Positions 1 through 64,000 of a stretch of DNA of 64,000 bases are shown piece by piece. The notes beneath the pieces were generated by a model that was given only the letters and a program-made list of their open reading frames with translations, was not told where the DNA came from and did not search any database. Each line of letters opens with the position of its first letter. The first letter of the stretch is position 1. Both the position numbers and the translations under genes were made by a program. The stretch spans positions 3,036-67,035 of the forward strand of contig JABDBI010000008.1 of assembly GCA_013288705.1 (NCBI GenBank). The letters are read 5' to 3'. This DNA is from Methanobacteriota archaeon. Lineage in GTDB: Bacteria > Myxococcota > UBA727 > JABDBI01.

Positions 1-17
1 AACTAGGCAAAGGCACG

Positions 18-1460
18 CTATTTCGCCGACGAAAATACCACCTGCCCCACGTCTTTCTCGCTTTCCCTGGCCTGGCTTCTTTCAGTCTGTAAAGCCGAAA
101 GTTCAAGCTCGAGATCTTTAAAGCGATACTGCGTACCACCATTTTCATCGACTTCCAGCTCTCCACCCAACTTCACGACCTCTGCTACCAGCTCCTTCTC
201 TTTAGGCTGTACTCCAGCAGCCTGTGTCCAGGCGGTCTTGAGTGTCTCTTCTCGCACTCCTCTGCGGGTCAAGCGATTCAGCACAGCAAAGAGCAACCCA
301 CGTCGACCATTCTCTCTCGCCACACGAGTTTTCTCCCGATCCTTGTTGAGCGCGCGAAAAATAGGCAATGCAAACAGCGCGCTGGAGAAAATAAAGGGCA
401 CCCATCCAAGCAAAATCGCTGGATCACCAGTTCTTACAACGACGCCATAGAATAGTAATAGTTTGAGATTGGCTATCGTCCATCCACCAGAAATAGCAAC
501 AAGACTCATCACCCAGTTAAAACCATTCAGTGCGGCGATCAAAACATTGCTGCCGGCCGGATTTCCGGTAAGCGGCATCACCGTTTCTTTGCGCGCCCAA
601 ATCGGTTCCGGTGCATATTCACGATCGTTTTGAACAGTCTTGCGCAACTCGGGAAACGCATACGTCACGCCACCGCTCTCTGATACGCTTACTTCACCGT
701 CATAGTCGAGCATAAGCCGAGACATCAGCGGGTCCGCCCGATCACGTGGTAGACCAGTCACTTTCATCACGTCCGCAAGGCCCACGCGCCCGCGTTGCAC
801 GCGGATCTCTGCAAGCACACGCCGCTGCATTTCAAGCGGATCCACCGGCGGCTTTTCTGGCCCAAAGAAAAAACGATTGACCCGTTCATAGAATGGAATT
901 TTAGGCTGCATGTTGCGACGATAGTAGGGATCATAGCTCACGTTGTAAGGCGAGAACGGGTGAAAAGTCCAAAACAACGAATCCATAACCGCACGCATCA
1001 ACGCGTAGAACATGAAATTGCCGCCAAATGAGGATCCCCTGTCACGGTCATCCCGATCAGAGCTTTTGGCAAACATCAATGCGATTAATATCGCCGCAAA
1101 AGCCGCGACATAAGCCACCATCACGACAGTGATCCAGGCTCGCACAACAAATTTAGCAACGCCAAGCAGACCCTTCTTCACTTTCTGCCAAAACGCCTGC
1201 AGCGCTTCTATTTTCTCCCATGGTTTGGCAAAACCATAAGGAAAGCAAAACAACAGCTCCCCATTTTCGGTGGCAGATAAATGCCCGCGATATTCGGCAA
1301 TCAAAAAATGCAGACCAATCTCGGCATTGCGCAACGCCAAACCACTTGCCGCAGCGCCGTCAGCGATAGTGAGGTTCTGCCTTGGGTTGGTAATACTTTT
1401 TTCTAAAACAGCAGCCTGCATCTTTGCTTCAGAGCTGCGCGAAAGTGTTCCGTTTGCCAT
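18..1460 (-). CDS. hypothetical polytopic membrane protein (function unknown)
   Basis: 480-aa ORF with several hydrophobic segments (e.g. LLGVAKFVVRAWITVVMVAYVAAFAAILIALMF; VLIAALNGFNWVMSLVAISGGW). I recognise no family. Start codon choice is uncertain. Confidence 0.4.
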   Translation of the reverse strand: MANGTLSRSSEAKMQAAVLEKSITNPRQNLTIADGAAASGLALRNAEIGLHFLIAEYRGHLSATENGELLFCFPYGFAKPWEKIEALQAFWQKVKKGLLGVAKFVVRAWITVVMVAYVAAFAAILIALMFAKSSDRDDRDRGSSFGGNFMFYALMRAVMDSLFWTFHPFSPYNVSYDPYYRRNMQPKIPFYERVNRFFFGPEKPPVDPLEMQRRVLAEIRVQRGRVGLADVMKVTGLPRDRADPLMSRLMLDYDGEVSVSESGGVTYAFPELRKTVQNDREYAPEPIWARKETVMPLTGNPAGSNVLIAALNGFNWVMSLVAISGGWTIANLKLLLFYGVVVRTGDPAILLGWVPFIFSSALFALPIFRALNKDREKTRVARENGRRGLLFAVLNRLTRRGVREETLKTAWTQAAGVQPKEKELVAEVVKLGGELEVDENGGTQYRFKDLELELSALQTERSQARESEKDVGQVVFSSAK

Positions 1461-1540
1461 CCGTAGTCTTTAAGCTTTTTCAGGGCACAAAAAAAGTCCT
1501 TTCGCTCGCTAAAATGTTGGTGTATGCAGCCAGTGGCTTT

Positions 1541-1623
1541 GCCGTGATGGCGGAACAGGTAGACGCAGGCGACTTAAAATCGCCCGGGTAACCCCCGTGC
1601 GGGTTCGAGTCCCGCTCTCGGCA
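1541..1623 (+). tRNA. tRNA-Leu (anticodon UAA)
   Basis: Cloverleaf by eye: acceptor GCCGTGA/TCTCGGC with one U-U mismatch; D-arm GCGGAACAGGTAGAC; anticodon loop CTTAAAA; long variable arm CGGGTAACCCCCGTG; T-arm GCGGGTTCGAGTCCCGC. CCA is not encoded. Confidence 0.7.
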
Positions 1624-1628
1624 TATTT

Positions 1629-2135
1629 TTATTTACGCAAAGTCACCTTTCCTTGGTACAGGGGAATTTCGCCCTGTTGCTTTTGTAAAGCTTCGAGAAC
1701 GGACTTCACGTGGCCTTTCACGCGCACTTTCGACCACACTTTAGCAACGTGACCCTTGTCGTCGATCAGAAACGTGCTGCGAATCGTTCCTTTCACTTTT
1801 TTACCATACATCACTTTTTCACCGTGAGCGCCGTAGGCTTCGTGGACGGTTAGGTCTGCATCGCTCAGTAATGGAAAATTGAGATGATGCTTGCTTTTGA
1901 AGCGTGCATGGCTTGCCAATGAGTCTTTGGACACACCAAAGATCACCGCATTCTTGTCCGCAATGCCAGCCAACGCGTCGTTAAATTCACACGCTTCGGT
2001 TGTGCACCCTGGTGTGAGGTCCTTGGGGTAAAAATATAAGATTACATAGCGCCCCCGATAGCTGCGCAATTTGTGCGCATGCCCATCGTCGCCAGGTAAT
2101 TCAAAATTGGGCGCAAGCGCTCCCTCTTTTAACAT
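1629..2135 (-). CDS. bcp: peroxiredoxin Bcp (thiol peroxidase, AhpC/TSA family)
   Basis: 168 aa. The motif FYPKDLTPGCTTEAC is a typical Bcp peroxidatic Cys context; size and overall pattern match Bcp. Confidence 0.85.
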   Translation of the reverse strand: MLKEGALAPNFELPGDDGHAHKLRSYRGRYVILYFYPKDLTPGCTTEACEFNDALAGIADKNAVIFGVSKDSLASHARFKSKHHLNFPLLSDADLTVHEAYGAHGEKVMYGKKVKGTIRSTFLIDDKGHVAKVWSKVRVKGHVKSVLEALQKQQGEIPLYQGKVTLRK

Positions 2136-2147
2136 GGGTTACTCCTC

Positions 2148-3059
2148 TTAATGGTGTTGGTGATATTGCTCGCGCAGTTTGCTGATCTGAAACCGTCGTT
2201 CCTCTAGTTCCGCATCGACGATCAATTTTAGAGGCGGCACTTGGCTGTGTATTGTGACGCGTGCGTTGATTGGCAGTCGTTGCATGTGATGGGCACCATC
2301 AAAATAGAGATAGCCACCAGTTTCCATTCTACTCAAAATGGCAAGAGATTCGCCCTCGGGCAAAAATCCGACGAGGAGATCTGGGACAGCGTGATTCGAA
2401 AAATAGGGTTCACGCGCCAGATATTGCAAGCGCTTGTCATGTAAAAGCTGCAAGTGGCCGCCCGCAGAGAGCATAGAACCAGTTGATCCGGCCGCCGTCG
2501 AAACCCAAATACCAGAACTTTTATGTTCTGCTTCACGGCCGCAGAAGCTAATTTGATAGCGACTGGTGGCTGCTGGATTTTTGTGGGCGATTAAAATTTC
2601 GTTGAGAGCATATGTTGGCAGCGGATGGCCATTCACCATAACGCCAATACGCGTCACCGGGCTAACTTTGACTTGCTCTTCCAAGACTTGCTGCCACAGC
2701 GATGGAAATGTCTGAGCAGTCGCCGCGCATAACGCGCCTACCGAGCGCGCTGGGTCGGAGTTGACGCCAAGTAACATCCCATCGTGAATGTGATGGCTTG
2801 CATCAAGCATGGTGCCATCACCACCAATGGTGACGACAAGACGATCCTTGACTTTGTGTGCGCTGAGATCAGCACGGTCGCAAATTTCTACACTTTCTTG
2901 GTGCGCTTTCAGCGCATTTTGTACTGCGGTAAAACACGCTTCATGCGCATCATGTGCTTCTTGCAGCTCAATGCTTTTTCTGGGCATCCCGCGTTTTTCT
3001 TGATAATTCTGCAAGCGAGATTTCTTGCGCACCAACAACACTGATTGTTTAAACGCCAT
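2148..3059 (-). CDS. nadK: NAD+ kinase
   Basis: GGDGTML motif and NAD-kinase-like C-terminal half. Start may instead be the internal Met (MPRKSIELQ, about 2987); the longest ORF overlaps the divergent TonB-like ORF by 15 nt. Confidence 0.8.
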   Translation of the reverse strand: MAFKQSVLLVRKKSRLQNYQEKRGMPRKSIELQEAHDAHEACFTAVQNALKAHQESVEICDRADLSAHKVKDRLVVTIGGDGTMLDASHHIHDGMLLGVNSDPARSVGALCAATAQTFPSLWQQVLEEQVKVSPVTRIGVMVNGHPLPTYALNEILIAHKNPAATSRYQISFCGREAEHKSSGIWVSTAAGSTGSMLSAGGHLQLLHDKRLQYLAREPYFSNHAVPDLLVGFLPEGESLAILSRMETGGYLYFDGAHHMQRLPINARVTIHSQVPPLKLIVDAELEERRFQISKLREQYHQHH

Positions 3060-3617
3060 ATGCCAAAGCTTCCTGGTTACTTGCTCGCCATCACTCTATC
3101 CACGTTTTGCCACGTGGCTATGATCTTTTGTCTTGTGCAACAACCAAATCAGAAAAACCACCGGGAGCAGGCAATAATTCGCGCGTACATGCCATCACCG
3201 CTGGCAAGAAAGCAACCAGCAACAGCCTTCAGCCACAAATCCCCTCTCCCGCTACGCGGGAGAGGGACTAAGGGTGAGGGTGGCGTGTCTGCAAAAACCT
3301 CCGGCTCCCTCGCCGAGCGTGCTACCCTCACCCTTAATCCCTCGCGTCACGCGTCTCCGATTGGCAACCCAAAAGCCCCCGCCTACCCCGCGCTCGCGAG
3401 AGACATGCAAATCGAAGGCATCGTCTTACTCAAAGTAGCTGTCAGCAAAAACGGCCAAGTCAAACGCGCCGTCGTCGAAAAAGGCCTCGGCTACGGATGC
3501 GATGAAGCCGCCCTTGCCTACGTGCAAAAAATCCAATTCGCACCCGCGATCAACGACCAAGGTGAGTTCGCCGAAGACACCGTGCCTTACGCATTAAAGT
3601 TTGTCCTCGACGGCTAG
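3045..3617 (+). CDS. TonB-like energy transducer (N-terminal TM anchor plus TonB C-terminal domain)
   Basis: N-terminal hydrophobic anchor LLAITLSTFCHVAMIFCLV and a Pro-rich linker. C-terminal domain PAYPALARDMQIEGIVLLKVAVSKNGQV...EAALAYVQKIQFAPA resembles TonB_C. A REP-like hairpin lies inside the linker, so the 5' part is questionable. Confidence 0.5.
   Translation: MFKRHMPKLPGYLLAITLSTFCHVAMIFCLVQQPNQKNHREQAIIRAYMPSPLARKQPATAFSHKSPLPLRGRGTKGEGGVSAKTSGSLAERATLTLNPSRHASPIGNPKAPAYPALARDMQIEGIVLLKVAVSKNGQVKRAVVEKGLGYGCDEAALAYVQKIQFAPAINDQGEFAEDTVPYALKFVLDG
3242..3266 (+). repeat. REP-like perfect hairpin element, copy 1 (CCCTCTCCCGC-tac-GCGGGAGAGGG, followed by ACT)
   Basis: 11-bp perfect inverted-repeat arms with a 3-nt loop. 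A near-identical element is at 18394..18418. Confidence 0.8.
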
Positions 3618-4450
3618 TTCTCTTGTTCGCTAGCAGGAGCAGTGTCAATCTCCGCCGATATCTTCTCCAGCTGCTTCTTCGCATCCTTCACATAGCTAGA
3701 ATCCATGTGACGCTCCACAAGCTGTTGAAACAACGTTCGCGCTTTCTCTTTATCACCAAGATACTGACTCGCGATTTTTGCCGATTCATACAACGCCTCA
3801 ACCGCGCTCTCAGAATCCGGATATTGCTCCACCACACGCCCATAACGCAAACTTGCGCCTCGCCACTGTTTACGTTTGGCATAAAAGCGCGCCACATACA
3901 TATCTTGATCAGCAAGCTTCTTCAGTAATACTGCTTTCATCTCTTTTGCCTGAGCGACACGTGCATCATTGGGAAACTGCTCGATAAAGTGATCGATAGC
4001 TTTGATCGCCTCTTTCGAAGGAGTCTGATCTTTTGAATAACTTGGCGGCTTGATGAAAAAATCGCTCGGCGCGGATTCATAATGACATTTGGCTATTTGA
4101 AACCAAGCATAGGCCACGTCCTCATGACGTGGATGAAAGCGGATGAAAAAGTCATATGCGTCAGCCGCCTCAATCCATTCATCTTTGGCCACATAAGTAT
4201 CTGCGATACGCAAATCACTGAGCGCCGCATACTTTGAATAGGGATACTTGCTGCGCACATGCTCAAAGAATGTAACAGCCTCATCGTATTCTTTTTTCTT
4301 AAGCGCCTTCTCTCCAGCCTCGAAATTCTGCTTAGCTGTTTCAAGATAGGAAACGTTTGCGCCGTTTAAATTGCTGTTGGTGCTGGCACAACCAATGCCA
4401 GAAAGAACAAATAAGCATATCGCCACGAACAAAAATTGTGTTTTCATCAT
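3614..4450 (-). CDS. bamD: outer membrane protein assembly factor BamD-like TPR lipoprotein
   Basis: Lipoprotein signal (LSGIGCAS); TPR-like repeats; BamD-like N-terminus (AEGEKALKKKEYDEAVTFFEHVRSKYPYSKYAALSDLRIADTYV). Confidence 0.7.
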   Translation of the reverse strand: MMKTQFLFVAICLFVLSGIGCASTNSNLNGANVSYLETAKQNFEAGEKALKKKEYDEAVTFFEHVRSKYPYSKYAALSDLRIADTYVAKDEWIEAADAYDFFIRFHPRHEDVAYAWFQIAKCHYESAPSDFFIKPPSYSKDQTPSKEAIKAIDHFIEQFPNDARVAQAKEMKAVLLKKLADQDMYVARFYAKRKQWRGASLRYGRVVEQYPDSESAVEALYESAKIASQYLGDKEKARTLFQQLVERHMDSSYVKDAKKQLEKISAEIDTAPASEQEN

Positions 4451-5262
4451 CCGATCCCTATATCAATCATTTCTGCTGTTTGCGGCACAACGGGCTTGCC
4501 AAGGTAATACTCAAACAACTGCTCGAAGCGATAAGGAGATTCTGTTACCAAGTAGCGCCGTGTTGGATTGTGGCCCTCCGGCGCGAGCATAGCATTTTGT
4601 GCAAGCTCCTGTCGAACTGCCATAGCGACTTCTTCACCGCTATCAATCCAACCGTAAGTTGGTTTGAGCAAGTTTTGCAGCGTGGCTGCGAGCAAGGGGT
4701 AGTGGGTGCAACCAAGCACCACCATATCAAGCTTGGGTGGTAGAAACTGAAAATAGTGTTCTGCTATCATCTCGGTGATAGGACCCGAGATCATCCCTTC
4801 TTCAACCAAGGGCACAAACATCGGACAGGCTTGCGAATAGATTCGCTCAGAAAATCCTGCTTTCAAAAATGTCAGTTCAAATGCGCGCGATTGCACGGTG
4901 GTGCTTGTCGCCAATACCGCAATATTTTTTGCCGCTGGCTGACGCATAACAGTTTGCACCGCGGGCTCAATGACGCCAATAACAGGAATCGATAAGGCAT
5001 CTTGCAATGCCTCCATCGCAGTGGCGCTCACGGTGTTGCAGGCCACAACCAAAACTTTAAGCTGCGCATAAGATAAAAGTGCACGCGCGTTATTGAGCGC
5101 ATAGCGCACAACTGTTTCAGGGCTTTTGGTGCCATAAGGCACGCGTGCGGTATCGCCCAGGTATACGGTGGACTCGTTTGGCAAATGTTTGTGGATCTTT
5201 GACAAAACGGTCAGACCACCTAAACTTGAATCAAAGACACCGATGGCTCTTGTATCCGGCAT
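4447..5262 (-). CDS. murI: glutamate racemase
   Basis: DSSLGGLTV and ACNTVSA motifs around the catalytic cysteines; 271 aa. Confidence 0.85.
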   Translation of the reverse strand: MPDTRAIGVFDSSLGGLTVLSKIHKHLPNESTVYLGDTARVPYGTKSPETVVRYALNNARALLSYAQLKVLVVACNTVSATAMEALQDALSIPVIGVIEPAVQTVMRQPAAKNIAVLATSTTVQSRAFELTFLKAGFSERIYSQACPMFVPLVEEGMISGPITEMIAEHYFQFLPPKLDMVVLGCTHYPLLAATLQNLLKPTYGWIDSGEEVAMAVRQELAQNAMLAPEGHNPTRRYLVTESPYRFEQLFEYYLGKPVVPQTAEMIDIGIG

Positions 5263-5382
5263 GTCATATTTCTCCGCAGAAACTCTTTATATACTCATTT
5301 TCGCATTAGTTCTAGTGCTTTGACTAACGCTATGGTAAATACGAGGCCGCATCGATCGACACCCTAAAAGGCGTGTATCCAT

Positions 5383-7047
5383 ATGAAATTACGTTGTTTT
5401 CTCTGCATTTTTCTGACGCTTCTTGTTGGGTTTACTGTCCTTGCCGGCTGCAAACGCCAAAAGCGGGAGCACACTTTGCGTCTTGAGCTAGGGACAAATT
5501 CAGAACCCGATACGTTAAACCCACTGTTCGCGGAAATGGCAGCCAGCGGTGAAGTGTATACGCTCGGCCATCGCAGCCTCACCATGTACAACGATAAATG
5601 GGAATTGGTTCCGGGCCTGGCAAACGAAGTGCCTTCGGTGAAAAATGGCCAAGTGAAGCTCCTGCCAAGCAAAAAGATGGTGGTGACTTGGAATATTCGC
5701 GAGGACGCCGCCTGGGAAGATGGAGTACCGGTCACAGCAGATGACTTTATTTTTACATGGAAGGTTTGCCTTGATCCAGGTCAGGAAATTATTGACCGTG
5801 ACACTTGCGAGCGCGTTGAATCGATGGTTGCAGCGGGCGCCGACAAAAAGACTCTGGTCGTCACATGGAAAAAGCCCTTCGCGTTTTTCAGTACTTACCG
5901 GGTGCATGAACTTTTACCAGCACATATCCTTCAGCCCCGCTATTTGAAGCCGGGCGGAGGTACCAACGATCTCAAAAAAGACCCCTATGGCCAAAAGCCT
6001 CTTTCCTGTGGGCCCTTTCGCTTTAAAGAATGGGTACCGGGCCAGTACATCACCTATGTGCGCAACGAGAAATTTAGCCCACGACCTTTCTTTGAAGAAA
6101 TTACCTTTCGCATTATCCCAAATACCCAGTCGATGGAATCAAATCTCATTGCTGGCAACATTGCTGGCACCACAACGGCTGGTGGGTTCACTGTTGCCCA
6201 AATCGAAGCGATCAAAAAGCGTGAGGGCGATCGCTTTCGCTACTATTCGGTGCCTGGCATGGTCTGGGCCCACATCGATTTTAATATGGACAACCCTTGG
6301 CTCGCAGACGTACGCGTGAGAAAAGCGCTAGCCCACGCCGTCAATCGCCAAAAAATTATCGATTCGATCTATCACGGGAAATACACACTCGCCAATTCGT
6401 TTTTGCCGCCTAAACATTGGGGCTACGACAACAGCATGCCGATGATCCCCTTTGATCTAAAAAAGGCAGCAAGCTTGCTTGATGAGGCAGGCTGGAAGCA
6501 GGCAAATCCTGGCGAAGTGCGGCAAAATAAAAAGGGCGAGAAGCTTGTGCTCAAAATTAGCGCTGTCGCTGGCATCAAAGATATCGAGCAGATGCAGCAG
6601 GTATTTCAGTCGGATTTGCGCAGTATTGGCGTAGGGCTAGAAATTGACAACAAGCCGGCAAAAGTCTTTTTTGGTGATATCGCTAGGCACCGCAAGTTTC
6701 CCCATTTATCGTTCTACTCTTGGGTTAGTGATCCAGGTTCCTGGGCTCAGACCTTGTGGCATAAAAATTATATTCCAACGCCAAAAAACCAGTGGCAAGG
6801 GCAAAATTATCCCGGTTGGAAAAACGATGAAGCCTCAAAGATTCTCGACGAAATTCCAACCATCTTAGATGAAGCCGAGCGCAAGAAATTAATGAAACGC
6901 GTGCAGGAACTTTGGCTAGAAGCATTACCCGCTATTCCGATGTATTTTCGCCCAGAAGTAGCTATAACCAAGCCTGGACTTAAAAATTATAAACCCACAG
7001 GCACCCAAACACCGGTCACCTGGAATGCCTGGGAGTGGAGTTATTAA
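5383..7047 (+). CDS. ABC transporter substrate-binding lipoprotein, family 5 (peptide/nickel type)
   Basis: Lipoprotein signal (LAGC); about 550 aa; SBP_bac_5-like sequence pattern. Confidence 0.7.
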   Translation: MKLRCFLCIFLTLLVGFTVLAGCKRQKREHTLRLELGTNSEPDTLNPLFAEMAASGEVYTLGHRSLTMYNDKWELVPGLANEVPSVKNGQVKLLPSKKMVVTWNIREDAAWEDGVPVTADDFIFTWKVCLDPGQEIIDRDTCERVESMVAAGADKKTLVVTWKKPFAFFSTYRVHELLPAHILQPRYLKPGGGTNDLKKDPYGQKPLSCGPFRFKEWVPGQYITYVRNEKFSPRPFFEEITFRIIPNTQSMESNLIAGNIAGTTTAGGFTVAQIEAIKKREGDRFRYYSVPGMVWAHIDFNMDNPWLADVRVRKALAHAVNRQKIIDSIYHGKYTLANSFLPPKHWGYDNSMPMIPFDLKKAASLLDEAGWKQANPGEVRQNKKGEKLVLKISAVAGIKDIEQMQQVFQSDLRSIGVGLEIDNKPAKVFFGDIARHRKFPHLSFYSWVSDPGSWAQTLWHKNYIPTPKNQWQGQNYPGWKNDEASKILDEIPTILDEAERKKLMKRVQELWLEALPAIPMYFRPEVAITKPGLKNYKPTGTQTPVTWNAWEWSY

Positions 7048-7050
7048 CCG

Positions 7051-7503
7051 ATGCCACGTACGATCTTACTTGCCGATGACAGCGCTACAGTACGAACTGC
7101 TGTTCAACTGATCTTAGCCAAAAATGAACACTTCACGCTTCTTACTGCAAAGACCGCGGATGAGGCACGCGAGCTGCTTAAAACCGGCAAGCCCGATCTT
7201 CTTGTCGTTGATCACGCTCTGATGAGCGATGATCTGACAAACAGTGGCATACCGATTTTGTCCCCTGCCAAGCCCTTTGATGCCCATAGTTTCATGGGCG
7301 CGCTGCAGGAGGCGCTGCCAACAAAGCAGCAGCAACACAAAGCCGTTGAAGCAGACTTCCAGCTACCCATCTCGCGGGATCGTGTTGAGGAAATTATCCG
7401 GCAGAAGATTGAGGAGATCGCTTGGGAGGTGGTGCCGGAGTTGGCAGAGTCGATTATCCGGGAAGAGATTAAGCGGCTCACACAAAGCCAAGCCAACCCA
7501 TGA
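7051..7503 (+). CDS. single-domain response regulator (receiver domain with about 60-aa C-terminal extension)
   Basis: N-terminus ILLADDSATVRTAVQLIL...KPDLLVVDHALM has a CheY-like receiver pattern. It starts 4 nt after the SBP stop. Confidence 0.6.
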   Translation: MPRTILLADDSATVRTAVQLILAKNEHFTLLTAKTADEARELLKTGKPDLLVVDHALMSDDLTNSGIPILSPAKPFDAHSFMGALQEALPTKQQQHKAVEADFQLPISRDRVEEIIRQKIEEIAWEVVPELAESIIREEIKRLTQSQANP

Positions 7504-7572
7504 TCAGGGCTTGCTGAAATCGTTATTTTTGTTAGGGTAAGCCACGCATTTTTGAATTTGAGGATTGAAGCC

Positions 7573-7785
7573 ATGGCAAAGTGCACACTCACCGGTAAAT
7601 CTTGGATGAACGCCAACCGCGTTTCCCACTCCAACATCAAAACCCATCGTAAAGTTCGCGCGAACATTCAAAGCAAACGCATTTTCGACGTCGAGACTGG
7701 CCGGTTTATTCGCGTCCGACTCTCCACCAGAGCTTTGCGCACGTTGAACAAGAAATCGCTTTCTGCGCTGCTTGCCGGCAAATAA
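7573..7785 (+). CDS. rpmB: 50S ribosomal protein L28
   Basis: MAKCTLTGKSWMNANRVSHSNIKTHRKVRANIQSKRIF matches the L28 family. The ATG at 7573 has an AGGA RBS; the longer TTG-start ORF (7552) is less likely. Confidence 0.75.
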   Translation: MAKCTLTGKSWMNANRVSHSNIKTHRKVRANIQSKRIFDVETGRFIRVRLSTRALRTLNKKSLSALLAGK

Positions 7786-7866
7786 TCGCTTGTCTTTGCC
7801 TCGCCGGTGATTACAAGATTCCCATCTTGAGTTTGGTGAGATTTTCTCTCGCTAGAGGAGTGTTTT

Positions 7867-8154
7867 ATGAAATTTCGTCCTTTGAACGATCGGATCCTGA
7901 TTAAGCGCATTGATGCTGAGAGCACCTCGAAAGGTGGCATCATCATTCCTGACAGCGCCAAAGAAAAGCCCATGCAGGGTTTGGTTGTCGCCACTGGTGA
8001 AGGCAAAGTGCTTGAGAACGGCACGGTGCATCCCTTGGAAGTGAAAGCTGGTCAAAAGGTATTTTTTCGCAAGTATGCTGGCACAGACGTCACTTTGGAT
8101 GGCGCCGAACACATGATTTTGCGTGAAGACGAAATTCTAGCGGTAGTTGAGTAG
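7867..8154 (+). CDS. groES: co-chaperonin GroES
   Basis: 95 aa; sequence [35 protein letters not shown]. Confidence 0.95.
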
Positions 8155-9804
<1,650 letters not shown>

Positions 9805-9831
9805 GAGGGAATACTGAAAATCCCCCTTGGT

Positions 9832-9859
9832 CCCCCTTTTTTAAAGGGGGATTTTTTTT
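9832..9859 (+). terminator. rho-independent terminator after groEL
   Basis: Stem CCCCCTTT/AAAGGGGG with 3-nt loop, followed by an 8-T tract. Confidence 0.7.
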
Positions 9860-9872
9860 GTATGACTATGCC

Positions 9873-10280
9873 ATGCAGCACTTTATTCTGAAAACGGAAC
9901 CGCACGCCTACTCATTCGAGCAGCTCGAAAAAGATAAAACCACCCGTTGGGATGGCGTGCGCAATTACCAAGCGCGCAACAATCTCCAATCGATGAAAGT
10001 TGGTGATCTATGCATGATTTACCATTCGGTTGGCCCCAAAGAGATTGTCGGTACGGCACTCGTTGTGAAAGAAGCTTATCCCGATCCCACATCTGCGGAT
10101 CCACGTTGGGCGTCGGTCGATATCAAAGTCGGCGAACGCCTAAAAAAGCCCGTCCATCTTGAAGAGCTTAAAAACCACCCATTGCTCAAAGACATGGCGC
10201 TTGTGCGGCAGTCACGCCTCAGCGTGTGCCCGATCAGCAAAAAAGATTGGGATGCTATTTTGGCGCTGGCAAAATCTTAG
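9873..10280 (+). CDS. EVE (PUA-like) domain protein
   Basis: HFILKTEPHAYSFEQL...RWDGVRNYQARNNLQSMKVGDLCMIYHS matches the EVE domain pattern. ATG at 9873 preferred over the TTG at 9858, which sits inside the terminator T-tract. Confidence 0.7.
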   Translation: MQHFILKTEPHAYSFEQLEKDKTTRWDGVRNYQARNNLQSMKVGDLCMIYHSVGPKEIVGTALVVKEAYPDPTSADPRWASVDIKVGERLKKPVHLEELKNHPLLKDMALVRQSRLSVCPISKKDWDAILALAKS

Positions 10281-10998
10281 AGGCAAGGCTGCGAATAATC
10301 CCCGCAGAAATGTAGCCGCCAAGAAGCAGCAAAAGCCCTGCGCTGAGATGGAAGTAAAAGCCAAAAAGCCATAGAAACACCACGACTGCCAATGCAAATG
10401 TTGCCGTCTTCACATCCCAGTGAGTTTCTTTGAACGACCAGTAGGGCACCGTGCTGACCATCAGCCCGCCCAAAACAATCACAATGCCAAGAACAAACAC
10501 ATGGCGCTCGATTGGAAGACCATGGAACATTCGGAAATGCGCGATTACCAAAATCACTAACGTCGCCGCTGCAAGTGGAATCGGCAAACCAACGAAGTGG
10601 TTTTCTGAACCTTCATCGCGATGGGCCAATACATTAAAACGTGCCAGCCGAATTGCACCGCACGCGGCATAGGCAAAAACAGCGAACATCCCAATGGGCC
10701 CAAGAGGCCATAATGCCCATTTATAAACAATGACCGCAGGCGCGACACCAAAACTCACCACGTCGGCGAGTGAATCAAGCTCCATGCCAAAGTCGCTTTC
10801 TGTCTTCGTCATGCGCGCAACGCGGCCATCGAACATATCAAAAAAACCGGCGAAGCAAACTGCTAGGGCAGAGTGATAAAGTGCGTCTTGCGAATTTTCC
10901 GACGCTGCATGCAAAATTGCATAAATGCCGCAAAAAATACTCGAGACCGTGAACGCGTTCGGCAAAATAAACAGCGCATTTTTGAGCCGAAATTCCAT
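10255..10998 (-). CDS. pssA: CDP-diacylglycerol--serine O-phosphatidyltransferase (CDP-alcohol phosphatidyltransferase family)
   Basis: Motif FFDMFDGRVAR...SDFGMELDSLADVVSFGVAPA is a CDP-OH phosphatidyltransferase signature; multiple TM segments. Start MEFRLKN overlaps the upstream stop (TAATG arrangement). Confidence 0.75.
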   Translation of the reverse strand: MEFRLKNALFILPNAFTVSSIFCGIYAILHAASENSQDALYHSALAVCFAGFFDMFDGRVARMTKTESDFGMELDSLADVVSFGVAPAVIVYKWALWPLGPIGMFAVFAYAACGAIRLARFNVLAHRDEGSENHFVGLPIPLAAATLVILVIAHFRMFHGLPIERHVFVLGIVIVLGGLMVSTVPYWSFKETHWDVKTATFALAVVVFLWLFGFYFHLSAGLLLLLGGYISAGIIRSLASKILPAPK

Positions 10999-11321
10999 TA
11001 TTGTGATGTCCCCGTTTGGCTGGCTGCCGGGCGGGTAATGCCACATAGATCATAGCGCCCGTCTTGGTTGAGGGCTAAACAGGTACATTGCTTTGCTGGA
11101 TCTGTTTCATCCAAAATCGCTTGGCATCTTGCCCCATTTTCCGCCGTCGAGAAATCAGGATGATTGCTATATTGATCAAGTTTCGCCAAACAACTTTGTT
11201 GATCCGGAGGATACACGTTGCATTGGCAAATATATTCCGCCAAACTACGACAAGGATCACACGCGCTGCAAAATGCCGCCACGGCCATCAAAGACAAAGC
11301 AATTAGGATCTTCTGCAACAT
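10998..11321 (-). CDS. small secreted Cys-rich protein (8 Cys), translationally coupled to pssA
   Basis: Signal peptide MLQKILIALSLMAVAAFCSAC; mature part about 85 aa with 8 cysteines. Its stop overlaps the pssA start. Confidence 0.4.
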   Translation of the reverse strand: MLQKILIALSLMAVAAFCSACDPCRSLAEYICQCNVYPPDQQSCLAKLDQYSNHPDFSTAENGARCQAILDETDPAKQCTCLALNQDGRYDLCGITRPAASQTGTSQ

Positions 11322-11406
11322 AAACGCCCATCCCACGGCATTTGTTTTTGTGGCAAAGTGTTTTGCCAAACGCAATGGGCCGCCCAAAAGCAAAAGGAAG
11401 CAAATC

Positions 11407-13173
11407 ATGTCTGTTCACGCAAATCGCCTGGCTGACCTACGCACCCACATGCAAGGAAACGGAATTGACGCCGTGTTGGTGCGCTCCACGGACGAATATC
11501 TCAATGAATATGTGCCAGCAGAAAAAAGCAGACGTGTGTTCATTACAGGTTTTTCTGGATCCATGGGGGATGCTCTGATTACGCAGGACACAGCGATGCT
11601 TTTTGTCGATGGACGTTATGCATTGCAAGCCAGGCAAGAAGCGCCGCATTTTGACGTGCGCGTGATGACACTGTCGCAGTCCATTGAGAGCGGTTGGTTG
11701 TCTGTGCTCGACCAAGCATTAGCATTGAAGGACAGGTCACTCGCTGTGGAGTTTGACCGCATCCCGGTTTCTCTTTTTGAGGATATTCAGGAAGTCGCCA
11801 CATCAAAGTCTCTTTCTTTGGTGAATTCCAGCGATGTTTTTTCGCCATTTTGGCAGCAAATTTGTCCGACAGATAACCATTTAGATGGCAACAAAATCTG
11901 GCCACTGGACATTTCACTCGCTGGCGAAAGTACCCATGAGAAATTCACGCGCACCCAGTTATTTTTTGAGGAAAGTGGGCTCGATGCTTTCGTTATTGTT
12001 CCACTCGATGAAATTGCGTGGCTAGCCAATTTGCGCGGCAATGACTTTCCCTTCCAGTCGACTTTTGCATCCCGTGCTGTTGCTTTGCCAAACCACCTAA
12101 TTATTGGCACAACAAAAGAGCACATTGCGAACACGCAATCTATTCAGGGAATTTCTTTCGTCGAAAACGTGCAGCTCATAGAAGGTGCCCAAAAGCACTT
12201 TCCGAACAAGCGTTTTCGGGTTGGTCTTGATCCGAACCAAACCCCAGAACTGGTGCGACGTCAGCTATCTGCCATGGATGCAGAAATCGTATCGATACAA
12301 AGCCCCTTTCGATCGATGAAAGCCATTAAAAACGAAAACGAGCTCTTGCACATGCGCGAGTCCTTCGCAAAAGCCGATAACGTTGTCCATCAAACGCAGC
12401 ACTGGCTCTGCAAACAGATTGAGGCACAAACTCCCGTCACGGAAGCTGACGTCGATAATTTTGTTCGCGCGCAGTTTAAAAAATCTGGGACGATTGAGCT
12501 GTCTTTTCGGCCCATCTGTGCGAGCGGTAAAAACGGCGCTGTGATTCACTATGGAACGCCGGACAGTAAGACTCCGATCAAACCTGGAACGTTGTTTTTG
12601 CTGGACACCGGTGGCCTTTATGCGGGCGGGTACGCCACAGATCTCACACGAACCTTCTTTGTGGGCCCAAAAACACACAAGCCGACGCCCGAGCAGAAGC
12701 GACTGTTCACTCTCACGCTCAAAGGTTCCATCGCCGGCATGTCAGCGCGCTTCCCGAAAGGTAGCGTCGGCATGCAACTCGATGCAATTGTTCGAGATCC
12801 GATTTGGCGTGCGGGATATAATTATGAACACGGCACTGGGCACGGTGTAGGGATCAACGTACATGAATTTCCTCCACGCATTGGACCAGGCAACACCACA
12901 CCTATTGAGGTGGGCCACGTATTTTCCATCGAACCAGGCATCTATTTGCCAGGCTTTGGTGGCATTCGCATCGAGAACCTATGCACGGTGGTTGAAGACC
13001 CAGACAACAACAATTTTCTGCGCGTTTTACCTTTAACGTTCGCGCCATTTGATTCTCGTCTTATCGAGTCCACCCTATTAACTAGGCACGAGAAGGAATT
13101 TTTAGTATACTTCAAACGATGTTTCCTTCTCTCTCAAACCCACTTGCCTCCATTGCCTCCGGTCCTGGGCTAG
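11407..13173 (+). CDS. pepP: Xaa-Pro aminopeptidase (M24B, creatinase N-domain + peptidase M24)
   Basis: HGTGHGVGINVHEFP and EPGIYLPGFGGIRIEN motifs. ATG at 11407 (MSVHANRL) chosen over the long upstream extension. Confidence 0.8.
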   Translation: MSVHANRLADLRTHMQGNGIDAVLVRSTDEYLNEYVPAEKSRRVFITGFSGSMGDALITQDTAMLFVDGRYALQARQEAPHFDVRVMTLSQSIESGWLSVLDQALALKDRSLAVEFDRIPVSLFEDIQEVATSKSLSLVNSSDVFSPFWQQICPTDNHLDGNKIWPLDISLAGESTHEKFTRTQLFFEESGLDAFVIVPLDEIAWLANLRGNDFPFQSTFASRAVALPNHLIIGTTKEHIANTQSIQGISFVENVQLIEGAQKHFPNKRFRVGLDPNQTPELVRRQLSAMDAEIVSIQSPFRSMKAIKNENELLHMRESFAKADNVVHQTQHWLCKQIEAQTPVTEADVDNFVRAQFKKSGTIELSFRPICASGKNGAVIHYGTPDSKTPIKPGTLFLLDTGGLYAGGYATDLTRTFFVGPKTHKPTPEQKRLFTLTLKGSIAGMSARFPKGSVGMQLDAIVRDPIWRAGYNYEHGTGHGVGINVHEFPPRIGPGNTTPIEVGHVFSIEPGIYLPGFGGIRIENLCTVVEDPDNNNFLRVLPLTFAPFDSRLIESTLLTRHEKEFLVYFKRCFLLSQTHLPPLPPVLG

Positions 13174-14729
13174 GCATCGCAACGGTTGAGTCGCTCGTAT
13201 GGCTCATCGTCGCGGCAGCCATTGTGGGTGTAGTCGCGCATCGTATCAAGCTCCCCTACACAGTGTCGCTGGTGCTCGTAGGCGTCGCTCTCAAGGCGCT
13301 CGGGCTTGTTCCTCAGCTACAGCTCACGCGTGATTTGCTCATGATGGTGTTTCTGCCCGCACTGCTCTTTGAAGCTGCCATCCATTTTCCGAGAAGCGAG
13401 CTGAAACAGCTTGCGCCGTCCATCGCCATGCTGGCGGCTCCGGGCGTACTCATCACAGCCATTTTTACGGCGCTCGTTTTGCAATTTGAATTTTCGGCGT
13501 TTCACATCGACCGAGATATGACGTTTAGCCATTTCTTGCTCTTTGGAACGATCATTGCGGCTACCGATCCGATTTCAGTGATTGCGCTGCTGCGCCAATT
13601 GGGTGTTTCACGCAAACTCTCTGTGTTGATCGAGGGAGAGAGCCTATTTAACGACGGCACTGCCATTGTTTTATACTCGGTTGTGCTTTCAGCGATTCAA
13701 TCGGGATCCTACAGTATTACCGATGGTTTGGTTCAGTTTGTTGTTGTGGCCATCGGTGGCATTTTCGTCGGTGCGCTCCTCGGGCTATTTGCGAACTGGG
13801 TGCTGTCTTTTGCCGAGGACCATCTCATTGCTATCGCCCTCACCACTGTGACGGCCTACGGCACCTATTTAGTTGCCGAAAGACTGCATGTGTCTGGTGT
13901 CTTAGCGACGGTTGTTGCAGGGCTCTTTGTCGGGTTCAGCAATAAACGGCATTTCGATGCCAATACGCGCATTGCCGTCGTGAGTTTTTGGGAATACGCG
14001 GCGTTTTTCATAACCAGCCTTTTGTTTTTGCTCATTGGGCTGGAAGTAAAGCTTCCCATCATATTCAGCCATGCGACGCTTATTGTGTTCGCGTTTTGTG
14101 CTGTGCTGTTATCACGTGCGCTGTGCGTGTTTCTCCCCGTTCCACTTTTGCGACGCATCGGTCAGCCCATTACTTTTCGCGAGTCCTGTGTCGTATGGTG
14201 GGCAGGACTTCGCGGTAGCCTTTCAATGGTTTTGGTGTTGTCTTTACCTGAGAGCATGCCTGCGAGGCAAACACTGATTGCGATGACCTTTGGTGTAGTC
14301 GTTCTCTCAGTGGTGGTACAGGGCTCGACCGTTGGCTATCTGCTGCGTCTTTTGAGCTTTGTGAAGGAGCGAACACAGACAACAGCGTTTTTGCGCAAGA
14401 GCATTGCTCGCCTGGATGCGATTCAGGCTCGTCTCGACGCGATTCGTCATCTTTCTGCGTTTGACCAACCGCTGACCAAAGAGCTTGCACATTCTTTGCA
14501 AAATGAGCGGGCTGATATTTTAGCAACGATTAAAGAAAAAGAACACGACACGGAGTTTCGCAAAGCACAGGCCGAACGCGTTCACGCACTAGAAGAGCAA
14601 CTCAAGCAAGCAGCTCGGGATTCCTATCGCCATTCTCTTTTTCATAACATTATCAACGAAACAGAAGCGGCAGAATTGTCTTCCGAGTTGGAAGCTGCAC
14701 CACCAACCGACGACGAGAGTTCTCCCTAA
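13119..14729 (+). CDS. Na+/H+ (cation:proton) antiporter, CPA1/NhaP type, with cytoplasmic C-terminal tail
   Basis: About 12 TM segments; conserved FLPALLFEAAI, IAATDPISVIAL and LFNDGTAIVLY (CPA1 pattern). Start overlaps the pepP 3' end by about 55 nt. Confidence 0.75.
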   Translation: MFPSLSNPLASIASGPGLGIATVESLVWLIVAAAIVGVVAHRIKLPYTVSLVLVGVALKALGLVPQLQLTRDLLMMVFLPALLFEAAIHFPRSELKQLAPSIAMLAAPGVLITAIFTALVLQFEFSAFHIDRDMTFSHFLLFGTIIAATDPISVIALLRQLGVSRKLSVLIEGESLFNDGTAIVLYSVVLSAIQSGSYSITDGLVQFVVVAIGGIFVGALLGLFANWVLSFAEDHLIAIALTTVTAYGTYLVAERLHVSGVLATVVAGLFVGFSNKRHFDANTRIAVVSFWEYAAFFITSLLFLLIGLEVKLPIIFSHATLIVFAFCAVLLSRALCVFLPVPLLRRIGQPITFRESCVVWWAGLRGSLSMVLVLSLPESMPARQTLIAMTFGVVVLSVVVQGSTVGYLLRLLSFVKERTQTTAFLRKSIARLDAIQARLDAIRHLSAFDQPLTKELAHSLQNERADILATIKEKEHDTEFRKAQAERVHALEEQLKQAARDSYRHSLFHNIINETEAAELSSELEAAPPTDDESSP

Positions 14730-16049
14730 ATGCGCGGTGATTTAAAAGACGTTGTGACCTTGGCATGGCCCATGGTGGTGGGCATGTTGTCCATTACGGT
14801 CATCGACCTCACAGACACCTTGGTGGCTGGATGGCTTGGCAAAACCGAACTGGCTGCTGTCGGCACGGCCTCGACCATTGCGTTTTTGGTCAATGCTTTT
14901 TTTGTCGGTTTTTTTGAGGGTGTCAAAATTCTGGTGGCACAGGCGACGGGCGCGGGGCAGCATCAGCTCGCCAAAAATGGCGCTTGGCATGGAGTCTTGC
15001 TAGCTATTCCCTGCGGCGCTGCTATTTGCTGTTTGATTTTTGCACAAACGCCTATCTTCGCTTTATTTGGAGGGAGCGCGTTGGTCCAAGAGATGGCCTG
15101 CGATTTTTTTTCAATCCGCGTTCTTGCCTCACCGTTTTGGTTCGTCATCATGGCCTTGATCTGCTTCTATCAAGGATGTGGCAATACGCGGCTTCCCATG
15201 CAAATCAATTTGCTCGTTTGCATCGTCAACGTCTTTCTCGATATTGTCCTCACTTTTTATGGCATTGGACCAATCCCACCTCTTGGTGTCCTAGGCCCAG
15301 CATATGCAACTCTCATTTCCATCGTCATTGGCATGGTGGTCATGCTAGTGATTTTCATTAGGCGCTATGGATGGAGTGACCAGTTTCAGTTCTCCATCGT
15401 CAGAAAATTGATCCGGGCCGGTCTTCCGGTAGGCATTCGCTTTTTTCTGCAGGTCGGTGCATGGACAGTGTGCACATCTTTCATGGCACACATGGGCGAT
15501 GCTTTCATCGCTGCAAATCAAATTACGGCCAAGGTTCTGATGGTGAGCTTTTTGGCAAACTATGGCACTGGCGAAGCAGCCTGCATTTTGACGGGCCAAT
15601 GCGTCGGTGCAGAAAATGAAAACGGCGTCTATCGCTCCTATCAGTCGTCAGTCAAAGTCGCGCTATTCATGGCTACGATCTATGCTCTAATTATGATTTC
15701 TTGTGCCGGGCCAATCGCCGCACTCTTTCAATCTGATCCTGAAGTCCTGAGCGTCGCCACGGGCCTCATGATGGTTGCGGCAATCTGCCAAATATTCGAC
15801 GGCCTCGTCATGACCGCAGCGGGCGCATTGAATGGCACCGGTGACACGCGTTTCACCATGTACGTCCAGATTGGCGCCACTTGGGTGGTGACACTTCCAC
15901 TCGGCTATTGGTTCGGTGTTGTGCAGAACTTGCAAGCGCTTGGTGTTTGGTACGCGTTCACTCTAGAGAGTCTATGTGTGTCGCTGATCTTAATTTGGCG
16001 CTTTCGTTCAGGCGGCTGGAAGAACAAGAGCTTGGTGAATACCGCATGA
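14730..16049 (+). CDS. MATE family multidrug/sodium efflux transporter
   Basis: 439 aa, 12 TM, typical MATE N-terminus (LAWPMVVGMLSITVIDLTDTLVAGWLG). Start is 1 nt after the NhaP stop. Confidence 0.8.
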   Translation: MRGDLKDVVTLAWPMVVGMLSITVIDLTDTLVAGWLGKTELAAVGTASTIAFLVNAFFVGFFEGVKILVAQATGAGQHQLAKNGAWHGVLLAIPCGAAICCLIFAQTPIFALFGGSALVQEMACDFFSIRVLASPFWFVIMALICFYQGCGNTRLPMQINLLVCIVNVFLDIVLTFYGIGPIPPLGVLGPAYATLISIVIGMVVMLVIFIRRYGWSDQFQFSIVRKLIRAGLPVGIRFFLQVGAWTVCTSFMAHMGDAFIAANQITAKVLMVSFLANYGTGEAACILTGQCVGAENENGVYRSYQSSVKVALFMATIYALIMISCAGPIAALFQSDPEVLSVATGLMMVAAICQIFDGLVMTAAGALNGTGDTRFTMYVQIGATWVVTLPLGYWFGVVQNLQALGVWYAFTLESLCVSLILIWRFRSGGWKNKSLVNTA

Positions 16050-17340
16050 AAATATAGATGGGGAAGCCAGCGAACATGCAGAGCATTCCCAAAAACACTG
16101 CTTTTTGCCCACAGCCAATCACGATAAGCACTGTGTAAGCAAGTCCAATCGTGGCAACGATGACTGAGCGAGCAAGGTGCGCTTTCGAAACATAATCTGC
16201 TTTCGTGACCAAAAACACCAGGTCTGCCATGGCAGAATAGAGATAAGGTATAAGCATGGAAAACGTCGTGAAGGTTACGATGGCAGTAAACTGCTCGACA
16301 AGGCTAGCCTGGTAATTCAAAATCAACATTCCAGTCATCAAAATACTCGACGCCAACAAGCCAAATACTGGCGTTCCGCGTTTAGACAGTTTTGCGAATG
16401 CCTTGGGAAACAAGCCATCTTGTGCTGCGGCGAGAGGCATTTGTCCCTGTATGAGAATCCAACCATTCAAAGTACCAAAAGCCGCAATTGCTGCACAAAT
16501 TGCGACGCCAGAAGATGCCCAAGGACCAAATAGAAGTCCTGCAGCCTCGGCAAAAGGGGCTGCAGACTTGGCTAATTGTTGTGGAGGCAAAACACCGAGC
16601 AACACAATCGTTGTCCACACGTAGATCACCGCCGATAACACGGTGCCAATTACCGTCGCGCGTGGGATTGTTATTTTGGGATCCACAACACTTTCAGCCG
16701 GAACAGTCGCCGATTCCAACCCCAAAAATGCATAAAGAGTAAGAGCTGCAGCTGAGCTTAAGGCGGTAAACCAAGGTAAGCCGCTTGGATTCACGGGGCT
16801 AAAATGCGCAAAATTAACATAGAAGCTGCCAAACAACCCAATTACAATCAGGGGCACGATTTTCAGTACCACAATCACCACTTGTGCGATGCCGGTTGAC
16901 TTGACGCTCCAAATATTCAGCCCAGTAAAGAACCAGACGGAGCAAAATGCCAACGCAAATGCATGTGTTGCATTGGTAGCAAGGCTAGGCCAAAAAACAG
17001 ACATGTAGCTCACAAACGCGGTTGCAATCGCCGCATTGCTTGCCCAAGTTCCTACCCAATAACTCCAAGCCATTTGGAAGCCCACAAAGTCCCCGAATGC
17101 TTCTTTGCTGTATGCGTAAGGACCGCCTATTTTGGGAAAGTGCGCGCTTAAACGTGCAAAAATCAGCGCCAGGCAAATTGAACCAACGGACGTCACCATC
17201 CAGCCGAAAAGGCCAACTGCCCCATAAATTCCCAATGATGCGGGCAGCAAGAATATGCCTGAGCCAACGATATTGCCCACCACCAGAGAGGTACTACGCC
17301 ATAGGCCAAATTCTCGATGCTGCGAGGTCGTGGTCGTCAT
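15958..17340 (-). CDS. APC-family amino acid permease
   Basis: GSGIFLLPASL near the N-terminus and APC fold length (460 aa). Its 3' end overlaps MATE convergently by about 92 nt. Confidence 0.8.
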   Translation of the reverse strand: MTTTTSQHREFGLWRSTSLVVGNIVGSGIFLLPASLGIYGAVGLFGWMVTSVGSICLALIFARLSAHFPKIGGPYAYSKEAFGDFVGFQMAWSYWVGTWASNAAIATAFVSYMSVFWPSLATNATHAFALAFCSVWFFTGLNIWSVKSTGIAQVVIVVLKIVPLIVIGLFGSFYVNFAHFSPVNPSGLPWFTALSSAAALTLYAFLGLESATVPAESVVDPKITIPRATVIGTVLSAVIYVWTTIVLLGVLPPQQLAKSAAPFAEAAGLLFGPWASSGVAICAAIAAFGTLNGWILIQGQMPLAAAQDGLFPKAFAKLSKRGTPVFGLLASSILMTGMLILNYQASLVEQFTAIVTFTTFSMLIPYLYSAMADLVFLVTKADYVSKAHLARSVIVATIGLAYTVLIVIGCGQKAVFLGMLCMFAGFPIYIFMRYSPSSCSSSRLNESAKLRSATHIDSLE

Positions 17341-17512
17341 ATGCCCGTTTCAGTGCCAATTGCAGGCAGTTATGTCAATACAAGTGTTAAGTGTATATTT
17401 TTATACCCAGAAAATAACAGATGTGTATTGTACTTTTAAATCTCTTCGGTAGAACTAGACCCTCAGGCTGTAAGCCTGGTTTTTCAATGTTTCGCACAAC
17501 AGGGATGAATTT

Positions 17513-18376
17513 ATGCAAAGATTCAAATTATTCGTGCTCGCAGTGCTTTTACCGATGGCTGGCGTACATACTGCAACCATTGCGCAAGAAGTAGCCGAGG
17601 TGAGCTCCCAAGGTCCAAAATTTCCAACGGAAGTAATTAAGCGTCCATTTACGCTGCCGAGTGGGTCATTTGAAGCACGCCTGCAAATGAACAAGGACGT
17701 GATGGATACAGATAATTTTGTCTTTAGGCTTGGTGTTGGTGTGGGTATCACCAATGATTTAGAGCTCGGTGTGATGTGGGATGGCGTGAATGTCAATCAA
17801 CGCCAAGTCAACAAGTCCGTTGGTCTGAACGCGGGTTATTTTCTCTACGCCGTTCCAGGTGTTGCGGCAATGCTATCTTTGAATGTGCCACTTTATTTTG
17901 GTGGCGAGCAACGTAACGCAGCTGGTGCTTTAGCCGACAATGGTTACGTCTTTAGGTCTGTTAGCCTTTCGATGCCGACCGCATTTAGCATTAACAGCAA
18001 CATGAATTTTATGGCATTTCATGACGACTTTTTGGCGATCTATCGAGGGTCCCCAGCGCTTGCAGATACGACTGTTGATCCAGACCTTCATGCAAAGATA
18101 AGATTGCCGTTCAAGTTTGGTTGGCAGGCGACCAGTCGCTTGTGGTTGAACCTTGGCACTAATTTTGCAACCTTTTATTTGGGTGGTACAGATAAATTCG
18201 TCAAGAACAGCAAGTACATCTGGCAAGAGACGCCGATCACGGCATCTGCGCTCTATGCTATTACCAATGCGGTGGATGTGTCCTTGAGCACTGGCTTCGG
18301 CAATCTGCAAGACCCGGGCAAAACGTTCAATGTGTTTGTGGGGTTGAACGTGAGAGCGGGAAGGCTCGACGGGTAA
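17513..18376 (+). CDS. secreted protein, probably an outer-membrane beta-barrel protein
   Basis: Signal peptide (LLPMAGVHTATIAQ), alternating hydrophobic beta-strand patterns, aromatic C-terminal region. Family not recognised. Confidence 0.4.
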   Translation: MQRFKLFVLAVLLPMAGVHTATIAQEVAEVSSQGPKFPTEVIKRPFTLPSGSFEARLQMNKDVMDTDNFVFRLGVGVGITNDLELGVMWDGVNVNQRQVNKSVGLNAGYFLYAVPGVAAMLSLNVPLYFGGEQRNAAGALADNGYVFRSVSLSMPTAFSINSNMNFMAFHDDFLAIYRGSPALADTTVDPDLHAKIRLPFKFGWQATSRLWLNLGTNFATFYLGGTDKFVKNSKYIWQETPITASALYAITNAVDVSLSTGFGNLQDPGKTFNVFVGLNVRAGRLDG

Positions 18377-18393
18377 TTACCCTGACCCTTGAT

Positions 18394-18418
18394 CCCTCTC
18401 CCGCCTAGCGGGAGAGGG
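18394..18418 (+). repeat. REP-like perfect hairpin element, copy 2 (CCCTCTCCCGC-cta-GCGGGAGAGGG, followed by ACT)
   Basis: Same 11-bp arms as copy 1. It lies 18 nt after the stop of the preceding gene, between convergent genes, so it may also act as a terminator. Confidence 0.8.
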
Positions 18419-18421
18419 ACT

Positions 18422-19147
18422 TTAAACCAAGCAAGATAGGTATTTTTGGACGGTCTTCTCGAGGCCGAAGTAAAGCGCGTCGCAAATTAGGGCGTGGCCA
18501 ATCGAGACTTCGGCGATGAACGGAATGTGCTGAATCAAGTAGCGCAAGTTGTGCAGATTCAGGTCATGACCAGCGTTAATGCCCAAGCCACAGGCATGTG
18601 CATGATCGGCGACTTTTTGGAAAACCGCACATACCGCGTCGCGTTCGGGCGTTGGAAAAGCTCTCGCATAGCTTTCGGTGTAAAGCTCAATGCGATCTGT
18701 GCCTGTTTTTGCGATTTGTGAAACGTCAGCGTTGATAAAGTCGTAGGGATCAATGAACAAAGATACCCGTGTGCCACTTTGTTTTAGTTGCCCAATGACC
18801 TCCTGCAAATAGCCCATATTTTGCTGCACGTTCCAGCCGGCATTGGATGTTAACACGTCGGGTGGATCTGGAACGAGTGTACATTGCGCCGGTCGTACGT
18901 CGCGAATAAGCTGAATAAAGTCCGGGGAGGGATAGCCCTCAATATTAAATTCCACGTGGATTCGCTTGGAAATGTCATAGACATCTTGTTTGCGGATATG
19001 ACGTTCATCCGGGCGAGGGTGGACCGTGATGCCTTGCGCGCCGAAGCGCTCGATATCAAGTGCAGTTTGCAACACATCGGGCAGCGCATTGCCACGTGAA
19101 TTACGGAGTGTGGCGATTTTATTCACGTTGACGCTAAGCTTTGTCAT
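18422..19147 (-). CDS. pdxJ: pyridoxine 5'-phosphate synthase
   Basis: [17 protein letters not shown]...[13 protein letters not shown]...EFNIEGYP is classical PdxJ sequence. Start MTKLSVNV chosen. Confidence 0.85.
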
Positions 19148-20324
19148 AATTGATCTCCTTCGAATCCACTGCCGCAGCGACACATGAATCTGACCACACA
19201 TTAATTGCTGTCTCGAGCATATCAAGCAAACCGTAAAATGGAAGAATGACTCCCATCAATGTGAGGGGCACATTCATCGTCGCCAACAGGGCACTGGTCA
19301 GAAAGAAGCACCCCATCGGCACTCCCGCGTTTCCAACGGCAGAGATGGTCGCAATCAACACCCATGCGATCGCTTCGAATATGGAGAAATGCACCCCGTT
19401 GGTTTGCCCGACAAACATCACAGTAATCAGAATAAACCCCGCGCAAGCGTTCATATTAATGGTGGTGCAAAGCGGAAATACAAAGCGCGCAGTTCGCGGC
19501 GAGATATTGGCCCGCTCCTCCGCACATTCAATGGCAAGAGGCATTGTGCACGATGACGATTTGCTAAAAAATGCGATTTGCAACGCCGGCATCATACTTT
19601 TGAACAAGCGCCATGGCGACACACCATAGAATCGCAACAATAATGGTAAAACAACAAGCGCTTGCATCAGATTGGCAAGCACAATCGTCACCAAATACAT
19701 GCCAAGTTGAGATATGTTAGCGCCCTTTTGCAAATCTTTAACGAACAAAAAAACAAACGCGCAAACAGCAATGGGAATCACTTGCACAAGCCACTTGGTG
19801 ATTTTCATCACCGCCTCGTACAAACTCGCCAGCATACCATGCATGCGCAAGCGATGCTCCTCGTCAAGCGACAAAATAGCGAAGCTTAAAAGCAATGCAA
19901 TCAGCAGCACGCCAAGCACATTGCCTTCCACGAAGGGCTGCACCCAGTTAGATGGAATAATATTCAGAACATATTCAAGATATGATTTCCCGGCATCTGG
20001 AGCTGACCCACCTAGTGCTTCAGGCGGAAGTCTCACGCCTGCGGGTTCGATAAACAAAAACAAAACCAGAGCGACACTCGCTGCTGCAATCGTCGTGAGT
20101 AAGGTAAGGCCAAAGACTCGTCTGAGCAGGACGCGCGCTTCATCGCCAGATGACATGCCGGAAATAGTGACCACCAGGGATAGAAAAATGATGGGCATGC
20201 TCAGTAACTTAAGCGCACGAATAAAAACTTCGGAGATAAAAGCCAGCAGGGTGCTAAGCGGTTGAAAATCAACAACGCCAGCGAAAACACCAAATACAAT
20301 GGCGACTAAAGTAAAAATAGGCAT
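19134..20324 (-). CDS. dicarboxylate/amino acid:cation symporter (DAACS, GltP/SstT-like)
   Basis: 396 aa polytopic protein; AGVPMG and SxS-type motifs ([10 protein letters not shown]) of the glutamate-transporter fold. Confidence 0.75.
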
Positions 20325-20332
20325 TTGTTATC

Positions 20333-20953
20333 TCAATGCGTCTGGGCTCTACAGCAAGCTGGCAATTCTTTTTTAATTAATTCGAGGGTGCGCGTCGCTT
20401 TTTCCAGGAATTCTGGTGTACTTTCTACAAAAAAACGTCGTGGATGTCCTTCCCAAGCTTGTTCAACTCGTTTGTCAATGACTGCTGCAAATTGCGGATC
20501 TTCGGTGCGCGTCGGATTGTCTAAATTATATCCGTGGTCTTCCGGCGGGGTACGCAGATGAATGACGGCGTGGTAGTGGGCAAGTTCTTTTTCCCGCGTC
20601 GTACCCATGTCCGCAAAAAAATCTGGCTCCAAAACAGGCCAATAAGCACTGCCATCGATGGTGCCACGATCACACAATGCCATGGTATAAGCGTGCTCTT
20701 CTTGCACCATGATTTCATGGGCGCGCTGCACGTTGAAAATGGCGCGTTGGCAAGCTTTTTGCGAGGGCACAGTGTCTCTGCGCAAAAAGCCACCACCATA
20801 CACAATGGTCGCTGCTTCCGGCAAAATCACCACATGTCGGCAAAAGATTTGCCGAGCCATTTGCAAAATAGCAGTCTTTCCAGCGCCCGGTCCGCCGGTC
20901 AGGGCAATGAGTTTGCAGTCTGTCGCTTTGTGATCACATGTGCAGGTCAGCAT
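20333..20953 (-). CDS. P-loop NTPase (AAA_28/NadR-like ATPase-kinase family)
   Basis: Walker A GGPGAGKT; about 200 aa. Confidence 0.5.
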   Translation of the reverse strand: MLTCTCDHKATDCKLIALTGGPGAGKTAILQMARQIFCRHVVILPEAATIVYGGGFLRRDTVPSQKACQRAIFNVQRAHEIMVQEEHAYTMALCDRGTIDGSAYWPVLEPDFFADMGTTREKELAHYHAVIHLRTPPEDHGYNLDNPTRTEDPQFAAVIDKRVEQAWEGHPRRFFVESTPEFLEKATRTLELIKKELPACCRAQTH

Positions 20954-20977
20954 GAGCGCATTATGCCTGGGGAATCT

Positions 20978-22276
20978 TTATCGCGCAAGCTCCGCCAACA
21001 CCTCCACATGCGAGGTTTGCGGAAACATATCATAGGCTTGGCAATGCTTAAGCGAGTAGCCAACTTGCGCCAGCTGTCCAATATCCCGCGCCAATGTGGC
21101 TGGCATACACGAAACATAAAAAATGTGCTTTGGGAGGCGCGTTTTCAGCGTTGCGAGCAAATGGGGATGCATCCCTGCGCGGGGCGGGTTTATCAGCAAA
21201 ACATCTGGGTTGTTTTTGAGCAATAGCGCCACCACATCTTCGGCTTTTTCGGCCATGAAACTGACATGGCGAGCCTGGTTTGCTGCTGCATTCTGTTTTG
21301 CCAGCGCAATTGCTCTGTCACTTACCTCTACACCGGTCACAGATATTCCCTGCCTCGCCATAAGAATACTTGTGACGCCGAGACCACAATACAGATCAAG
21401 CGCAGTTTTGGGCTGAACCAAAGCGATGCGCGCAAGCAAGTCACAATAAAGACGGGCACTCTGTTCGGGGTGATTTTGCACAAACGCGCGTGGATCGCAA
21501 ACGAACTGCAATCCATCAATGTTTAGGGAAACTTGCGTATCTCCAAACACATGTTCGTTTATGCGATCTCGAACAACTACGCCCTTCCACGTGGGCCACT
21601 GTGCTTGGCTAGCCTCGAGCAAAGACAAATTTTTTTCCGATATGGGCTGAGAAAAGTCAAAAAGCATCACAAAACGTGGGCCGTCCTTAAGCATCATCAC
21701 GTGTGCAACATCGTCGGGCTTGGTTTGGAGCTTGGCTGCAACTTCCTGCAATTCACCCAAAATCGCGGGGGCATCATCGTCGAGAAAAATATGACACGAT
21801 GCGATTGGGACAAAGATGCTTGGGTCTGCACCCACAAACCCTACGCGATACCCGTTGTCACTTGGCCAAAGTTTGAAGCGGACATGGCGCCTATAACCAA
21901 AACGCGTATCGGCGCCAACAATCTTAATCGGTGGGATGTGCGACAGTTTGCCCACGCGGAGGAGTGCATCTTCGACGAACTTTTGCTTTGCAAGCAGTTG
22001 CGCATCGTATTGCAGATGTTGCAGCTGACAGCCGCCACAAATGCCAAAATGCGGGCACCGAGGTGTCACGCGATCAGGGCCCGCGTGTTTGAGTTTAATT
22101 AGCTTGGCTTGTGCGTGAGACTTTTTCTGATGTGTTATCTCGACCAGCACCTCATCTTCGGGTGCCGTGAATGGCACAAATACAACAAGACCATCGTGGC
22201 GCAAAATACCGGAGCCGCCAAAAGCAATTGATTCAATGGTACCGTTCACCGGAGACTCCAAAAATTGCGCCAACAT
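20978..22276 (-). CDS. rlmD: 23S rRNA (uracil-5-)-methyltransferase RlmD/RumA-type (TRAM + SAM-MTase, Fe-S cysteines)
   Basis: N-terminal TRAM-like domain, Cys cluster CPHFGICGGCQLQH, C-terminal methyltransferase with DPPRAG motif. Confidence 0.8.
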   Translation of the reverse strand: MLAQFLESPVNGTIESIAFGGSGILRHDGLVVFVPFTAPEDEVLVEITHQKKSHAQAKLIKLKHAGPDRVTPRCPHFGICGGCQLQHLQYDAQLLAKQKFVEDALLRVGKLSHIPPIKIVGADTRFGYRRHVRFKLWPSDNGYRVGFVGADPSIFVPIASCHIFLDDDAPAILGELQEVAAKLQTKPDDVAHVMMLKDGPRFVMLFDFSQPISEKNLSLLEASQAQWPTWKGVVVRDRINEHVFGDTQVSLNIDGLQFVCDPRAFVQNHPEQSARLYCDLLARIALVQPKTALDLYCGLGVTSILMARQGISVTGVEVSDRAIALAKQNAAANQARHVSFMAEKAEDVVALLLKNNPDVLLINPPRAGMHPHLLATLKTRLPKHIFYVSCMPATLARDIGQLAQVGYSLKHCQAYDMFPQTSHVEVLAELAR

Positions 22277-22338
22277 TTGCGATGTAGATCAAGCTTGGCC
22301 TATAATGCCCCAACGGGACATTCCAAAAGGAGATAACT

Positions 22339-22734
22339 ATGGAACAGACACCAGCAATGGCAATGGTATTGGCCAAATTTTTAGGCTTGTTGCTCACGAT
22401 TACAGGCGTTGGTGCGGCAATCAACTCAAGGCACATGATGGCCGTGGTAAAAGATATCTGTGAACGGCCCGCTGCGCAAATGGGTGCCGCGTTTTTGCCG
22501 ACCCTCGTTGGTAGCTATGTTGTTGCTGCGCACCACACCTGGCCAAACGATTGGACCATGCTTATTACCATCATAGGCCTGGTGATGTTGATTGGGGGAG
22601 CGTTTCGTTCTCTTTTCCCGAGCATTTGGGTGGGGCTCCTGCGCAGATGGGCTAATCCGGCAATTTTGTCCATGGGCTCTGGGATCTTGGCACTTGTTGG
22701 TATTTACCTGCTTTATCAAAGCATGATGCTGTAA
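22339..22734 (+). CDS. small hypothetical membrane protein
   Basis: 131 aa with 3-4 TM segments; no family recognised. Confidence 0.4.
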   Translation: MEQTPAMAMVLAKFLGLLLTITGVGAAINSRHMMAVVKDICERPAAQMGAAFLPTLVGSYVVAAHHTWPNDWTMLITIIGLVMLIGGAFRSLFPSIWVGLLRRWANPAILSMGSGILALVGIYLLYQSMML

Positions 22735-22739
22735 AAACA

Positions 22740-22773
22740 AAGAAGCGACGATATATATATCCCGTCGCTTCTT
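22740..22773. terminator. bidirectional hairpin between convergent genes
   Basis: AAGAAGCGACG ... CGTCGCTTCTT 11-bp inverted repeat with an AT-rich loop, between the ends of the 22339..22734 (+) and 22788..23393 (-) genes. Confidence 0.6.
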
Positions 22774-22787
22774 GCAAGCTCCACTTC

Positions 22788-23393
22788 TTATTCGCAAGTT
22801 TGCCATTGCAAGTGGTAAATTAAACCGGATCGCAGATCTACACTGTCTACCGTCGATTCAGCGGCATCCATCGTACCGTTTGTTTGCACGATCATGCTCG
22901 AATTGGTACGAAGCACCACATCTTGGCCACAGGGTGACCATACGATACTTGATTGAACCAAAGAATTGTTGATGTCGTAGTTATCTTCCAGCTGCCCGTA
23001 AAATGTCTTCACATAGGAAGGCCCTTGTGTGCCCGCAAAAAAGTACTCCACATTAAATCGCGCGTAGGCACCATAGGGCAGACTGTTGAAGCCGCGATAA
23101 TCAATTTGAAATACCGATACGCTTAGACCTTGCGGAACGTGAACAGGAATTGCAACGTTGCAGCTCTCGCGGTTTAGCTGCTTCCCGGTTGTGCCACCTG
23201 CATCGACCACATATTGGTCAAAAAGGATGCTCAACGAAGTTGCGTCTGGGCTTAATACCGCCGACGCAGTTCCATTTGGGCAACCCGTGCCGCCGTAGAT
23301 GGGGGTTCCAAGATGAATACCGCTTGGATCATCGGCTAAAGCCGGCAATGATGTAGCCAAAATAAAGACAAATGACGCAAATAACTGCTTCAT
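22788..23393 (-). CDS. secreted protein, DUF4360-like
   Basis: Signal peptide (ILATSLPALADDP), about 200 aa, Cys pairs. Resembles the DUF4360 family from memory; not verifiable here. Confidence 0.45.
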   Translation of the reverse strand: MKQLFASFVFILATSLPALADDPSGIHLGTPIYGGTGCPNGTASAVLSPDATSLSILFDQYVVDAGGTTGKQLNRESCNVAIPVHVPQGLSVSVFQIDYRGFNSLPYGAYARFNVEYFFAGTQGPSYVKTFYGQLEDNYDINNSLVQSSIVWSPCGQDVVLRTNSSMIVQTNGTMDAAESTVDSVDLRSGLIYHLQWQTCE

Positions 23394-23471
23394 GTTTTTT
23401 CTCCGGATGTGCTGGAGGTTCTACTGAATGGATACATCATCTTCGATGGAAATATATATCCTCCTGATGTC

Positions 23472-24833
23472 CTAATCTCGACGCACGGGAGGCAGATATT
23501 CGGATACGATGGTTCGCTTCCACCAGTTTTTGCCAGCAAGGTTTTCTAATGCAAATTGGTAACGGTAAAGCCTTGCACGTACAAACATTGGCGGTGTGCC
23601 GCAAAATGGGTCTTTTGCCAAAAGCTTGAGCACTTGTTTATCTGCAGATAAGAGCTTTTCTATAAGTCGCAAAAACCATGGGTGAAAGTATGGATTTGAC
23701 ATGGCTGCAAACCACATTAGCCAATCAAGGCGTAGGTGATAGGGCGCCACGAAGGGCGGTCGACGATTGATGTCCCCGGGCTTCGCCCTGAATTCGTAGG
23801 CATGCCAAATTGTGGCCTGATCAATTTGCAGTGCTTCTGTTCCCTCAATAATGACCTCAAAGCGTTGCTTTTCGACGCTGCCAAATGCTCCATATGTATT
23901 GACCAAGTGCAAAGGGTCGAAGCTTGCGTTCATCAATTGCCGCGACGAAATCATGTTAACGATTGGGCGAATGCTCAGCGCCGCCACTAAACACAACAGG
24001 AGCAGAATCGGTAAAGGCGTTGCCATGGGGAACCAAGTCAACGTGGAACCGCCAAGACAAGAAAAACAAAGTACGATGGTTAAATAATTTAGCCATGACA
24101 GATTGCCACTTGCAATCAACGTCACTTGAAACAAAATCGTGATGACACCTGCGACATCAGCAATAGGATACGGCGCAAAATAAAAAAATGGCAATACCAG
24201 CTCGATCGCGTGTGTAGCTAGTACTTCTGCCTTGTGAAACCACACGGGAAGCCGATGTAAGTAATAGCTCAGAGGGTTTGGCATGGGCTGCGTTTCGTAG
24301 TGATAGACGAGACAGGTCAAGTCGCGCCAACATCTGTCACCTCGAAGTTTGATGAGTCCCGCGCCAAACATCACCCGAAATAACACCCAGCGCATCAGCC
24401 AAATCACAATGACCGATGGTTCCATCGACGAGGGACCCAAAAATATCGCTAAGAACCCAGTTTCAAGAAGAAGAGACTCCCAGCCAAACGCATAGAATGT
24501 CTGGCCTACGTTCACAAAGGATAGGTAAATAGCCCAAAGCAAAAACCAAGTCAGAGTATAAAGGTAGAGCCCGCCCTTGTCTGCGAAACCGCTCAGATTA
24601 AGCAGTGATAAACAAATTCCAACCCAGATGAAAATAGAAGCAAAACGGTCGCTATAGTAGAAATGGAAAATACTCGGGGCCTGCCAGAATTTGATTCTCT
24701 TCAAATACTCTGGAACCGGGAGAAGACCATTTTGCCCGCAAAGGGGAATAAATTGGTTTCGTGCAACAATAAACGCGATCAAATATATAGAGGCTAACCC
24801 GCGCGCAATCAAAAGGCGGGTTAGCCACAGCAT
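23472..24833 (-). CDS. lipase maturation factor (LMF1-like) family membrane protein
   Basis: Polytopic N-terminal half and conserved block YAFGWESLLLETGFLAIFLG reminiscent of LMF1. Confidence 0.55.
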   Translation of the reverse strand: MLWLTRLLIARGLASIYLIAFIVARNQFIPLCGQNGLLPVPEYLKRIKFWQAPSIFHFYYSDRFASIFIWVGICLSLLNLSGFADKGGLYLYTLTWFLLWAIYLSFVNVGQTFYAFGWESLLLETGFLAIFLGPSSMEPSVIVIWLMRWVLFRVMFGAGLIKLRGDRCWRDLTCLVYHYETQPMPNPLSYYLHRLPVWFHKAEVLATHAIELVLPFFYFAPYPIADVAGVITILFQVTLIASGNLSWLNYLTIVLCFSCLGGSTLTWFPMATPLPILLLLCLVAALSIRPIVNMISSRQLMNASFDPLHLVNTYGAFGSVEKQRFEVIIEGTEALQIDQATIWHAYEFRAKPGDINRRPPFVAPYHLRLDWLMWFAAMSNPYFHPWFLRLIEKLLSADKQVLKLLAKDPFCGTPPMFVRARLYRYQFALENLAGKNWWKRTIVSEYLPPVRRD

Positions 24834-26485
24834 TATTTATGCGCCGGCACCGAAACTTGACTGCCCGTGCACCATGGCAGCGTCGGCTCAAATTGACAGA
24901 GCGTGGCGCACAATGATGGATCAGCAATCGGGCACTGTGCACCACCGGGCGGTGTCACTGGGTCGGTTGGTGGAGTTGGCAGCACGGGAGGTGCAACTGG
25001 ATCCGTCGGAGGTGGTGTGACTGGATCAGTTGGTGGCGTTGGTGGTGTAGCTGGCGCACTTGCATCAGTAATGTAGATCGTACGAGACTGCGCAGTCTGC
25101 CCATTAGCATCTGTTGCCGTCACCGTAATTTCTCCACCCTTCGCCACTTGCAGAGTGCCATCGCTGGCGACCGTCGCAATGGTATTGTCGGAGGAGGCAA
25201 ATGTGTAGGGAGCTTGGCCGCCGAACGCGTCAAACTTCAACACATCACCAACGTTAATTGACGCCGACGCTGGTACCACCGTCAGCTGTTGATGAGCAAC
25301 TGCGTTAACTGCAGCAGATGCATCAACTCGGCAATTACAGGCCGACTCAATCTGCACGGCTGTTCCCGTTGTTTGCAAAATCGAACGAATTTGCTGAGGC
25401 GTGAGAGCCGCATTTTCAGATTTCATCAGCGCTGCCAATCCTGCCACCAGCGGTGTCGCCATCGATGTTCCCGACAAATCGCCATACTGATTGTTGGGCA
25501 ACGTGCTCAAAATATTGTCGCCAGGAGCTGCTAGATGAACGGTGTGTTTACCCCAGTTGGACCAGTCGGGCTTCGCATCGTTAGCATCTGACGCCGCCAC
25601 GCTGATCATGTTAGGTAATTTGGTATTAGCAGGAAAGACATCAGTCGTGTCGTTATCGCTGCTGTCGTTCGAGGCTGCAGCGACGAAAAGAACACCTTTG
25701 TCATTGGCGCGTGAAATCGCGTCTGTCACGGGCTGTGCGCTGGCAGCATCAGTTTGCGCCCCCCAACTGGCACTAATGATGCTTGCGCCATTTTGAACCG
25801 CAAAATCGATTGCCTTGGCGGCATTCAGAAGATCTCCAGAACCATCAGGCCCCAAGAAACGCACTGGCATGATTGAGACCGACTGGTTGATCCCAGTAAT
25901 GCCAATACCGTTATTGCCAACCGCGCCAATGATACCAGAGCAGTGGGTCCCATGTCCTGGGTTGCCATCGGCGGACGTTAAATCTGTCACATCGCTATTG
26001 TTTTCAACAAAGTTCCAACCATGTGTACCATCAGTTGGGTTGGTCCAGATATTTGCGGCCAAGTCCTCGTGCGTCACACTTGAACCTGTATCGATTACCG
26101 CAACGACAACTTTGTTGGATCCTTGGGTTACATCCCAGGCTTGTGGTGCGTTAATTTTGCTGAGTGCCCATTGTTGGTTGAACTGCGGATCATTAGGAAC
26201 CTCAAGTGTATGAAACTTGATGTTCTCCACGACGTATTCTACACCAGGTCTCTTTCGGAGTGCATCAACTTGCTTTGCTTCAAGTTGTTTGGTTGCAGCC
26301 TGAATATCGACTTTGGCGAGTTTTCCGGGACGGTGAAAATCCTTCACCGCAAATCCCTTTAATGAAGCTGTTGACGCAACTGACTGGATAGTCAGCCCTG
26401 CATTCTTTAATTTTACAATATATTCAGTGGCGTAGAGTGAGCATGAAAAGAGAACAACGAGTAGTGGTAACGCAACTTTTTTCAC
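24833..26485 (-). CDS. secreted subtilisin-like serine peptidase (S8) with Pro/Thr-rich C-terminal tail
   Basis: Catalytic triad contexts VIDTGS (Asp), HGTHCSGII (His), SGTSMATP (Ser). Signal peptide. C-terminal tail of (PPT/DPV) repeats plus a Cys-rich end. Confidence 0.85.
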   Translation of the reverse strand: MKKVALPLLVVLFSCSLYATEYIVKLKNAGLTIQSVASTASLKGFAVKDFHRPGKLAKVDIQAATKQLEAKQVDALRKRPGVEYVVENIKFHTLEVPNDPQFNQQWALSKINAPQAWDVTQGSNKVVVAVIDTGSSVTHEDLAANIWTNPTDGTHGWNFVENNSDVTDLTSADGNPGHGTHCSGIIGAVGNNGIGITGINQSVSIMPVRFLGPDGSGDLLNAAKAIDFAVQNGASIISASWGAQTDAASAQPVTDAISRANDKGVLFVAAASNDSSDNDTTDVFPANTKLPNMISVAASDANDAKPDWSNWGKHTVHLAAPGDNILSTLPNNQYGDLSGTSMATPLVAGLAALMKSENAALTPQQIRSILQTTGTAVQIESACNCRVDASAAVNAVAHQQLTVVPASASINVGDVLKFDAFGGQAPYTFASSDNTIATVASDGTLQVAKGGEITVTATDANGQTAQSRTIYITDASAPATPPTPPTDPVTPPPTDPVAPPVLPTPPTDPVTPPGGAQCPIADPSLCATLCQFEPTLPWCTGSQVSVPAHK

Positions 26486-26602
26486 GACTTAGCCTCCCCA
26501 GGTCAAGGTGACGACGCGCGTATCTTCGCGCGATCTTGATGCTCGCACAGGTTGCAACCGCGATGCAAGCAACGGGGAAGTTATTTTGTTTAATTTATTG
26601 AA

Positions 26603-27148
26603 TCACAAACCTAGAAGCCTCATTGCTTCTTGTCTTTCTTCGGCATTTTTAGCAAAGTCACCTCGAGCTGCTTGTGTCATCACTTGTGAACCTTGCTTCT
26701 GCGTGCCACGCATCATCATACAAAAATGTCGTGCACTCACAACAACAAAAACACCTTTTGGTTGCAGGACGTCGACAAAAGCGTCTGCGATTTGATCGGT
26801 CAAATGTTCCTGCAATTGCAATCTTCTAGAAAAAACATCAATCAATTTTGCGATATCTCCGAGGCCAATGATTTTTCCGTTTGGCTTATACGCAACGTGA
26901 ATTTGCCCAAAAAACGGCAGTAAATGATGTTCACACAAAGAATAAAATTCGGTGTTCTTTTGCGCAACGATTCCCGTCGTCGGAGAAGGGAACACCCCCC
27001 CCTGCACAACGGCCCCAGGTGCCATGTCATTGCCACTGGTCAAGAAACGCAGGCTTTCTGCAACCAAGGACGGGGTTTTTAGAAGCCCTTCTCTACTTGG
27101 ATCTTCGCCAAGCGATTTCAAAATAATCCGAATTTGTTGTTCCATCAT
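26603..27148 (-). CDS. folE: GTP cyclohydrolase I
   Basis: 181 aa; CEHHLLPF and HVAYKPNGKIIGL motifs. Confidence 0.85.
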   Translation of the reverse strand: MMEQQIRIILKSLGEDPSREGLLKTPSLVAESLRFLTSGNDMAPGAVVQGGVFPSPTTGIVAQKNTEFYSLCEHHLLPFFGQIHVAYKPNGKIIGLGDIAKLIDVFSRRLQLQEHLTDQIADAFVDVLQPKGVFVVVSARHFCMMMRGTQKQGSQVMTQAARGDFAKNAEERQEAMRLLGL

Positions 27149-27242
27149 ACACTTCTTTCAATATGGATTTTTCCTGTCAAGCGTCTTTCTTCCAAACAAA
27201 TTCAAAACTTGGTGGATAACATTTAAACGTGGGAGAGTCAGC

Positions 27243-27926
27243 ATGCCTATTTCTTCAAACCTACCTACAACCTGTAGCCGCTGCACATGGGAGGAGGCTA
27301 TTGATACGAGATATGTGCTTGAAAATGCCAGTGCTAGCCGCGCAATTGGTCACACCAACAATGTGATTGAAGACTTCGCCCTTTTTGGATTTTCTGATAT
27401 CCATATTGATGGGCAAACGCGCTGGCAAAAATTTGCGCGCACAGTCAGAGGATTTGCAGCAGGTGGTTCGCGTGTAGGTGCTGTCGGCGGTTTGGCTGCT
27501 ATGTGGCTTCCAGACTGCTTCATCGGGACTGGAAAACGAGGGGTGCCCCTGCGGGAAATCAACAGGCGACTGCTACGAGAACAGGGTGTTGCTGGTGCGA
27601 GTGTGCGAGGTGCTTCCATGCTTGCAGCGGTCCTCACTGCTCAGCCATCCCTGTTTGTTGGAGGAGCAGCCGGAGTGGTGAGTCTTCCAGTTGCAGCGAA
27701 CCAGGGCAACGCGGCGACGGAATGGGTGATAGACACCACCCGTAGTGTGGCTGCATTTAATGCCAAGACTGTTGGAACGGTCATCGCTGCTCCAGCGGGT
27801 GCAGCCATTGGGATCGCTCGTAGCGCTTCGGTGGTAGCCAAGCTTACAATGGCAAGCATAGGCGGGTTATTGGGCGGAATTATCGGAATCCTTGGCGGCG
27901 GGGTGCGTGCGATTATCAATCGGTGA
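27243..27926 (+). CDS. hypothetical Gly/Ala-rich protein
   Basis: ATG at 27243 with a GGGAGAG RBS; C-terminal half is Gly/Ala-rich with hydrophobic stretches (AAGVVSLPVAA, IGGLLGGIIGILGGG). The longer ORF from 26952 overlaps folE and is unlikely. Confidence 0.4.
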   Translation: MPISSNLPTTCSRCTWEEAIDTRYVLENASASRAIGHTNNVIEDFALFGFSDIHIDGQTRWQKFARTVRGFAAGGSRVGAVGGLAAMWLPDCFIGTGKRGVPLREINRRLLREQGVAGASVRGASMLAAVLTAQPSLFVGGAAGVVSLPVAANQGNAATEWVIDTTRSVAAFNAKTVGTVIAAPAGAAIGIARSASVVAKLTMASIGGLLGGIIGILGGGVRAIINR

Positions 27927-27990
27927 TTTGCAGCAAAAGACCACCTTGACCTGTGCGTAAATGTTCGCCACAAGTACGGAATAGTGATTG

Positions 27991-28067
27991 CGGGGTGTAG
28001 CTCAGTTTGGTAGAGCGCTTGGTTCGGGACCAAGAGGTCGTAGGTTCAAATCCTGTCACCCCGACCA
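27991..28067 (+). tRNA. tRNA-Pro (anticodon CGG)
   Basis: CGGGGTG acceptor, GCTCAGTTTGGTAGAGC D-arm, anticodon loop TTCGGGA, T-arm GTAGGTTCAAATCCTGT, CCA encoded. Confidence 0.8.
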
Positions 28068-28070
28068 CGT

Positions 28071-28157
28071 GCCCAGATGGCGGAATTGGTAGACGCGCTA
28101 GATTCAGGTTCTAGTGGGGGAAACCCCGTGGAGGTTCAAGTCCTCTTTTGGGCACCA
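28071..28157 (+). tRNA. tRNA-Leu (anticodon CAG)
   Basis: GCCCAGA acceptor, GGCGGAATTGGTAGACGC D-arm, anticodon loop TTCAGGT, long variable arm, T-arm GGAGGTTCAAGTCCTCT, CCA encoded. Confidence 0.8.
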
Positions 28158-28180
28158 TTTTTTTACGAAGGTGGTAACAA

Positions 28181-28633
28181 ATGCTTCAGGTTGGTGATCG
28201 CGCACCCGATTTTTCCTTGCCCGACCAAACAGGCAAACTTGTGAAGCTTTCTGATTTCCTGGGCAAGCAGCATGTTGTGCTGTTTTTCTATCCCAAGGAT
28301 AATACACCTGGATGCACCGCTCAGTCTTGCTCGTTCCGCGATAACTACAGCGAATTTAAGAAAAATGGCGCACAAGTGTTGGGTATTAGCGCTGATTCAT
28401 CAGACTCTCATCAATCATTTGCATCACAATATTCTCTTCCTTTTCCGCTTCTCAGCGATGACAAAGGCAGCGCATCGAAGCTCTTTGGCGTCGGCAAATG
28501 GCTGGGGCTTTTGCCCAATCGGGTGTCGTTCGTGATCGATCAAAAGGGCATCATTCGCCATGTATTTTCATCTCAGCTCAATGCCACACGCCATGTCGAC
28601 GAGACTTTAGAGAGTTTAAAGCACTTAGCTTAA
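28181..28633 (+). CDS. peroxiredoxin, Bcp-type (second paralog)
   Basis: [18 protein letters not shown] peroxidatic Cys motif; 150 aa. Confidence 0.85.
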
Positions 28634-29662
28634 CGCAAAAGTTGGTGTGACACGCCCCACTTCAATGCCGCGGAGATTGGTTAGCGCATCAGAAGCCATG
28701 CTCGCCAATTCTGCCTCCCAAAGACTTTGCTCAGGCAGGAGCTGCAGCTGTCTCAGGACCTCGATCGCCACGGCAGTTCGCGCGCGATTCGCCGAATCGC
28801 CGTCGGTGACTTTGATCGCAATTCCAAGCCCCTGTGGATAACGCTCGCTGGGCGCATATCCCATTGCAAATACGCCTTCTGCTCCAGTCTTAGCAAACAG
28901 ACCAGGAACAGAACGTATCAACGTCGTGTCCAATCGCTTAGCCCCCCCAATGAACTCGGGATGGGAAGTACCCGCGCGAAAGAGAATGCTCAGCGCATTT
29001 AATGTCACGGGATCATTGGCAAGGCCAGCTTCCTCAGGACAAGCCAGTGATGCATACAGTCGCGCTAATGCAGAGAGAGACAAAATATATGTCGGCAGAC
29101 TACAGCCGTCGACACCGACGCCCAATTCTTCGATGGGTCTTCCAGACAAGTTCAAGAGGAGCCGGGCGATCCAATGTTGAAGTGGGTGATCGGGGTGAAG
29201 ATAATTCTCGATGGGCCAACCCTGTCGTCGGCAAATCATCAGCAAGGCCGTATGCTTGCCGCTGCAGTTGTTGTGAACTGTGCTTGTATTTTGGCCCACA
29301 CGTTGCTCTCCGCATCGCAGGTCGTCTTCAGACAAGCCTACCAAGGCGAGCAGCCGGCGCACGCGCTCGACGTGCATGGGCTCGCCTGCATGAGACGACA
29401 TCATCAGTGCAAGATCCGCATCGCTGATTGTTTCGCCCTCCGGCCACTCAGCTTCTTGCAAACCGAGTAGTAAAAAAGGCAGAAGCTGAAACGGTTTGGC
29501 CGTGGAGCGCAGCGAAATCCAATGTTCCGGGTCACCCAAAGATGAAACCAGCTGGCCTCGTCCATCCACAATGACGATGGCACCACAATGTTCAGACTCC
29601 ACACATTCAACGTGACCGACCCGACCACGCGACAAACTGACTAGCTTTTCAAAAGATGCCAT
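28625..29662 (-). CDS. asparaginase II family protein (Asparaginase_II / AnsA-like)
   Basis: About 345 aa with [11 protein letters not shown] and HSGEP-like (SSHAGEP) blocks that I associate with PF06089. Not verifiable here. Confidence 0.5.
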
Positions 29663-29665
29663 TTT

Positions 29666-30640
29666 CTAATGCCCCTCCTGCTCCAAGAATCTCTCCGCAT
29701 CAATCGCCGCCATACAACCGGATCCTGCTGCCGTAACAGCCTGCCGGTACACGCTATCTTGCACATCACCACAGGCGAACACACCAGGAAATTCGGTTTT
29801 AGAACTCTGGCCCTGAGTAACAATATATCCTTTTTCGTTGAGCGGAAGTTTGCCAGCAAAAAGATTTGTGTTGGGTTGATGTCCGATAGCAACAAACAAG
29901 CCATCTAGTGCCAATTCTTTTTGTTCTCCCGATTTGGTGTTTTTGAGCCGCACACCTGAAAGCGCTTCTTTGCCAAGCGGTGGCTTTGTTGCGGTTAAAA
30001 TCTGTTCAATGGTGTAGTTAAGCTCCCAGCGAATTTTGGGATTACCCCGTGCGCGCTCCACCATAATTTTACTCGCGCGGAACTCATCGCGGCGATGGAC
30101 AATCGTCACGCTTTTAGCAAAGCGCGTCAGAAAATTAGCCTCCTCCATGGCAGTGTCACCGCCACCTACAACGGCGACATCGACATTTTTATAAAATGCA
30201 CCGTCGCATGTTGCACAAGCCGAAACGCCTGCTCCCGCCGCCATGAGTTCCATTTCCTTGGCGATGCCCAAGAGTTTGGCGTTTGCACCAGTGGCGATAA
30301 TCACGGAGAGTGCTAAAATTTCGTCGCCATTTTCTGTTTTGAGCCGATAGGGGCGTTTGGAAAAATCAACTTCGCTGATATTTTCGGTGCGCACCTTTGC
30401 CCCAAAGCGTTCCGCTTGTTCTTTAAAGAGCTGCATCAATTCGGGGCCCAAAACTCCTTTCGGAAATCCAGGAAAGTTCTCCACATCGGATGTGATCATT
30501 AGCTGACCACCCGGCAAATTTGGAGAAGCCCCTTCAAATACCAAGGGTTGCAACGTTGCACGTGCTGCATAGAGGGCGGCTGTCCATCCTGCTGGCCCGG
30601 AGCCAATCACCACAACTTTTTGTGTTTCGCTATTTGCCAC
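29666..30640 (-). CDS. trxB: thioredoxin-disulfide reductase
   Basis: FAD/NADPH motifs VVVIGSGPAGWTAALYAAR and GGGDTAMEEA; redox-active CATCDG. Confidence 0.9.
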   Translation of the reverse strand: MANSETQKVVVIGSGPAGWTAALYAARATLQPLVFEGASPNLPGGQLMITSDVENFPGFPKGVLGPELMQLFKEQAERFGAKVRTENISEVDFSKRPYRLKTENGDEILALSVIIATGANAKLLGIAKEMELMAAGAGVSACATCDGAFYKNVDVAVVGGGDTAMEEANFLTRFAKSVTIVHRRDEFRASKIMVERARGNPKIRWELNYTIEQILTATKPPLGKEALSGVRLKNTKSGEQKELALDGLFVAIGHQPNTNLFAGKLPLNEKGYIVTQGQSSKTEFPGVFACGDVQDSVYRQAVTAAGSGCMAAIDAERFLEQEGH

Positions 30641-30652
30641 ATCCTGCTCCTA

Positions 30653-32698
30653 CTAAGTTTCCATGTCCAAGAGTTGCTGACGCAATCGATGAATCTCATC
30701 GCGCAAATTAGCCGCTTCTTCAAATGCCATTTTTTTCGCAAAGGCTTGCATCTCGCGCCGCAGCTTTTTAATCGTCTTCTCAATTTCGATGGGATCACGC
30801 AGCTCAGACTTTCCAGCAGTTGCTTTTTTGCCGTCGCTATCCGATTCCGTACCAAAGTCTCCCGCGACGTTAAATATGGGCTTTTGAATAGAACGCGGCG
30901 TAATTTGATGCTCGATGTTGTACTGTTCCTGCACTTGCCTGCGGCGTTTGGTTTCTGAAACAGCAGCTTTAATGGAGTCCGTCATGCGATCGGCATACAA
31001 AATGGCACGACCATTCAGATTGCGAGCCGCGCGCCCAATCGTTTGAATCAAACCTGTGGCTGATCGTAAAAATCCTTCTTTATCGGCATCTAGAATGGCA
31101 ACGAGAGAGACTTCCGGCAGGTCGAGTCCTTCGCGCAGCAAATTAATTCCGACTAGAACATCATACTCTCCGGTACGAAGCTGGCGCAAAATCTCTGTGC
31201 GTTCGATGGTATCAATATCGCTGTGTAAATAACGTGCCTTGATGCCAACATCGAGCAAGTACTCCGAAAGATCCTCAGACATGCGCTTGGTAAGTGTCGT
31301 GATGAGCACGCGCTCACCCGCTTCCTTGCGGATGCGCACTTCATGAATCACGTCATCCACCTGGGTGAGCACCGGGCGAATCTCCACAATGGGATCGACT
31401 AAGCCCGTCGGGCGAACAAGCTGTTCAACAACAACGCCCTGGCTCTTGTCTAGTTCATACTGAGCTGGTGTGGCCGACACGAAAACAGTCTGTTTGACTA
31501 GGCGTTCAAATTCATCAAACTTTAGGGGCCGATTATCAAGTGCCGAGGGCAAGCGAAATCCATGCTCCACCAACGTGCCCTTACGCGATCTATCGCCGCG
31601 GTACATGGCACCGACCTGGGGAATGGTCTGGTGAGACTCATCAACAAAGAGCAAAAAATTCGTTGGAAAGTAATCAAGCAATGTCGGGGGCGGATCTCCC
31701 TCTGATCTGCCTGTGAGATGCCGCGAGTAATTTTCGATGCTCTTGCATGAACCTGTCGTTTCAAGCATTTCCAAATCGAAGAGAGTGCGCTGCTCAAGTC
31801 GCTGCGCCTCCAAAAGCTGATTGTTTGCATGTAACTCTCGCAATTGCACCTGCAACTCTTCGCGAATTGCCACGATTGCCTTTTTCATGCGTTCTGATGA
31901 CGTCGCATAATGGCTTGCGGGCCAAATTGTTGCGTGAGAAAGCTCGGCCAGAATTTTTCCACGCAAGGGATCTACCAATCGAATGGATTCGACTTCGTCG
32001 CCAAAAAAGGAAATGCGCAGAGCGGTGTCTTCTTCGTGTGGCGGAAATACTTCTAGGACATCGCCACGTACACGAAACGTACCGCGCGTGAAAGAAATAT
32101 CGTTTCGTTCATACTGGCTTTCAATGAGCTGACGCATAAACGAATCGCGCGCAACGCTGCGCCCGACCTCGACAAACGCCGTCATCTCTTTATAGCTATC
32201 GGTACTGCCAATACCGTAAATGCAGCTCACAGAAGCAACAATAATCACATCGTCACGTGACAAAAGAGAGCATGTCGCACGATGACGCATACGATCGATG
32301 TTATCGTTGATTTGGCTGTCTTTCTCAATGTAGGTATCTGTTGATGGGATATACGCTTCGGGCTGGTAGTAGTCGTAATAGCTAACAAAGTACTCGACGG
32401 CGTTATCGGGAAAAAACGCTTTTAGCTCCTGATAGAGCTGTGCCACCAATGTCTTGTTGTGCGCCAATACCAACGTTGGCCGATTGGTTTTCGCGATGAC
32501 ATTGGCCATGGTAAAAGTTTTGCCAGACCCGGTCACGCCCAGCAGCGTTTGGTGCATTTGACCAGCAGCGATACCCTCGGCGAGGGCTTCGATCGCTTGA
32601 GGCTGATCACCGGTTGGCTGATAGTCAGATTTCAGCGCAAACAAGCGATGTTCCCGCTTGTCTTCTGAAAATCCGCGCTGTGCTGGTAAATCGCTCAT
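30653..32698 (-). CDS. uvrB: excinuclease ABC subunit B
   Basis: 681 aa; Walker A GVTGSGKT; helicase motifs; C-terminal UVR domain ([17 protein letters not shown]). Confidence 0.95.
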
Positions 32699-32704
32699 GT
32701 CGCA

Positions 32705-33145
32705 CTAAGTGGGAACTTTAAATGGATGCGTTTTGGGCCTGTCGCAAGCACTTTCCGTGCAGATCTGCATTTTCAGCGCACCCAAAATGGCCCCTTTGCC
32801 GCCGGAGACTTTTGCACTGATAACAAACTTTCCCTCGAGCAACACACTCTTACCGAGAGCACCTAAGTCTTTCTCTTTTCCTTTTGGTAAAACGGGTTTT
32901 CCCTGCACGACCCATCCGCCGGTTTTATCCACCACGAGTTCCACGGGCACGCCCACACTTTCACCCGCCGCGTAAGCGTGGTAGCCGGGCTTTAAATTGA
33001 CTGACAGCAAAAGCATATGTGTCTTTTTGTCGTACCCTTGTGACCACGTAAACGCGTCGTCAAACTGAGGTGGCAGAGGTTTTTTGGCATAGCCCGACAA
33101 TGCAAACAAAGCGATTGCGGCAAGGGCAACGAGAGTGTGCTTCAT
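32705..33145 (-). CDS. secreted hypothetical protein, possibly DsbD-N (alpha) domain-like
   Basis: Signal peptide; 146 aa; beta-rich pattern with C-terminal C-x4-C (CTESAC). Resemblance to the DsbD N-terminal domain is tentative. Confidence 0.35.
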   Translation of the reverse strand: MKHTLVALAAIALFALSGYAKKPLPPQFDDAFTWSQGYDKKTHMLLLSVNLKPGYHAYAAGESVGVPVELVVDKTGGWVVQGKPVLPKGKEKDLGALGKSVLLEGKFVISAKVSGGKGAILGALKMQICTESACDRPKTHPFKVPT

Positions 33146-33164
33146 AACTTTGACCTATCATATC

Positions 33165-34640
33165 TCACGCCCGGCGAACAGCATTCTCCCATTTTCGCAC
33201 GTGCCGCGCCCTTTCATTTTCTTGCATCATGGGCTGAAAAACACGATCGAGCGGCCAAGCATCCCGCACTGCTTGCTTGCTGTCAAACACACCTACTGCG
33301 AGCCCCGCAAGTGCGGCTGCACCAAGTGCAGTGGTTTCTACGACCTTTGGTCGAGCACAGGCAATATCGAGCACATCCGCTTGAAACTGCATCAGAAAAT
33401 TATCTGCTGCAGCACCGCCATCAACTTTCAACTGCAAAATAGTGCCAGCATCTTTTTGCATCGCCACCATGATGTCCCGATTTTGCATCGCAATCCCCTC
33501 CAACACAGCACGGGCCAAATGCCCCTTGTTGGTATCACGAGAAATACCGGCAAATAAGCCACGCGCCTCGGGCCTCCAGTGGGGCGCGCCGAGTCCTGAA
33601 AGGGCTGGCACGAACACAACATCGCCACTCTCAGGCACGGTCTGTGCCAAACTCTCGACGTCAGATGAACGCTGAATCACACCCAACCCATCGCGCAACC
33701 ACTGCACTGCCGCACCGGCAATAAAAGCCGCACCCTCCAAACAAAACTGCGTCTCACCGCGCAGAGAGATGGCAACAGACGTCAACAGCCCATTTTGGGA
33801 GTAGACAATCTTGGTTCCGGTGTTGAGCAAAATAAAGCAGCCAGTGCCAAAGGTTGCTTTTGCTTCACCCTGATCGAAACAAGCTTGACCAAACAAAGCA
33901 GCTTGCTGATCACCAGCGATACCCGCAATCGGGATGCCATCGGGCAAAAACCCAAGGCCCTTGGTTTGCCCATAGACCTCACTGCTCGAACAGATTTTTG
34001 GCAAGCACACGCGTGGGATCCCCATAAGCTTTAATATTTCGTCATCCCACTGCAACGTTTTGAGATTCATCAGCAAAGTCCGGCTGGCATTGGTAGCGTC
34101 GGTAACGTGGACCTGGCCACCCGTTAAACGATGGACCAACCAGGTATCGATGGTGCCAAAAAGTGCTTCCTTGCCGGAAGCCATTGCCAAGGCATTGGGC
34201 ACATTGGCAAATAGCCACATGAGCTTGGTGCCAGAAAAATAAGGGTCTAACACCAGCCCGGTTTTCTCGCGAATCATCGGTTCATGGCCAGCACGCTTGA
34301 GCTCTTGGCAGATGTCTGTAGTACGTCGACACTGCCACACAATAAAGTTGTGAAGAGGCTCGCCATTCGGGCGAAATAGGCAGGTGGTTTCGCGCTGGTT
34401 AGTAATGCCGATGGCAGCTAATTCTTCGCCTTTTACATTGGCTTTGGCGAGAGAAGCCGTCACTGCTTTTTCCACCGAATTCCAAATATCGATGGCTCGA
34501 TGTTCGACATACCCTGGCTTTGGAAAAATCTGCGGATACTCCACATTGGCTTTTCCAAGCACTTGCAGCTGGTCGTCCATCACTAGACCGGTTGTCCCGG
34601 TTGTTCCCTGATCAATTGCCAGCAAAAGCTTTCTTCCCAT
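33165..34640 (-). CDS. glpK: glycerol kinase
   Basis: LLAIDQGTTGTTGLV ... GITNQRETT ... FHSG-type actin-fold ATPase motifs. Start MGRKLL chosen over the N-terminal extension. Confidence 0.9.
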   Translation of the reverse strand: MGRKLLLAIDQGTTGTTGLVMDDQLQVLGKANVEYPQIFPKPGYVEHRAIDIWNSVEKAVTASLAKANVKGEELAAIGITNQRETTCLFRPNGEPLHNFIVWQCRRTTDICQELKRAGHEPMIREKTGLVLDPYFSGTKLMWLFANVPNALAMASGKEALFGTIDTWLVHRLTGGQVHVTDATNASRTLLMNLKTLQWDDEILKLMGIPRVCLPKICSSSEVYGQTKGLGFLPDGIPIAGIAGDQQAALFGQACFDQGEAKATFGTGCFILLNTGTKIVYSQNGLLTSVAISLRGETQFCLEGAAFIAGAAVQWLRDGLGVIQRSSDVESLAQTVPESGDVVFVPALSGLGAPHWRPEARGLFAGISRDTNKGHLARAVLEGIAMQNRDIMVAMQKDAGTILQLKVDGGAAADNFLMQFQADVLDIACARPKVVETTALGAAALAGLAVGVFDSKQAVRDAWPLDRVFQPMMQENERARHVRKWENAVRRA

Positions 34641-34711
34641 TTTGAATCTCCGGCACAAGGATGTATACGCTTCATCAGAGATTAACGAGAAAGACAACGA
34701 GGTTTTCTAAA

Positions 34712-35710
34712 ATGCGCCATCACGTCACATTGATTCCCGGCGACGGCATTGGTGAAGAAGTTGCAGAGGCAACGCTGGAAGTGCTCAAAGCTGCCGGTGT
34801 GGATATCCAATGGGACCACCAAAGTGCCGGGCTTGCTGCGCTCTATAAATCTGGCACGCCAGTTCCCAAGGCGACCTTAGATTCTATTAGAAAAAATGGC
34901 GTGGCACTCAAAGGACCGACTACCACACCTGTGGCTTCTGGCCATCGCAGCGCCAACGTGATTTTGCGGCAAGAGCTCGACCTCTATGCCTGCATTCGCC
35001 CTGTAAAATCGGTGCCAGGTGTAAAATCGCGTTATGAAAACGTAGACCTCGTCATTTTTCGCGAAAATACGGAGGGTCTTTATGGCGGACAGGAATTGGA
35101 AGTCACCAAGGGTACCTTCGTAGCCCTTAAAGTGGTCACAGAGCACGCATGCACAGCCATTGCCAACGCCACATTCGCTTATGCGGCGAAGCACAACAGG
35201 CATCATGTAACAGTTGGGCATAAGGCGAATATTTTGAAGCTCAGCGACGGGCTTTTTCTCCATCGTGCCTACCAAGTGGCCGAGCAATACCCTGGCATCA
35301 CCTGTAATGATGTCATCGTAGATGCCCTTTGTATGCGGCTCGTCACAGACCCCTCCCAATTTGACATGTTGCTTCTGGAAAATCTTTACGGCGACATTTT
35401 GTCTGACCTGTGCGCTGGTTTAGTTGGCGGTTTAGGCTTGGTGCCCGGAGCCAATATTGGCAATGATTACGCGGTGTTTGAGGCTGTGCATGGCTCTGCC
35501 CCAGACATAGCGGGGCAAGGTTTGGCCAATCCCACAGCGCTAATCAAAAGCGCAGTCATGATGCTTCAGCATTTGGGGGAACAAACGGCAGCGGCTAGAA
35601 TCGATACGGCAGTTGAATCTGTGTTCCTACAGGGGCATGTGCGCACACGCGATTTAGGTGGCCAAGCAACGACACAGGAATTCACCAAGGCACTGCTAGC
35701 GGCCCTGTAA
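34712..35710 (+). CDS. isocitrate/isopropylmalate dehydrogenase family enzyme (likely NAD-dependent isocitrate dehydrogenase)
   Basis: IPGDGIGEEV N-terminus, SANVxLRQELDLYACIRP and NLYGDILSDLCAGLVGGLG blocks. ATG at 34712 with an AACGAGG RBS. Confidence 0.7.
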   Translation: MRHHVTLIPGDGIGEEVAEATLEVLKAAGVDIQWDHQSAGLAALYKSGTPVPKATLDSIRKNGVALKGPTTTPVASGHRSANVILRQELDLYACIRPVKSVPGVKSRYENVDLVIFRENTEGLYGGQELEVTKGTFVALKVVTEHACTAIANATFAYAAKHNRHHVTVGHKANILKLSDGLFLHRAYQVAEQYPGITCNDVIVDALCMRLVTDPSQFDMLLLENLYGDILSDLCAGLVGGLGLVPGANIGNDYAVFEAVHGSAPDIAGQGLANPTALIKSAVMMLQHLGEQTAAARIDTAVESVFLQGHVRTRDLGGQATTQEFTKALLAAL

Positions 35711-35775
35711 TTGGTATTTGCCAATTGGTTAGAAGCGATCTATAAGAGGCTCTCGAAATCTAATTAGGTGATCAA

Positions 35776-36081
35776 ATGGCCCGTACCTGTCAAGTTGCCC
35801 GCGAAGAGAAACGTGAGAAGCTGATGCGTCTGAACAAAGACCGCCGCAAGGCGCTGCGCGAGGCGCAGATCAATCCGAAGCTATCAGACGAAGAGCGTCT
35901 CGATGCACGGATGAAGCTTAACAAATTGCCACGGGATTCTTCTTTGGTACGCTTGACCCGTCGCTGCCAGGTCACTGGCGCTGCACGATCGGTTTACCGT
36001 AAGTTCAAGCTAAACAGAATCACTTTTCGTAACATGGCCCTTGCTGGATTGCTGCCTGGGGTAACCAAAGCCAGCTGGTAG
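35776..36081 (+). CDS. rpsN: 30S ribosomal protein S14 (long, non-zinc form), located outside any ribosomal-protein operon
   Basis: 101 aa; ...LNKLPRDSS...RCQVTG...LPGVTKASW matches the S14 family. Confidence 0.75.
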
Positions 36082-36088
36082 TCTTGGT

Positions 36089-36658
36089 TTGCGCTTAAAA
36101 TCTTCCACATCCCATTCTTGGGTACAGACAGCGCTCGCTGATTTTGATGCGTTTTTGCTCGACCATGCAGCTTGCGAGCGCAAAGCATCTGCGTTGGCGA
36201 TGTCGCTGGTGGCGCATTATCCCGATCGCAAAGAGCTCGTTTCGGCGATGATCGAACTCGCCCTGGAAGAGCTCACGCATTTTCAGCAGGTCAATGATCT
36301 CATTGCAACACGCGGCTTGACGCTTGCTCCCGATACCAAAGATGGTTATGTCGCTGAGATGCGCAAGCTTGCGCGGGGTGGCACCAATGAATACCTGTTG
36401 GATCGACTTCTGATCGCTGGGGCCATTGAGGCGCGCGGTTGTGAACGCTTTGGGCTTTTGGCCGAACACTTGCCAGAGAGCGACTTAAAAAATTTCTACC
36501 TCGATATCACACGCTCAGAAGCTCGACATCACGGGCTGTTTGTGCGCATTGCGCGGCATTATTTTGACACGAAAGTGATTGAAAAACGCCTCGAAGAAAT
36601 TTTGTCGGCCGAAGCAGTGATCGTCGCTGGTTTGCCCCTACGCGCTGCGGTACATTAA
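36089..36658 (+). CDS. miaE: tRNA-(ms2io6A)-hydroxylase MiaE (ferritin-like diiron)
   Basis: Blocks DHAACERKASALAMSLV, EELTHFQQV, IAGAIEARGCERFGLLAEHL and FYLDITRSEARHHGLF align to my memory of MiaE. Confidence 0.7.
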   Translation: MRLKSSTSHSWVQTALADFDAFLLDHAACERKASALAMSLVAHYPDRKELVSAMIELALEELTHFQQVNDLIATRGLTLAPDTKDGYVAEMRKLARGGTNEYLLDRLLIAGAIEARGCERFGLLAEHLPESDLKNFYLDITRSEARHHGLFVRIARHYFDTKVIEKRLEEILSAEAVIVAGLPLRAAVH

Positions 36659-36662
36659 CGTC

Positions 36663-37871
36663 ATGCAGCGCAAAGATATTGTTGGCAAATATTTGGCGCT
36701 CTATGCAGAACAAGACACGCGTATTTTGGAACAAATTGACGGCGAGTTTGGCCATGTCTTGGTCATTCCAGCTTATGGGGAAGATGCGCAATTTGAAGAA
36801 ACTCTCGCCTCAATTCCTTGTGGGCCACTTGGGCAAGTTCTCGTCATCGTCGTTGTGAATGCGCCCGAGAACGCTCCCAGCTTGATGCTCGATCGCAATC
36901 AAAAGTTGCTTCAGCATCTTTTTGCAAACCCTGTAACCACTCGGGGGCATAGAATCTTCTGCATCGATCGATCGCGGGTACCACCCAAGCAGGGCGTTGG
37001 GCTGGCACGAAAAATTGGTTGCGATATCGCTTTGAAGCTCTGGCATGCCGGCAAGCTCGCTTCACCGTGGATACATTGCACCGATGCTGACGTCATGTTG
37101 CCAACCGACTATTTCTCCCAAGTGAGTGGGTGCGACGATAACGTCGCTGCATGGGTCTATGCTTTTCGCCATGTTGGGGATGCGCAAGATCATATTCAAC
37201 AAGCAACGATGCTACACGAAATTGCGCTGCGACTTTACGTCGCTGGCCTTGCATTCGCCGGATCGCCACATGCTTATCATGCGATTGGCAGTACCATGGC
37301 ATTTCGCGCACATGCCTATGCTGCTGTACGAGGGTTTCCTAAGCGAGCTGCAGGAGAAGACTTCTATCTGCTAAACAAACTCGCCAAGGTTGGCGCGATT
37401 CAAAGTGGGCAAGACCAGCCCATTCTCATTCGTTCACGGCCATCGCTACGCGTGCCCTTTGGTACCGGACCTGCGGCAGTGCAAATCGCTGACGCAATGA
37501 CACGTGGCGATGTGCCTAACATCTATCACCCGAATGTTTTTCGCACGCTCAAAAGCTGGCTTTTAGATCCATCGGAGATTGGCGTTGATCTCACGCAATA
37601 CCCCACGATCGAAATGAAGCAGCGCGCATTTCACACTTGGTTTGATGCGTTCCGTACCATGAAAATGATCAACGAACTGCGCGACACGCGTTTTCCGAAT
37701 CTTTCGGTAGAAGCTCTGATACGAGACCATCGCGATTATCTTGAGAATGATTTAGGTTTTAGAACCAATTTGCGTTTGCTCCCACTAACACCGGTAACAT
37801 TCAGTTTACCAAGCGGTGGAGGGAACACACGTGAATTTATTCCGAACAAAACCGATCGATTCGATCGCTGA
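36663..37871 (+). CDS. glycosyltransferase family 2-like protein
   Basis: LVIPAYGE near the N-terminus and DAD (HCTDADVML) are GT-A-like motifs; about 400 aa. Confidence 0.45.
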   Translation: MQRKDIVGKYLALYAEQDTRILEQIDGEFGHVLVIPAYGEDAQFEETLASIPCGPLGQVLVIVVVNAPENAPSLMLDRNQKLLQHLFANPVTTRGHRIFCIDRSRVPPKQGVGLARKIGCDIALKLWHAGKLASPWIHCTDADVMLPTDYFSQVSGCDDNVAAWVYAFRHVGDAQDHIQQATMLHEIALRLYVAGLAFAGSPHAYHAIGSTMAFRAHAYAAVRGFPKRAAGEDFYLLNKLAKVGAIQSGQDQPILIRSRPSLRVPFGTGPAAVQIADAMTRGDVPNIYHPNVFRTLKSWLLDPSEIGVDLTQYPTIEMKQRAFHTWFDAFRTMKMINELRDTRFPNLSVEALIRDHRDYLENDLGFRTNLRLLPLTPVTFSLPSGGGNTREFIPNKTDRFDR

Positions 37872-39240
37872 AGAGAACTCTTCACTCAAGCGCTGCTTAG
37901 GCGCTGCGGATGTGACGTTTATGGGTATTGGCGCCATCATTGGCGCGGGCATCTTCGTGCTCACCGGCGTTGTCGCGGCTACGCATGCAGGTCCGGCGGT
38001 TGTTTTGTCGTATGTCGTTTCGGGGCTGGCGTGCGTCTTTGTTGCGCTGTCCTACGCAGAGCTCGCGGCGAGTGTTGGCGGTTGTGGAAGCGCTTATGGC
38101 TATGCATATGCAGGTCTTGGCGAAATTATTGCGTGGGCCATTGGATGGGATTTGCTGCTTGAATATGGCTTAGGCATTTCTACCGTCGCTATTGGTTGGT
38201 CGGGATATGTGAACAACGCACTGTCTGCCATTGGCATCCCTCTTCCCGAGATGCTGACAAAGAGCCCATTTGAGGGCGGCTATATCAATCTGCCTGCAAC
38301 GCTCATTATTCTCTTGCTCACCGGCTTGCTTTGTATTGGTGTGCGCGAGAGCGCGCGTTTTAACGTCGCCATTGTGTTTGTGAAATTACTAGCAATCGGG
38401 CTTTTCATTTCGGTCGCAGCTTTTCACACTAATCTGGATAACTGGAAAGTATTCATGCCGTTTGGCTGGAACGGTGTCATGCATGGTGCGGCCTTGGTAT
38501 TTTTTGCTTACATTGGGTTCGACGCTGTTTCTACCGCGGCTGAAGAAACGATTAAGCCGCAGCGTGATCTTCCCATTGGCATTATTTTGTCGCTCGCAAT
38601 TTGTACGGTGATCTATATTATTGTTTCTGCACTCCTCACATTGGTGGTTCCTTACACATCGCTCAACGTGAGTTCTCCTGTGGCCAATGTTCTTTTGCAG
38701 CTCGGCAAACCAACTGCGGCGGCATTTATTGCAGCTGGTGCCATCGCTGGTTTAACAACAGTGATGTTGGTGCTCTATTATGGCTTCTCGCGCATTTTTC
38801 TGGCTATCGCGCGCGATGGTCTTTTGCCAGCACGCTTTGCCCGGGTGCACCCGAAGGCAAAGACTCCTGTAACAGTACTTGTGATGAGTGGTTTCTTTCT
38901 TGCGACAGTCGCTGGATTTACGCCGATTGGGCAGCTTGCTGAACTCGTCAACATTGGCACGCTGGCAGCGTTCACCGTCGTTTGTGGCGGTGTGATTGTG
39001 TTGCGGCGCAAGCAGCCGAACTTGAATCGGCCGTTTAAGCTCGCGCTGCATCCCGTGTTCCCGATTTTGGGGATTTTGTTTTGTGGGTATTTGATGCTGA
39101 GTTTGCCGGCAATTACTTGGTTGCGCTTCGTTGGTTGGATGGCGATCGGGTTTCTGATATACTTTGGTTACGGCAAGAAGCATAGCAAGCTTGCTGGTGA
39201 TGATAATTATGCTGTGCGTATGCGCGAGGCGGTTGAGTAG
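37816..39240 (+). CDS. amino acid permease (APC superfamily, cationic amino acid transporter-like)
   Basis: GAGIFVLTGVVAA...; 12-14 TM. A GTG at 37831 with a GGTGGAGGG RBS is an alternative start. Overlaps the glycosyltransferase 3' end. Confidence 0.8.
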   Translation: MEGTHVNLFRTKPIDSIAEENSSLKRCLGAADVTFMGIGAIIGAGIFVLTGVVAATHAGPAVVLSYVVSGLACVFVALSYAELAASVGGCGSAYGYAYAGLGEIIAWAIGWDLLLEYGLGISTVAIGWSGYVNNALSAIGIPLPEMLTKSPFEGGYINLPATLIILLLTGLLCIGVRESARFNVAIVFVKLLAIGLFISVAAFHTNLDNWKVFMPFGWNGVMHGAALVFFAYIGFDAVSTAAEETIKPQRDLPIGIILSLAICTVIYIIVSALLTLVVPYTSLNVSSPVANVLLQLGKPTAAAFIAAGAIAGLTTVMLVLYYGFSRIFLAIARDGLLPARFARVHPKAKTPVTVLVMSGFFLATVAGFTPIGQLAELVNIGTLAAFTVVCGGVIVLRRKQPNLNRPFKLALHPVFPILGILFCGYLMLSLPAITWLRFVGWMAIGFLIYFGYGKKHSKLAGDDNYAVRMREAVE

Positions 39241-39260
39241 GCTTTGCGATTGGGGGGGCA

Positions 39261-40394
39261 ATGCATCCGGTGGTGAAGGGAGTTCCGCAGAATCATGCGA
39301 CACATGGTTCAGTTTCATCCTCACCGCGCAAGACTGCATCCGCGCATGATGCCGACGTTGCCCCTCGCGCTCAACCTACACCTCATGAAAGGTTGCAAGG
39401 CCTCAAAGAGAGGTATCAAAACGACTGGGGTCTACAGAAAGACCCAACCAGTCGATGGAGTCAATTTAAGGCATGGCTAGGACATGGAAAATGGAAAGAT
39501 ATTATTCATCCATTTCACGCTGGTGAAAAAATCGTGCTAGAGCACCGTGCGAAATTTGCTACCGAAGCGATTAACGCGCTTGCCGATGTGGAAAAGAGTG
39601 CGGCACCTGCATTCGATCGGCAGCTCCTTCACCAAGTAGAAGCGGATCTGAAAGAGTTAACCGGAAAATCTGACATTGTTGAAGATCCGATGAAGAAGAT
39701 CCGTGGCCTGTTAGATGCAGCCGATGTGCGAGCGTCAAAGCAACGCGAAGAGCAACAGGCAGTTGATCGCGCAAGTCGAGATGCGGGTTACCTGGTGAAT
39801 ATACGTCAAAATCGGTCATTCGGCCGGCGTGATCCAGGTTGGGTGGAGAGAAATCGAACAACTTTTGGCGAGCTTATTCGGATTCGCGCGAACATAGATA
39901 GTTATCCGCGCGAGCTTCAAGATCAGATAAAACGCGACTACAAAGAGATCTTCAGCAAGCTGGTCCTATCAGCCGTGGATGGAGGATCTCTGTTTGTGTT
40001 AAGCAGGGGTGAAGAAGCGCTTCGACGGGGAGATAGCGACCCTATGCAGCGCCCGCTGCTGGATTCGCTTGTCGCTCTTAACCACGCGCCTTCCATGCGC
40101 GTCGAGATGGAAATCGAAAATGCATTTGGTAAAGCCCATGATTCTGCGGACCTAAGCAATGCAATTGCCGCAACGAAGCGCTTGCTTGAGAATGAGCAAC
40201 GGGAGGACATCAGGGCAGCGCTGACTCAGGCTCTCAAAACGCTTGAGGCCGGCGCACGTGACCTGGAAAGTAATGTAATTCGCGATCCACAGGTGTTTGT
40301 TGGCAATTTAAGAGCGCAGGTTGTTGGAGCATTTGAACAGGCTCGTCAACAAGATCTGCTGGACTTACATTTTGCTGCGCTTGATAAAGCCTAA
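39261..40394 (+). CDS. hypothetical cytoplasmic protein (charged, helical)
   Basis: 377 aa, no signal peptide or TM, no motif recognised. 4-nt overlap with the convergent AI-2E transporter gene. Confidence 0.4.
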   Translation: MHPVVKGVPQNHATHGSVSSSPRKTASAHDADVAPRAQPTPHERLQGLKERYQNDWGLQKDPTSRWSQFKAWLGHGKWKDIIHPFHAGEKIVLEHRAKFATEAINALADVEKSAAPAFDRQLLHQVEADLKELTGKSDIVEDPMKKIRGLLDAADVRASKQREEQQAVDRASRDAGYLVNIRQNRSFGRRDPGWVERNRTTFGELIRIRANIDSYPRELQDQIKRDYKEIFSKLVLSAVDGGSLFVLSRGEEALRRGDSDPMQRPLLDSLVALNHAPSMRVEMEIENAFGKAHDSADLSNAIAATKRLLENEQREDIRAALTQALKTLEAGARDLESNVIRDPQVFVGNLRAQVVGAFEQARQQDLLDLHFAALDKA

Positions 40395-41467
40395 TTTTGA
40401 ATCTTGAAAAGTAGCGGCCTATAGTGCTGCTTATAAATATCCGTCATCGCCATAAACATCGTGACCACCAAGGGCCCATAAAAAATCCCCAGCGGCCCAA
40501 ACACTTTCACACCCGCAAGCACCGACAGAAAAACCAACGCCGCGTGCATCTGACTCTGCCCGCCGATAAACTGCGGCTTCACCAACAATTCAAAAATTGC
40601 ATAATACGTTAGGTTATAAGCCAAATACCCAAAACCAAGCGTTATATTGCCATCTAGAAGCAAAACACCAAAAGCCGGGATAAAAACAAGCGTCGGTCCG
40701 ACGACGGGCACAAAAGCGCAGAGTGCTATCACGACACCCCAAAATAAGCCCTGCTCAAACCCAAACCAATACATGCCAAGGCCACCCAGCACGCCCTCGC
40801 CGAGTGCAATGATGCCATTTCCGACAAACACCGCACGCGCAATCGCACCGAACCTGCGCATAAGAAGCTCTTTTTCATCGCGCGCCAATGGCATTAACTC
40901 CATGAAATATCGTTTTAACTCACCGCCCGAAATAAATAGCGTGAGAACAATGACCATCGTGACGAGAAAATAAACGCCAATCAATAAAGCGTTCGAGGCC
41001 ACTGCTGTCAGCGTATCATAGACGAAAAGACCAAACGACTGCACAAGGCCAGTAATCTCTTGCGCGAGTTTCTCTGCAGGAACGTTGATTCCTATCGAGA
41101 TCGCTAGATCATGCAAATGTGCAATCACCGGATGTGTGCTCGACAAGTTAGCAAACAAGTTGCCAAAAAGATTTGTGCCCCTGCTTTGCTCATAAAATGA
41201 AAGCGCTTGCTGTGATAGCGAGGCGATAAAGAAACCAAAGGGAATCATGACACAGAGCACAATTAACAACGTCGTCAGACCCGCAGCCAGAGACTTAACA
41301 CCCCTGAAAACTCGCAACATGAAACGATAGACTGGGTGAAAAATTGATACCATCACCAATGCCAGCACCACCGGTGTTATAAATGTCCAAAGGAGCTGTA
41401 AAACTAAAAGCAAACTAATTAAAAAAGTAAGCAGAAATACGTAAATGGTAAAACGTGAATTGTTCAT
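40391..41467 (-). CDS. AI-2E family transporter (PerM/UPF0118)
   Basis: 358 aa, about 8 TM, family-typical pattern (PFGFFIASL...; IPVVGPTLVFIPAFG). Confidence 0.7.
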   Translation of the reverse strand: MNNSRFTIYVFLLTFLISLLLVLQLLWTFITPVVLALVMVSIFHPVYRFMLRVFRGVKSLAAGLTTLLIVLCVMIPFGFFIASLSQQALSFYEQSRGTNLFGNLFANLSSTHPVIAHLHDLAISIGINVPAEKLAQEITGLVQSFGLFVYDTLTAVASNALLIGVYFLVTMVIVLTLFISGGELKRYFMELMPLARDEKELLMRRFGAIARAVFVGNGIIALGEGVLGGLGMYWFGFEQGLFWGVVIALCAFVPVVGPTLVFIPAFGVLLLDGNITLGFGYLAYNLTYYAIFELLVKPQFIGGQSQMHAALVFLSVLAGVKVFGPLGIFYGPLVVTMFMAMTDIYKQHYRPLLFKIQN

Positions 41468-41484
41468 CTTATTGCGATGCTAAC

Positions 41485-42807
41485 TTACGCTTTTCTCAAG
41501 TGCAATGCTTTGGGTTCAGTAAACGTGCGTATTCCCTCAATAGATAGCGTCGTCCCGATGCCTGAGTGCTTGCGCCCGGTCCATGGCAAGCGGGGGCTCA
41601 CGCGATCGCAGCAGTTCCAATAGCCAGTGCCCACTTTGAGTTGGCGCAGTATCTTCTCGGATTGTTCACGCGAACGACTATATACACTCGCTGTTAAGCC
41701 GTACTCGGTGTCTTGCATCATCTGCAAAGCTTCATCGTCGTCTTGAGCCACCTGAATTCCAATCACAGGACCAAAGCTCTCCTCTCGCATGATCAGCATC
41801 TGGTGATTGGTATTTGTCACCACGGTCGGGGCGAAATAATTGCCTTGTCGCGCAAGGCGACTTCCACCGCATAACACGCGCGCACCCTTGCTTTTGGCAT
41901 CGTCCACTTGGTTTTGCAGAACATCGATTTGTGAAGGGCGAGTTAACGGCCCAATAAACGTCTTGTCATCCAGTGGATTGCCAATAACATAGCTTTCTAC
42001 TTCTTGCACAAACCTCGCCACAAATGGATCGGCAATGCGCGCGTGCACATAAATACGCTCTACAGAACAACAGCTCTGCCCAGCGTTATAGAATGCACCT
42101 TCTGCAAGCGCGCACGCAGTGGCCTCGACATCGGCATCTTCACGCACATAAGCTGGATCTTTGCCACCCAGCTCAAGCTGCATCTTGATCATGCGTGGTC
42201 CGATAGTCGCCGCAATTTTTTTGCCTGTGGTATAGGAGCCAGTAAAAAAAACAGCGTCAATCTCAGACTCGAGTAGTTTTGCTCCAACGTCACCCTCGCC
42301 CTCGATCAGAGAAAATATACCCGCCGGCACACCCGATTGTTGCAGAAGCTGCGCAATCTTTTGCCCGGTCATGGAAGCGAACTCGGATGGTTTATAAAGC
42401 ACTGCGTTGCCAGTCAAAAGCGCGGGGACAAAAACGTTGGTGCCAATAAAATAGGGATAATTCCAAGCCGAAATATTGGCGATGACACCCAGTGGCTCGC
42501 GGATGATTTGTTCCTCGATGCTATCCCCCGCGCGGCTCACTATCTGTGGCTGCATCGCGTCATCAATATGCTCAAGAAAAAAAGCAATGCGGCCATCGGT
42601 GGCTTTGATCTCGGCGCGTGCCTGGACAATTGGCTTGCCGGTCTCTTCAGACAGCGTTCGCGCTAATGCCTCGGTGTTTTCGCGCAACAAGGATCCGAAG
42701 CGTCCTATGGCTTCTTTGCGGATCTTACCCGATACATTTTGCCATAGGGGCTGCGCTCGTCTAGCCTCGGTGAGTTTCTGGGCAATGGTTTCTGGAGTGT
42801 CGGACAT
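41485..42807 (-). CDS. NAD(P)-dependent aldehyde dehydrogenase
   Basis: ALDH motifs: ELGGKDP (Glu active site), CCSVERIYV region (catalytic Cys), FTGSYTTGKK. Confidence 0.85.
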   Translation of the reverse strand: MSDTPETIAQKLTEARRAQPLWQNVSGKIRKEAIGRFGSLLRENTEALARTLSEETGKPIVQARAEIKATDGRIAFFLEHIDDAMQPQIVSRAGDSIEEQIIREPLGVIANISAWNYPYFIGTNVFVPALLTGNAVLYKPSEFASMTGQKIAQLLQQSGVPAGIFSLIEGEGDVGAKLLESEIDAVFFTGSYTTGKKIAATIGPRMIKMQLELGGKDPAYVREDADVEATACALAEGAFYNAGQSCCSVERIYVHARIADPFVARFVQEVESYVIGNPLDDKTFIGPLTRPSQIDVLQNQVDDAKSKGARVLCGGSRLARQGNYFAPTVVTNTNHQMLIMREESFGPVIGIQVAQDDDEALQMMQDTEYGLTASVYSRSREQSEKILRQLKVGTGYWNCCDRVSPRLPWTGRKHSGIGTTLSIEGIRTFTEPKALHLRKA

Positions 42808-42809
42808 CG

Positions 42810-43967
42810 CTAAATCGCCTGTTTAAAAATCGCCTCGAAATCACTCGAAGTCACTGTAATCGGGTTCGACAGATGGCATGTATCAATGGTGGCGTAATGC
42901 ACCAGATCTTTGAGATGCGACTGCTTTACACCCACTTCCCTAAGCAGCGTCGGTACTTGGCAGGCTGCTTGAAGATCGCGTAGCCAATCGATGACATCTT
43001 CTGCTTTGCCATGGCCAACATCGATCATTTTCGACACGCGTTTAAACTTCTCTTCAACGTGTGGTAGATTGAACGTCATGGCATGGGGCAACATGATGCC
43101 ATTGGCGAGGCCATGGTGAAGATCGCAAACCGTGGACAGGGCATGCGCGCAAGAATGCGTGACGCCAAGACCCTTTTGAAAAGCGATTGCACCCATCATG
43201 GCTGCATTCATCATCATGCCGCGTGCATGGAGATCGCGTGCCGACGCATCCACGCACTTGGGCAAATACCGTGCGACAATCGAGATCCCCTCGAGAGCAA
43301 TGCCTTCACAAATAGGATGAAAACCCTTGGCAATGAAACTCTCGAGGAGATGGCTTAAGGCATCCATGCCAGTTGCTGCAGTCACGTGCGCCGGCAATTC
43401 CAGTGTGAGCTCTGGATCCGCTAAGACAAGTTTGGGCAGCAAACACGGATCAAAAATAATTTTCTTCACCTTGGTTTGATCGTCAGAAATGACCGTGCTT
43501 CTTCCCACTTCGCTGCCCGTGCCAGACGTTGTTGGCAACGCCACCAAGTAGGGTATAGGTTGATCAAATGGCCTTGCGTCTGCTTTGCCATCTTCGTAGT
43601 CGAACAAATGGCCCGGGTGATGAGCGAGAAGCCCGATAGCTTTTGCCACATCCATCGCCGCGCCGCCGCCGATTGCAACGATTGCGTCAGCGTTGTGTGC
43701 GCGATAGGCTTGCACGCCTTGCGCAACTTGCGACAGTGTAGGGTTGCCATAGATGCCAGAAAATGCGGCAGGCGAAAGATGATCCCGCTGCAACACGTCT
43801 AGGAACGACGAGAATACTGGCAATTTGGCAAGCCCGGCATCTGTCACAACCAAGGGGCGCCTGACGTGATTTACGCGTAGTTGGTCAGGTAGGAGATTTC
43901 TTGCCTTGGCACCAAAATAAATCGCAGTGGGAAAACTGTAGCGAACAATGTGATTCACATCATGCAT
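42810..43967 (-). CDS. iron-containing (group III) alcohol dehydrogenase
   Basis: GGGAAMDVAK NAD-binding motif and metal-binding His-rich blocks (HSCAHALS, HHGLANGIMLPH). Confidence 0.85.
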   Translation of the reverse strand: MHDVNHIVRYSFPTAIYFGAKARNLLPDQLRVNHVRRPLVVTDAGLAKLPVFSSFLDVLQRDHLSPAAFSGIYGNPTLSQVAQGVQAYRAHNADAIVAIGGGAAMDVAKAIGLLAHHPGHLFDYEDGKADARPFDQPIPYLVALPTTSGTGSEVGRSTVISDDQTKVKKIIFDPCLLPKLVLADPELTLELPAHVTAATGMDALSHLLESFIAKGFHPICEGIALEGISIVARYLPKCVDASARDLHARGMMMNAAMMGAIAFQKGLGVTHSCAHALSTVCDLHHGLANGIMLPHAMTFNLPHVEEKFKRVSKMIDVGHGKAEDVIDWLRDLQAACQVPTLLREVGVKQSHLKDLVHYATIDTCHLSNPITVTSSDFEAIFKQAI

Positions 43968-43978
43968 CGGATTGGCCT

Positions 43979-45349
43979 CTAGATAATCTCGAAATAGCGT
44001 TGCATTTCAAACGACGTTACAGACTTTTGAAATTGCCTCCACTCCCACATTCTTGTGGCGGCAAAATGTTCAACGAATTGTTCGCCAAGAATTTCTCGAG
44101 CGATTGTCGATTTTTGCAAGAGCTCAGTCGCCTCAAGCAAATTGCGCGCAAGTTTTTTTCCTCGATTCTCGAGGTAAGCACTGCCTGTTACAGGCGCATC
44201 CGTGAGTGGAAGTTTATGTTCGATACCATATAGTCCGCTTGCAAGCGCGGCCGCAACCGTTAGGTAGGCGTTGATATCAGACCCCGGCACGCGTGTCTCC
44301 AATCTCGTGGAATGTGCGCTACCTGGAATCACCCGAAAAGCAACAGTTCGGTTATCCACTCCCCATGTGGTAGAGGTCGGTGCCCAGTAGCCCTCGACCA
44401 AGCGCTTGTAGCTGTTCACGTTGGGCGCAAAGAAGGGCAGTATTTCCGGCAAGAGAGCCATTTGCCCGGCTAAATAGTGCTTAAACGTCTGGCTCATCCG
44501 ACGTGGATCTTTTTCGTCGAAAAAGACATTTTTCTCGTGCTTCTCATCCCACAAACTCTGGTGCAAATGCCCGCTGCAGCCTGGCAAATTGCTGTTCCAC
44601 TTTGCCATAAAGCTTGGCATGATGCCAAAGCGGAGCCCTATTTCTTTAGCCGCCGATTTGAAAAGCACCGCACGATCAGCAGCCTCGAGCGCGTCCGAAT
44701 ACAAAATCGCGGCCTCCAAAACGCCCGGTCCAGTCTCGGTATGAAGCCCTTCGATGGGGACACGAAAATCTTGCATCTCTTCCATGAGTGCCGCAAAAAA
44801 AGGTTGATTGAGGGCTTGCCGCGTAATCGAATAGCCAAACATCCCCGGAGAAATAGGGGTCGGGTTCATATGGTTTTTATCGACAAACGATTGCGGTGTC
44901 TCTTCAAAATTAAACCATTCGAACTCAATGCCACAATTGGCAACAAATCCAGCATCTTTTGCACGCGCGATCACTGTTTTCAGTAATTGTCGCGGACAAA
45001 CGGGCAAGGGCTTTCCTGCATCATCCTCAAAGTCGGCAAGGAAAAATGGGATGTTGTCGTCCCATGGAATGTTGCGATGGGTTGCCAAGTCAATTCGCGC
45101 CTGCGCATCTGGATAGCCGTTGTGTCCGCCGGAAAATGTTGTGTTGTCGTAACAGACGTCGCCGGAATCCCAGCCAAAAATCACGCTGCAAAAGCCAAAA
45201 CCACCTCGCGCAGCATGGAGAAATTTATCTTTATGGATGTATTTTCCACGGAGCACTCCATCGATGTCTACGACCGCCACTTTCACTCTTGGGGAGTCCG
45301 AACGCACAATTTCATCGATGACGCCATCCATTGCAGCTCGATCTGGCAT
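43979..45349 (-). CDS. glutamine synthetase-like gamma-glutamyl-amine ligase (GS catalytic domain; PuuA/GlnA3/GlnA4-type)
   Basis: GS beta-grasp and catalytic-domain blocks (CGIEFEWFNF, PGVLEAAI, MPSFMAKW, HLHQSLWD). Adjacent to the Fe-ADH and ALDH genes on the same strand. Confidence 0.75.
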   Translation of the reverse strand: MPDRAAMDGVIDEIVRSDSPRVKVAVVDIDGVLRGKYIHKDKFLHAARGGFGFCSVIFGWDSGDVCYDNTTFSGGHNGYPDAQARIDLATHRNIPWDDNIPFFLADFEDDAGKPLPVCPRQLLKTVIARAKDAGFVANCGIEFEWFNFEETPQSFVDKNHMNPTPISPGMFGYSITRQALNQPFFAALMEEMQDFRVPIEGLHTETGPGVLEAAILYSDALEAADRAVLFKSAAKEIGLRFGIMPSFMAKWNSNLPGCSGHLHQSLWDEKHEKNVFFDEKDPRRMSQTFKHYLAGQMALLPEILPFFAPNVNSYKRLVEGYWAPTSTTWGVDNRTVAFRVIPGSAHSTRLETRVPGSDINAYLTVAAALASGLYGIEHKLPLTDAPVTGSAYLENRGKKLARNLLEATELLQKSTIAREILGEQFVEHFAATRMWEWRQFQKSVTSFEMQRYFEII

Positions 45350-45452
45350 TTCGTCTCCTTGGGAATGTTGTTAAATCTAATTGAACTAAAAGCATATGTG
45401 ATGCGTCAAATCAAGTCTAACCAAAGACGTCGTCAATAATTGAGGTGTCGTA

Positions 45453-47642
45453 ATGGGTGTGAAACAATTCTGGGTGCTGGTATTCTTCACTTTCGCCGGA
45501 TTGACGCACGAGGCTCATGCAGCTTCTCAGAGCACGACTTATCCGAGCAGGCCAGCTCATCTGCTGGTCAGGCACCGGCGACATGTGAGCGCTGAGCAAG
45601 TATCGGCATTGCATGCCGTTCTAGGTACAAAGGTCGTTCGTCGCTACCAATTGCCAGATGGCCTTGAGCTTGTTCGATTGCCAGCGGGGCTCGCGGCCGA
45701 AGACGCCGCTGCGCAATATATGAATGACCCGAGCGTTCTCTATGCGGAGCCAGATTATATCGTTCATGCTTTGGATACGCCAAGCACCGCGCAATTTTCC
45801 GATCAATGGGCGCTGCATAATACTGGCCAATCCGGCGGCAAAGTAGATGTCGATATCAACGCGCTGGGAATGTGGAATTTGACAACCGGAAGTTCTGACG
45901 TTGTAATTGGTATCGTCGATACAGGAATCTCTTACAACCACCCCGCGTTGGCTGCTAATGTCTGGGTAAATCCCTTGGAAATTGCCGGCAACGGGATTGA
46001 TGACGACAACGACGGCTATATCGACGATATACATGGGATCAATGCGATCAAGAAGAACGGTGACCCTATGGATGACAACGGCCATGGCACGCACGTGGCG
46101 GGCATCATCGGTGCACAAGGGAGCAACAGCGTCAGCGGGGTAAACAAAAAGGTATCGATGATCGCATGCAAGTTTCTCGATGCAGATGGATCAGGCAACG
46201 TCAGTGATGCAATTGCCTGCCTCAATTATTTCTTGGCTTTGGCAAAGCGACAAAAATCTCCGCTCAATATCGTCGCTACCAATAATTCATGGGGTGGTGG
46301 CCCTTACTCGCAAGCGCTCTACGACGCGATTCAAGCGCAGGAGCAGCAGGGAATTCTATTTATCACAGCTGCCGACAATGCCACTGCCAATAACGACGTG
46401 GTGGATACTTATCCTGCCAACTACAAGTTGCCCAATATCATTTCTGTGGGCGCAATTGATCGAAATGATCAACTCGCACCCTTCTCTGATTATGGAAAGC
46501 ACTCTGTGCACGTGACCGCCCCAGGTGTTGATATCTTGAGCACCTATCTGAACAATGGGTACGAACTTCTGAGTGGAACTTCCATGGCAACTCCCTATGT
46601 CACAGGCATTGCTGCGATGCTGAAATCCCACGATCCGACGCTTGATTGGAAGAGCATTAAGAATCTCATTGTTGCTGGCGGAGTTCCTTCTACGGGAGCC
46701 ACCAGCACCCTTTCGGGAAGGCGCGTTCGCGGCGCGGGCACAGATGGCACAGGTTCTCTCACGTGTCAAAACCAAGTTGTGACGTCGCGTCTTGCGCCAA
46801 CGGTGGATTCGATGAGCGTTGCGATCGGTTCTGCGGTTGGCTTATCGGAGCTTAGCATTAACTGTGCTCGACCGAATGGGCCAGTGAGCGTTTCGTTAGG
46901 TGCGGCCGGCGGATCTGTGCAACTCGTTGACGACGGCACAGGAATTTTTTCCAAGCAATGGGCTCCACAGACAGCAGGTCAGTACTCACTTAACTTTCCA
47001 GGCGCCGATGTTGTGAGTGTGCTTGCCTATGATCCGAGCAATTGGGGAACTTACCAATCGCAGAGCGCACCCTTCAATTATCGAACGATTACAGGCACAC
47101 CTGTTCATATTGGGGATGACACAGTCAACACGATCACTTCGGATTTCCCTGTCCATTTCGCTGGCGATACGCGTGGATTTACGAAGCTATACGTCGACAG
47201 CAATGGTGGCATCAGCATGACTGAAAACGTGATTTTGAGTGCCGACAATGTTGCGCTGCCATTCGATTCGTTTGCGACACTCATTGCACCCTACTGGGAA
47301 GATCTGATGGGTGCGGGTAGCCAAGATGTTTACTATCAAACTCTAGGCAGTGCGCCAAACAGAGAGCTTGTGATCGAGTGGCGAGATGTACCACAATATG
47401 GGAAGCAGGCGGGGTTTACGTTTCAGGTTGTGCTTTTTGAGGATAGCTCGGATATTCTCTTTAATTACAAAAATGTCACGAGCGGCGATAACGCGTTCGA
47501 TAAGGGTGTAGTCGCAACAATTGGCGTGCAAACAAGCGCGCACGCGGCGTCTATGTTTAGCTTTCACCAAGCATCAATTGCCAATAACACGGCGCTTCTT
47601 TTCACAACGGGAGGGAAGAGCAGCAGCAACGGTGCACATTGA
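45453..47642 (+). CDS. secreted subtilisin-like serine peptidase (S8) with N-terminal propeptide and about 300-aa C-terminal extension
   Basis: Signal peptide; I9-like pro-region; triad contexts GIVDTGISYNHP (Asp), HGTHVAGIIG (His), SGTSMATPYVTGIAAM (Ser). Confidence 0.85.
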   Translation: MGVKQFWVLVFFTFAGLTHEAHAASQSTTYPSRPAHLLVRHRRHVSAEQVSALHAVLGTKVVRRYQLPDGLELVRLPAGLAAEDAAAQYMNDPSVLYAEPDYIVHALDTPSTAQFSDQWALHNTGQSGGKVDVDINALGMWNLTTGSSDVVIGIVDTGISYNHPALAANVWVNPLEIAGNGIDDDNDGYIDDIHGINAIKKNGDPMDDNGHGTHVAGIIGAQGSNSVSGVNKKVSMIACKFLDADGSGNVSDAIACLNYFLALAKRQKSPLNIVATNNSWGGGPYSQALYDAIQAQEQQGILFITAADNATANNDVVDTYPANYKLPNIISVGAIDRNDQLAPFSDYGKHSVHVTAPGVDILSTYLNNGYELLSGTSMATPYVTGIAAMLKSHDPTLDWKSIKNLIVAGGVPSTGATSTLSGRRVRGAGTDGTGSLTCQNQVVTSRLAPTVDSMSVAIGSAVGLSELSINCARPNGPVSVSLGAAGGSVQLVDDGTGIFSKQWAPQTAGQYSLNFPGADVVSVLAYDPSNWGTYQSQSAPFNYRTITGTPVHIGDDTVNTITSDFPVHFAGDTRGFTKLYVDSNGGISMTENVILSADNVALPFDSFATLIAPYWEDLMGAGSQDVYYQTLGSAPNRELVIEWRDVPQYGKQAGFTFQVVLFEDSSDILFNYKNVTSGDNAFDKGVVATIGVQTSAHAASMFSFHQASIANNTALLFTTGGKSSSNGAH

Positions 47643-47668
47643 TACATGCTGCCGCCCTTCCCGGGCGC

Positions 47669-47923
47669 TTACCCGTGATTTGTTTCTTTTTGCTTCCAAA
47701 ACTTGAGAGCTTTCTCGAAGTTGCTTTCTTGTGCGGGCGCTTGGCTACTGGCAGTCGTCTGCGTGCCTGTGTGAGCTGAGCCGGTTTTGGCTTCCCAGAA
47801 ATCATGGAGTTCTGTAAAGGGCTCCGATCGCTCAGGGATCAAGGCCTCTGTCGCATTGTCTGAAGTCTGCTGGGCGGTTTGACTGGCGTTTTGGGCTTGG
47901 GGTTGGCTGATGATTGTGGGCAT
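47669..47923 (-). CDS. small hypothetical Gln/Thr/Ser-rich protein
   Basis: 84-aa ORF with a strong AGGAGG RBS 7 nt upstream; low-complexity N-terminus; no family recognised. Confidence 0.4.
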   Translation of the reverse strand: MPTIISQPQAQNASQTAQQTSDNATEALIPERSEPFTELHDFWEAKTGSAHTGTQTTASSQAPAQESNFEKALKFWKQKETNHG

Positions 47924-48012
47924 GGTGTTCCTCCTGTGTTTGGTTCTAGAAGGTAGGACATTATTTTGGCTAAGAATTGGCCATATCTGCCGAGATGGTT
48001 ATAATTAGTAGC

Positions 48013-48723
48013 ATGCCGAGTCGTATCTCATCTGGTGGAATGTCGAGCACAATCAACCCGTTTGGGCCACAGTGGCCGAAGGCTACCGAAGGGGCCAAGG
48101 AGGCCAGGCCGGTAGGGGACCAGGTAGAGGAGGCGCTGTTTGGCAAGCGCAAGCCACCTGTACTAGACGAAGATGACTTTCCAGAAGTCACAGAGATTTT
48201 GGCTCTGCTTGATAAGTACCGAAAGAAATTTGCTGTGATGGTGGGAGATCAAGAGAAAGACTATCGGCTCCAACTTGCCGACGGTACCTTAGCGATGATC
48301 GACGGCCACGGAACGATATTTATTGGTGTGCGGTTTTTGCTTAAATTTCAGAAAAACCCGAGTGTGCTCATTGGTGCCCTCGCACATGAGGTTGGCCACA
48401 GGCCACACCGATGGGCAGAGTACAAGACCAAGAAAGATCTGAACCGTGAAGAGATCAATGAACTTTGTCGATTTGAAGAGACGCGCGCAGATCTGTTCGC
48501 GGGGCGCGCGATGGCTGAGGTGAACATTAGCCCAGAGCCAATGATCCAATTTCTCGAGGAGATCGAGGAAGGTCCACATCCCGACTATTTTCCGGCAAAG
48601 ATGCGTGCCGACGTCATTCGCGAAGGTTATAACGAACAAAAATCAAAGGTCAATAATCGCAAAAAGATGTGGCCTGAGCTGGACAGGGCGACCGCAGCGC
48701 GTTTGCATCTCGGCGACTTCTAG
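48013..48723 (+). CDS. putative zinc metallopeptidase with ImmA/IrrE-like motif (HEVGH...E..RADLFAGRAM)
   Basis: HExxH followed about 25 aa later by E-x2-R-A-D-x-F-A-x-R-A-M, resembling the COG2856/DUF955 signature. No adjacent HTH partner seen. Confidence 0.45.
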   Translation: MPSRISSGGMSSTINPFGPQWPKATEGAKEARPVGDQVEEALFGKRKPPVLDEDDFPEVTEILALLDKYRKKFAVMVGDQEKDYRLQLADGTLAMIDGHGTIFIGVRFLLKFQKNPSVLIGALAHEVGHRPHRWAEYKTKKDLNREEINELCRFEETRADLFAGRAMAEVNISPEPMIQFLEEIEEGPHPDYFPAKMRADVIREGYNEQKSKVNNRKKMWPELDRATAARLHLGDF

Positions 48724-48728
48724 TGTTT

Positions 48729-50090
48729 TTACATCAGCCATTTTGCTATTTTCATCCCCATCGCGCGAAACGGCGGGTAGCGTAGTGGGATATCTACATA
48801 TGTGCTGCCCATCACCACAGCTTTTTGATGGCTAAACGTATTAAACCCAAAGTGCCCATGGTAAGCACCCATGCCGCTTGCCCCAATGCCACCAAATGGT
48901 AAATCGGGAACGACGGTATGCACCAACACATCGTTGATGCACAGCCCACCCGAGCTGGTGTTTAACTGCACCGTTTTTTGCAGTTCGGGGTCTTTGGAAA
49001 ACAAATACAGCGCCAATGGTTTGTCGCGCTTATTCACAAATTGAATGGCCTCTTCCATATGCGCGACGGTCACCACCGGCAAAATCGGACCAAAAATCTC
49101 CTCTTGCATCACCGGTGACTCCGGATCTACATCCGACAAAATCGTCGGCGCGACATACTTTTCTTTGACATCTACTTCCCCACCACAGCTGATCACCTGC
49201 CCCTCGAGCAGAGCAGCGAGCCGATTCACATGCGCCTCACTCACAATGCGACCATAGTCTTTGCTGGTCTTGGGCGTATCGCCATAAAAAACTGAGATGT
49301 ACTTCTGCATTGCCTCGATCAGTGGCTTCTTAATAGATTCATGTGCAAGCACATAGTCGGGCGCGATGCATGTCTGCCCGGCATTCATAAATCTTCCCCA
49401 GACAATGCGCTTGGCCGCAATTTCGAGTTCAACTTTTCTATCGACAATAGCGGGGCTCTTGCCGCCAAGTTCAAGGGTCACTGGCGTTAAATATTTGGCC
49501 GCTTTCTCAAGCACGATTCTGCCTACGCGTTGGCCGCCGGTGTAAAAAATGTGGTCAAATTTCTCTTCGAGAAGCGCTGCGGATTCTTTTGCGCCGCCTT
49601 CCACCACGCAAACGCAGCTTTGGTCGAGATATTTTGGTACCAGCGTGGCGATGATCTTCGACGCATGAGGCGCCAACTCAGATGGCTTGAGCAAAACACA
49701 ATTACCCGCCGCGAGAGCCGGTATCAACGGTCCCAGCACAAGCTGTAAGGGATAATTCCATGCGCCCAGAATGAGCACGACACCAAGTGGCTCGGGCTGT
49801 ATAAAACTCTTGGCCGGCGCATTGACAATCGGCGTGCATACGCGACGTGCTTTCATCCAGCGCGACAAGTTCTTTCGTGCGTGCTCGATTTCCGCGCGGA
49901 TAGTCGCGATATCAGCCACATAGGCTTCAAACGCTGGCCGACCGAGATCTTGCGCCAGAGCTTGAATGAGTGCGTCCTCATTTTCTTTAAATAACCGATC
50001 GAGGGCATCGAGCTGGCCGTCTCGCCATTCTTCTGTTTTGGTGGTTCCAAGAAAAAACGAATGTCGGAGTTTTTCAATCACGTCGATCAT
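48729..50090 (-). CDS. aldehyde dehydrogenase, class 3-like (fatty/aromatic aldehyde DH)
   Basis: ALDH3-type length (453 aa) and motifs LELGGKSP and CIAPDYVL (catalytic Cys). Confidence 0.8.
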   Translation of the reverse strand: MIDVIEKLRHSFFLGTTKTEEWRDGQLDALDRLFKENEDALIQALAQDLGRPAFEAYVADIATIRAEIEHARKNLSRWMKARRVCTPIVNAPAKSFIQPEPLGVVLILGAWNYPLQLVLGPLIPALAAGNCVLLKPSELAPHASKIIATLVPKYLDQSCVCVVEGGAKESAALLEEKFDHIFYTGGQRVGRIVLEKAAKYLTPVTLELGGKSPAIVDRKVELEIAAKRIVWGRFMNAGQTCIAPDYVLAHESIKKPLIEAMQKYISVFYGDTPKTSKDYGRIVSEAHVNRLAALLEGQVISCGGEVDVKEKYVAPTILSDVDPESPVMQEEIFGPILPVVTVAHMEEAIQFVNKRDKPLALYLFSKDPELQKTVQLNTSSGGLCINDVLVHTVVPDLPFGGIGASGMGAYHGHFGFNTFSHQKAVVMGSTYVDIPLRYPPFRAMGMKIAKWLM

Positions 50091-50156
50091 GCGAAACTTT
50101 TAGCACCCGTCGTCGATAAATCAACAGATTCCAACCGCAAATCGACGAGGGTAGCC

Positions 50157-50510
50157 ATGGTAGACCGAATCATAAAACTGACCGTTGCGATGGTACTTTC
50201 TCTGTTTGCTGTTTCCGCAAGCGCCCAAGGCCAAGTTGGATCACCCTGCACCACCGATGCAAACTGCGAAGCTGGATCTGTCTGCACGCCGGAGAGCGAC
50301 GAAAATGGCGCGACGGGGTTTGTTGGTGGCTACTGCATGAAATTTGACTGCACGTTTGAACAAACGATGTGTGGCGAAGGTGGCACTTGTGTAATTGATA
50401 ACTCCATGAACGTGAGCATGTGTTTGGCATCATGCCGCATAGACACGGACTGCCGTGCAGGCTATCGCTGTCAGGGCGGCACGGTGTGTTTGCCGGGGAA
50501 TCGATCGTAG
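50157..50510 (+). CDS. small secreted disulfide-rich protein (12 Cys in about 95 mature residues)
   Basis: Signal peptide MVDRIIKLTVAMVLSLFAVSASAQG, then regularly spaced Cys (C-x5-C-x6-C ...). ATG at 50157; the long upstream extension is unlikely. Confidence 0.45.
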   Translation: MVDRIIKLTVAMVLSLFAVSASAQGQVGSPCTTDANCEAGSVCTPESDENGATGFVGGYCMKFDCTFEQTMCGEGGTCVIDNSMNVSMCLASCRIDTDCRAGYRCQGGTVCLPGNRS

Positions 50511-50517
50511 GTAAAAA

Positions 50518-51096
50518 ATGGCATGGACCCGCGAACAAATGGCCGCGCGCGCAGCGCAAGACATTCACGATGGTGAGATCGTCAACCTAGGCATCGGTAT
50601 CCCAACGCTTGTCGCCAATTACCTCGATGGACGCGACGTCGTTATCCACTCCGAAAATGGTTTGCTCGGCATGGGTCCCTTTCCTTTCGAAGGTGAAGAG
50701 GATCCACAAATCGTCAATGCCGGTAAGCAAACCGTTACCATTTTACCTGGCGGCAGTACCTTTGACTCAACACTAAGCTTTGCCATGGTGCGTGGTGGGC
50801 ATGTCGATGTCGCTATTTTGGGCGGCATGCAGGTTTCGGCGCATGGTGACTTGGCTAACTGGGCAGTGCCGGGGGAAAAAGTCACCGGCATGGGTGGGGC
50901 GATGGATTTGGCGAGTGGTGCCAAACGGGTGATTTGTTTGATGATGCACCACGATAAAAATGGCAAGTCAAAATTGGTCCCGGAGTGTACCTTGCCACTC
51001 ACCGGACTTCGCTGTGTGAACCGCGTGATTACTGATCTCGGCGTGTTTGATATCGCGGAAGATGGCGGTTTTACGCCTGTTGAGATGGCGGCGTAG
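50518..51096 (+). CDS. 3-oxoacid CoA-transferase subunit B-like, orphan and C-terminally truncated (possible pseudogene)
   Basis: MAWTREQMAARAAQDIHDGEIVNLGIGIPTLVANYL...SENGLLGMGPFP is canonical ScoB/AtoA. No A-subunit gene nearby. The ORF ends right where the ATPase insertion begins, and a degenerate copy of its last about 60 nt lies at about 52640..52716. Confidence 0.7.
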   Translation: MAWTREQMAARAAQDIHDGEIVNLGIGIPTLVANYLDGRDVVIHSENGLLGMGPFPFEGEEDPQIVNAGKQTVTILPGGSTFDSTLSFAMVRGGHVDVAILGGMQVSAHGDLANWAVPGEKVTGMGGAMDLASGAKRVICLMMHHDKNGKSKLVPECTLPLTGLRCVNRVITDLGVFDIAEDGGFTPVEMAA

Positions 51097-51098
51097 CG

Positions 51099-52520
51099 TT
51101 ACAGCAGTGCATCCATGACGCTCGCAGCGTCGATCAAGCACACGTGATCGGGTAACTTCATTTTTGGCGGCGAGGGAACAAATAGACCGTAAAGGATCTG
51201 TGCGTTTGGATTGCGATGTATAGGTGGAATGCCTTTAGCGATCAGGCCATTCAAAACGTGTTGAATCGTGGCAGGCTGAACATTTTTGGGAAGAAATTTA
51301 GCCTCGGCGAGCAAGAGCGTTTTGCCATCAAGAGATTCTGCCACAATATCCCATTCGGGCCCTTTTCCGTGCCAAAATCTTCCGGCGGGGCCAAAGTCTA
51401 TGCCACCAAGGCTCGCGCTGAGCGAAGGCACTGCGCTGCGGCATAGTTCTTCCCATGCGCGTCCACACAGCCCTGGAAACCGCTCTTCAAACCATTTTTT
51501 TCGTGGGCCTAGCGGCGACTGTGACAATGTCGACCTTTGTGGGCCTACAGTTTCAAACCAAAATCGCAGAAAAGGATCTTTGATTTTATACAGAGCGCGC
51601 TTGGTTGCATGCTCGGACATATCAAAGGGCACTTCCCGTTCGACCAAGTCAAGTTCCATCAGCTTTGCGAGTGGGCGTGCGAGCGAGGTTGCTGGCAACC
51701 TGAGCCTACTCGCAATTTCGGAAGGCCTACTTGCACCAAGTCCGATAGCGTCGAGAATTGGCCTTACGCTGATGGCCGACGGCGTTTCTTCAAGTAAAAG
51801 CCGGTGCGGCTCCTCATGTAGCGGTCCCATGGCATCCAGCACCAAATTATCTGCTGCGCCGAATAGATCTTGGCCAAAGTCTTCAGCAAGTTCCCAATAC
51901 CGTGGAATTCCCCCCCAAAGTGTATAAGCTTCTACGGCTTTTTGCGCCGTTGACAGCGAGAGAGCAGACTGAATATGGCCTGCCGGTATGGGTGAAAGCT
52001 TGATGAGTTCTTTAGCACGTCCATATAGTGGCGCCGAAGAGTCGAGCACTGCCCCTTGCATCATGCGTTGGCTGGATCCGCAAATAGCAATGATGAGTTT
52101 CGCCGTGGAAGCATCATGATCAATGAAACGCTGCAGAACGCTCGCAAACTCTGGCGAGGTTTCAATCAGATAAGGCAACTCATCAATCACAATGGGCCCG
52201 CGAAAGTTCGCCTGCTTTGCTTGCTTGGCAAGATGCGAAAAAAACACAGTCCAGTGCGGATATTCAACTTGACCAAATCCTGGCAGGCGGGCCTCAAGGG
52301 CTTTTGCAAAGTTGCGTATTTGCAGTGCCATCGCCGATTCATCGGCCACCCAGTAAACGCCATGATGGCGGCGAACCCATTCAAGCAAAAGTCGGGTTTT
52401 ACCGACGCGGCGTCTGCCCCAAATAACGACCAAGCCACCGGATGTTGCTTTCGCAACCCGGTCCAGGCGAGTCAATTCGCGTTCCCGACCAATAAACCTC
52501 ATTATCTTATTATGCACCAA
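51099..52520 (-). CDS. AAA+ ATPase of the Arch_ATPase/ATPase_2 + DUF234 family, copy 1
   Basis: FIGRERELTRLD...VVIWGRRRVGKTRLL (Walker A), IVIDELPYL (Walker B), DUF234-like C-terminal half. Real start is probably the internal ATG (MRFIGRE, about 52502), because the TTG start overlaps an upstream palindrome. Confidence 0.7.
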   Translation of the reverse strand: MVHNKIMRFIGRERELTRLDRVAKATSGGLVVIWGRRRVGKTRLLLEWVRRHHGVYWVADESAMALQIRNFAKALEARLPGFGQVEYPHWTVFFSHLAKQAKQANFRGPIVIDELPYLIETSPEFASVLQRFIDHDASTAKLIIAICGSSQRMMQGAVLDSSAPLYGRAKELIKLSPIPAGHIQSALSLSTAQKAVEAYTLWGGIPRYWELAEDFGQDLFGAADNLVLDAMGPLHEEPHRLLLEETPSAISVRPILDAIGLGASRPSEIASRLRLPATSLARPLAKLMELDLVEREVPFDMSEHATKRALYKIKDPFLRFWFETVGPQRSTLSQSPLGPRKKWFEERFPGLCGRAWEELCRSAVPSLSASLGGIDFGPAGRFWHGKGPEWDIVAESLDGKTLLLAEAKFLPKNVQPATIQHVLNGLIAKGIPPIHRNPNAQILYGLFVPSPPKMKLPDHVCLIDAASVMDALL

Positions 52521-52561
52521 AACATAATGTTTTCAAGCATAATGTTTCTTTGCATAATAAG
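52506..52561. promoter_or_regulatory. palindromic operator-like site upstream of ATPase copy 1 (CTTATTATGCA-N34-TGCATAATAAG with internal CATAATGTTT direct repeats)
   Basis: 11-bp perfect inverted arms seen directly. Coordinates approximate (about +/-1). Confidence 0.5.
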
Positions 52562-52639
52562 TGCCAGACCCAAAAATTCGCATCCTGTTACGTGATTCAG
52601 CACGTCAAACTGGCCAACTACGCCCGAAGGATCTCTCTA

Positions 52640-52716
52640 TCATCGCGAAAGATAGCGGTCTTACGCCCGTTGAGCTGGCGTCGGGCGCCTCGGAGCTAAA
52701 AAAAAGCGGTACTTAA
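52640..52716 (+). repeat. degenerate duplicate of the scoB-like 3' end (atcgcgaaagatagcggtcttacgcccgttgagctggcg...), forming a direct repeat with 51049..51093
   Basis: About 85% identity over about 42 nt, in the same reading frame (IAKDSGLTPVELA versus IAEDGGFTPVEMA). Coordinates approximate. Confidence 0.55.
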
Positions 52717-52807
52717 TTTGCATTGCAAATTGCTTGTGCGGTATTCTTGGCAGTGAAGGATAAAAATTTCCTGCATGCAAGGCGTGCCACACGGAGATGG
52801 AGAGGAT

Positions 52808-54742
52808 ATGAGCAAGATAGTAAGAAGCAATCGGTCGTCTATGCTGGGCGCTGTGGCGCTGATTGGCATGGGCTTGGTTTTTAGTGGCAGTAGTTGCCCC
52901 AACAAGAGTAGTACGTCACCTACACCTACGCAGGGCGCAGAGGGTATTACCTTTCCAGGAACGCTGGCGATAGCCACAATTGGTGCTGGTGGTGCCGGGG
53001 TGCAGTTGCCAACGACAGCGACAGATACCCAAAATAACAACGCATTGCTTCCCATTACTTGGTACGTAGCGCCTGCGCCCAACGGTGCGGCAGTCACCAC
53101 TGGCGGATTATTGACAGCGTCATATATCCCTAACGATACGGCCTGTAATACAACAGAAGCTATTTCTGTTACGGGGTCGGCGACATCTGGCGATGGAACA
53201 CGCACGGCGACTGCAACCTATGCTCTGACGGCAGCCAATACCTGGTGCACGATGGCAGCAGTGGCAGGCGATCCCACGGGGGCCAAAGGGCCTCTGGCTA
53301 CCGGTGTGTTTGCGCTAGCCGCTTCAGGTACAGGTCAGGGTATTGGCGGTACTGCGGGTACTCTGAAATTATATGTTGGAACGGTGAGTGGTCTATCGAC
53401 CTACAATGGAGCTACTGGAACATGGTCGGGTATGACGACTGCTCCGGGTCAGCTCGCTGCAAATGCCATTAATATGAATGGCTTGGCAGTAGATAGCACC
53501 GGGACTGTGTGGGTCGCACCAGCCTCGAAGAACCTTCAGAGCTTCAATGGTGCTGCCTGGACGACGTTCGCCGCCAGCATTCCCAATGCCAACGTGACTG
53601 GTGTTGCGATTGATCCATCGAACAATGTGTACATTGGCACAAGCGCAAGTGCGGCCTATCTTCCCAATACTGCCGCGGCCCCGGCGACTACGACAACCGC
53701 ATTTGTGCCATTGCCGACTGTCACTGCGGGCACCACAGTGATCACATTTGATGCAGCCACACCGGTAGATGCATGGTTTGGAGCCTCAGCGGGCGTGCAG
53801 ATTTTTCCAGTAGGCAGTACCGCCACGAGCACGGCCGTGGCAACTGCAACTTTTGCATCCCCGGCTCTTCTTTTGCCCGGCAGGTTTGGCGGCACTGGTA
53901 CGATTGGTGCCCTTTATCGAGATACAAACAACAATATGTGGGTAGGCCAGCAGTTCACATCTCTCAGCGGTTCGCAAGGGCTGGTGTTGAATGTGTACAC
54001 TCCTCCGACGTCTCGCGCTGCAACGGGTGGCACATGGACAAAACTGCCTGTGATTAATTCAACTACCTCAAGTGGCTCAAACACTGTCAATGGCATTGCT
54101 GTTGATGGAAATGGCAATGCATGGATCGCCACAGCAGGCGGTTTGTATCTGTTTCAGCCGACCACGGCGGGTAATTATTCGGCGGGCACATGGACGTCCT
54201 TCCCAGTAAGCTCGAATGGCCAAGAGGGGCCTGTTGGCGTCGCCATCAACGCAATATGGTACGATTCCGGCGCAAGTACTCTATGGATTGGCACAAACGC
54301 AGGTGGTTTGACTCGCTTGTGGCTGCCTGGATATGTGTATCCTGTAACGGCACCAGCGACAACGACCTTTACATGTGTACCCAGCACAACACCAGCAGCA
54401 GCGACTGCGCAAGCGACCTATTGCGGTACATTCACCGTACCGCAAACCGCTGCTGGCGCAACTTATCCGGCAAATCCCGGGTCGGCTGGATGTATCGGTA
54501 CGCTGCCAACGGGCGCAACGGCGGCCGGCAGCGCGTATACCTTGTGCAGTTGGCTTGCAAACACACCAGCAGCTACCACTACTATTAATAGTGTAGCAGT
54601 AGCCAATGGTGCATGCTCGGCCGTTGCCGCTCCAAATTTTGCTGGGTTATGCGCTAGCGCGACCACTTTGGTGAATGCACAGACAACGCCTACTGGCGCT
54701 GCTTGTGGAACGCTGACCGGGAGCATGTGCATACAACAGTAA
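52808..54742 (+). CDS. surface lipoprotein with Reg_prop (two-component regulator propeller) beta-propeller repeats, Thr/Ala/Gly-rich; paralog 1
   Basis: Lipoprotein signal MSKIVRSNRSSMLGAVALIGMGLVFSGSSC. Recurring [VIL]W[VI]G[TS]xxGGLxx[FLY] motifs (VWVAPA, VYIGTS, MWVGQQ, AWIATAGGLYLF, LWIGTNAGGLTRLW). ATG at 52808 with a GGAGAGGA RBS. Confidence 0.6.
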   Translation: MSKIVRSNRSSMLGAVALIGMGLVFSGSSCPNKSSTSPTPTQGAEGITFPGTLAIATIGAGGAGVQLPTTATDTQNNNALLPITWYVAPAPNGAAVTTGGLLTASYIPNDTACNTTEAISVTGSATSGDGTRTATATYALTAANTWCTMAAVAGDPTGAKGPLATGVFALAASGTGQGIGGTAGTLKLYVGTVSGLSTYNGATGTWSGMTTAPGQLAANAINMNGLAVDSTGTVWVAPASKNLQSFNGAAWTTFAASIPNANVTGVAIDPSNNVYIGTSASAAYLPNTAAAPATTTTAFVPLPTVTAGTTVITFDAATPVDAWFGASAGVQIFPVGSTATSTAVATATFASPALLLPGRFGGTGTIGALYRDTNNNMWVGQQFTSLSGSQGLVLNVYTPPTSRAATGGTWTKLPVINSTTSSGSNTVNGIAVDGNGNAWIATAGGLYLFQPTTAGNYSAGTWTSFPVSSNGQEGPVGVAINAIWYDSGASTLWIGTNAGGLTRLWLPGYVYPVTAPATTTFTCVPSTTPAAATAQATYCGTFTVPQTAAGATYPANPGSAGCIGTLPTGATAAGSAYTLCSWLANTPAATTTINSVAVANGACSAVAAPNFAGLCASATTLVNAQTTPTGAACGTLTGSMCIQQ

Positions 54743-54766
54743 GGTATCCATCATAAGGATGCAGAC

Positions 54767-54797
54767 AGCGGGAAGCGTTGGCTTCCCGCTTTTTTTT
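54767..54797 (+). terminator. rho-independent terminator after propeller lipoprotein 1
   Basis: AGCGGGAAGC-gttg-GCTTCCCGCT stem-loop followed by a 7-T tract. Confidence 0.75.
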
Positions 54798-54805
54798 GGC
54801 GTGTG

Positions 54806-54906
54806 GAGAAAGTGTCATCTGAACTAGACAAAAATCAGTGAAAACTGCAAAGTACAGATGACAGCTCGAGAATTTATGAACCTTCAAGAAGCTGCCCGAA
54901 ATCGAT
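54806..54906 (+). repeat. direct repeat R1, copy a (about 100 bp; contains a pseudo 3' end of a DUF234-ATPase gene)
   Basis: About 80% identical to 56784..56882, with an identical 37-bp core gaatttatgaaccttcaagaagctgcccgaaatcgat. The reverse complement of the core encodes ...IDFGQLLEGS*, the C-terminus of ATPase copy 2. Confidence 0.7.
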
Positions 54907-54957
54907 AACCTTGTCGAAATAAATTCACTCAGCTTATCATCCGCAATCAACATTTTG

Positions 54958-55886
54958 CTAGAGGTCAAGCTGTTTGATCCGCTCGCCGATGGTTCGGATA
55001 GTCTCCTCCACTTCTGTAAATGGCGGCAAGTCTTCTGGCTGGAAAACGAACGGTTCCATATCAGGGTTGAAAATTCGGCGAATACGGGCCGTAACATCGC
55101 TTGAATTGCTAAACAACGGTGCTGCCGAAAGTTTGAATTTGGACCATTTCTCACGTGTATTAAGCTCTTCATCGTCTCGCCGAATATTTTGTACCCGCGG
55201 ATAAAAATCCGCGCTGCTTAAAAAATTGGCGACGTCAGTTTGGCGAAGGAGCATCGTCAGGTCATAAAAATGGCGAACCCGAGCCCGTGTTTCCTTGATT
55301 GATGCGCTGCCGTCCATCATACTTGCGTAGAAGAGGGAAAGAATTTTCTCAGCGAACGTTATCCTGTAGTCTAAGACATAAACAAAAATAGGCCCCAGTT
55401 CATATTCTTGAATCACGGATATTGATGTATGGTACGTCGAAATTTCCCCTTTTTGTTTGTGACGCCGTCTTGGACCACTTCCTCGAAAGGCGGTTGCGTT
55501 AACAATTTCGCCATTCTTTTTAGAAGTGCTTCTGTTTGAGACTGAGTGCGAGAGTTTTCTGCTACCGCAAGATCAATGTCTTCGGAAAAACGTCGTACGA
55601 TATTGTAAGCTTTGGAAAGAGAAGTTCCGCCCTTAAATATAATCTCCGCGGATTCCTTGGCTTGACTCAAGCGTTTCAGAATGAGGGTTAGCCAATAGTC
55701 TTTTTCGACGTAAACTTCCCTGATGCCCAAATCCTGGGATGTTGCAGCGATGAGCGTCTGAAAGTCCTGGATGTTCTCGTGCAATTTCAACGTATTCTCC
55801 AAAAGCTTCGATTGGGCAACTGCGCATCTGAAACACCAAATGTGTAAGCAGTCATGGGGTTCAGATCTTTTTTCAACTTCTTCCAT
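54958..55886 (-). pseudogene. AbiEii/AbiGii-family nucleotidyltransferase toxin (type IV TA), disrupted by a frameshift near 55416
   Basis: N-part (55413..55886) has FKGGTSLSKAY...RRFSEDIDL, the AbiEii/DUF1814 NTase motif. The C-part (54958..55416) continues in another frame with a 4-nt overlap. Confidence 0.6.
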
Positions 55887-56500
55887 TGCGGCAACTGCAG
55901 ATTTTGAAGAAGAGCACCTAAGAGTGCGCGAACCGATGGTCTATATGGCTGTGACAAAGTAGTCAGCCTACTTATTTCGCGCGCACTTAATCTCTGCAGA
56001 GAAGTCTTTAGCCTTTGAAGTGTAACGTCGATGCTACCATTAGGTATGCTCTTGAATAGGCGAAGGGTTTCAAGAATATTGGTGAGGGCTGACTCCTCTG
56101 GTTGTGCATCTTTGCTGCCACCGACGATAAATTTGATGCGCAGAGCGCCAACACGACGCGTTCTGTTTGAACGGCTGCCGAGAATCGTGATTTCGCTTGG
56201 AATTTGCGAGCTCACACCGATATCATTTAAAGCAGAAAAGCCAGCAATGTAGCCCCCTGTTTGCTGAAGTAATTTATCGATGATTTGGCCTTCGGACGGC
56301 ATCAATAATCCGAATTGCGTTTTCTGAGCCACATAGTATTGCCCCTTGGATAGCCTTCTTAAGCCACCAGTTTTGCTGAGCCGGCTTAGGTTGAGAGCTA
56401 CCGCCTGAAAATTACCAAGGTCAGCGAAATCTGTGTAATTGAGGATACTGCCCGCAGGAAATTGCGCTATTTTTTCCTTTACTTGTGAAGCAATAGACAT
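55787..56500 (-). CDS. AbiEi-family antitoxin / transcriptional regulator (type IV TA)
   Basis: Position immediately upstream of the NTase toxin and overlapping it; N-terminal wHTH-like region (LSRLSKTGGLRRLSKGQYY). ATG at 56500 with an AGAGGTGG RBS. Family assignment from memory. Confidence 0.5.
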   Translation of the reverse strand: MSIASQVKEKIAQFPAGSILNYTDFADLGNFQAVALNLSRLSKTGGLRRLSKGQYYVAQKTQFGLLMPSEGQIIDKLLQQTGGYIAGFSALNDIGVSSQIPSEITILGSRSNRTRRVGALRIKFIVGGSKDAQPEESALTNILETLRLFKSIPNGSIDVTLQRLKTSLQRLSAREISRLTTLSQPYRPSVRALLGALLQNLQLPQWKKLKKDLNPMTAYTFGVSDAQLPNRSFWRIR

Positions 56501-56527
56501 GACCACCTCTTTTACCAAGGTAGCATA

Positions 56528-56559
56528 ATGATAAGTTTATCGCAATAAAAACTTATCAT
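56528..56559. promoter_or_regulatory. perfect 11-bp inverted repeat ATGATAAGTTT-N10-AAACTTATCAT upstream of the AbiEi start
   Basis: Seen directly, 28-59 nt upstream of the ATG at 56500. AbiEi-family antitoxins are known autoregulators that bind inverted repeats. Confidence 0.5.
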
Positions 56560-56602
56560 CCATAAATCGACATTTTGCTGTTTTGCAGACGATTATGAAT
56601 GC

Positions 56603-56711
56603 CGCCCCGATGGGGCTTCAAAATTAGGGAGGCGTCTTACCTGGGGTTCCCGCGCGCCAAAGCGCACGCGTCCACCCCAGGCTATATTTTGTCACGCCCA
56701 AGGCGTTTAGA
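56603..56711 (+). repeat. direct repeat R2, copy a (109 bp, GC-rich, internally palindromic: CCCCGATGGGG; CCTGGGG...CCCCAGG)
   Basis: 106/109 identical to 58423..58531. Confidence 0.8.
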
Positions 56712-56783
56712 CCTGAAGAAGATCTTCGTCGAGGGGGGTGAAAAAATCTCACCAAATCAAGAAAACATCAATTTGGCGCGCGG

Positions 56784-56882
56784 AAAAGTGTAATCTGGAC
56801 TAGTTAAAAATTAGGGAAAACTGAAAAGTGCAGGTGACGGTTCGGGAATTTATGAACCTTCAAGAAGCTGCCCGAAATCGAT
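56784..56882 (+). repeat. direct repeat R1, copy b (includes the last 11 codons and stop of ATPase copy 2 plus about 65 bp downstream)
   Basis: See R1 copy a. Confidence 0.7.
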
Positions 56883-58305
56883 GATAGAGGCAAAAAAATC
56901 CTGTTGCTCAATCTCGTCATCAATGCCATTGACGTGGATCAGGACTGGCCTTACGGAATAAGCTCGCAATTGCTTTAACCGATCAATTTTTGTCTTTATC
57001 TCCTCAATAACCTCTACACCAACAGGTTTTTTGGAAAATTTTATTTCACACACATACAATGTATTAAATTTTGTCTGTATCATGTAGTCAATCTGACAAC
57101 CCTGGCGGTTCGTGGTCGGTCGCTGAAAGTAGGGGTTCTCAGAAACAATCTCTTCAGCACGTAGCCCCAGTGCCTTATGAATTTCTTTGCGATTATTGAG
57201 CACCAGATTTTCGAACTGCAATCCAAAAATTGTTTGCAACTCAGGCAGGCTACTAATCGATTTTATGGAAAAACTATCCCGCGCAATCTTGGTGTGATAT
57301 TTGGCAATATATTTTAAATAAAAACGTAGATAATTATCGCTTAGACGATATTTACTCAACTTCGAGTCATGCCCACTTTCAATGCGCCAGGTGTAATCTC
57401 GTTTAACAAAGCCGGCCAATGCAAGCTCCTCAAGATACTCACTAAATCTTCCCGTTTGCTTAATCTGTAAAGCGTTACAAATCTCCTGTGGCTCTTTCGA
57501 TCCTGACACCAAGGTTTGTACAATTTCTCGATACAGAGCGCTGTCGCGCAAAAATAAATCTGAAAAAATATTATTAAATTCATTCACCAAAAACCCGCCC
57601 TTTTTAAAGCAAAGATTTCTGATGTTTTCTTCGGCACTCAGCCTGAAGTCTACTTCTTCAAGGTACTTTGGCACACCACCCGTAACGGCAAAAATTTTCA
57701 GCTTTTCGTAGGCAGAGATGTGTTTTGCGCTTGCGCCCCAAAAAAGAGCACAGTCGTTGAGCGAAATCTCTTCAAGCGTTAACGTATATGAAATGCGACC
57801 CAAGAATCCCGTACTGCTCAAGATGTTTTTTTCAATCCATGAAGATGCTGAGCCGCACACAATGAAGATGAGTTGGTCATTTTTTTTAAGATGCTGATCC
57901 CAAAAGTTCTTGATCTTCCCAAGAAACGTTGGATCCTCAGATCCCATCCAAGAAATTTCATCAAACAACAACAACACTTTCCCCGATTTTACTTGCTCAC
58001 TCACAGCCCATAATGCGTCGCCCCAATCGTCATAGCGGGCCTTTGGCGTTTTAAATTGTTGTGCCATCTGGAGGGAAAATTCTTCTAACTGATGCTGAGT
58101 TGTCACATGTTTTTCAGGCGCCAGCCCCATAAAGCTGTAAAATGCATCAAACTGCTTGCCAAACTGCTCAATCAGCCGGCTCTTTCCAATACGCCTTCTG
58201 CCCCGCACCACAATAAATGATGCTGACCTTTTTTTGGTAAAACGTTCAAGTTCTGCAAGTTCTTTTTTTCGCCCAATAAACTGATGGGCCCGTTTTTTTG
58301 ACATA
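56850..58305 (-). CDS. AAA+ ATPase of the Arch_ATPase/ATPase_2 + DUF234 family, copy 2
   Basis: FIGRKKELAELERF...IVVRGRRRIGKSRLI (Walker A), LLFDEISWM (Walker B). Paralogous to 51099..52520. ATG at 58305 (MSKKRAHQF, GGGTGG RBS) preferred; the TTG at 58334 lies inside the upstream palindrome. Confidence 0.7.
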
Positions 58306-58320
58306 GTTACCACCCTATTT

Positions 58321-58412
58321 GGTACTGCAAACAACGATTTTTAATGTTTGCAGTACCAATCTAGCACCTGTCGCTGGTACTGCAAATCACAATTCTTGTT
58401 ATTTTCAGTACC
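58321..58412. promoter_or_regulatory. two tandem palindromic operator-like sites upstream of ATPase copy 2
   Basis: GGTACTGCAAAC-N13-GTTTGCAGTACC (perfect) and GGTACTGCAAAT-N13-ATTTTCAGTACC (one mismatch). Same 12-bp half-site, centres about 55 bp apart, 16-107 nt upstream of the start codon. Confidence 0.6.
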
Positions 58413-58422
58413 GGGTGAGTGT

Positions 58423-58531
58423 CGCCCCGATGGGGCTTCAAAATTGAGGAGGCGTTTTACCTGGGGTTCCCGCGCGCCAAAGCGCACGCGTCCACCCCAG
58501 GCTATATTTTGTCACGCCCAAGGCGTTTAGA
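58423..58531 (+). repeat. direct repeat R2, copy b
   Basis: 106/109 identical to 56603..56711. Confidence 0.8.
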
Positions 58532-58632
58532 ACGGGTCCCAAATTTGCATAGTGCCCATTGATTAGAATTGCCATTACGATGGAGCGGCCACTTGTTTGC
58601 TTTATAGCAGGCCTCTGTATTACGATTGTTCC

Positions 58633-60000
58633 ATGCGTAATTTCCTGCCACTTATCGCCCTATTAGCGGTGCATCTCGTTGCTTGCTCCACGCCCAGCAC
58701 CGTGTTGGACATCAGTGCGCCTGCGGTGATTGGGACAGGCACCAATTCGTCGGTTTCGGTTGATGTTGCGCAAGCGAAGAGTGCTGTTTTTTTGAACTGG
58801 ACCCAAGTGGACACCACTGGGCCACGTGTGACTTGGCTAGCAAATCAACAGGCGGTGAATCCGACGTTTTCTGTGGCTTCGCTTTCAAACTGTAGCGAAG
58901 AAGAACAGGTTACACTGCAAGTGCAGGCAACCGATGCTTTTGGCAACGTGAATGCCTCACAGGTGACGATCGGAGTGAAGGAACTCTGGTGCACCTACAA
59001 GACTCCGGCAGCGAATATGTTGAGCAACATCGTGACTCGGGTTGCTGCCAATAATGGTGTGATCTGGGTCGGTACGGATTCGGGTCTGAATCGCTTTGAT
59101 GGCATTAACTGGCAAGCATTTACCGAGCAAAGCACAGCGTCGATCGCGGGTGGACTCGCGGCCAATCAGGTACGCGCGCTGGCTGTGACATCAAATGACG
59201 ACGTTTGGGTGGCTGTTTATACACCATCTCGCATTTCGACAATTTTTGACACCGTCACGGGGGTGAATGTCTACCACGATAAAACCAAGACCTGGCAACA
59301 TTTCACCAAGGGCGCCAATGAGCTGAATAGCAATACGGTCTATACGCTGGCTCTTGCAGAGCCGGATATGCTTGTGGGGACGGACACAGGCGTAAGTACA
59401 TTTCAATTGGCGACGACAACATGGAGTAGCTATTCAGTTGTTGATAAGGTTAGAGCGATTACGCGTTCGTTAACAAACCAAGATTGGTTAGGCACCGACG
59501 GTGGTGTTTTCGTCTATTCCGATGGCCAAAAAGTGACGCAATATGACAACACTGCCACCGGTGGAGTGCTCGTTAGAAGTTTAATTACCGGCAGCTTTGA
59601 CTTTCGTGCTGCTATTACAGACGGCCAGGGTAGCATCTGGTTTGGCGAAGGCGCAGGTGTCGCGCGTTATCTAGCCCCACAGCTCCAAGGCGGAATTCTT
59701 CCAACCTGGAAGCTCTTCACGGCAGGCGCCGTCGGCGGTGGCCCTGCCAGTAACGATATTCGCGCATTTGCCCTCGACGGCAACGGCAATCTCTGGATCG
59801 CCACAGGTGGCGGATTGAGCACGTTTTTCATTACCGGAGCCAACAAAGGGCAATGGAATTCCTTTTCATCTGACTTGGTCAATACGCCAAATGGTTTGCA
59901 AACCAACGATGTGCGAGATGTCACCTACGACAGCGAAAATAATTACTTATGGATCGGCACAAATGGCGGCGGACTGACGCGGTATTGGCTTGGGGGATAG
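58633..60000 (+). CDS. surface lipoprotein with Reg_prop beta-propeller repeats; paralog 2
   Basis: Lipoprotein signal MRNFLPLIALLAVHLVAC. Motifs VIWVGTDSGLNRFDG, MLVGTDTGVSTF, LWIATGGGLSTFF, LWIGTNGGGLTRYW. Confidence 0.6.
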   Translation: MRNFLPLIALLAVHLVACSTPSTVLDISAPAVIGTGTNSSVSVDVAQAKSAVFLNWTQVDTTGPRVTWLANQQAVNPTFSVASLSNCSEEEQVTLQVQATDAFGNVNASQVTIGVKELWCTYKTPAANMLSNIVTRVAANNGVIWVGTDSGLNRFDGINWQAFTEQSTASIAGGLAANQVRALAVTSNDDVWVAVYTPSRISTIFDTVTGVNVYHDKTKTWQHFTKGANELNSNTVYTLALAEPDMLVGTDTGVSTFQLATTTWSSYSVVDKVRAITRSLTNQDWLGTDGGVFVYSDGQKVTQYDNTATGGVLVRSLITGSFDFRAAITDGQGSIWFGEGAGVARYLAPQLQGGILPTWKLFTAGAVGGGPASNDIRAFALDGNGNLWIATGGGLSTFFITGANKGQWNSFSSDLVNTPNGLQTNDVRDVTYDSENNYLWIGTNGGGLTRYWLGG

Positions 60001-60001
60001 C

Positions 60002-62125
60002 ATGCGTTTGAGGTTATATTTCTTCTTGCTTCTTGTTCTCACGTTAACGGCATTCCAATGTGATTTTGGCACATTGAAAAAGTTTGGGTGGGACACTGAG
60101 ACGCTGAATGAGCCTGCGGCTCCTGTCAACGACGAGCCGACCGTAGGCGGCAAAGCGAGAGTGAATCCCGCGACGCCGCCAGCAGGAACCACGCCTCCAA
60201 CGGGCACAACACCGCCACCAGACGATAATGGGCCACCGGGCGGACAACCACCACCACCACCACCGGCAGACACGAACAATGGCGGTGCTGCAAACACGGC
60301 TGCGCCGCGGGGTGTTCGATCGCCATGGAACACGATCTTACCTTATGATCACCAATTCACCACTGCTGCATTTGACGCCCAGGGCAATATTTGGCTTGGC
60401 ACAAAAGCTGGTGGATTGATCAAGTACAACGAGACCACCAAGCAAGCGATTGTCTATCGGCAATCCACAAGCCGTATCACGTCGGATCATGTGACTGCGA
60501 TTGGGTTTGATGCACAAAATATTTATGTTGGTACGGAAAAGGGTTTGAATATTCTCACGGGGACGAGGTGGTCAGCACCGACGGAGCTGGCGCATCCTGT
60601 TCGCGGTATTGGTGACAAATATGTGGCGACGGAAGAGGCACTTTGGCATTTTGCGGCCGATGGCTGGAAGAAAGTCGATGGTCCAACCGGCATGACGGAT
60701 AAGATCACCGCTTTTGCCAACAAAGGTGGCGTGTTGTGGCTTGGTACGGAGAAGGGCTTGTGGAAAAAAGACGCCACCGGCTGGTCTGAAGTGACAGATG
60801 TGAAGCACCCAGTAACGGCGATCGCGTTTACTGGTGATGATTGGATATGGGTGGGAACAAAGGGCAAGGGACTATATGTATTTAACAAGACTGTGTGGAA
60901 AGACATTCTGGCTCAACATGACATTACGCAAATGGCTGTTCATGGCAATCAGCTTTGGGTGATTGGCGACCACAAAATTTTTCTGCGACGCGACCAAGAT
61001 ACCGACATATTTGTGCCAAGATATATAAGCAGCGCGCAGTGGTCCGCACTTGCTATTCAGGAGGCTCGGGGAGAAATACTCTTTGCCGGAGCAACAAATA
61101 TTGCCGGTGTTCTGAAAAAGGACTCGACAGCAGCTCTGGCCGACGACGGCGCGACAAAGATCCCATTGACAGGCTTGGTAAGCAAGCAAATCCTCAAACT
61201 GGCTTTACGAAACAAAGACAACAAATCCGAATTATGGATCGGGACCGACAAAGGCTTGCAGCGTTACGACTATGAATCGAAATCGATCAACGCAACCTAT
61301 GTGGCGACGCCAGGCCAGCTCGACGACAACCACATCGATGAGTTAGGTGTTACGCAGGATGGCGAGGTATGGGTGGTTGACCATGGAAACAGCGCAAAGC
61401 ACTTTGATCCAGACAGTACAGCTGCGCATTGGACAGTCCTTTCCAGGCATCATACGACGATGGCAAGGCACTTTGGGGCAATTCTTGCTACTAATAACAA
61501 CAATGCATATATTATAGCTATTACTTACAATTACTCCTACCCCGCAATTGGCATTTTTAACGCATCTAGCAAGCGGATACAAAAAATTCAGTTCGCTACT
61601 GCAGGTAACATCACAGCCATAGGCTTCGTCGGTCCACACCAATGGTATGCCACCTCGAAAAAGGGTATCTACGTATACGATGGCCTGACTGAAAATAGCG
61701 CCTTCCGGAGAGTGATAGAAGTGGCCTTGCATGATCGACATCCCGCCATTAATGTCATGCGCAGCGATAAGCATGATGCTCCCGAACATGTATGGGTCGG
61801 TTCTAATGGAAAAGGCGTCACCCGAATAGATATGCTGCAACTCATCAACCACCCGGAGGGGGCTGCATCGGTGCATGGGTTAGAGGGTAAGACTGTCAAA
61901 GCCATTGCTGTCGACAAGGCGAAAAACGCATGGTTCGCTACCATCGACGGTCTAGAGAGCTTTAATGGTACTGAATGGAAGTCTTACGTAGTTGATCCAA
62001 GTCTTCCTCGAGGCTTAAAATCCAACCACATCAACGATTTGCTCTACGACGCCACCAACGATATCCTGTGGATTGCCACCAACGATGGCCTCACAAGTCT
62101 ACAGCCATCCCTGCTTGCGAAATAG
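60002..62125 (+). CDS. secreted Reg_prop beta-propeller protein with Pro-rich N-terminal linker; paralog 3
   Basis: Signal peptide MRLRLYFFLLLVLTLTAFQC; P/T/G-rich linker including a (CCA)6 tract. Motifs IWLGTKAGGLIKYN, LWLGTEKGLWKK, IWVGTKGKGLYVFN, LWIGTDKGLQRYD, LWIATNDGLTSL. Starts 1 nt after the paralog 2 stop with a GGGGGA RBS. Confidence 0.6.
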   Translation: MRLRLYFFLLLVLTLTAFQCDFGTLKKFGWDTETLNEPAAPVNDEPTVGGKARVNPATPPAGTTPPTGTTPPPDDNGPPGGQPPPPPPADTNNGGAANTAAPRGVRSPWNTILPYDHQFTTAAFDAQGNIWLGTKAGGLIKYNETTKQAIVYRQSTSRITSDHVTAIGFDAQNIYVGTEKGLNILTGTRWSAPTELAHPVRGIGDKYVATEEALWHFAADGWKKVDGPTGMTDKITAFANKGGVLWLGTEKGLWKKDATGWSEVTDVKHPVTAIAFTGDDWIWVGTKGKGLYVFNKTVWKDILAQHDITQMAVHGNQLWVIGDHKIFLRRDQDTDIFVPRYISSAQWSALAIQEARGEILFAGATNIAGVLKKDSTAALADDGATKIPLTGLVSKQILKLALRNKDNKSELWIGTDKGLQRYDYESKSINATYVATPGQLDDNHIDELGVTQDGEVWVVDHGNSAKHFDPDSTAAHWTVLSRHHTTMARHFGAILATNNNNAYIIAITYNYSYPAIGIFNASSKRIQKIQFATAGNITAIGFVGPHQWYATSKKGIYVYDGLTENSAFRRVIEVALHDRHPAINVMRSDKHDAPEHVWVGSNGKGVTRIDMLQLINHPEGAASVHGLEGKTVKAIAVDKAKNAWFATIDGLESFNGTEWKSYVVDPSLPRGLKSNHINDLLYDATNDILWIATNDGLTSLQPSLLAK

Positions 62126-62172
62126 CTGAGCGTTGAGAACAGTTATAGCCGTAAACCACCGGAGGTATCACC

Positions 62173-62520
62173 ATGACCAGAATTTGCGGCGCTAGCGGCG
62201 GGTACGTCACGCATCAGCAGGCACCTGAGGAAAATCTCAATGATCGTTCCACGAGTAACGCCAAACGCATTGTCGAGCGCGGCGTTGAAACCGGCAACCG
62301 CTTTGCCATGGGTCGCGGCTACAAGGGCATCTCATCTCAGCCTGTTGATTTTTCGAAAGAAGTGAGACCCTCTCGAGCACAATCGATTTATCTGCATAAA
62401 AGAAACGGAGATATTCACAAGATAGGAGAAGTCATGCCGGAGAAAATCATTGGTGGGGCACTCAAATCTTCTGTAGAAATTGCTGAAGAAATTCGCATGC
62501 TAATTCTCGGAGCGAGATGA
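62173..62520 (+). CDS. small hypothetical protein, translationally coupled to ligA
   Basis: 115-aa ORF with a GGAGG RBS; its TGA overlaps the ligA ATG (ATGA). No family recognised. Confidence 0.4.
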   Translation: MTRICGASGGYVTHQQAPEENLNDRSTSNAKRIVERGVETGNRFAMGRGYKGISSQPVDFSKEVRPSRAQSIYLHKRNGDIHKIGEVMPEKIIGGALKSSVEIAEEIRMLILGAR

Positions 62521-64000
62521 CAAGTCAGGATATTTTAAAAAAAAGCACTGAGCTTCTGGCTCAGTTATCTCATATGGATGCCGACCAACTCGAGCAGTTG
62601 GTGCGGCACCATAATGTGGCTTATTTTGCGCAGAATGCGCCGGAGATCACAGACGAAGCGTTTGACAAGTTGGTAGAAGCGCTTCGCGTTGCTCGACCAG
62701 AGTCACCAGTGCTCGATGAAATCGGCGTTGATATCGCGGAGGGGGGCGCTGCCAACTTCGACGCCGTCGTTCATAAACGCCCCATGCTATCGCTCGACAA
62801 ATGCTATGACGATGCGACGTTTTTAAAATGGCGCGAGAAAATTCGCGGGCCTGTGATCGCCATGGCTAAAATCGATGGAGTGGCCTGCTCTATCCATTAC
62901 GATGCGCATGGGCACCTGGTGCTAAGCGCTACACGCGGCGATGGCAAACAAGGAGAAAATGTCACGGCCAATGTGAGTCGCATTACAGATGTCCCCACGC
63001 AGATCGCGAAGCATGTGCTCGGCGAAGACGGTCTGGAAGTGCGCGGCGAAGTGCACATGAAATTGTCGCGCTTTAAAAAGCATTATGCGAGTCAGTTTGC
63101 CAATCCACGCAATTTAGCAGCAGGTGCGTTGAAGCAAAAAGAGATGGAGAAATCTGCCGCGTATGGGCTGTCGTTTTTTCCTTATGACATTCGGGGGGCG
63201 GCGCTTGCGAGTGAGCAAGAGAAATTTGGCTTGCTCAAAGAGCTTGGCTTCTCTCCTCCACACATCGTTGTGTGCAACGATGACAAAGACGTTATAGAAG
63301 CGGTGCGTACTTTTGCGAAGGAACGCGAGACACTCGACTATGAAATAGACGGCGTGGTATTTCGTGCCGATCGAATCAGCGAGCAAGAGCGGCTTGGTGA
63401 GACTGCTCACCACCCACGTTTTGCCATCGCTTACAAATTTCAAGGCGATAGTGCGCAAACGGAACTCGTCGATGTGGAATGGTCGGTGGCGCGTATGGGC
63501 GTAATTACACCCGTGGCGATTGTGCGACCCGTGTTTGTCTCCGGGGCAACAGTCACGCGCGCCTCGCTGCACAACTTGGGCATGTTCAAAGAGCTTGCGT
63601 TGAGCAAAAACGCGCGGGTCGAAATCGTTCGTCGTGGTGGTGTGATTCCGCATGTAGAACGCGTGCTCGCGCCCGGAGGCGAACCATTCGCTGTTCCGAC
63701 TGCGTGTCCTTCTTGTGGCGGTCCAGTGATTGAGGACGGCGACTTTTTGCGTTGTGAGCACCCCGAGCGATGCCCACAGGTCATTGTGTCGCGTATCTTG
63801 CATTTTTGCGCCGTCATGGATCTGGAGGGATTTGGCGATAGGCTAGTGCAAACCTTGGTGAGCACAGGGCTGGTGAAGAAGCCGGCTGATTTGTATGGGC
63901 TGCAAATCAACGATTTGCTACCTCTCGAGCGCATGGGGAAGACGCTTGCTACGAAGCTTGTAGCGAGTGTGAATGCGAAACGCGAAGTGACACTGCCGGT
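62517..64000 (+). CDS. ligA: NAD-dependent DNA ligase, 5'-partial (runs off window end; not in supplied ORF table because no stop is reached)
   Basis: Manual translation from the ATG at 62517: MTSQDILKKSTELL...; adenylation motif KIDGVA (Lys in KxDG), EGxVxK-like EIDGVVF, Zn-finger CPSCGGPVIEDGDFLRCEHPERC, HhH region. The minus-strand ORFs 63114..63803 and 63440..63934 are antisense artefacts. Confidence 0.9.
   Translation, partial: MTSQDILKKSTELLAQLSHMDADQLEQLVRHHNVAYFAQNAPEITDEAFDKLVEALRVARPESPVLDEIGVDIAEGGAANFDAVVHKRPMLSLDKCYDDATFLKWREKIRGPVIAMAKIDGVACSIHYDAHGHLVLSATRGDGKQGENVTANVSRITDVPTQIAKHVLGEDGLEVRGEVHMKLSRFKKHYASQFANPRNLAAGALKQKEMEKSAAYGLSFFPYDIRGAALASEQEKFGLLKELGFSPPHIVVCNDDKDVIEAVRTFAKERETLDYEIDGVVFRADRISEQERLGETAHHPRFAIAYKFQGDSAQTELVDVEWSVARMGVITPVAIVRPVFVSGATVTRASLHNLGMFKELALSKNARVEIVRRGGVIPHVERVLAPGGEPFAVPTACPSCGGPVIEDGDFLRCEHPERCPQVIVSRILHFCAVMDLEGFGDRLVQTLVSTGLVKKPADLYGLQINDLLPLERMGKTLATKLVASVNAKREVTLP

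Follow-up and report, generated by a model that had tools for sequence, protein, structure and literature searches.

In the 64-kb stretch of DNA analysed here (the window), a single ATPase gene (ATPase1) and its promoter-operator lie between two copies of a scoB-like gene's 3' end that have diverged from each other. The arrangement is probably the product of an old insertion, in which a horizontally acquired cassette consisting of ATPase1 and its control region entered the end of a native scoB gene and left a 42-nt target duplication. The closest known kind of event is the insertion with long target duplication of restriction-modification (RM) systems, of which this would be another case. The features of the locus are as follows.

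50518..51096, plus strand: ScoB-like gene, short, partner-less and intact, 192 aa (PF01144, TIGR02428, HSENG motif, syntenic orthologues)
51052..51093, plus strand: direct repeat copy A, the gene-proximal copy, comprising the last 14 sense codons of scoB (alignment, blastn)
51094..52641, no strand: putative inserted unit, 1,548 nt, bounded by repeat copies A and B
51099..52502, minus strand: ATPase1, 467 aa from ATG, or 473 aa from an upstream TTG at 52520 (Pfam, PADLOC, structure)
52506..52561, no strand: predicted palindromic promoter-operator of ATPase1, with four ATTATGC/CATTATG-type half-sites (inverted repeat I1, promoter scan)
52642..52683, plus strand: direct repeat copy B, distal relic of the scoB 3' end (alignment, blastn)
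52684..52716, plus strand: in-frame continuation of the relic, GASELKKSGT*, possibly the displaced original scoB tail (slight gain on ScoB profiles)

The duplicated end of scoB

Copies A and B are identical at 36 of 42 aligned positions (85.7%), ungapped, at an offset of 1590 and both in frame. A blastn search of the region against the whole window recovered the pair with E=1.4e-7 and no third copy, so that the 64-kb window holds exactly two, and an offset scan gave 41/61 matches at offset 1590 as against 10-21 at neighbouring offsets. The diverged in-frame duplication around ATPase1 reported in the earlier note is therefore real, and the pairwise alignment proposed there as a check places the similarity above chance. 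A repeat search seeded with 8-mers had missed it because the copies share no exact 8-mer, and the pair was found by direct alignment and blastn; the longest identical run, TTACGCC, is 7 nt long and fits a 6-8 bp core and drift equally. When the two 42-mers were compared with 83 scoB loci from other genomes, the best match for either copy was at most 26/42, and the copies are thus related specifically to each other, beyond both being scoB ends. Five of the six differences between them are non-synonymous and one is synonymous (amino-acid identity 9/14), a pattern that fits neutral drift of one copy or both, as in a non-functional copy; relative to ScoB homologues, copy B has the derived states L for a conserved F and S for G. 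Over 40518-54899 the window agrees at 100% identity with an independent assembly (L001, Logan SRR8432536), and the locus is accordingly no assembly artefact.

A native short gene and a distal relic

The ScoB-like ORF matches PF01144 at 2.9e-48 and TIGR02428 with 296.1 bits, above the cutoff of 243.55, and the HSENG motif is seen in its translation. It covers profile positions 1-185 of 207 and so lacks a full-length C-terminal tail, ending in ...DIAEDGGFTPVEMAA* with its TAG stop at 51094-51096. ATPase1, on the minus strand, has its stop codon at 51099-51101, which leaves 2 bases between the two convergent stops. The earlier note described this as an abrupt end, two nucleotides short of the ATPase1 stop. 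The spacing is as it said, but the short end is native: 12 of the 120 nearest homologues, the window protein counted, are short-form proteins whose stop lies 0-2 residues from the same position (...VELAA*, ...VELAT*, ...IEVAS*). Two of them, at loci L002 and L003, occur in the same synteny of Aldedh, Cys-rich protein and ScoB, with a single gene end and without the ATPase. The right edge of the repeat is exactly the stop-codon position native to these short-form relatives. Hence the short, partner-less scoB is native to the lineage and intact, and was not truncated by the insertion.

As the earlier note stated, the gene has no partner A subunit in the window; tblastn found no ScoA-like sequence anywhere in its 64 kb. 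No scoA adjoins scoB at L002-L006, L167 or L168 either, so that the orphan scoB is a clade feature unrelated to the insertion. The uninterrupted scoAB for which a comparison with relatives had been suggested was not seen either, L002 and L003 having a short scoB, no scoA and no ATPase.

Beyond copy B, the frame reads through to IAKDSGLTPVELASGASELKKSGT*, with a stop at 52714-52716. It had been proposed that this is a plausible original C-terminus. The frame does continue, but the 10-residue extension adds +2.4 to +3.1 bits to ScoB profiles (+3.1 on a long-form ScoB HMM), and the joined score is matched by 2% of random peptides and 11.5% of shuffled extensions; the gain weakly suggests that 52684-52716 may be the original C-terminus of scoB. 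The exact join (50518-51051 plus 52642-52716, a few bases away from the coordinates first given) encodes 202 aa and raises TIGR02428 coverage from 185 to 193 of 207. Because it ends at profile position 193, it is not the full-length ScoB for which the earlier note proposed to check.

The putative inserted unit

From the scoB side, the unit consists of the scoB stop TAG, the bases CG, ATPase1 on the minus strand, the promoter-operator and about 80 nt more. Among the ORFs of 51094-52641, ATPase1 alone has family matches; there is no transposase, integrase or other mobile-element gene within these limits, and there are no terminal inverted repeats at the ends of the unit. The ORFs scanned from 47.9 to 63.8 kb include no integrase and no tyrosine or serine recombinase, and Rfam and tRNA scans returned no match near the locus. 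The GC content of the unit (52%) is host-like and the same as that of its flanks which, together with the 14% divergence of the repeat, fits an old event.

ATPase1 belongs among the Orc/Cdc6-like AAA+ ATPases; it has a winged helix and a C-terminal domain of the PD-(D/E)xK type, and its motifs are intact. Its Pfam matches are ATPase_2 (7.6e-19), DUF234 (2.8e-8) and a MarR_2-like HTH, and it matches the PADLOC model PDC-S27 at 1.8e-41. GRRRxGK, D107/E108 and D385...E400-x-K402 are invariant in 31 homologues, ATPase1 itself having the Walker A motif GRRRVGKT and E400-A-K402. An AlphaFold2 model (pLDDT 92) finds its best solved-structure matches in 2qen, 2fna and Orc1/Cdc6, and a search of solved structures by sequence gave no significant match. 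By its resemblance to PDC-S27, the gene is a candidate anti-phage (defence) gene. PDC-S27 and PDC-S01 are candidates that combine an ATPase with PD-(D/E)xK, and for most PDC candidates validation is pending (PMC12988326); according to the preprint 10.1101/2024.01.29.577857, the PADLOC candidate models derive from genes embedded in other defence loci (BREX, DISARM and type I RM).

The promoter-operator of ATPase1 includes inverted repeat I1, with 27-nt arms. The promoter scan (10/12 matches) predicts a -35 element, TTGAAA, at 52536-52531 and a -10 element, CATAAT, at 52514-52509; the ATG lies 7 nt downstream of the latter, so that the transcript is predicted to be leaderless or nearly so. CATTATG/CATAATG occurs at 1.29 per 140 nt upstream of 69 homologues as against 0.0077 elsewhere in the same loci, is kept ahead of homologues whose genomes have 38-74% GC, and is also found upstream of viral-contig homologues at 37% identity. 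The ATPase gene and its control region are therefore one conserved module. A dif/Xer-like reading of the operator was considered, as CATAAT and TTATG resemble dif arms, and was set aside because the half-sites have another orientation and spacing and the flanking repeats do not resemble dif.

Footprints in the window and elsewhere

Two further repeat-bracketed segments lie downstream in the window.

54795-54906 and 56772-56882, no strand: D2, 112-nt direct repeat, 88%, bracketing the AbiE module
54958-56518, minus strand: AbiEi / split-AbiEii module (Pfam and PADLOC assignments)
56596-56711 and 58416-58531, no strand: R1/R2, 116-nt direct repeat, 96%, bracketing ATPase2 and its operator
56850-58334, minus strand: ATPase2 (PDC-S27 at 6.6e-93)
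58321-58412, no strand: ATPase2's own palindromic operator, within the R1/R2 bracket

The R1/R2 footprint (56596..58531) has a GC content of 40-44%, compared with about 52% in the host. D2 takes in the final 11 codons of ATPase2 with their stop and a further 78 nt downstream, and its relic, VIDFGQLLEGS*, can be set beside the intact ATPase2 end, IIDFGQLLEGS*.

Homologues of ATPase1 number in the thousands and are patchily distributed across phyla; 122 plasmid records contain one, as do 7 of 2.9 million viral contigs, and the best match outside the source genome is 59% identical, in a Chlamydiae MAG. Flanking repeats scoring at least 18 were found around 5/47 ATPase-like ORFs as against 3/292 other ORFs (Fisher p=0.0017), and of these three others two are DUF4143 AAA+ ATPases in the array at L157 and one is a microsatellite. 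About 90% of homologous loci have no flanking repeat, nor was one found in the four plasmid homologue loci checked, and the 7 viral-contig homologues have no flanking target repeat. Where present, the repeats measure 28-280 nt, the unit boundaries differ between loci and there are no conserved terminal sequences; such variation in repeat length and boundaries implies no single enzymatic mechanism.

Three loci from unrelated metagenomes show the footprint of the window, each with a repeat taken from the 3' end of a host gene. At L097 the repeat comes from the end of a GT4 glycosyltransferase gene (62/68 identical), in the same convergent geometry as in the window; at L107 it comprises the last 18 codons and stop of the neighbouring ORF (272-886), 58/59 identical; and at L157 five copies of one repeat holding the end of a CapD-like gene, sharply bounded and sharing an identical core of 31 nt, separate four distinct ATPase cassettes lying in tandem, which either share 25-30% identity or are unrelated. 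This recurrence around homologues in unrelated genomes supports the view of the earlier note that the ATPase unit is mobile independently of R1/R2. At another locus (L146), a tRNA-3'-end-like repeat surrounds a 4.7-kb segment with an ATPase homologue; the parallel loci contain no tRNA gene. Repeats at three more loci were dropped as evidence: those of L158 (115-nt and 66-nt arrays) form a REP/RAYT-type array, the adjoining gene encoding an IS200/RAYT-like HUH protein by eye, with no Pfam match at E<=0.001; that of L121 is a generic palindromic element; and that of L151 is an 8-nt microsatellite.

The site before the probable insertion

A ScoB scan of a genome collection gave homologues at 58-70% identity among the matches listed. 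The nearest ScoB homologues are 76-81% identical and have tpiA directly after scoB, a gene absent from the window, and the ScoB proteins of L002 and L003 share 75-77% amino-acid identity with that of the window, with a 42-mer match of at most 26/42, which is too diverged for an empty-site alignment. The tpiA-pdxJ synteny of the relatives does not resume 3' of the relic, and no tpiA remnant follows it in any frame; compared with L002 and L003, the window is heavily rearranged, with tpiA absent, pdxJ at 18.4 kb and FGGY/IsoDH at 33-36 kb. A simple insertion is therefore not reconstructable, and additional rearrangement must be assumed. An old insertion of ATPase1 and its operator with long target duplication, as the earlier note put it, accordingly gains from the bracket, the conserved operator and the 14% divergence, but loses from a downstream synteny that does not resume and from the lack of an empty site among the relatives.

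Relation to known systems

Insertion with long target duplication was described for RM units (Nobusato et al. 2000, as cited in Furuta, Abe and Kobayashi 2010, NAR 38:2428, PMC2853133). Such insertions have no transposase or integrase and no inverted ends, and their repeats, longer than 30 bp and variable in length (46-423 bp), are taken from the local target, often the 3' end of a gene; 46-bp repeats overlapping 15 bp and 2 bp of gene 3' ends are among them, a lone mcrA gene has been inserted in this way, and flanking repeats of RM units are significantly enriched in comparison with average genes (PMC2853133). The criteria of that study were an insert of <20 kb, a repeat of >30 bp that is not multi-copy, defence-type gene(s), no mobile-element gene, and a related genome with an empty site whose single repeat copy aligns with both (PMC2853133). 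The unit described here has an insert of 1,548 nt, a 42-nt repeat present twice in the 64-kb window, and a candidate defence gene with no mobility gene. It thus resembles the RM insertions in being a defence-type unit without transposase or integrase, in the variable-length repeats drawn from a unique local target and often overlapping the 3' end of the neighbouring gene, in the possibility that a single nuclease gene (mcrA there) makes up the whole insert, and in the enrichment of flanking repeats, around RM units there and ATPases here. It differs in its cargo, which is a PDC-S27-like Orc/Cdc6-like AAA+ ATPase with winged helix and PD-(D/E)xK domain instead of an RM system, in the family-wide conserved palindromic promoter-operator, and in the age of the repeat (86% identical, where most published cases are near-identical); moreover, the decisive criterion of the published study is a genome with the empty site, whereas the present case, its relatives being too diverged, relies on the repeat and the contents of the unit.

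ATPase1 and ATPase2 both match PDC-S27 models and share with PDC-S27 and PDC-S01 the fusion of an ATPase to a PD-(D/E)xK domain. For the arrival of embedded genes, the preprint offers only the idea of a 'genomic sink' (10.1101/2024.01.29.577857); a term search of it gives no mention of repeats, and a conserved operator was not sought there. With integron cassettes the loci share tight one-gene cassettes, and the L157 array is likewise separated by copies of one short site; however, the repeats here are host-gene 3' ends instead of attC, each cassette has its own promoter, and the cassettes lie in both orientations. An integron reading was rejected, as no conserved attC-like site was seen and the ORFs examined include no IntI. 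An insertion sequence or transposon was rejected as well, for want of a transposase domain and of inverted repeats at the unit ends, and because repeat length is variable (42 nt here, 28-280 nt elsewhere).

Alternative explanations

Repeats built from the 3' end of a gene are a classic hallmark of integrative elements. In prophage e14 and phage 21 in icd, and in cis-mobilisable elements, the 3' end of a protein gene is duplicated: the proximal copy completes the ORF, and the displaced one is left as a pseudo-end, much as in the window. By analogy, an element with ATPase1 beside its attachment site could have entered the scoB 3' end by site-specific integration, so that an element-borne copy closes scoB and supplies the short-form stop while the original end (…ELASGASELKKSGT*) is displaced, the integrase being later lost or acting in trans, as for a cis-mobilisable element. 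This would explain why the proximal copy ends exactly at the native short-form stop, and the five L157 repeats, with their identical core and sharp edges, resemble serial integration at one site, as the L146 repeat resembles a tRNA 3' end. We nevertheless regard it as unlikely: the unit and the neighbouring ORFs examined (47.9-63.8 kb) contain no integrase, copies A and B have no long identical core but at most 7 identical nt in a run, the 'element' would be a single 1.5-kb gene cassette, repeats elsewhere are as long as 116-280 nt, and several unrelated brackets hold an ATPase cassette without a mobility gene, which independent decay is not expected to produce each time. A local rearrangement unrelated to ATPase mobility might instead have left the 75-nt fragment beyond a resident ATPase, either through segmental or tandem duplication of a stretch with the scoB end and later deletions, or as what remained of a second scoB copy; the heavily rearranged synteny relative to L002 and L003 and the faint likeness of the relic tail to long-form ScoB tails would agree with it. 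We hold this to be similarly improbable, in that the repeat edges enclose exactly one gene and its control region, and the same one-gene bracket recurs at homologues in unrelated genomes with other target genes. An old paralogue is ruled out by a nucleotide identity (86%) far above the amino-acid identity (9/14) and by foreign scoB ends that match at no more than 26/42.

It is also conceivable that the ATPase-nuclease itself is the mobility enzyme, DUF234/DUF4143 genes cutting near gene 3' ends and inserting with long target duplications, although we know of no biochemical precedent. All repeat-bracketed genes of the control screen belong to this protein class, as do the four cassettes at the single L157 site, and the nuclease motif is invariant; double-strand breakage was suspected by Furuta et al. 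as a common property of inserting RM units (PMC2853133). Still, neither unit boundaries nor repeat lengths are fixed, terminal sequences are not conserved, the window has the same footprint around an AbiE module for which searches detected no nuclease domain, and some 90% of homologues are without repeats, which leaves the proposal very unlikely. Chance similarity of two unrelated stretches, which the shortness of the repeat and its lack of an exact 8-mer seed might suggest, has next to no probability given the E value, the offset scan and the in-frame position of both copies in the right place, and is rejected on the alignment, the blastn search and the poor match of foreign scoB ends.

A model for the insertion

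Under the preferred reading, insertion of an acquired cassette with target duplication, we infer that the event ran from an undivided scoB end to target-unit-target. This product might be reached by either of two routes: a double-strand break, or paired staggered nicks, close to the gene end, with foreign DNA joined and the gaps filled in, or recombination of a circular or repeat-flanked copy via short homology. Copy A would still close a functional scoB, whereas copy B, beyond the ATPase promoter, would be a drifting relic. With a simple staggered cut, the agreement of the repeat edge with the native short-form stop is a coincidence; an explanation would be at hand if the donor had supplied the proximal end, or if truncation were tolerated only at this structural boundary. 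Once in place, the flanking repeats could provide portable homology arms through which the unit is excised, amplified or transferred into relatives sharing the target. The winged helix of ATPase1 most likely binds the palindromic CATTATG sites overlapping the promoter and autoregulates the gene, which would give an expression module able to work in many hosts.

Implications

For the window, the practical outcome is a correction of annotation: the short, partner-less scoB is to be read as native and intact, not as a gene truncated by an insertion. More generally, the finding bears on how single defence genes enter genomes without a transposase or integrase, and it extends the footprint to a very abundant candidate defence class, the ATPase-nuclease fusions, which number thousands across Bacteria and Archaea and whose conserved promoter-operator makes them self-contained expression cassettes. 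That the DUF234/DUF4143 AAA+/PD-(D/E)xK genes (PDC-S27, PDC-S01) are autonomous one-gene mobile elements, re-using a duplicated target to build arrays such as that of L157, seems to us quite unlikely; if true, it would explain the arrival of 'embedded' defence genes within operons and defence loci. Excision, amplification and re-integration can be tested on the array of L157 and on the cassettes bracketed by repeats.

A scoB-like gene and the repeat of its end

At one place in the window the 3′ end of a scoB-like gene meets an ATPase gene (ATPase1) on the opposite strand, and a second copy of the gene end lies beyond that ATPase.

Features at the scoB-ATPase1 junction
50518-51096, plus strand: scoB-like ORF, 192 aa; CoA_trans PF01144, 2.9e-48; ScoB/PcaJ subfamily TIGR02428, 296 bits (cutoff 243.55)
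51099-52502, or to 52520 from an upstream TTG, minus strand: ATPase1, 467/473 aa; ATPase_2, MarR-like winged helix and DUF234 (Pfam)
52506-52561: palindrome, 56 nt, directly upstream of the ATPase1 ATG; four ATTATGC/CATTATG-type half-sites

The two copies, 51052-51093 and 52642-52683, align without gaps over 42 nt with 36 identities (offset 1590, neighbouring offsets being at background; E=1.4e-7 by blastn against the whole window, which holds no third copy), bearing out the earlier note's claim of an in-frame copy of about 85% identity. The reading frame is kept in both copies; in the distal one, 10 more codons precede the stop at 52714-52716 (IAKDSGLTPVELASGASELKKSGT*). A second, independent assembly is identical to the window over 40518-54899. 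Among 83 scoB loci of other genomes the best match to either 42-mer is 26/42, so the two copies are by a wide margin each other's closest relatives. Five of their six differences alter the amino acid, which fits neutral drift of a dead copy and not two functional paralogues. A 21-nt stretch at 62728-62748 agrees at 18/21 positions, with a 14-nt exact run (TTGATATCGCGGA), with the beginning of the scoB repeat region. It belongs to another ORF, which is cut by the window edge (…GVDIAEGGAANFDAVVHKRPMLSLD…), and the resemblance is probably due to chance, at the DNA and protein levels alike.

The scoB-like protein spans positions 1-185 of the 207 in the TIGR02428 profile, and its stop (TAG, 51094-51096) is followed by two bases and then the stop of the ATPase1 ORF. 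The earlier note took this end to be abrupt and due to an insertion; short forms of 181-194 aa, however, make up 12 of the 120 nearest ScoB homologues (the window's own protein counted), and their stops lie 0-2 residues from that of the window gene (...FTPVELAA*, ...FTPVELAT*, ...FNPIEVAS*, ...FRIVEKA*). Two loci from other genomes, L002 (a Myxococcota MAG) and L003, keep the window's order of opposite-strand aldehyde dehydrogenase, small Cys-rich protein and short ScoB, with triose-phosphate isomerase directly after ScoB and no ATPase. The triad lies at 48729-51096 in the window, 6346-8570 in L002 and 4853-7063 in L003; its Cys-rich protein looks secreted and ScoA is absent. The gene is an orphan, as had been claimed, in that no ScoA-like sequence was found across the 64 kb, but none of seven other loci inspected has an adjoining scoA either. 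Because relatives without the ATPase are equally short and equally without scoA, neither the early end nor the orphan state was caused by the ATPase: the gene is native, and shortness and lack of a partner mark its whole clade. Other partner-less members of the clade occur in very different settings, adjoining TLC nucleotide transporters or split TPP enzymes, and all this suggests a role other than that of a classical two-subunit CoA-transferase.

Whether the distal 10 codons are the original C-terminus, as had been proposed, is a weaker matter. On TIGR02428 the score rises by 2.4 bits when the two parts are joined into one ORF (50518-51051 plus 52642-52716; 202 aa), and on an HMM made from long-form homologues the extension is worth 3.1 bits; yet 2% of random 10-mers and 11.5% of shuffled extensions equal the joined score on that HMM, and the joined ORF ends at TIGR02428 position 193 of 207, short of a full-length ScoB. 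A displaced scoB tail is thus possible but weakly indicated.

ATPase1 and its control region as one module

ATPase1 matches the PADLOC defence candidate PDC-S27 (1.8e-41), and alignment to 30 homologues shows its Walker motifs and D385...E400-x-K402 triad to be invariant. Among solved structures its AlphaFold2 model, which is of high confidence (pLDDT 92), is closest to two uncharacterised archaeal ATPases, 2qen and 2fna, and next to the Orc1/Cdc6 initiators. PDC-S27 and PDC-S01 are ATPases fused to PD-(D/E)xK domains, and most PDC candidates are without experimental validation (PMC12988326); such candidates have been found embedded in BREX, DISARM and type I RM loci (preprint 10.1101/2024.01.29.577857). 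Between the repeat copies, the unit at 51094-52641 (1,548 nt) contains no transposase, integrase or terminal inverted repeat, and its GC content, 52% as in the host, is consistent with an arrival long ago.

The palindrome overlaps a predicted sigma-70-type promoter (TTGAAA, 16-nt spacer, CATAAT; 10/12 positions match), with 7 nt from the -10 hexamer to the ATG. A CATTATG-type motif lies upstream of 57 of 69 homologues in genomes of 38-74% GC, at 1.29 per 140 nt compared with 0.0077 in the remainder of these loci, and is present even at viral-contig homologues of 37% identity. Since the motif is kept upstream of such diverse homologues, gene and control region are one conserved module, in agreement with the earlier view that they travel together. 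The family-wide palindrome of ~50 bp (52506-52561; L087-L175) has half-sites of the type ATTATGC N9 CATTATG N9 CATAATG, with the -10 hexamer inside the last one and the start codon often within ~7 nt (predicted to be leaderless). The half-site is altered to GATTATC / GATAATC in Bacteroides plasmid homologues, and ATPase2, a second such gene in the window, has TACTGCAAA repeats; from these variants, operator and winged helix look as if they co-evolve.

Tandem cassettes downstream

Further on follow a beta-propeller gene, an AbiEi / split-AbiEii module, ATPase2 (56850-58334, minus strand) and two more propeller genes. ATPase2 is a second PDC-S27 ATPase (PADLOC model 6.6e-93), 25% identical to ATPase1 and with a different palindromic operator. 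The AbiE-ATPase2 stretch is clearly foreign, having 40-46% GC against about 52% in the host.

Direct repeats around AbiE and ATPase2
54795-54906 and 56772-56882: D2, 112 nt, 88%; brackets AbiE
56596-56711 and 58416-58531: D1, 116 nt, 96%; brackets ATPase2 (R1/R2 of the earlier note)

The order is D2a, AbiE, D1a, 60 nt, D2b, ATPase2, D1b. Because D2 includes the final 11 codons of ATPase2 together with the stop, a relic of that end (VIDFGQLLEGS*) lies beyond AbiE. AbiE and ATPase2 form a tandem pair of cassettes, alike at their ends but different in cargo. AbiEii occupies two minus-strand ORFs, 55413-55886 and 54958-55416, one corresponding to the N-terminal and the other to the C-terminal part of a single PADLOC AbiEii model; they are probably a frameshifted toxin gene, and an intact AbiEi (55787-56518, minus strand) adjoins them. 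Each ATPase cassette lies divergent from, and just upstream of, paralogous Reg_prop beta-propeller genes (52775-54742 and 58597-62125), which have short nucleotide segments in common (70-86%).

Flanking repeats at homologues elsewhere

At 80 metagenome loci with ATPase homologues, 600 nt on either side of the gene were aligned, and strong flanking direct repeats were found at 6 of the 60 testable loci. When the same test was applied to all ORFs of 350-650 aa across all loci of the analysis, repeats flanked 5/47 ATPase-like ORFs and 3/292 others (p=0.0017), the three being two DUF4143 AAA+ ATPases in one array and one microsatellite.

Several loci are clean cases. In L097 a GT4 glycosyltransferase convergent with the ATPase ends ...AIFEAVRSLCS* plus 38 nt, and a second copy (62/68) past the ATPase operator reads ...LFEAVQSLCS*, a geometry as in the window; in L107 the adjoining ORF (272-886) has its final 18 codons and stop repeated after the ATPase (58/59). 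L157 (936-6804) has five repeat copies of 31-44 nt with a 31-nt identical core, each carrying a CapD-like gene end (GTGDA*), which separate four cassettes with different ATPases (three DUF4143, one DUF234; 25-30% identical or unrelated), every ATPase stop codon lying 0-17 nt from a copy. These AAA+/PD-(D/E)xK cassettes stand in both orientations, one contains a 109-aa CapD-like gene fragment, and repeat identity declines with distance (68, 84, 100, 93%). The repeat is 280 nt and non-coding in L100 and 28 nt in L160; repeat lengths and unit edges thus differ among loci, and comparison of these units revealed no common terminal sequence.

L158 and L121 were dropped, their repeats being generic elements. 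In L158 (778-2330 and 3788-3930) a gene judged by eye to encode a HUH protein of IS200/RAYT-like type (Pfam gave no match at E<=0.001) adjoins 66-nt and 115-nt tandem repeat arrays, which overlap a DUF433 gene 3′ end and come back after the ATPase, mimicking the footprint. In L146 an ATPase homologue lies in a 4.7-kb segment between the two copies of a 34-nt direct repeat (3149-3182 and 7859-7892) that looks like a tRNA 3′ end (GTCGAATCC…CCA-like), a hint that integrase-type islands carry some members of the family.

Origin of the arrangement

We hypothesize that a self-contained ATPase-nuclease cassette long ago entered the native short end of scoB, 42 nt of the target being doubled. This is probably what happened, and it retains the insertion and the real repeat from the earlier reading; it parts from that reading in that the short orphan scoB would predate the ATPase and the original C-terminus is weak. 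An integration of the e14/icd type with later loss of the integrase would account for the proximal copy stopping exactly where short-form relatives stop, but no integrase was found in the unit or among the ORFs scanned between 47.9 and 63.8 kb, and the one-gene content recurs at unrelated loci; we regard it as unlikely. A local rearrangement without connection to the ATPase seems just as improbable, and mobilisation of the unit by the ATPase-nuclease itself somewhat more so. A transposon and an integron cassette were rejected, the defining parts of both being absent.

The favoured insertion has a precedent in 'insertion with long target duplication', which Furuta, Abe and Kobayashi (PMC2853133) report from every type of restriction-modification unit. 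Such inserts are without mobility genes and have long, variable-length repeats of unique target sequence on both sides; among the examples are an mcrA gene inserted by itself and 46-bp repeats whose overlap with gene 3′ ends is 15 bp and 2 bp, and flanking repeats are enriched over average genes (PMC2853133). Their mechanism is unknown, double-strand breakage being suspected; amplification via the repeats has been demonstrated, release and re-infection have not (PMC2853133). The window case agrees in content, size and repeat length. As to the decisive mark, an empty site in a sister genome, the ATPase-free scoB loci of L002 and L003 are too diverged from the window to serve as one (42-mer match of 26/42 or less). 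Through this arrangement, candidate defence genes of an abundant class are linked to a way of inserting genes that has had little study and still has no explanation; the repeat-bracketed cassettes are testable substrates for it.

Follow-up and report, generated by a model that had tools for sequence, protein, structure and literature searches.

Two tandem repeat-flanked candidate anti-phage ATPase modules, one of them overwritten by an AbiE pair, in a low-GC insert between two host genes

RESULTS

Layout of the islet

Within the 64-kb window (the whole stretch of DNA that was analysed) a 3.7-kb insert of low GC content (44% compared to 51-53% in the flanks) separates two host genes which are paralogous to each other. 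The insert carries two tandem, repeat-flanked candidate anti-phage ATPase modules. In one of them an AbiE toxin-antitoxin pair has overwritten the ATPase, and this pair is by now broken as well. The following features were assigned:

52775-54742: left host gene, Reg_prop beta-propeller (Pfam)
54767-54790, plus strand: intrinsic terminator of the left host gene and left islet edge (terminator scan, GC step)
54795-54906, minus strand: R1a, remnant tail of a lost ATPase module (alignment to R1b)
54900-54960, minus strand: R3a, degenerate copy of the 3' half of an ATPase operator plus the AbiE operator
54958-55790, minus strand: AbiEii toxin gene, disrupted (partial Pfam and PADLOC matches)
55787-56500, minus strand: AbiEi antitoxin (DUF6088 type), intact, 237 aa
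56526-56580, minus strand: R3b, AbiE promoter region with palindromic operator at 56528-56559
56553-56595, minus strand: remnant of an ATPase-type operator and ribosome-binding region, from the displaced ATPase
56596-56711, plus strand: R2a, non-coding element of 116 nt, predicted to fold into three hairpins, located 3' of ATPase2 and 5' of the AbiE unit
56712-56771, minus strand: unique 60-nt spacer (terminator scan)
56772-56882, minus strand: R1b, tail belonging to ATPase2 itself (10 terminal codons, stop codon, 78 nt downstream)
56850-58304, minus strand: ATPase2, 484 aa (Pfam ATPase_2; PADLOC PDC-S27)
58321-58412, minus strand: two palindromic operator-like sites upstream of ATPase2 (58321-58358 and 58375-58412)
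58416-58531, plus strand: R2b, second R2 copy and right islet edge
58633-60000, plus strand: right host gene, with R2b about 100 nt upstream

Read along the minus strand, the right unit consists of R2b, the twin operators, the intact PDC-S27 ATPase, R1b and the terminator/spacer; it is followed by R2a, an ATPase-type operator remnant, the AbiE operator, AbiEi, the disrupted AbiEii, the last 10 ATPase codons and R1a. Both units share the outline R2, operator, gene and ATPase tail (R1). The order given by the first-pass annotation (R1a, AbiEii/AbiEi, R2a, R1b, ATPase, R2b) and its locations of both repeat pairs were thereby confirmed on the sequence. The spacer shows no similarity to the outer flanks; joined to the initial bases of R1b it folds into a hairpin (56778-56750, terminator scan) that resembles a terminator for ATPase2. 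Close relatives of the source genome were not found in the databases, and a search of 5.8 billion protein clusters with the flanking gene returned no relative above 27% identity.

The intact ATPase module

ATPase2 matches the PADLOC model PDC-S27 over its full length (6e-93) and is, judged by its sequence, a member of this candidate defence family. It comprises an AAA+/STAND-like NTPase domain, a winged helix and a C-terminal domain with D406, E420 and K422 invariant in the homologue columns, and its structure model (pLDDT 87.7) gave fold matches to 2qen, 2fna, ORC and NLR. Homologous modules (53-84% identity) occur in very different taxa and genomic contexts. The twin-palindrome layout is also found upstream of these homologues, with half-sites that vary between them, but they carry neither R2 nor the non-coding part of R1, and in the last 36 nt of the ATPase gene the closest of them match at just 20-22 positions. 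The right unit is an intact and probably self-regulated PDC-S27 module.

The AbiE pair and the relics of a second ATPase

AbiEi is well preserved (Pfam DUF6088, 3.8e-17; PADLOC AbiEi, 8e-42; 45-57% identity to homologues) and its gene overlaps that of AbiEii by 4 nt. AbiEii lies in two different frames, an N-terminal part at 55413-55790 and a C-terminal part at 54958-55416, and lacks about 45 codons corresponding to residues 128-174 of the homologue (tblastn with the intact 293-aa protein of homologue locus L016). Because the toxin gene is split by this deletion and the frameshift, which are also present in the Logan contig L002, the pair is probably inactive as read from its genes. The earlier description of an AbiE pair as cargo therefore holds for the presence of the genes and not for an intact toxin. 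The palindromic operator upstream of the pair (GATAAGTTT-N10-AAACTTATC) is conserved upstream of the AbiEi homologues at L016, L017 and L019. Directly after the AbiEii stop codon, and abutting the ATPase remnant, lies its degenerate copy R3a (local alignment score R3a/R3b 24 compared to 8.6 ± 1.5 for shuffled sequences), so that R3 constitutes a third repeat pair that brackets the AbiE genes.

Of the ATPase module, the left unit retains only R2, a single ATPase-type operator remnant and the 10 terminal codons with the DNA that follows them; the AbiE operon has taken the place of all that lay between about the ATPase start codon and the tenth codon from the end. Between R2a and the AbiE operator lie 43 nt that align to the start-proximal operator of homologue locus L025 (35/45, p<0.001), where a blast match of 19/20 was also obtained; the alignment extends to the position of the L025 ATG, and significant alignments to three other ATPase operators were obtained as well. 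As these ATPase relics are in the right order and orientation, slot 1 is best described as a gutted second ATPase module. The proposal that R1a is an ATPase 3' remnant, and that an ATPase therefore formerly occupied this slot, gains a second line of evidence from the operator remnant. The slot-1 operator is closer to that of the foreign homologue than to those of ATPase2, with which it shares only short alignments of about 70-78% (21/27 and 20/28); there is one such operator in slot 1 and there are two in slot 2.

Extent and nature of the repeats

A gapped alignment of R1a and R1b has 112 columns with 14 mismatches and 1 gap, which is about 87% identity and not the roughly 80% first estimated; the identical 37-nt tract reported with that estimate was found again at 54870-54906. 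In R1a the coding part covers 54877-54906, the stop codon 54874-54876 and the DNA downstream of the gene 54795-54873. The identical tract comprises the last 10 ATPase codons (11 had been counted), the stop codon and 5 further bases. Identity is unevenly distributed: the 37 nt adjoining the gene are 100% identical, the 75 nt away from it 80% (Fisher p=0.002). R2, first described as 109 bp with 97% identity, is a real repeat that spans 116 nt in the gapped alignment (5 mismatches, 96%, GC 59.5%). Here identity is 88% in the gene-proximal 41 nt, and the remaining 75 nt form an identical core (p=0.005). We conclude that R1 simply represents the end of the ATPase module, with the close of the coding sequence and the DNA behind it, and that only R2 behaves as a boundary, which is at odds with the earlier view of equivalent slots with dedicated R1 and R2 borders.

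The first-pass annotation had also proposed a search for further copies of both repeats. Repeat finding detected none in the window, a covariance model of R2 run with filters off likewise found no further R2 copy there, and neither repeat turned up next to 90 homologue loci (ATPase and AbiE) or in those public collections that were searched. For R2 the search covered 764 kb of loci, GTDB representative genomes, JGI metagenomes, IMG/VR, plasmids and phages.

Direct repeats around ATPase homologues

A significant direct repeat between upstream and downstream DNA was observed at 16 of 73 testable ATPase homologue loci compared to 2 of 71 control genes (p=0.0006); the other 57 homologue loci have none. 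The repeats are 29 to 226 nt long and consist of whatever DNA lies upstream, for example the 3' end of gpsA at L059 or of lepA at L092, although at L074, L093, L075 and L025 they are operator or terminator copies and not target DNA. The DNA between the repeats measures 1.6-2.2 kb in the window and the eight other loci measured, and 1.6-1.7 kb, the span of operator plus coding sequence, in six of these nine (1704 nt in the window). Differences between repeat copies were synonymous in 31 and non-synonymous in 25 cases, an enrichment of synonymous changes (p=1.6e-5 against the neutral expectation), which indicates that at least some copies were imported after they had diverged in different lineages as working genes. 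L059 has an array of gpsA, ATPase, a gpsA 3' copy, two other genes and a further gpsA 3' copy, and L041 repeats the pattern of the window with an ATPase, then a methyltransferase and then a 136-nt ATPase 3' remnant. By eye, no common motif was evident at the repeat junctions of different loci, and five of six repeat-bounded loci checked have no recombinase neighbour. The locus thus shows a type of ATPase gene, PDC-S27, that often lies between direct repeats of local DNA; neither the frequent flanking repeats nor the conserved twin operators are described in the literature searched.

DISCUSSION

Origin of the two units

In its present state the islet represents ordinary defence-island decay; gene displacement in a defence hot-spot, as suggested earlier, fits the PDC-S27 and AbiE cargo and the low-GC insert. 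As the best reading of its origin, to which we assign a probability of roughly 0.45, we regard it as a small, horizontally acquired defence islet which grew by serial accretion next to R2 and was then partly overwritten, and not as a set of exchangeable cassette slots. According to this reading the two ATPase units would not stem from one recent duplication on the spot. Two related but distinct modules would have been deposited in succession beside the same 116-nt R2, which would have served as a homology anchor or att-like boundary. The second arrival would have re-created a copy of R2, for instance when a circular or end-joined fragment with R2 and the module integrated through a single crossover. 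Short-tract gene conversion between the two copies may have taken place before one was overwritten. R2 could in addition function in its own right, for example as an Acido-Lenti-1-like small RNA. In slot 1 the AbiE operon replaced the ATPase, and its toxin gene later lost about 45 codons and the reading frame.

The reading draws on the ordered ATPase relics of slot 1, the repeat-bracketed homologue loci, the excess of synonymous differences between repeat copies, the L059 array, the L041 pattern and the low GC content, and on the identity profile along the units, which changes from 96% in R2 to about 70-78% in the operator DNA, 37/37 in the coding tail and 80% in the non-coding part of R1. Because these shifts are abrupt and the slot-1 operator is foreign-like, two lineages joined at recombination junctions fit better than uniform decay of a single duplicate. 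However, several observations speak against accretion. The locus is present in one genome alone and so offers no empty or intermediate state for comparison; the 60-nt spacer is not accounted for; and most homologue loci lack a flanking repeat, some of the existing ones being operator or terminator copies. Moreover, the 37/37 identity of the coding remnant is unlike two diverged modules and calls for a further assumption, either gene conversion or a very recent common origin, and since R1a has no R2 copy downstream, the older insertion must have left no repeat of its own.

A live rival, which we consider possible but less probable, is tandem duplication in situ. A resident unit of R2, operator, ATPase and R1 would have been copied head to tail, AbiE would later have replaced the left coding sequence, and the patchy identity would be due to relaxed constraint together with gene conversion over short tracts. 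The interleaved order R2b, R1b, R2a, R1a is the one expected, the tails are identical although this stretch varies among homologues, tandem ATPase paralogues exist at L025, L038 and L068, and the R3 duplicate around the AbiE genes shows that local duplication does occur here. Nevertheless, a duplication junction should join R1 directly to R2, whereas the unique spacer intervenes; identity falls from 100% to about 70% in short patchy alignments over a few hundred bases; slot 1 has a single operator that is nearer to the foreign homologue's; and the divergence between repeat copies at comparable loci took place under purifying selection, an argument for import over local copying.

We consider it unlikely that the islet is a true cassette system, in which R1 and/or R2 would be sites for a recombinase encoded elsewhere and the ATPase and AbiE would be swapped as cassettes, as in integrons or in integrase-less elements mobilized in trans. 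Adjacent units with the same ends and different cargo, the perfectly conserved cores of 37 and 75 nt, the predicted structure of R2 and repeat-bounded arrays with different cargo at homologous loci such as L059 would suit this model. But R1 is the gene's own tail and not an independent site, and the AbiE operon, having its own duplicated ends and lying on top of ATPase relics, points to illegitimate replacement and not to precise exchange. The earlier statement that no integrase or attC-like site is present stands: we found no recombinase among the about 27 window ORFs scanned, and in R2 neither R''/R' boxes, nor an end-to-end attC palindrome, nor terminal inverted repeats, nor a core shared with the spacer or the outer flanks. 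The lack of recombinase neighbours at five of six repeat-bounded homologue loci, of a junction motif evident by eye between loci, and of R1 and R2 at any other site searched, argues in the same direction.

Still somewhat less probable is an origin of R2 as a small structured repeat in its own right, be it a REP/MITE-like element or an Acido-Lenti-1-like sRNA gene, which landed twice or was copied on its own, unrelated to the arrival of the cargo. Folding of R2, proposed earlier as a check of an sRNA or MITE origin, gave the three hairpins with weak z-scores (-1.1 to -2.9). Both copies match the Rfam family Acido-Lenti-1 with 28.4 bits, below the gathering score of 37 (R2a at 56640-56707; E=0.0013 for the region and 0.02 for the whole window), but 66.7 kb of unrelated control loci gave chance matches with similar E-values (0.03-0.07). 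The match coincides with the 75-nt identical tract, the linker GGCUAUAUUUUGUCACGCC nearly equals the Lentisphaera seed sequence GGCUUUAUUUUGUCAUGCC, tandem arrangement is common in this multi-copy family, and none of the five R2a/R2b differences affects a paired position in the proposed fold. On the other hand, two near-identical copies provide nothing for covariation, no third copy was found in the collections listed above, neither a consistent target-site duplication nor a terminal inverted repeat can be seen, and the same placement of both copies relative to an ATPase-type operator argues against separate landings.

That a metagenome assembler wrongly joined AbiE and ATPase strain variants of one locus in tandem is very improbable: the source is indeed a metagenome-assembled contig, and the Logan assembly of SRR8432536 has two short contigs (L001 with the R2b variant and the ATPase, L002 with the R2a variant and AbiE) which both end within the identical cores, as a repeat in two copies would cause, and hence do not confirm the unit order, but a strain bubble would not create the unique spacer linking R2a to R1b, R1a and R1b have different outer parts and run into distinct flanks, and a large-k assembly can bridge identical tracts as short as 37 and 75 nt.

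Comparison with known systems

Defence islands and integration hot-spots can accrete in tandem, as in integrase-less cis-mobilisable elements at a gene 3' end (CIME/ICESt type) and tycheposon arrays. The islet resembles them in its foreign low-GC defence modules stacked between host genes, in direct repeats of target sequence that bound each module, in the three-repeat-copy array with different cargo at L059 and in older modules that decay or are overwritten. It differs in that neither the islet nor the scanned window ORFs include a tyrosine or serine recombinase, the repeats at the ATPase loci vary in length with no common core, and one gene plus its operator, 1.6-1.7 kb in all, would make up the mobile unit.

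With integron cassette arrays, including CALIN (attC clusters without integrase), the islet shares similar structured repeats of about 100 nt that alternate with unrelated genes, and toxin-antitoxin and defence genes as typical cargo. However, R2 has no RYYYAAC / GTTRRRY (R''/R') boxes and is not an imperfect palindrome from end to end, there are just two copies, the genes bring along promoters and operators of their own, one of the 'borders' (R1) belongs to a gene, and no intI is among the scanned ORFs. Like Acido-Lenti-1 (RF01687), R2 has two hairpins joined by a conserved AGGCUA-containing linker, but it stays below the gathering score, carries an extra 24-nt stem inside hairpin 1 and an extra 5' hairpin, and occurs in two copies only. 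This family is multi-copy, sometimes tandem, of unknown function and sometimes located near mobile group II introns (Weinberg et al. 2010, PMC2864571).

The AbiE unit corresponds to type IV toxin-antitoxin/abortive infection systems in the 4-nt overlap of DUF6088 AbiEi and AbiEii and in the upstream inverted-repeat operator kept in homologues; it differs in the split toxin gene and the second, degenerate operator copy downstream of the operon. For most candidates of the class to which PDC-S27 belongs defence activity is listed as pending in the literature consulted, which reports none for PDC-S27 itself (PMC12988326). ATPase2 agrees with this candidate single-gene system of PADLOC (an ATPase_2/DUF234-type AAA+ ATPase) in its full-length match, its domain layout and its occurrence as a solo gene in varied contexts.

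Organization of the islet

The islet was resolved from the sequence and by repeat finding, which confirmed the order R1a, AbiEii/AbiEi, R2a, R1b, ATPase, R2b proposed in the first-pass annotation. R1 denotes the ATPase tail and R2 a 116-nt boundary repeat; the left unit between R1a and R2a, which carries AbiE, is referred to as slot 1 and the ATPase2 unit as slot 2.

Elements of the islet in gene orientation (minus strand, right to left; window coordinates)
58531–58416: R2b, first element of the islet
58412–58321: two palindromic operator-like sites upstream of ATPase2
58304–56850, minus strand: ATPase2
Tail of ATPase2: R1b
Between R1b and R2a: unique 60-nt spacer containing a terminator-like hairpin
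56711–56596: R2a
56595–56553: ATPase-type operator remnant, 43 nt
Between operator remnant and AbiEi: AbiE operator
56500–55787, minus strand: AbiEi, intact
55790–54958, minus strand: AbiEii, in two frames, disrupted
54960–54900: R3a, degenerate second copy of the AbiE promoter region
R1a: last 10 ATPase codons, stop codon and downstream DNA
Beyond R1a: terminator of the left host gene, last element

The GC content of the islet is 44% compared to 51–53% on both sides, and it is flanked by two paralogous Reg_prop beta-propeller genes; around it three such paralogues stand in tandem (52775–54742, 58633–60000 and 59990–62125). Searched against 5.8 billion protein clusters, the right-flank protein (58633–60000) matched itself and then sequences of at most 27–29% identity over part of its length. 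Since it has no relative above 29% local identity, the genome represents a very poorly sampled lineage, and it is without close relatives in the databases. A distant second PDC-S27-type ATPase (51099–52520, minus strand) lies 2 kb left of the islet. It is 25% identical to ATPase2, matches Pfam ATPase_2, DUF234 and a winged helix, has a host-like GC content (~52%) and carries at its start codon a palindrome with 27-nt arms (52506–52561), which echoes the operators of the family. Elsewhere in the window, an inverted repeat at 3262–3343 (23-nt arms, 91% complementary, 36-nt loop) gave weak miRNA-like Rfam matches on both strands.

Judged by profile matches, the genes of the islet belong to known families, namely PDC-S27 and AbiE. 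ATPase2 matches the PADLOC profile of PDC-S27, a candidate single-gene defence family, over its full length (E=6.1e-93, residues 8–478 versus profile positions 3–470 of 474), as well as Pfam ATPase_2. PDC-S27 counts as a putative defence family, and for most candidates of its class experimental validation is still awaited (PMC12988326); as a family member ATPase2 is a candidate defence gene. The structural model of ATPase2 is confident (pLDDT 87.7), and its fold matches archaeal AAA+ ATPases (2qen, 2fna), ORC/Cdc6 and NLR NTPases; a single-sequence search against PDB returned nothing, and a profile search gave weak matches to the 2qen ATPase and a winged-helix regulator. D406, E420 and K422 in the C-terminal domain are invariant and may form a PD-(D/E)xK-like nuclease motif. 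We infer the nuclease fold from these three residues because the full-length fold search was dominated by the N-terminal AAA+ and winged-helix parts. Plasmid and viral searches with the ATPase yielded 14 plasmid records and 9 viral loci, none of them informative. With 9 matches in the 2.9 million viral contigs of IMG/VR, the gene is therefore rarely phage-borne. Six predicted viral or prophage contigs in IMG/VR (L100–L105) carry a 65%-identical ATPase.

Extent and identity of the repeats

The repeat pairs are both real and exceed chance expectation by a wide margin. Repeat finding placed R1 at 54809–54906 and 56785–56882 (88% over 98 nt) and R2 at 56596–56711 and 58416–58531 (96% over 116 nt), and by gapped alignment R1 covers 54795–54906 and 56772–56882 (112 columns, 14 mismatches, 1 gap). 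We observed that identity is unevenly distributed within both pairs. In R1 the 37 gene-adjacent nt are 100% identical and the 75 gene-distal nt 80% (p=0.002), while in R2 the 41 nt closest to the gene are 88% identical and the other 75 nt 100% (p=0.005). The repeat finder detected no third copy of R1 or R2 in the 64-kb window. Two short Logan contigs from one run (SRR8432536), the only matches of the exact-protein look-ups, match the two units exactly, one contig per unit, and end within the identical cores. In the R1 hairpin, no compensatory changes between the two copies were visible by eye.

AbiE and the remnants in slot 1

Between R2a and the AbiE operator lies an ATPase-type operator, as its alignments show. 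A blast match of 19 of 20 nt falls exactly on the operator of the ATPase homologue locus L025, and the remnant aligns with the start-proximal operator of this locus at 35 of 45 positions, reaching as far as the ATG position (p<0.001). Its alignments with three further ATPase operators are significant too; an initial comparison with the operators of the window itself was not significant. At the opposite end of slot 1, R1a contains the last 10 ATPase codons and the stop codon, from which an ATPase had previously been proposed to have once occupied the slot; the operator remnant adds a second relic and so strengthens this proposal. Given the remnants at both ends, AbiE thus replaced an ATPase approximately from its start codon to codon −10.

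AbiEi (PADLOC match 8e-42) and AbiEii (1.9e-41 for the N-terminal and 1.3e-18 for the C-terminal part) overlap by 4 nt, and this pair of antitoxin and nucleotidyltransferase genes is identified by its profile matches as a predicted AbiE type IV toxin–antitoxin system. Homologues of AbiEii are single ORFs of 293–324 aa. Compared to an intact 293-aa homologue, residues 1–127 are found here in one frame and residues 175–293 in another, with ~45 residues absent between the two parts. The toxin gene is therefore disrupted, and no intact AbiEii reading frame is present in the islet. In another AbiE homologue locus (L019, 1089–1653) AbiEii is likewise called as two short ORFs (110 + 90 aa), so that decay of the toxin gene may be frequent in this subfamily of AbiE.

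The AbiE genes are flanked by a third repeat pair, R3 (R3a 54900–54960, R3b 56526–56580; score 24 versus a null of 8.6 ± 1.5), which combines ATPase-operator with AbiE-operator sequence, the latter being conserved upstream of AbiEi homologues. R3a joins the ATPase tail at a shared TATC/ATC (by eye), and the R3/AbiE junction looks like an illegitimate, microhomology-type rearrangement and not like a precise cassette exchange. Flanking repeats were absent from the AbiE homologue loci. The first-pass annotation had suggested cassette exchange or gene displacement: the displacement of an ATPase by AbiE stands, whereas the exchange is not supported, as the rearrangement looks illegitimate and R1 is a gene tail.

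Comparison with ATPase homologue loci

ATPase2 has thousands of relatives (53–84% identical) across very different taxa, each of them a solo gene with a genomic context of its own. Twin palindromic operators are common to them and have half-sites that vary between homologues. Within 130 nt upstream of the homologues (e.g. L011, L013, L014, L022–L025 and L031) two palindromic sites occur in all, with half-sites such as GGTACTG..., GGATCC... and GGAACC...; these differences are as expected if the winged helix of each protein recognizes its own operator. The homologue loci lack R2 and the non-coding part of R1.

PDC-S27 modules are often bracketed by long local direct repeats, with no recombinase gene among the scanned neighbours. 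When the 900 nt before the gene were compared with the 500 nt after it, a direct repeat was significant in 16 of 73 testable ATPase loci compared to 2 of 71 size-matched control genes (p=0.0006). L035–L037 form one lineage, the collapse of which gives 14 of 71 (p=0.002), and among the 16 repeats those of L074, L093, L075 and L025 are copies of operators or terminators. Most testable ATPase loci have no flanking repeat. The repeats are local sequence of 29–226 nt, and several of them are the 3' end of a co-oriented upstream gene, namely gpsA (L059), lepA (L092), a patatin-like gene (L091) and a YdjM-like gene (L020). For eight loci and the window, the DNA between the repeats measures 1.6–2.2 kb, and in 6 of these 9 cases 1.6–1.7 kb, corresponding to operator plus coding sequence; the distance from R2b to R2a is 1704 nt. 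We found no junction motif common to the repeat-bounded loci by eye, and of the 6 loci with scanned neighbours 5 had no integrase beside them. Synonymous changes are overrepresented between repeat copies (31 synonymous to 25 non-synonymous; p=1.6e-5 versus the neutral expectation), which indicates that at least some copies diverged as working genes in other lineages before they were imported.

The locus L059 contains an array of gpsA, ATPase, a copy of the gpsA 3' end, two further genes (one a 97-aa ORF, the other coding for a TPR protein) and a second such gpsA copy. The gpsA 3' end thus occurs in three places (5675–5851, 7469–7645 and 9227–9334), and the first two copies differ by 11 synonymous to 4 non-synonymous changes. 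The locus L041 is organized like the window, with a full ATPase, then a methyltransferase and then a 136-nt ATPase 3' remnant. Its ATPase 3' copies (3728–3863 and 5254–5389) are 86% identical with mainly synonymous changes, and a truncated tnpB immediately follows the remnant. TnpB/IS607-type genes were seen beside or near the ATPase in three loci (L089 3444–5238, L011 5680–6807 and L041 5369–5902), and in L089, which has a serine recombinase and TnpB, the IS end abuts the upstream direct repeat; their proximity to the ATPase modules may be coincidence. Just upstream of the ATPase homologue in L058, ~4–5 overlapping tandem copies of an ~89-nt repeat occupy 5407–5796.

History of the two units

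Weighing repeats and operators together, we favour a serial accretion of two related ATPase modules beside R2. Three features speak for this: the 96% identity of R2 gives way abruptly to an operator region of different build, the slot-1 operator is nearer to that of a foreign homologue than to ATPase2's own operators, and a unique spacer occupies the junction. As a possible route, a circular fragment carrying R2 and a module could have integrated by a single crossover. The R2 copies flank ATPase2 just as local repeats flank its homologues, R1 is no more than the ATPase tail, and AbiE occupies the wreck of an older ATPase module. The main weakness of this reading is the coding tail, which is identical at 37 of 37 positions, so that gene conversion or a recent common origin must be invoked.

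The same tail makes an in-situ tandem duplication a serious rival, as the stretch is poorly conserved among homologues (20–22 of 36 nt in the closest ones). However, a simple recent duplication is at odds with the non-uniform identity (100%, 96%, 80% and ~70% over patchy alignments), and the unique 60-nt spacer is found instead of a direct head-to-tail junction.

Nature of R2 and less likely explanations

R2 has a GC content of 59.5% and is non-coding; its two copies would be read in different frames. Folding, which had been suggested as a check for an sRNA, predicts three hairpins, internal and separate, with modest z-scores (−1.1 to −2.9). The sole notable Rfam match, to Acido-Lenti-1 (RF01687), stays below the gathering score (28.4 bits for both copies versus 37). 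It is a multi-copy family of unknown function whose members often stand in tandem. The match comes from the 3' 68 nt of R2 (E=0.0013 over the region and 0.02 over the window), the architecture of two hairpins plus linker agrees with that of the family, the linker is nearly identical to that of a Lentisphaera seed sequence, and the two R2 copies do not differ within the motif and so show no covariation. As a control, 66.7 kb of unrelated homologue loci were scanned: they contained no Acido-Lenti-1 and gave chance matches at similar E-values (0.03–0.07), and we therefore treat the membership of R2 as unproven.

A dedicated cassette-recombination system, in which R1 and/or R2 would act as recombination sites, is less likely. 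Integron attC sites carry complementary R'' (RYYYAAC) and R' (GTTRRRY) boxes at their ends and fold into one long imperfect hairpin. R2 ends at its 3' side in GTTTAGA, and by manual inspection the complementary TCTAAAC is absent at or near the 5' end. No integron integrase (intI) or other recombinase was detected among the ~27 window ORFs scanned with Pfam, and in place of a run of attC-like sites only two R2 copies occur in 64 kb; the locus thus does not fit an attC cassette array. A site-specific integrative element was rejected as well: the spacer has no att core in common with the DNA flanking the islet beyond R1a on the left and R2b on the right, R2 in turn shares none with the spacer or these outer flanks, the scanned ORFs contain no recombinase and no junction motif was seen by eye.

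An independently mobile R2 is also less likely. A MITE or IS-derived element was rejected for lack of terminal inverted repeats and of a consistent fixed-length duplication flanking R2; R1 against the reverse complement of R2 gave only a marginal, GC-rich 12–15-nt match (shuffle p ~0.01 for the R1b pair, the R1a pair not being significant). This match joins the left end of R1b (56772–56786, TTTGGCGCGCGGAAA) to the R2 apical stem (56647–56661) with 12 nt exact in inverted orientation, and may simply be GC-rich low complexity. An R2 covariance model found no further copy in the window (filters off) or over 97 loci (764 kb), an exact 20-mer of R2 had 0 matches in JGI metagenome contigs and 0 in IMG/VR, and blastn of R2 plus spacer against plasmids and phages returned nothing. 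The core pattern RGGCTWTATTTTGTCAYGCC had 8 matches in GTDB representative genomes, all without hairpin context and therefore regarded as chance. Finally, an assembly artefact is less likely too.

Implications and comparison with known systems

In this locus, the changes that a small defence islet undergoes with time can be read from the sequence. A candidate defence gene would have been stacked twice, and in one copy the stretch from start codon to tail was then replaced almost precisely by a toxin–antitoxin operon that is itself now decaying. The more useful result is comparative, in that about one-fifth of the testable ATPase modules lie between direct repeats of local DNA, in many cases a housekeeping gene's 3' end. 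If upheld in complete genomes with matched empty sites, this would offer a concrete and testable approach to the question of how defence modules of a single gene arrive at hot-spots without recognizable mobile-element genes.

We consider it improbable that PDC-S27 modules are themselves mobile units which duplicate upstream sequence on entry and need no conventional integrase. Such a unit may consist of the twin operator and one gene (1.6–1.7 kb), with duplications varying from ~30 to 230 nt. Its own protein, with ATPase, winged helix and putative PD-(D/E)xK nuclease, might help integration, and the window would then record two successive insertions at one preferred, structured target, R2. Alternatively, modules might be excised as circles and re-enter related genomes by a single crossover. 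If true, mobile PDC-S27 modules would be a previously unrecognized way of seeding defence hot-spots that have no mobile-element genes.

On the favoured reading of serial accretion, the islet would work like accretion at a defence hot-spot, and it resembles the tandem stacks that integrase-less elements form at the 3' end of a gene.

What the first reader, a model, noticed from the sequence alone, without database searches (positions are those of the whole stretch)
58321..58412. Two tandem 12-bp-arm palindromes (GGTACTGCAAAC-N13-GTTTGCAGTACC) upstream of ATPase copy 2
A perfect 12/12 palindrome is followed about 55 bp later by an 11/12 copy with the same half-site and spacer length. Both lie over the likely promoter of ATPase2 and in the divergent region toward propeller lipoprotein 2.

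This is a classical dimeric-repressor operator pair, possibly binding cooperatively. It also argues that the annotated TTG start at 58334 is wrong and the ATG at 58305 is used.

ATPase1 has an analogous but unrelated-sequence palindrome (CTTATTATGCA-N34-TGCATAATAAG, about 52506..52561). Each paralog may therefore carry its own specificity.
Basis: seen in the sequence. Interest (0 to 1): 0.55.

Follow-up and report, generated by a model that had tools for sequence, protein, structure and literature searches.

The report
Self-operator pair of an ATPase-nuclease gene
The two palindromes are real and most likely are the binding sites through which an uncharacterised ATPase-nuclease (a candidate phage-defence protein) controls its own promoter. 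Relatives in dozens of other bacteria keep the same layout but have changed the DNA letters in step with the protein's DNA-reading helix.

Summary
The window carries a perfect 12/12 palindrome (58321-58357) and an 11/12 copy (58376-412), 55 bp apart. The exact half-site occurs nowhere else in the 64 kb.

The palindromes lie 16-109 nt upstream of the ATG (58304) of ATPase2. This 484-aa protein has an NTPase domain, a winged helix (wHTH) and a PD-(D/E)xK-like C-terminus, and matches PADLOC candidate PDC-S27.

In 79 orthologous loci (53-84% identical proteins, mostly from intracellular bacteria) the upstream layout recurs:
- The unit is TGG-N5-YAAA-N14-TTTR-N5-CCA, usually in two copies 54-55 bp apart.
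- A -35 (TTTACA) sits inside the distal unit, followed by a 17-nt spacer.
- A -10 abuts the proximal unit.

The N5 core differs between orthologs and tracks residues 283-286 at the start of the wHTH recognition helix. Arg286 goes with G3 in 48 of 48 cases. The same pairings recur in separate clades.

Neighbouring genes are not conserved, and arm mismatches show no RNA-helix bias. The sites are not a dispersed repeat.

Best reading: tandem operators bound by ATPase2 itself, probably for autorepression. Binding and the sign of regulation are inferred, not shown.

The anti-phage role of the family is unproven.

The parts
58320..58358 (-). Proximal operator unit O1. It reads TGGTACTGCAAA, 15 nt, TTTGCAGTACCA, with perfect dyad symmetry. 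It is predicted to span about -7 to +31 of the ATPase2 promoter.
   Evidence: The same position and architecture appear in orthologues. The -10 box abuts it.
58375..58413 (-). Distal operator unit O2. On the + strand it reads TGGTACTGCAAA, 15 nt, TTTTCAGTACCG. Its promoter-proximal arm (58375-58386) is a perfect half-site and contains the -35 box.
58381..58386 (-). Predicted -35 hexamer TTTGCA (4/6 match to TTGACA), inside O2.
   Evidence: for the sequence. In one search this position reads TTTACA-like in 42 unit pairs, with a 5/6 match in 21 of 42. The promoter scan did not call this weak promoter.
58358..58363 (-). Predicted -10 hexamer TAGATT (4/6), 17 nt after the -35. Its last T is the first base of O1.
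   Evidence: The spacer is 17 nt in 33 of 42 orthologous unit pairs. A is at position 2 in 35 of 42, and T at position 6 in 37 of 42.
58310..58315 (-). Shine-Dalgarno sequence GGGTGG, 5 nt upstream of the ATG.
56850..58304 (-). ATPase2 coding sequence, 484 aa. It has an AAA+/STAND-like NTPase domain (1-250), a wHTH (helices 256-265, 272-278, 287-296; wing 300-321) and a PD-(D/E)xK-like C-terminal domain (D406, E420, K422). It matches PADLOC PDC-S27.
58416..58535 (+). Upstream copy of a 120-bp direct repeat that flanks the cassette. It contains a GC-rich hairpin (58460-58501).
   Evidence: 113 of 120 identical to 56596-56715, offset 1820 bp. There is a sub-threshold Rfam hit to Acido-Lenti-1.
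56596..56715 (+). Downstream copy of the 120-bp direct repeat.
56560..56602 (-). Degenerate relic of an ATPase-type operator unit (TCGTCTGCAAAA-CAGCAAAATGTCGA-TTTATGGATGAT), between the repeat and the DUF6088/AbiEi-like gene.
   Evidence: It aligns with O2 at about 65% identity.

Best explanation
The two palindromes are tandem operator sites for the product of the adjacent gene, ATPase2.

Each 38-39-bp unit holds two inverted 12-bp half-sites (TGG-TACTG-CAAA). Each half-site is read by the winged-helix domain of one ATPase2 subunit. Residues 283-286 (Q-T-G-R), at the N-terminus of the recognition helix, contact the variable core, and Arg286 contacts the G at half-site position 3.

A weak sigma-70 promoter is interleaved with the sites. 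Its -35 (TTTGCA) lies in the promoter-proximal arm of the distal unit. Its -10 (TAGATT) ends on the first base of the proximal unit, so transcription should start inside the proximal unit.

Occupancy of both units, probably as a dimer of dimers, would therefore occlude RNA polymerase. That would keep expression of this ATPase-nuclease low and self-limiting, which is negative autoregulation. The distal unit is centred near -43, a position from which activation at low occupancy is also possible.

Shown here: the sites, their family-wide conservation of layout, their exclusive linkage to the ATPase gene, the conserved promoter boxes, and the covariation between wHTH residues and half-site bases.

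Inferred: physical binding, stoichiometry, the transcription start, and the sign of regulation.
For: 1. The sites are real and non-random.

2. The layout is conserved. 67 of 79 orthologous upstream regions have at least one such inverted-repeat unit and 46 of 79 have at least two, against 13% and 1% of shuffled sequences. Half-sites sit at about -102, -76, -48 and -22 from the ATG with alternating orientation. The consensus is TGG-N5-YAAA-N14-TTTR-N5-CCA.

3. The sites go with the gene, not the neighbourhood.
- The 81%-identical orthologue has the same half-site downstream of murC.
- DNA homology with L004 and L005 covers only 58387..56862.
- There is no conserved flanking gene in about 74 loci, and no propeller homologue at any other locus.
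- The locus-specific half-site is found within 200 nt upstream in 68 of 68 loci, in the coding sequence in 6 of 68, and within 400 nt downstream in 4 of 68.

4. The promoter is conserved. The -35, a 17-nt spacer and the -10 sit at fixed register in 42 unit pairs. A plasmid homologue with 44% identity keeps the layout.

5. Protein and DNA covary.
- The best of all protein-column by DNA-position pairs is residue 286 with DNA position 3 (normalised mutual information 0.80). Residues 283, 284, 281 and 272 follow.
- Arg286 goes with G3 in 48 of 48 loci, and 15 of 17 non-Arg loci lack G3.
- T/S284 goes with TAC, H284 with AGAC, and G284 with ..CC.
- On a tree built without the wHTH, these pairings recur in 2 to 4 or more separate clades.
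- The structure model places 283-286 at the turn and N-cap of wHTH helix 3.

6. The fold resembles STAND/ORC NTPase-WHD proteins, including the transcription factor MalT.
Against: - There is no experimental binding or transcription-start data.
- The window's own hexamers are weak (4/6 and 4/6), and the generic promoter scan found none.
- After regressing out overall protein distance, residues 284 and 286 rank 4th and 6th of 273 columns, not 1st. Phylogenetic confounding is therefore reduced but not eliminated.
- Half-site centres are about 26 bp apart (about 2.5 helical turns). This puts the two wHTH domains on opposite DNA faces, which is unusual for a simple dimeric repressor.
- The inner spacer is also partly conserved (AAATCGACAwwTGTCGATTT). 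One wHTH cannot account for this, so another domain, possibly the nuclease, may also engage the site.
Confidence: 0.72

Rival explanations
1. The palindromes are primarily substrates or assembly platforms for the enzyme, and only secondarily regulatory. The wHTH domains dock on the outer half-sites, and a PD-(D/E)xK nuclease dimer sits over the conserved A/T-rich centre. There, ATP-dependent oligomerisation, nicking or cleavage takes place. This could drive cassette recombination or mobility, abortive self-cleavage, or exclusion of incoming DNA carrying the same site.
For: - The catalytic D406, E420 and K422 and the Walker A/B residues are invariant.
- The centre of the unit is conserved (positions 13-26, A-W-W-T core) beyond what one wHTH can contact.
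- Half-sites 26 bp apart would leave room for a central domain.
- The gene is patchy, multi-copy and 53-84% identical across phyla.
- Relic operator units without a gene exist in the window (56560-56602), in L087 and in L049.
- The cassette here is flanked by 120-bp direct repeats and has low GC.
Against: - Sites are found on one side of the gene only, so they are not terminal repeats.
- The register with the -35 and -10 boxes is what is conserved, and regulation explains that directly.
- Intact palindromes persist next to an intact nuclease gene in almost all loci, which argues against frequent cleavage.
- No recombinase is present.
Confidence: 0.12
2. The palindromes act as nucleic-acid hairpins, not protein sites. 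They could form a 5'-UTR stem-loop that stabilises the mRNA or masks the ribosome-binding site, or cruciforms or terminators for neighbouring genes.
For: - Both units fold well as single strands (DNA fold -27.6 kcal/mol, z = -8.5).
- The predicted 5'-UTR retains an 8-bp stem next to the Shine-Dalgarno sequence.
- Arm-to-arm covariation across orthologues would also be expected for a conserved helix.
Against: - Among 170 arm mismatches in 91 units, only 42 are G:U-compatible on the sense strand, against 69 A:C and 59 others. There is no selection for RNA pairing.
- The distal unit lies upstream of the conserved promoter and would not be transcribed.
- The predicted start falls inside the left arm, which truncates the stem (z only -1.97).
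- No T-tract follows the stems, and there is no credible Rfam family match.
- A hairpin does not explain covariation with wHTH residues.
Confidence: 0.05
3. A different regulator binds the sites. Candidates are the neighbouring AbiEi-like (DUF6088) protein, a host factor, or a regulator shared with the divergent propeller-lipoprotein gene.
For: - AbiEi-type proteins are wHTH autoregulators (own knowledge), and one is encoded 330 bp downstream of the ATPase2 stop codon.
- The sites lie in a divergent intergenic region.
Against: - Orthologous loci keep the sites but have no AbiE genes, no propeller genes and no other conserved neighbour.
- The DUF6088 gene has its own, different palindrome at 56528-56559.
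- The half-site core covaries with the ATPase's own wHTH.
- The lipoprotein ATG (58634) is more than 220 bp from the nearest unit.
Confidence: 0.04
4. The palindromes are a chance occurrence or a dispersed repeat of the REP/MITE type.
For: None beyond the hairpin-like appearance.
Against: - There are no other exact half-sites in the window.
- Only 8 exact palindromes of this type were found in the metagenome collection and none in viral contigs. Two of the 8 are ATPase-linked, and the other six are unrelated long hairpins.
- The layout is conserved upstream of orthologues.
Confidence: 0.01

Closest known systems
Controller (C) protein operators of restriction-modification systems (C-boxes OL/OR); comparison from own knowledge
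   Same: Two tandem palindromic operators are interleaved with the -35 and -10 of the regulator's own promoter. The purpose is to keep a potentially toxic nuclease under tight, self-limiting control. Operator specificity differs between families, so co-resident systems do not cross-talk.
   Different: C proteins are small (~80 aa) HTH dimers encoded separately from the nuclease, and their half-sites are on the same DNA face within an approximately 35-bp C-box. Here the presumed regulator is the 484-aa ATPase-wHTH-nuclease itself. The units are 38-39 bp with half-sites about 26 bp apart, and the units repeat every 55 bp.
STAND-type transcription factors such as MalT (structure 8bob appears in the fold search)
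   Same: An NTPase, helical domain and winged-helix core is coupled to sequence-specific binding at repeated promoter sites. Oligomerisation is likely to depend on nucleotide.
   Different: MalT uses a C-terminal LuxR-type HTH and a sensor domain, activates other operons and has no nuclease. ATPase2 has no sensor repeats, has a PD-(D/E)xK-like C-terminus, and its only conserved sites are at its own promoter.
PADLOC phage-defence candidate PDC-S27 (ATPase_2 / DUF234 superfamily)
   Same: ATPase2 matches the PDC-S27 model over its full length (E = 6e-93). PDC-S27 is described as an ATPase fused to a PD-(D/E)xK domain (PMC12988326).
   Different: In the papers found here, nothing is reported about its regulation or DNA specificity. 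Its defence role is unvalidated. One representative tested in E. coli B against T4, T5 and T7 was not among the protective systems (bioRxiv 10.1101/2024.09.26.614923).
AbiEi antitoxin autoregulation (type IV toxin-antitoxin system); own knowledge
   Same: A wHTH protein binds inverted repeats in its own promoter with negative autoregulation. An AbiEi-like gene with its own palindrome sits next door (56528-56559).
   Different: The protein family and the palindrome sequence are different. AbiE is absent from the orthologous ATPase loci.
Archaeal Orc1/Cdc6 with origin recognition boxes next to its gene
   Same: An ORC-like AAA+ and WHD fold with inverted repeats around an A/T-rich centre, immediately upstream of the gene.
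   Different: The repeats are locked in register with a sigma-70 promoter. There is no sustained GC-skew switch. The protein carries a nuclease domain, and no replication genes are linked.

Membership tests
Promoter-overlapping autoregulatory operator of an HTH protein | Dyad-symmetric sites, repeated | tested here: met
   12/12 and 11/12 inverted repeats 55 bp apart.
Promoter-overlapping autoregulatory operator of an HTH protein | Sites overlap the core promoter of the regulator's own gene | tested here: met
   The -35 lies in the distal right arm, followed by a 17-nt spacer, and the -10 ends on the first base of the proximal unit, in 42 orthologous unit pairs. The window has TTTGCA-17-TAGATT. 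The transcription start is not mapped, and the generic scan found no strong promoter.
Promoter-overlapping autoregulatory operator of an HTH protein | Cis-linkage of site and regulator gene across genomes, independent of neighbours | tested here: met
Promoter-overlapping autoregulatory operator of an HTH protein | Site sequence covaries with DNA-reading residues of the regulator | tested here: met
   Arg286 goes with G3 in 48 of 48 loci. Residue 284 tracks the core triplet. The pairings recur in separate clades.
Promoter-overlapping autoregulatory operator of an HTH protein | Physical binding and effect on transcription | not testable with these tools
   Needs EMSA or footprinting and reporter assays.
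PADLOC PDC-S27 / Pfam ATPase_2 (PF01637) ATPase-nuclease | Full-length profile match | tested here: met
   PDLC04984, E = 6.1e-93, residues 8-478. PF01637, E = 1.2e-15.
PADLOC PDC-S27 / Pfam ATPase_2 (PF01637) ATPase-nuclease | Walker A/B motifs and PD-(D/E)xK catalytic residues conserved | tested here: met
   G35-S42, D115/E116 and D406, E420, K422 are invariant in 24 sequences. The C-terminus has an alpha-beta-beta-beta-alpha-beta arrangement in the model.
PADLOC PDC-S27 / Pfam ATPase_2 (PF01637) ATPase-nuclease | Anti-phage activity | not testable with these tools
   From the literature, it is unvalidated (PMC12988326) and was not protective in one heterologous test (10.1101/2024.09.26.614923).
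Pfam DUF234 (PF03008) domain in ATPase2 | Pfam hit at or above the gathering score | tested here: not met
   ATPase2 has no PF03008 hit, whereas ATPase1 does (E = 2.8e-8). The ATPase2 C-terminus is PD-(D/E)xK-like by motif and fold only.
REP / MITE dispersed repeat | Many copies at unrelated loci | tested here: not met
Intrinsic terminator or structured RNA | T-tract after the stem; pairing kept through G:U and compensatory changes on the transcribed strand; Rfam match | tested here: not met
Transposon terminal inverted repeats | Related repeats at both ends of the mobile unit | tested here: not met
   Half-sites occur downstream of the gene in only 4 of 68 loci.
Origin of replication with ORC-like initiator | Initiator-adjacent repeats around an unwinding element, with a strand-skew switch | tested here: inconclusive
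   The fold is ORC/STAND-like and the unit centre is A/T-rich. There is no sustained skew switch, and the repeats are in register with a promoter.

The most novel reading that the evidence does not exclude
The wHTH and half-site pair is a reprogrammable specificity module that aims an ATP-driven PD-(D/E)xK nuclease. The promoter palindromes would then be both the operator and the enzyme's cognate target. On this reading the one-gene cassette works in one of two ways. It could be a sequence-specific exclusion or restriction-like system whose specificity diversifies under conflict. Or it could be a self-mobilising single-gene element that spreads among intracellular bacteria. The relic operator units and the 120-bp flanking repeats would be footprints of its turnover.
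Probability: 0.12. Interest if true: 0.8.

Novelty: new variant of a known kind. Interest (0 to 1): 0.55.

Why it matters
PDC-S27-type ATPase-nucleases are among the most widespread candidate defence genes in bacteria and archaea (PMC12988326), yet they have no known activity, ligand or regulation.

The analysis gives a concrete and testable handle. It predicts that these proteins are sequence-specific DNA binders and names the site, TGG-N5-YAAA in inverted pairs. It also names the residues that read it (283-286, with Arg286 contacting G3). And it predicts that specificity can be swapped by exchanging a few residues together with the operator core.

The analysis also shows a natural set of mutually orthogonal protein-operator pairs, with at least 20 different cores. 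This is of interest for understanding how paralogues avoid cross-talk and as a source of parts for synthetic regulation.

If the sites also turn out to be nuclease targets, the family would be a new kind of self-guarded, programmable nuclease.

Tried and rejected
- **Generic sigma-70 scan of 58100-58750.** It found no promoter. The weak TTTGCA-17-TAGATT promoter was recognised only from the family-wide register.
- **Exact GTACTG core upstream of orthologues.** It is present in only a few loci. This led to the finding that the core is variable, not absent.
- **First inverted-repeat caller.** It mixed intra-unit and inter-unit dyads, giving centre spacings of 27 bp. It was replaced by a template-anchored caller.
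- **RNA-hairpin reading.** Rejected on mismatch spectrum and position.
- **REP/MITE reading.** Rejected.
- **Terminal-repeat or transposon reading.** Rejected.
- **Co-regulation with the propeller lipoprotein, or a conserved partner gene.** Rejected.
- **Sequence search against solved structures.** No hit.
- **NCBIfam.** No family for ATPase2.
- **Literature searches for DUF234, PF01637 and PDC-S27.** They gave only fold predictions and census papers, and nothing on operators.
- **Partial-Mantel control.** It left some non-wHTH columns (168, 336, 234, 338) scoring as high as 284 and 286. The covariation claim therefore rests mainly on position-specific pairings that recur in separate clades.

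Full report
**1. The observation**

The + strand of the window reads TT-GGTACTGCAAAC-AACGATTTTTAAT-GTTTGCAGTACC-AA at 58319-58359. This is a perfect inverted repeat of 12-nt arms with a 13-nt spacer, extendable to 15-nt arms. At 58376-58412 lies GGTACTGCAAAT-N13-ATTTTCAGTACC, which matches 11/12. The two are 55 bp apart start to start.

The 11-mer half-site occurs exactly three times, and once with one mismatch, all inside this 92-bp stretch. Every other match in the 64 kb has one or two mismatches and is scattered.

The adjacent gene is on the minus strand. The longest ORF starts at a TTG at 58334, inside the palindrome. An ATG at 58304 (not 58305) is preceded by GGGTGG at a distance of 5 nt. 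It gives a 484-aa protein identical to a deposited sequence and collinear with all orthologues from residue 1.

**2. The gene**

ATPase2 (56850-58304, minus strand) matches Pfam ATPase_2 (PF01637). Unlike ATPase1, it has no Pfam DUF234 hit.

An alignment of 24 homologues shows invariant Walker A (GRRRxGKS) and Walker B (DE) motifs and an invariant D406...E420-x-K422 motif.

An AlphaFold model (mean pLDDT 76) shows three parts:
- an NTPase domain;
- a winged helix, with helices at 256-265, 272-278 and 287-296 and a beta-hairpin wing at 300-321;
- an alpha/beta C-terminal domain of PD-(D/E)xK type.

Foldseek finds the Pyrococcus Walker-type ATPase 2qen first, followed by plant NLR resistosomes, ORC/Cdc6 and MalT. 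This is the STAND/ORC 'NTPase plus winged helix' architecture.

The protein matches the PADLOC candidate PDC-S27 over its full length (E = 6e-93). The literature describes PDC-S27 as an ATPase fused to a PD-(D/E)xK domain. It is abundant in bacteria and archaea and not experimentally validated (PMC12988326). One representative tested in E. coli B against T4, T5 and T7 was not among the protective candidates (bioRxiv 10.1101/2024.09.26.614923). Steczkiewicz et al. list DUF234 among PD-(D/E)XK families (PMC3424549).

**3. Relatives**

More than 7,500 homologues were found, and the top 120 are 61-84% identical. A genome scan returned 80 loci, almost all from host-associated or predatory lineages:
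- Wolbachia, Rickettsiales and Midichloriaceae;
- Legionellales, Coxiella and Francisellaceae;
- Chlamydiae and Dependentiae;
- Bdellovibrionota and Oligoflexia.

There are often two or three copies per genome. The flanking genes differ from locus to locus: murC, SHMT, an outer-membrane protein and others. Clustering of all flanking ORFs found no conserved partner, only occasional extra ATPase paralogues and Wolbachia synteny. None of these loci has a homologue of the window's propeller lipoproteins.

**4. The key result: a family-wide upstream layout with a variable core**

The 81%-identical orthologue lies in a different context, after murC. It has TTTGGTACTGTAAAT-N12-ATTTGCAGTACCAAA just before its ATG, and a further half-site upstream.

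Across 79 upstream regions:
- 67 contain at least one inverted repeat with 11-nt arms and a 12-16-nt spacer, and 46 contain at least two. The figures for shuffled sequences are 13% and 1%.
- Half-sites alternate in orientation at about -102(+), -76(-), -48(+) and -22(-) from the ATG.
- The unit consensus is TGG-N5-YAAA-[TCGACAwwTGTCGA]-TTTR-N5-CCA, 38 bp long, repeated every 54-55 bp and occasionally present in three copies.

The five central bases of the half-site differ between orthologues. Cores seen include TACTG, ATCCG, AGACA, AGTTG, AAGTG, AGAAG, AGGTT, AATTG, TGCCA and GACTT.

The locus-specific half-site is found within 200 nt upstream in 68 of 68 loci. It is found in the coding sequence in only 6, within 400 nt downstream in 4, and between -1500 and -200 in 3. 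DNA homology between the window and its closest relatives covers only 58387..56862. That span is the -35-bearing arm, the proximal unit and the gene.

**5. Relation to the promoter**

In 42 adjacent unit pairs:
- The first six bases of the distal unit's right arm read TTTACA-like, with 21 of 42 matching TTGACA at 5/6.
- A 17-nt spacer follows in 33 of 42.
- Then comes a TAtAAT-like hexamer, with at least 4/6 matches in 31 of 42, A at position 2 in 35 and T at position 6 in 37. Its last T is the first base of the proximal unit.

The window fits this register with TTTGCA (58386..58381), 17 nt, and TAGATT (58363..58358). The generic scanner missed this weak promoter.

Transcription should therefore start inside the left arm of the proximal unit, near 58351. 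The proximal unit spans about -7 to +31, and the distal unit is centred near -43. A plasmid homologue with only 44% identity (Desulfosarcina) keeps TTGACA-17-CATTAT-TGGTGTCGTAAA.

In many loci the -35-bearing arm stays close to TTTACAACTCCA even when the other three arms have a different core. This is as expected if promoter function constrains that arm.

**6. Who binds the sites**

Mutual information between every variable protein column and every variable half-site position peaks at residue 286 with DNA position 3 (normalised 0.80). Residue 284 with positions 4-6 and residues 283, 281 and 272 follow. All of these lie in the helix 2, turn, helix 3 region of the winged helix.

The table and the counts show the following.

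| Protein residue | Half-site feature | Residue and feature | Residue, no feature | Feature, other residue | Neither |
|---|---|---|---|---|---|
| Arg286 | G at position 3 | 48 | 0 | 2 | 15 |
| Thr/Ser284 | TAC core | 20 | 6 | 1 | 38 |
| His284 | AGAC | 10 | 2 | 0 | 53 |
| Gly284 | CC at positions 6-7 | 8 | 1 | 3 | 53 |

A neighbour-joining tree was built with the whole winged helix excluded. On it, the window's combination (QT-G-R with TGGTACTG) occurs in two separate places. The window, L004 and L005 nest among ATCC/Gly284 loci, while L049 lies in the other half of the tree. His284 with AGAC occurs in at least four clades, and Gly284 with ..CC in at least three.

A partial-Mantel control that regresses out overall protein distance ranks residues 284 and 286 4th and 6th of 273 columns. 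The signal is therefore strong but not free of phylogenetic structure. Together with the absence of any conserved neighbouring gene, this makes the ATPase's own winged helix the most likely reader of the palindromes.

**7. Rivals**

*RNA or DNA hairpin.* The units fold well, but four points argue against a hairpin role.
- Arm mismatches are not biased towards G:U on the sense strand: 42 are G:U-compatible, 69 are A:C and 59 are others.
- The distal unit is upstream of the promoter.
- The predicted start truncates the proximal stem.
- There is no T-tract or credible Rfam family match.

*Dispersed repeat.* The metagenome collection holds only 8 exact palindromes of this type and the viral collection none. 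Two of the 8 have the family layout and sit next to an ATPase2-like gene (L089) or a 29-codon relic of one (L087). The other six are unrelated long hairpins.

*AbiEi or another regulator.* The sites persist without AbiE, and the AbiEi-like gene has its own, different palindrome.

*Enzyme substrate or assembly platform.* This is not excluded. The centre of the unit is conserved beyond the reach of one wHTH. The half-sites lie about 2.5 turns apart. The nuclease residues are invariant. Operator relics and flanking repeats point to cassette turnover. However, sites occur on one side of the gene only and are locked to the promoter register.

**8. ATPase1**

The paralogue at 51099-52502 is 25% identical to ATPase2. 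It has DUF234 and MarR-like hits, and its deposited product is 467 aa from the ATG at 52502.

Four orthologues (55-59% identical, from Chlamydiae and others) share ATTATGC / ACATAATG / GCATAAT repeats at the same place. This subfamily therefore also carries a cognate upstream element, with a sequence unrelated to that of ATPase2. Among these five loci the sequence is conserved rather than variable.

**9. Context in the window**

The ATPase2 cassette and the adjacent AbiE-like genes lie in a low-GC stretch: 0.43-0.45 over 55-59 kb, against 0.51-0.53 around it.

The cassette is bracketed by 120-bp direct repeats at 56596-56715 and 58416-58535, which are 113/120 identical and offset by 1820 bp. 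A degenerate operator-unit relic sits next to the downstream copy. This looks like recombination or replacement among cassettes and was not pursued further.

**10. Verdict**

The palindromes are a genuine, conserved cis-element. Most probably they are a pair of operators through which a PDC-S27-type ATPase-nuclease regulates its own promoter.

The mechanism is of a known kind. What is not described in the papers found here is threefold. First, the regulator is a STAND-like ATPase-nuclease acting on its own gene. Second, the geometry is unusual. Third, there is a family-wide diversification of the operator core in step with a few recognition-helix residues.

Binding, the transcription start and the sign of regulation remain to be shown.

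Noticed in passing
window 56596-56715 and 58416-58535: A 120-bp direct repeat (113/120 identical, offset 1820 bp) brackets the ATPase2 gene together with its operators. It contains a GC-rich hairpin (58460-58501) with a sub-threshold Rfam hit to Acido-Lenti-1 (28.4 bits against a gathering score of 37). It could be an att-like footprint of cassette insertion or a leftover of a tandem duplication.
   Followed up: partly
window 56560-56602: A degenerate relic of an ATPase-type operator unit (TCGTCTGCAAAA-N14-TTTATGGATGAT) lies between the downstream repeat copy and the DUF6088 gene. It aligns with the distal palindrome at about 65% identity. This suggests that an earlier ATPase cassette was replaced by the AbiE module.
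   Followed up: partly
window 56528-56559: A separate palindrome, ATGATAAGTTT-N10-AAACTTATCAT, lies immediately upstream of the DUF6088 (AbiEi-like) gene start at 56518. It is followed by TATGCT and a Shine-Dalgarno sequence. It is probably that gene's own operator.
   Followed up: no
window 54690-55886: The AbiEii toxin gene looks fragmented. One ORF of 157 aa (55413-55886) covers only profile positions 2-75 of 238. A second ORF of 160 aa (54690-55172) has no Pfam hit. This may be a pseudogene.
   Followed up: no
window 52502-52561; L092-L095 around 1400-1500: ATPase1 and four orthologues (55-59% identical) share upstream ATTATGC / ACATAATG / GCATAAT repeats that end 3-30 nt before the start codon. 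In this subfamily the motif sequence is conserved, not hypervariable. In the window it ends 3 nt before the ATG, leaving no room for a Shine-Dalgarno sequence.
   Followed up: partly
window 55000-59000: GC content drops to 0.43-0.45 over the AbiE-like genes and ATPase2, against 0.51-0.53 on both sides. This is consistent with a horizontally acquired islet. ATPase1 lies in DNA of normal GC content.
   Followed up: no
L049 4689-4781; L087 1700-1900: Operator-unit pairs occur without an intact ATPase gene. In L049 two units, which are mirror images of each other, lie about 270 bp downstream of the ATPase gene. In L087 two units precede only the first 29 codons of an ATPase. These are relics that point to frequent gain and loss of the cassette.
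   Followed up: partly
loci L022, L035, L042, L043, L058, L061, L065, L068 at about -76 from the ATG: The half-site that carries the -35 box stays close to TTTACAACTCCA even when the other three half-sites of the same locus have a different core. The distal unit is therefore often a hybrid site. It could be a deliberately weaker operator or an ancestral state.
   Followed up: no
L033 1243-2707 and L077 977-2438: A second ATPase paralogue lies directly next to the first in these loci. In the genomes represented by two or three loci, the paralogues whose half-site could be read have different cores. This fits orthogonal specificities, though it is not statistically significant on its own.
   Followed up: no
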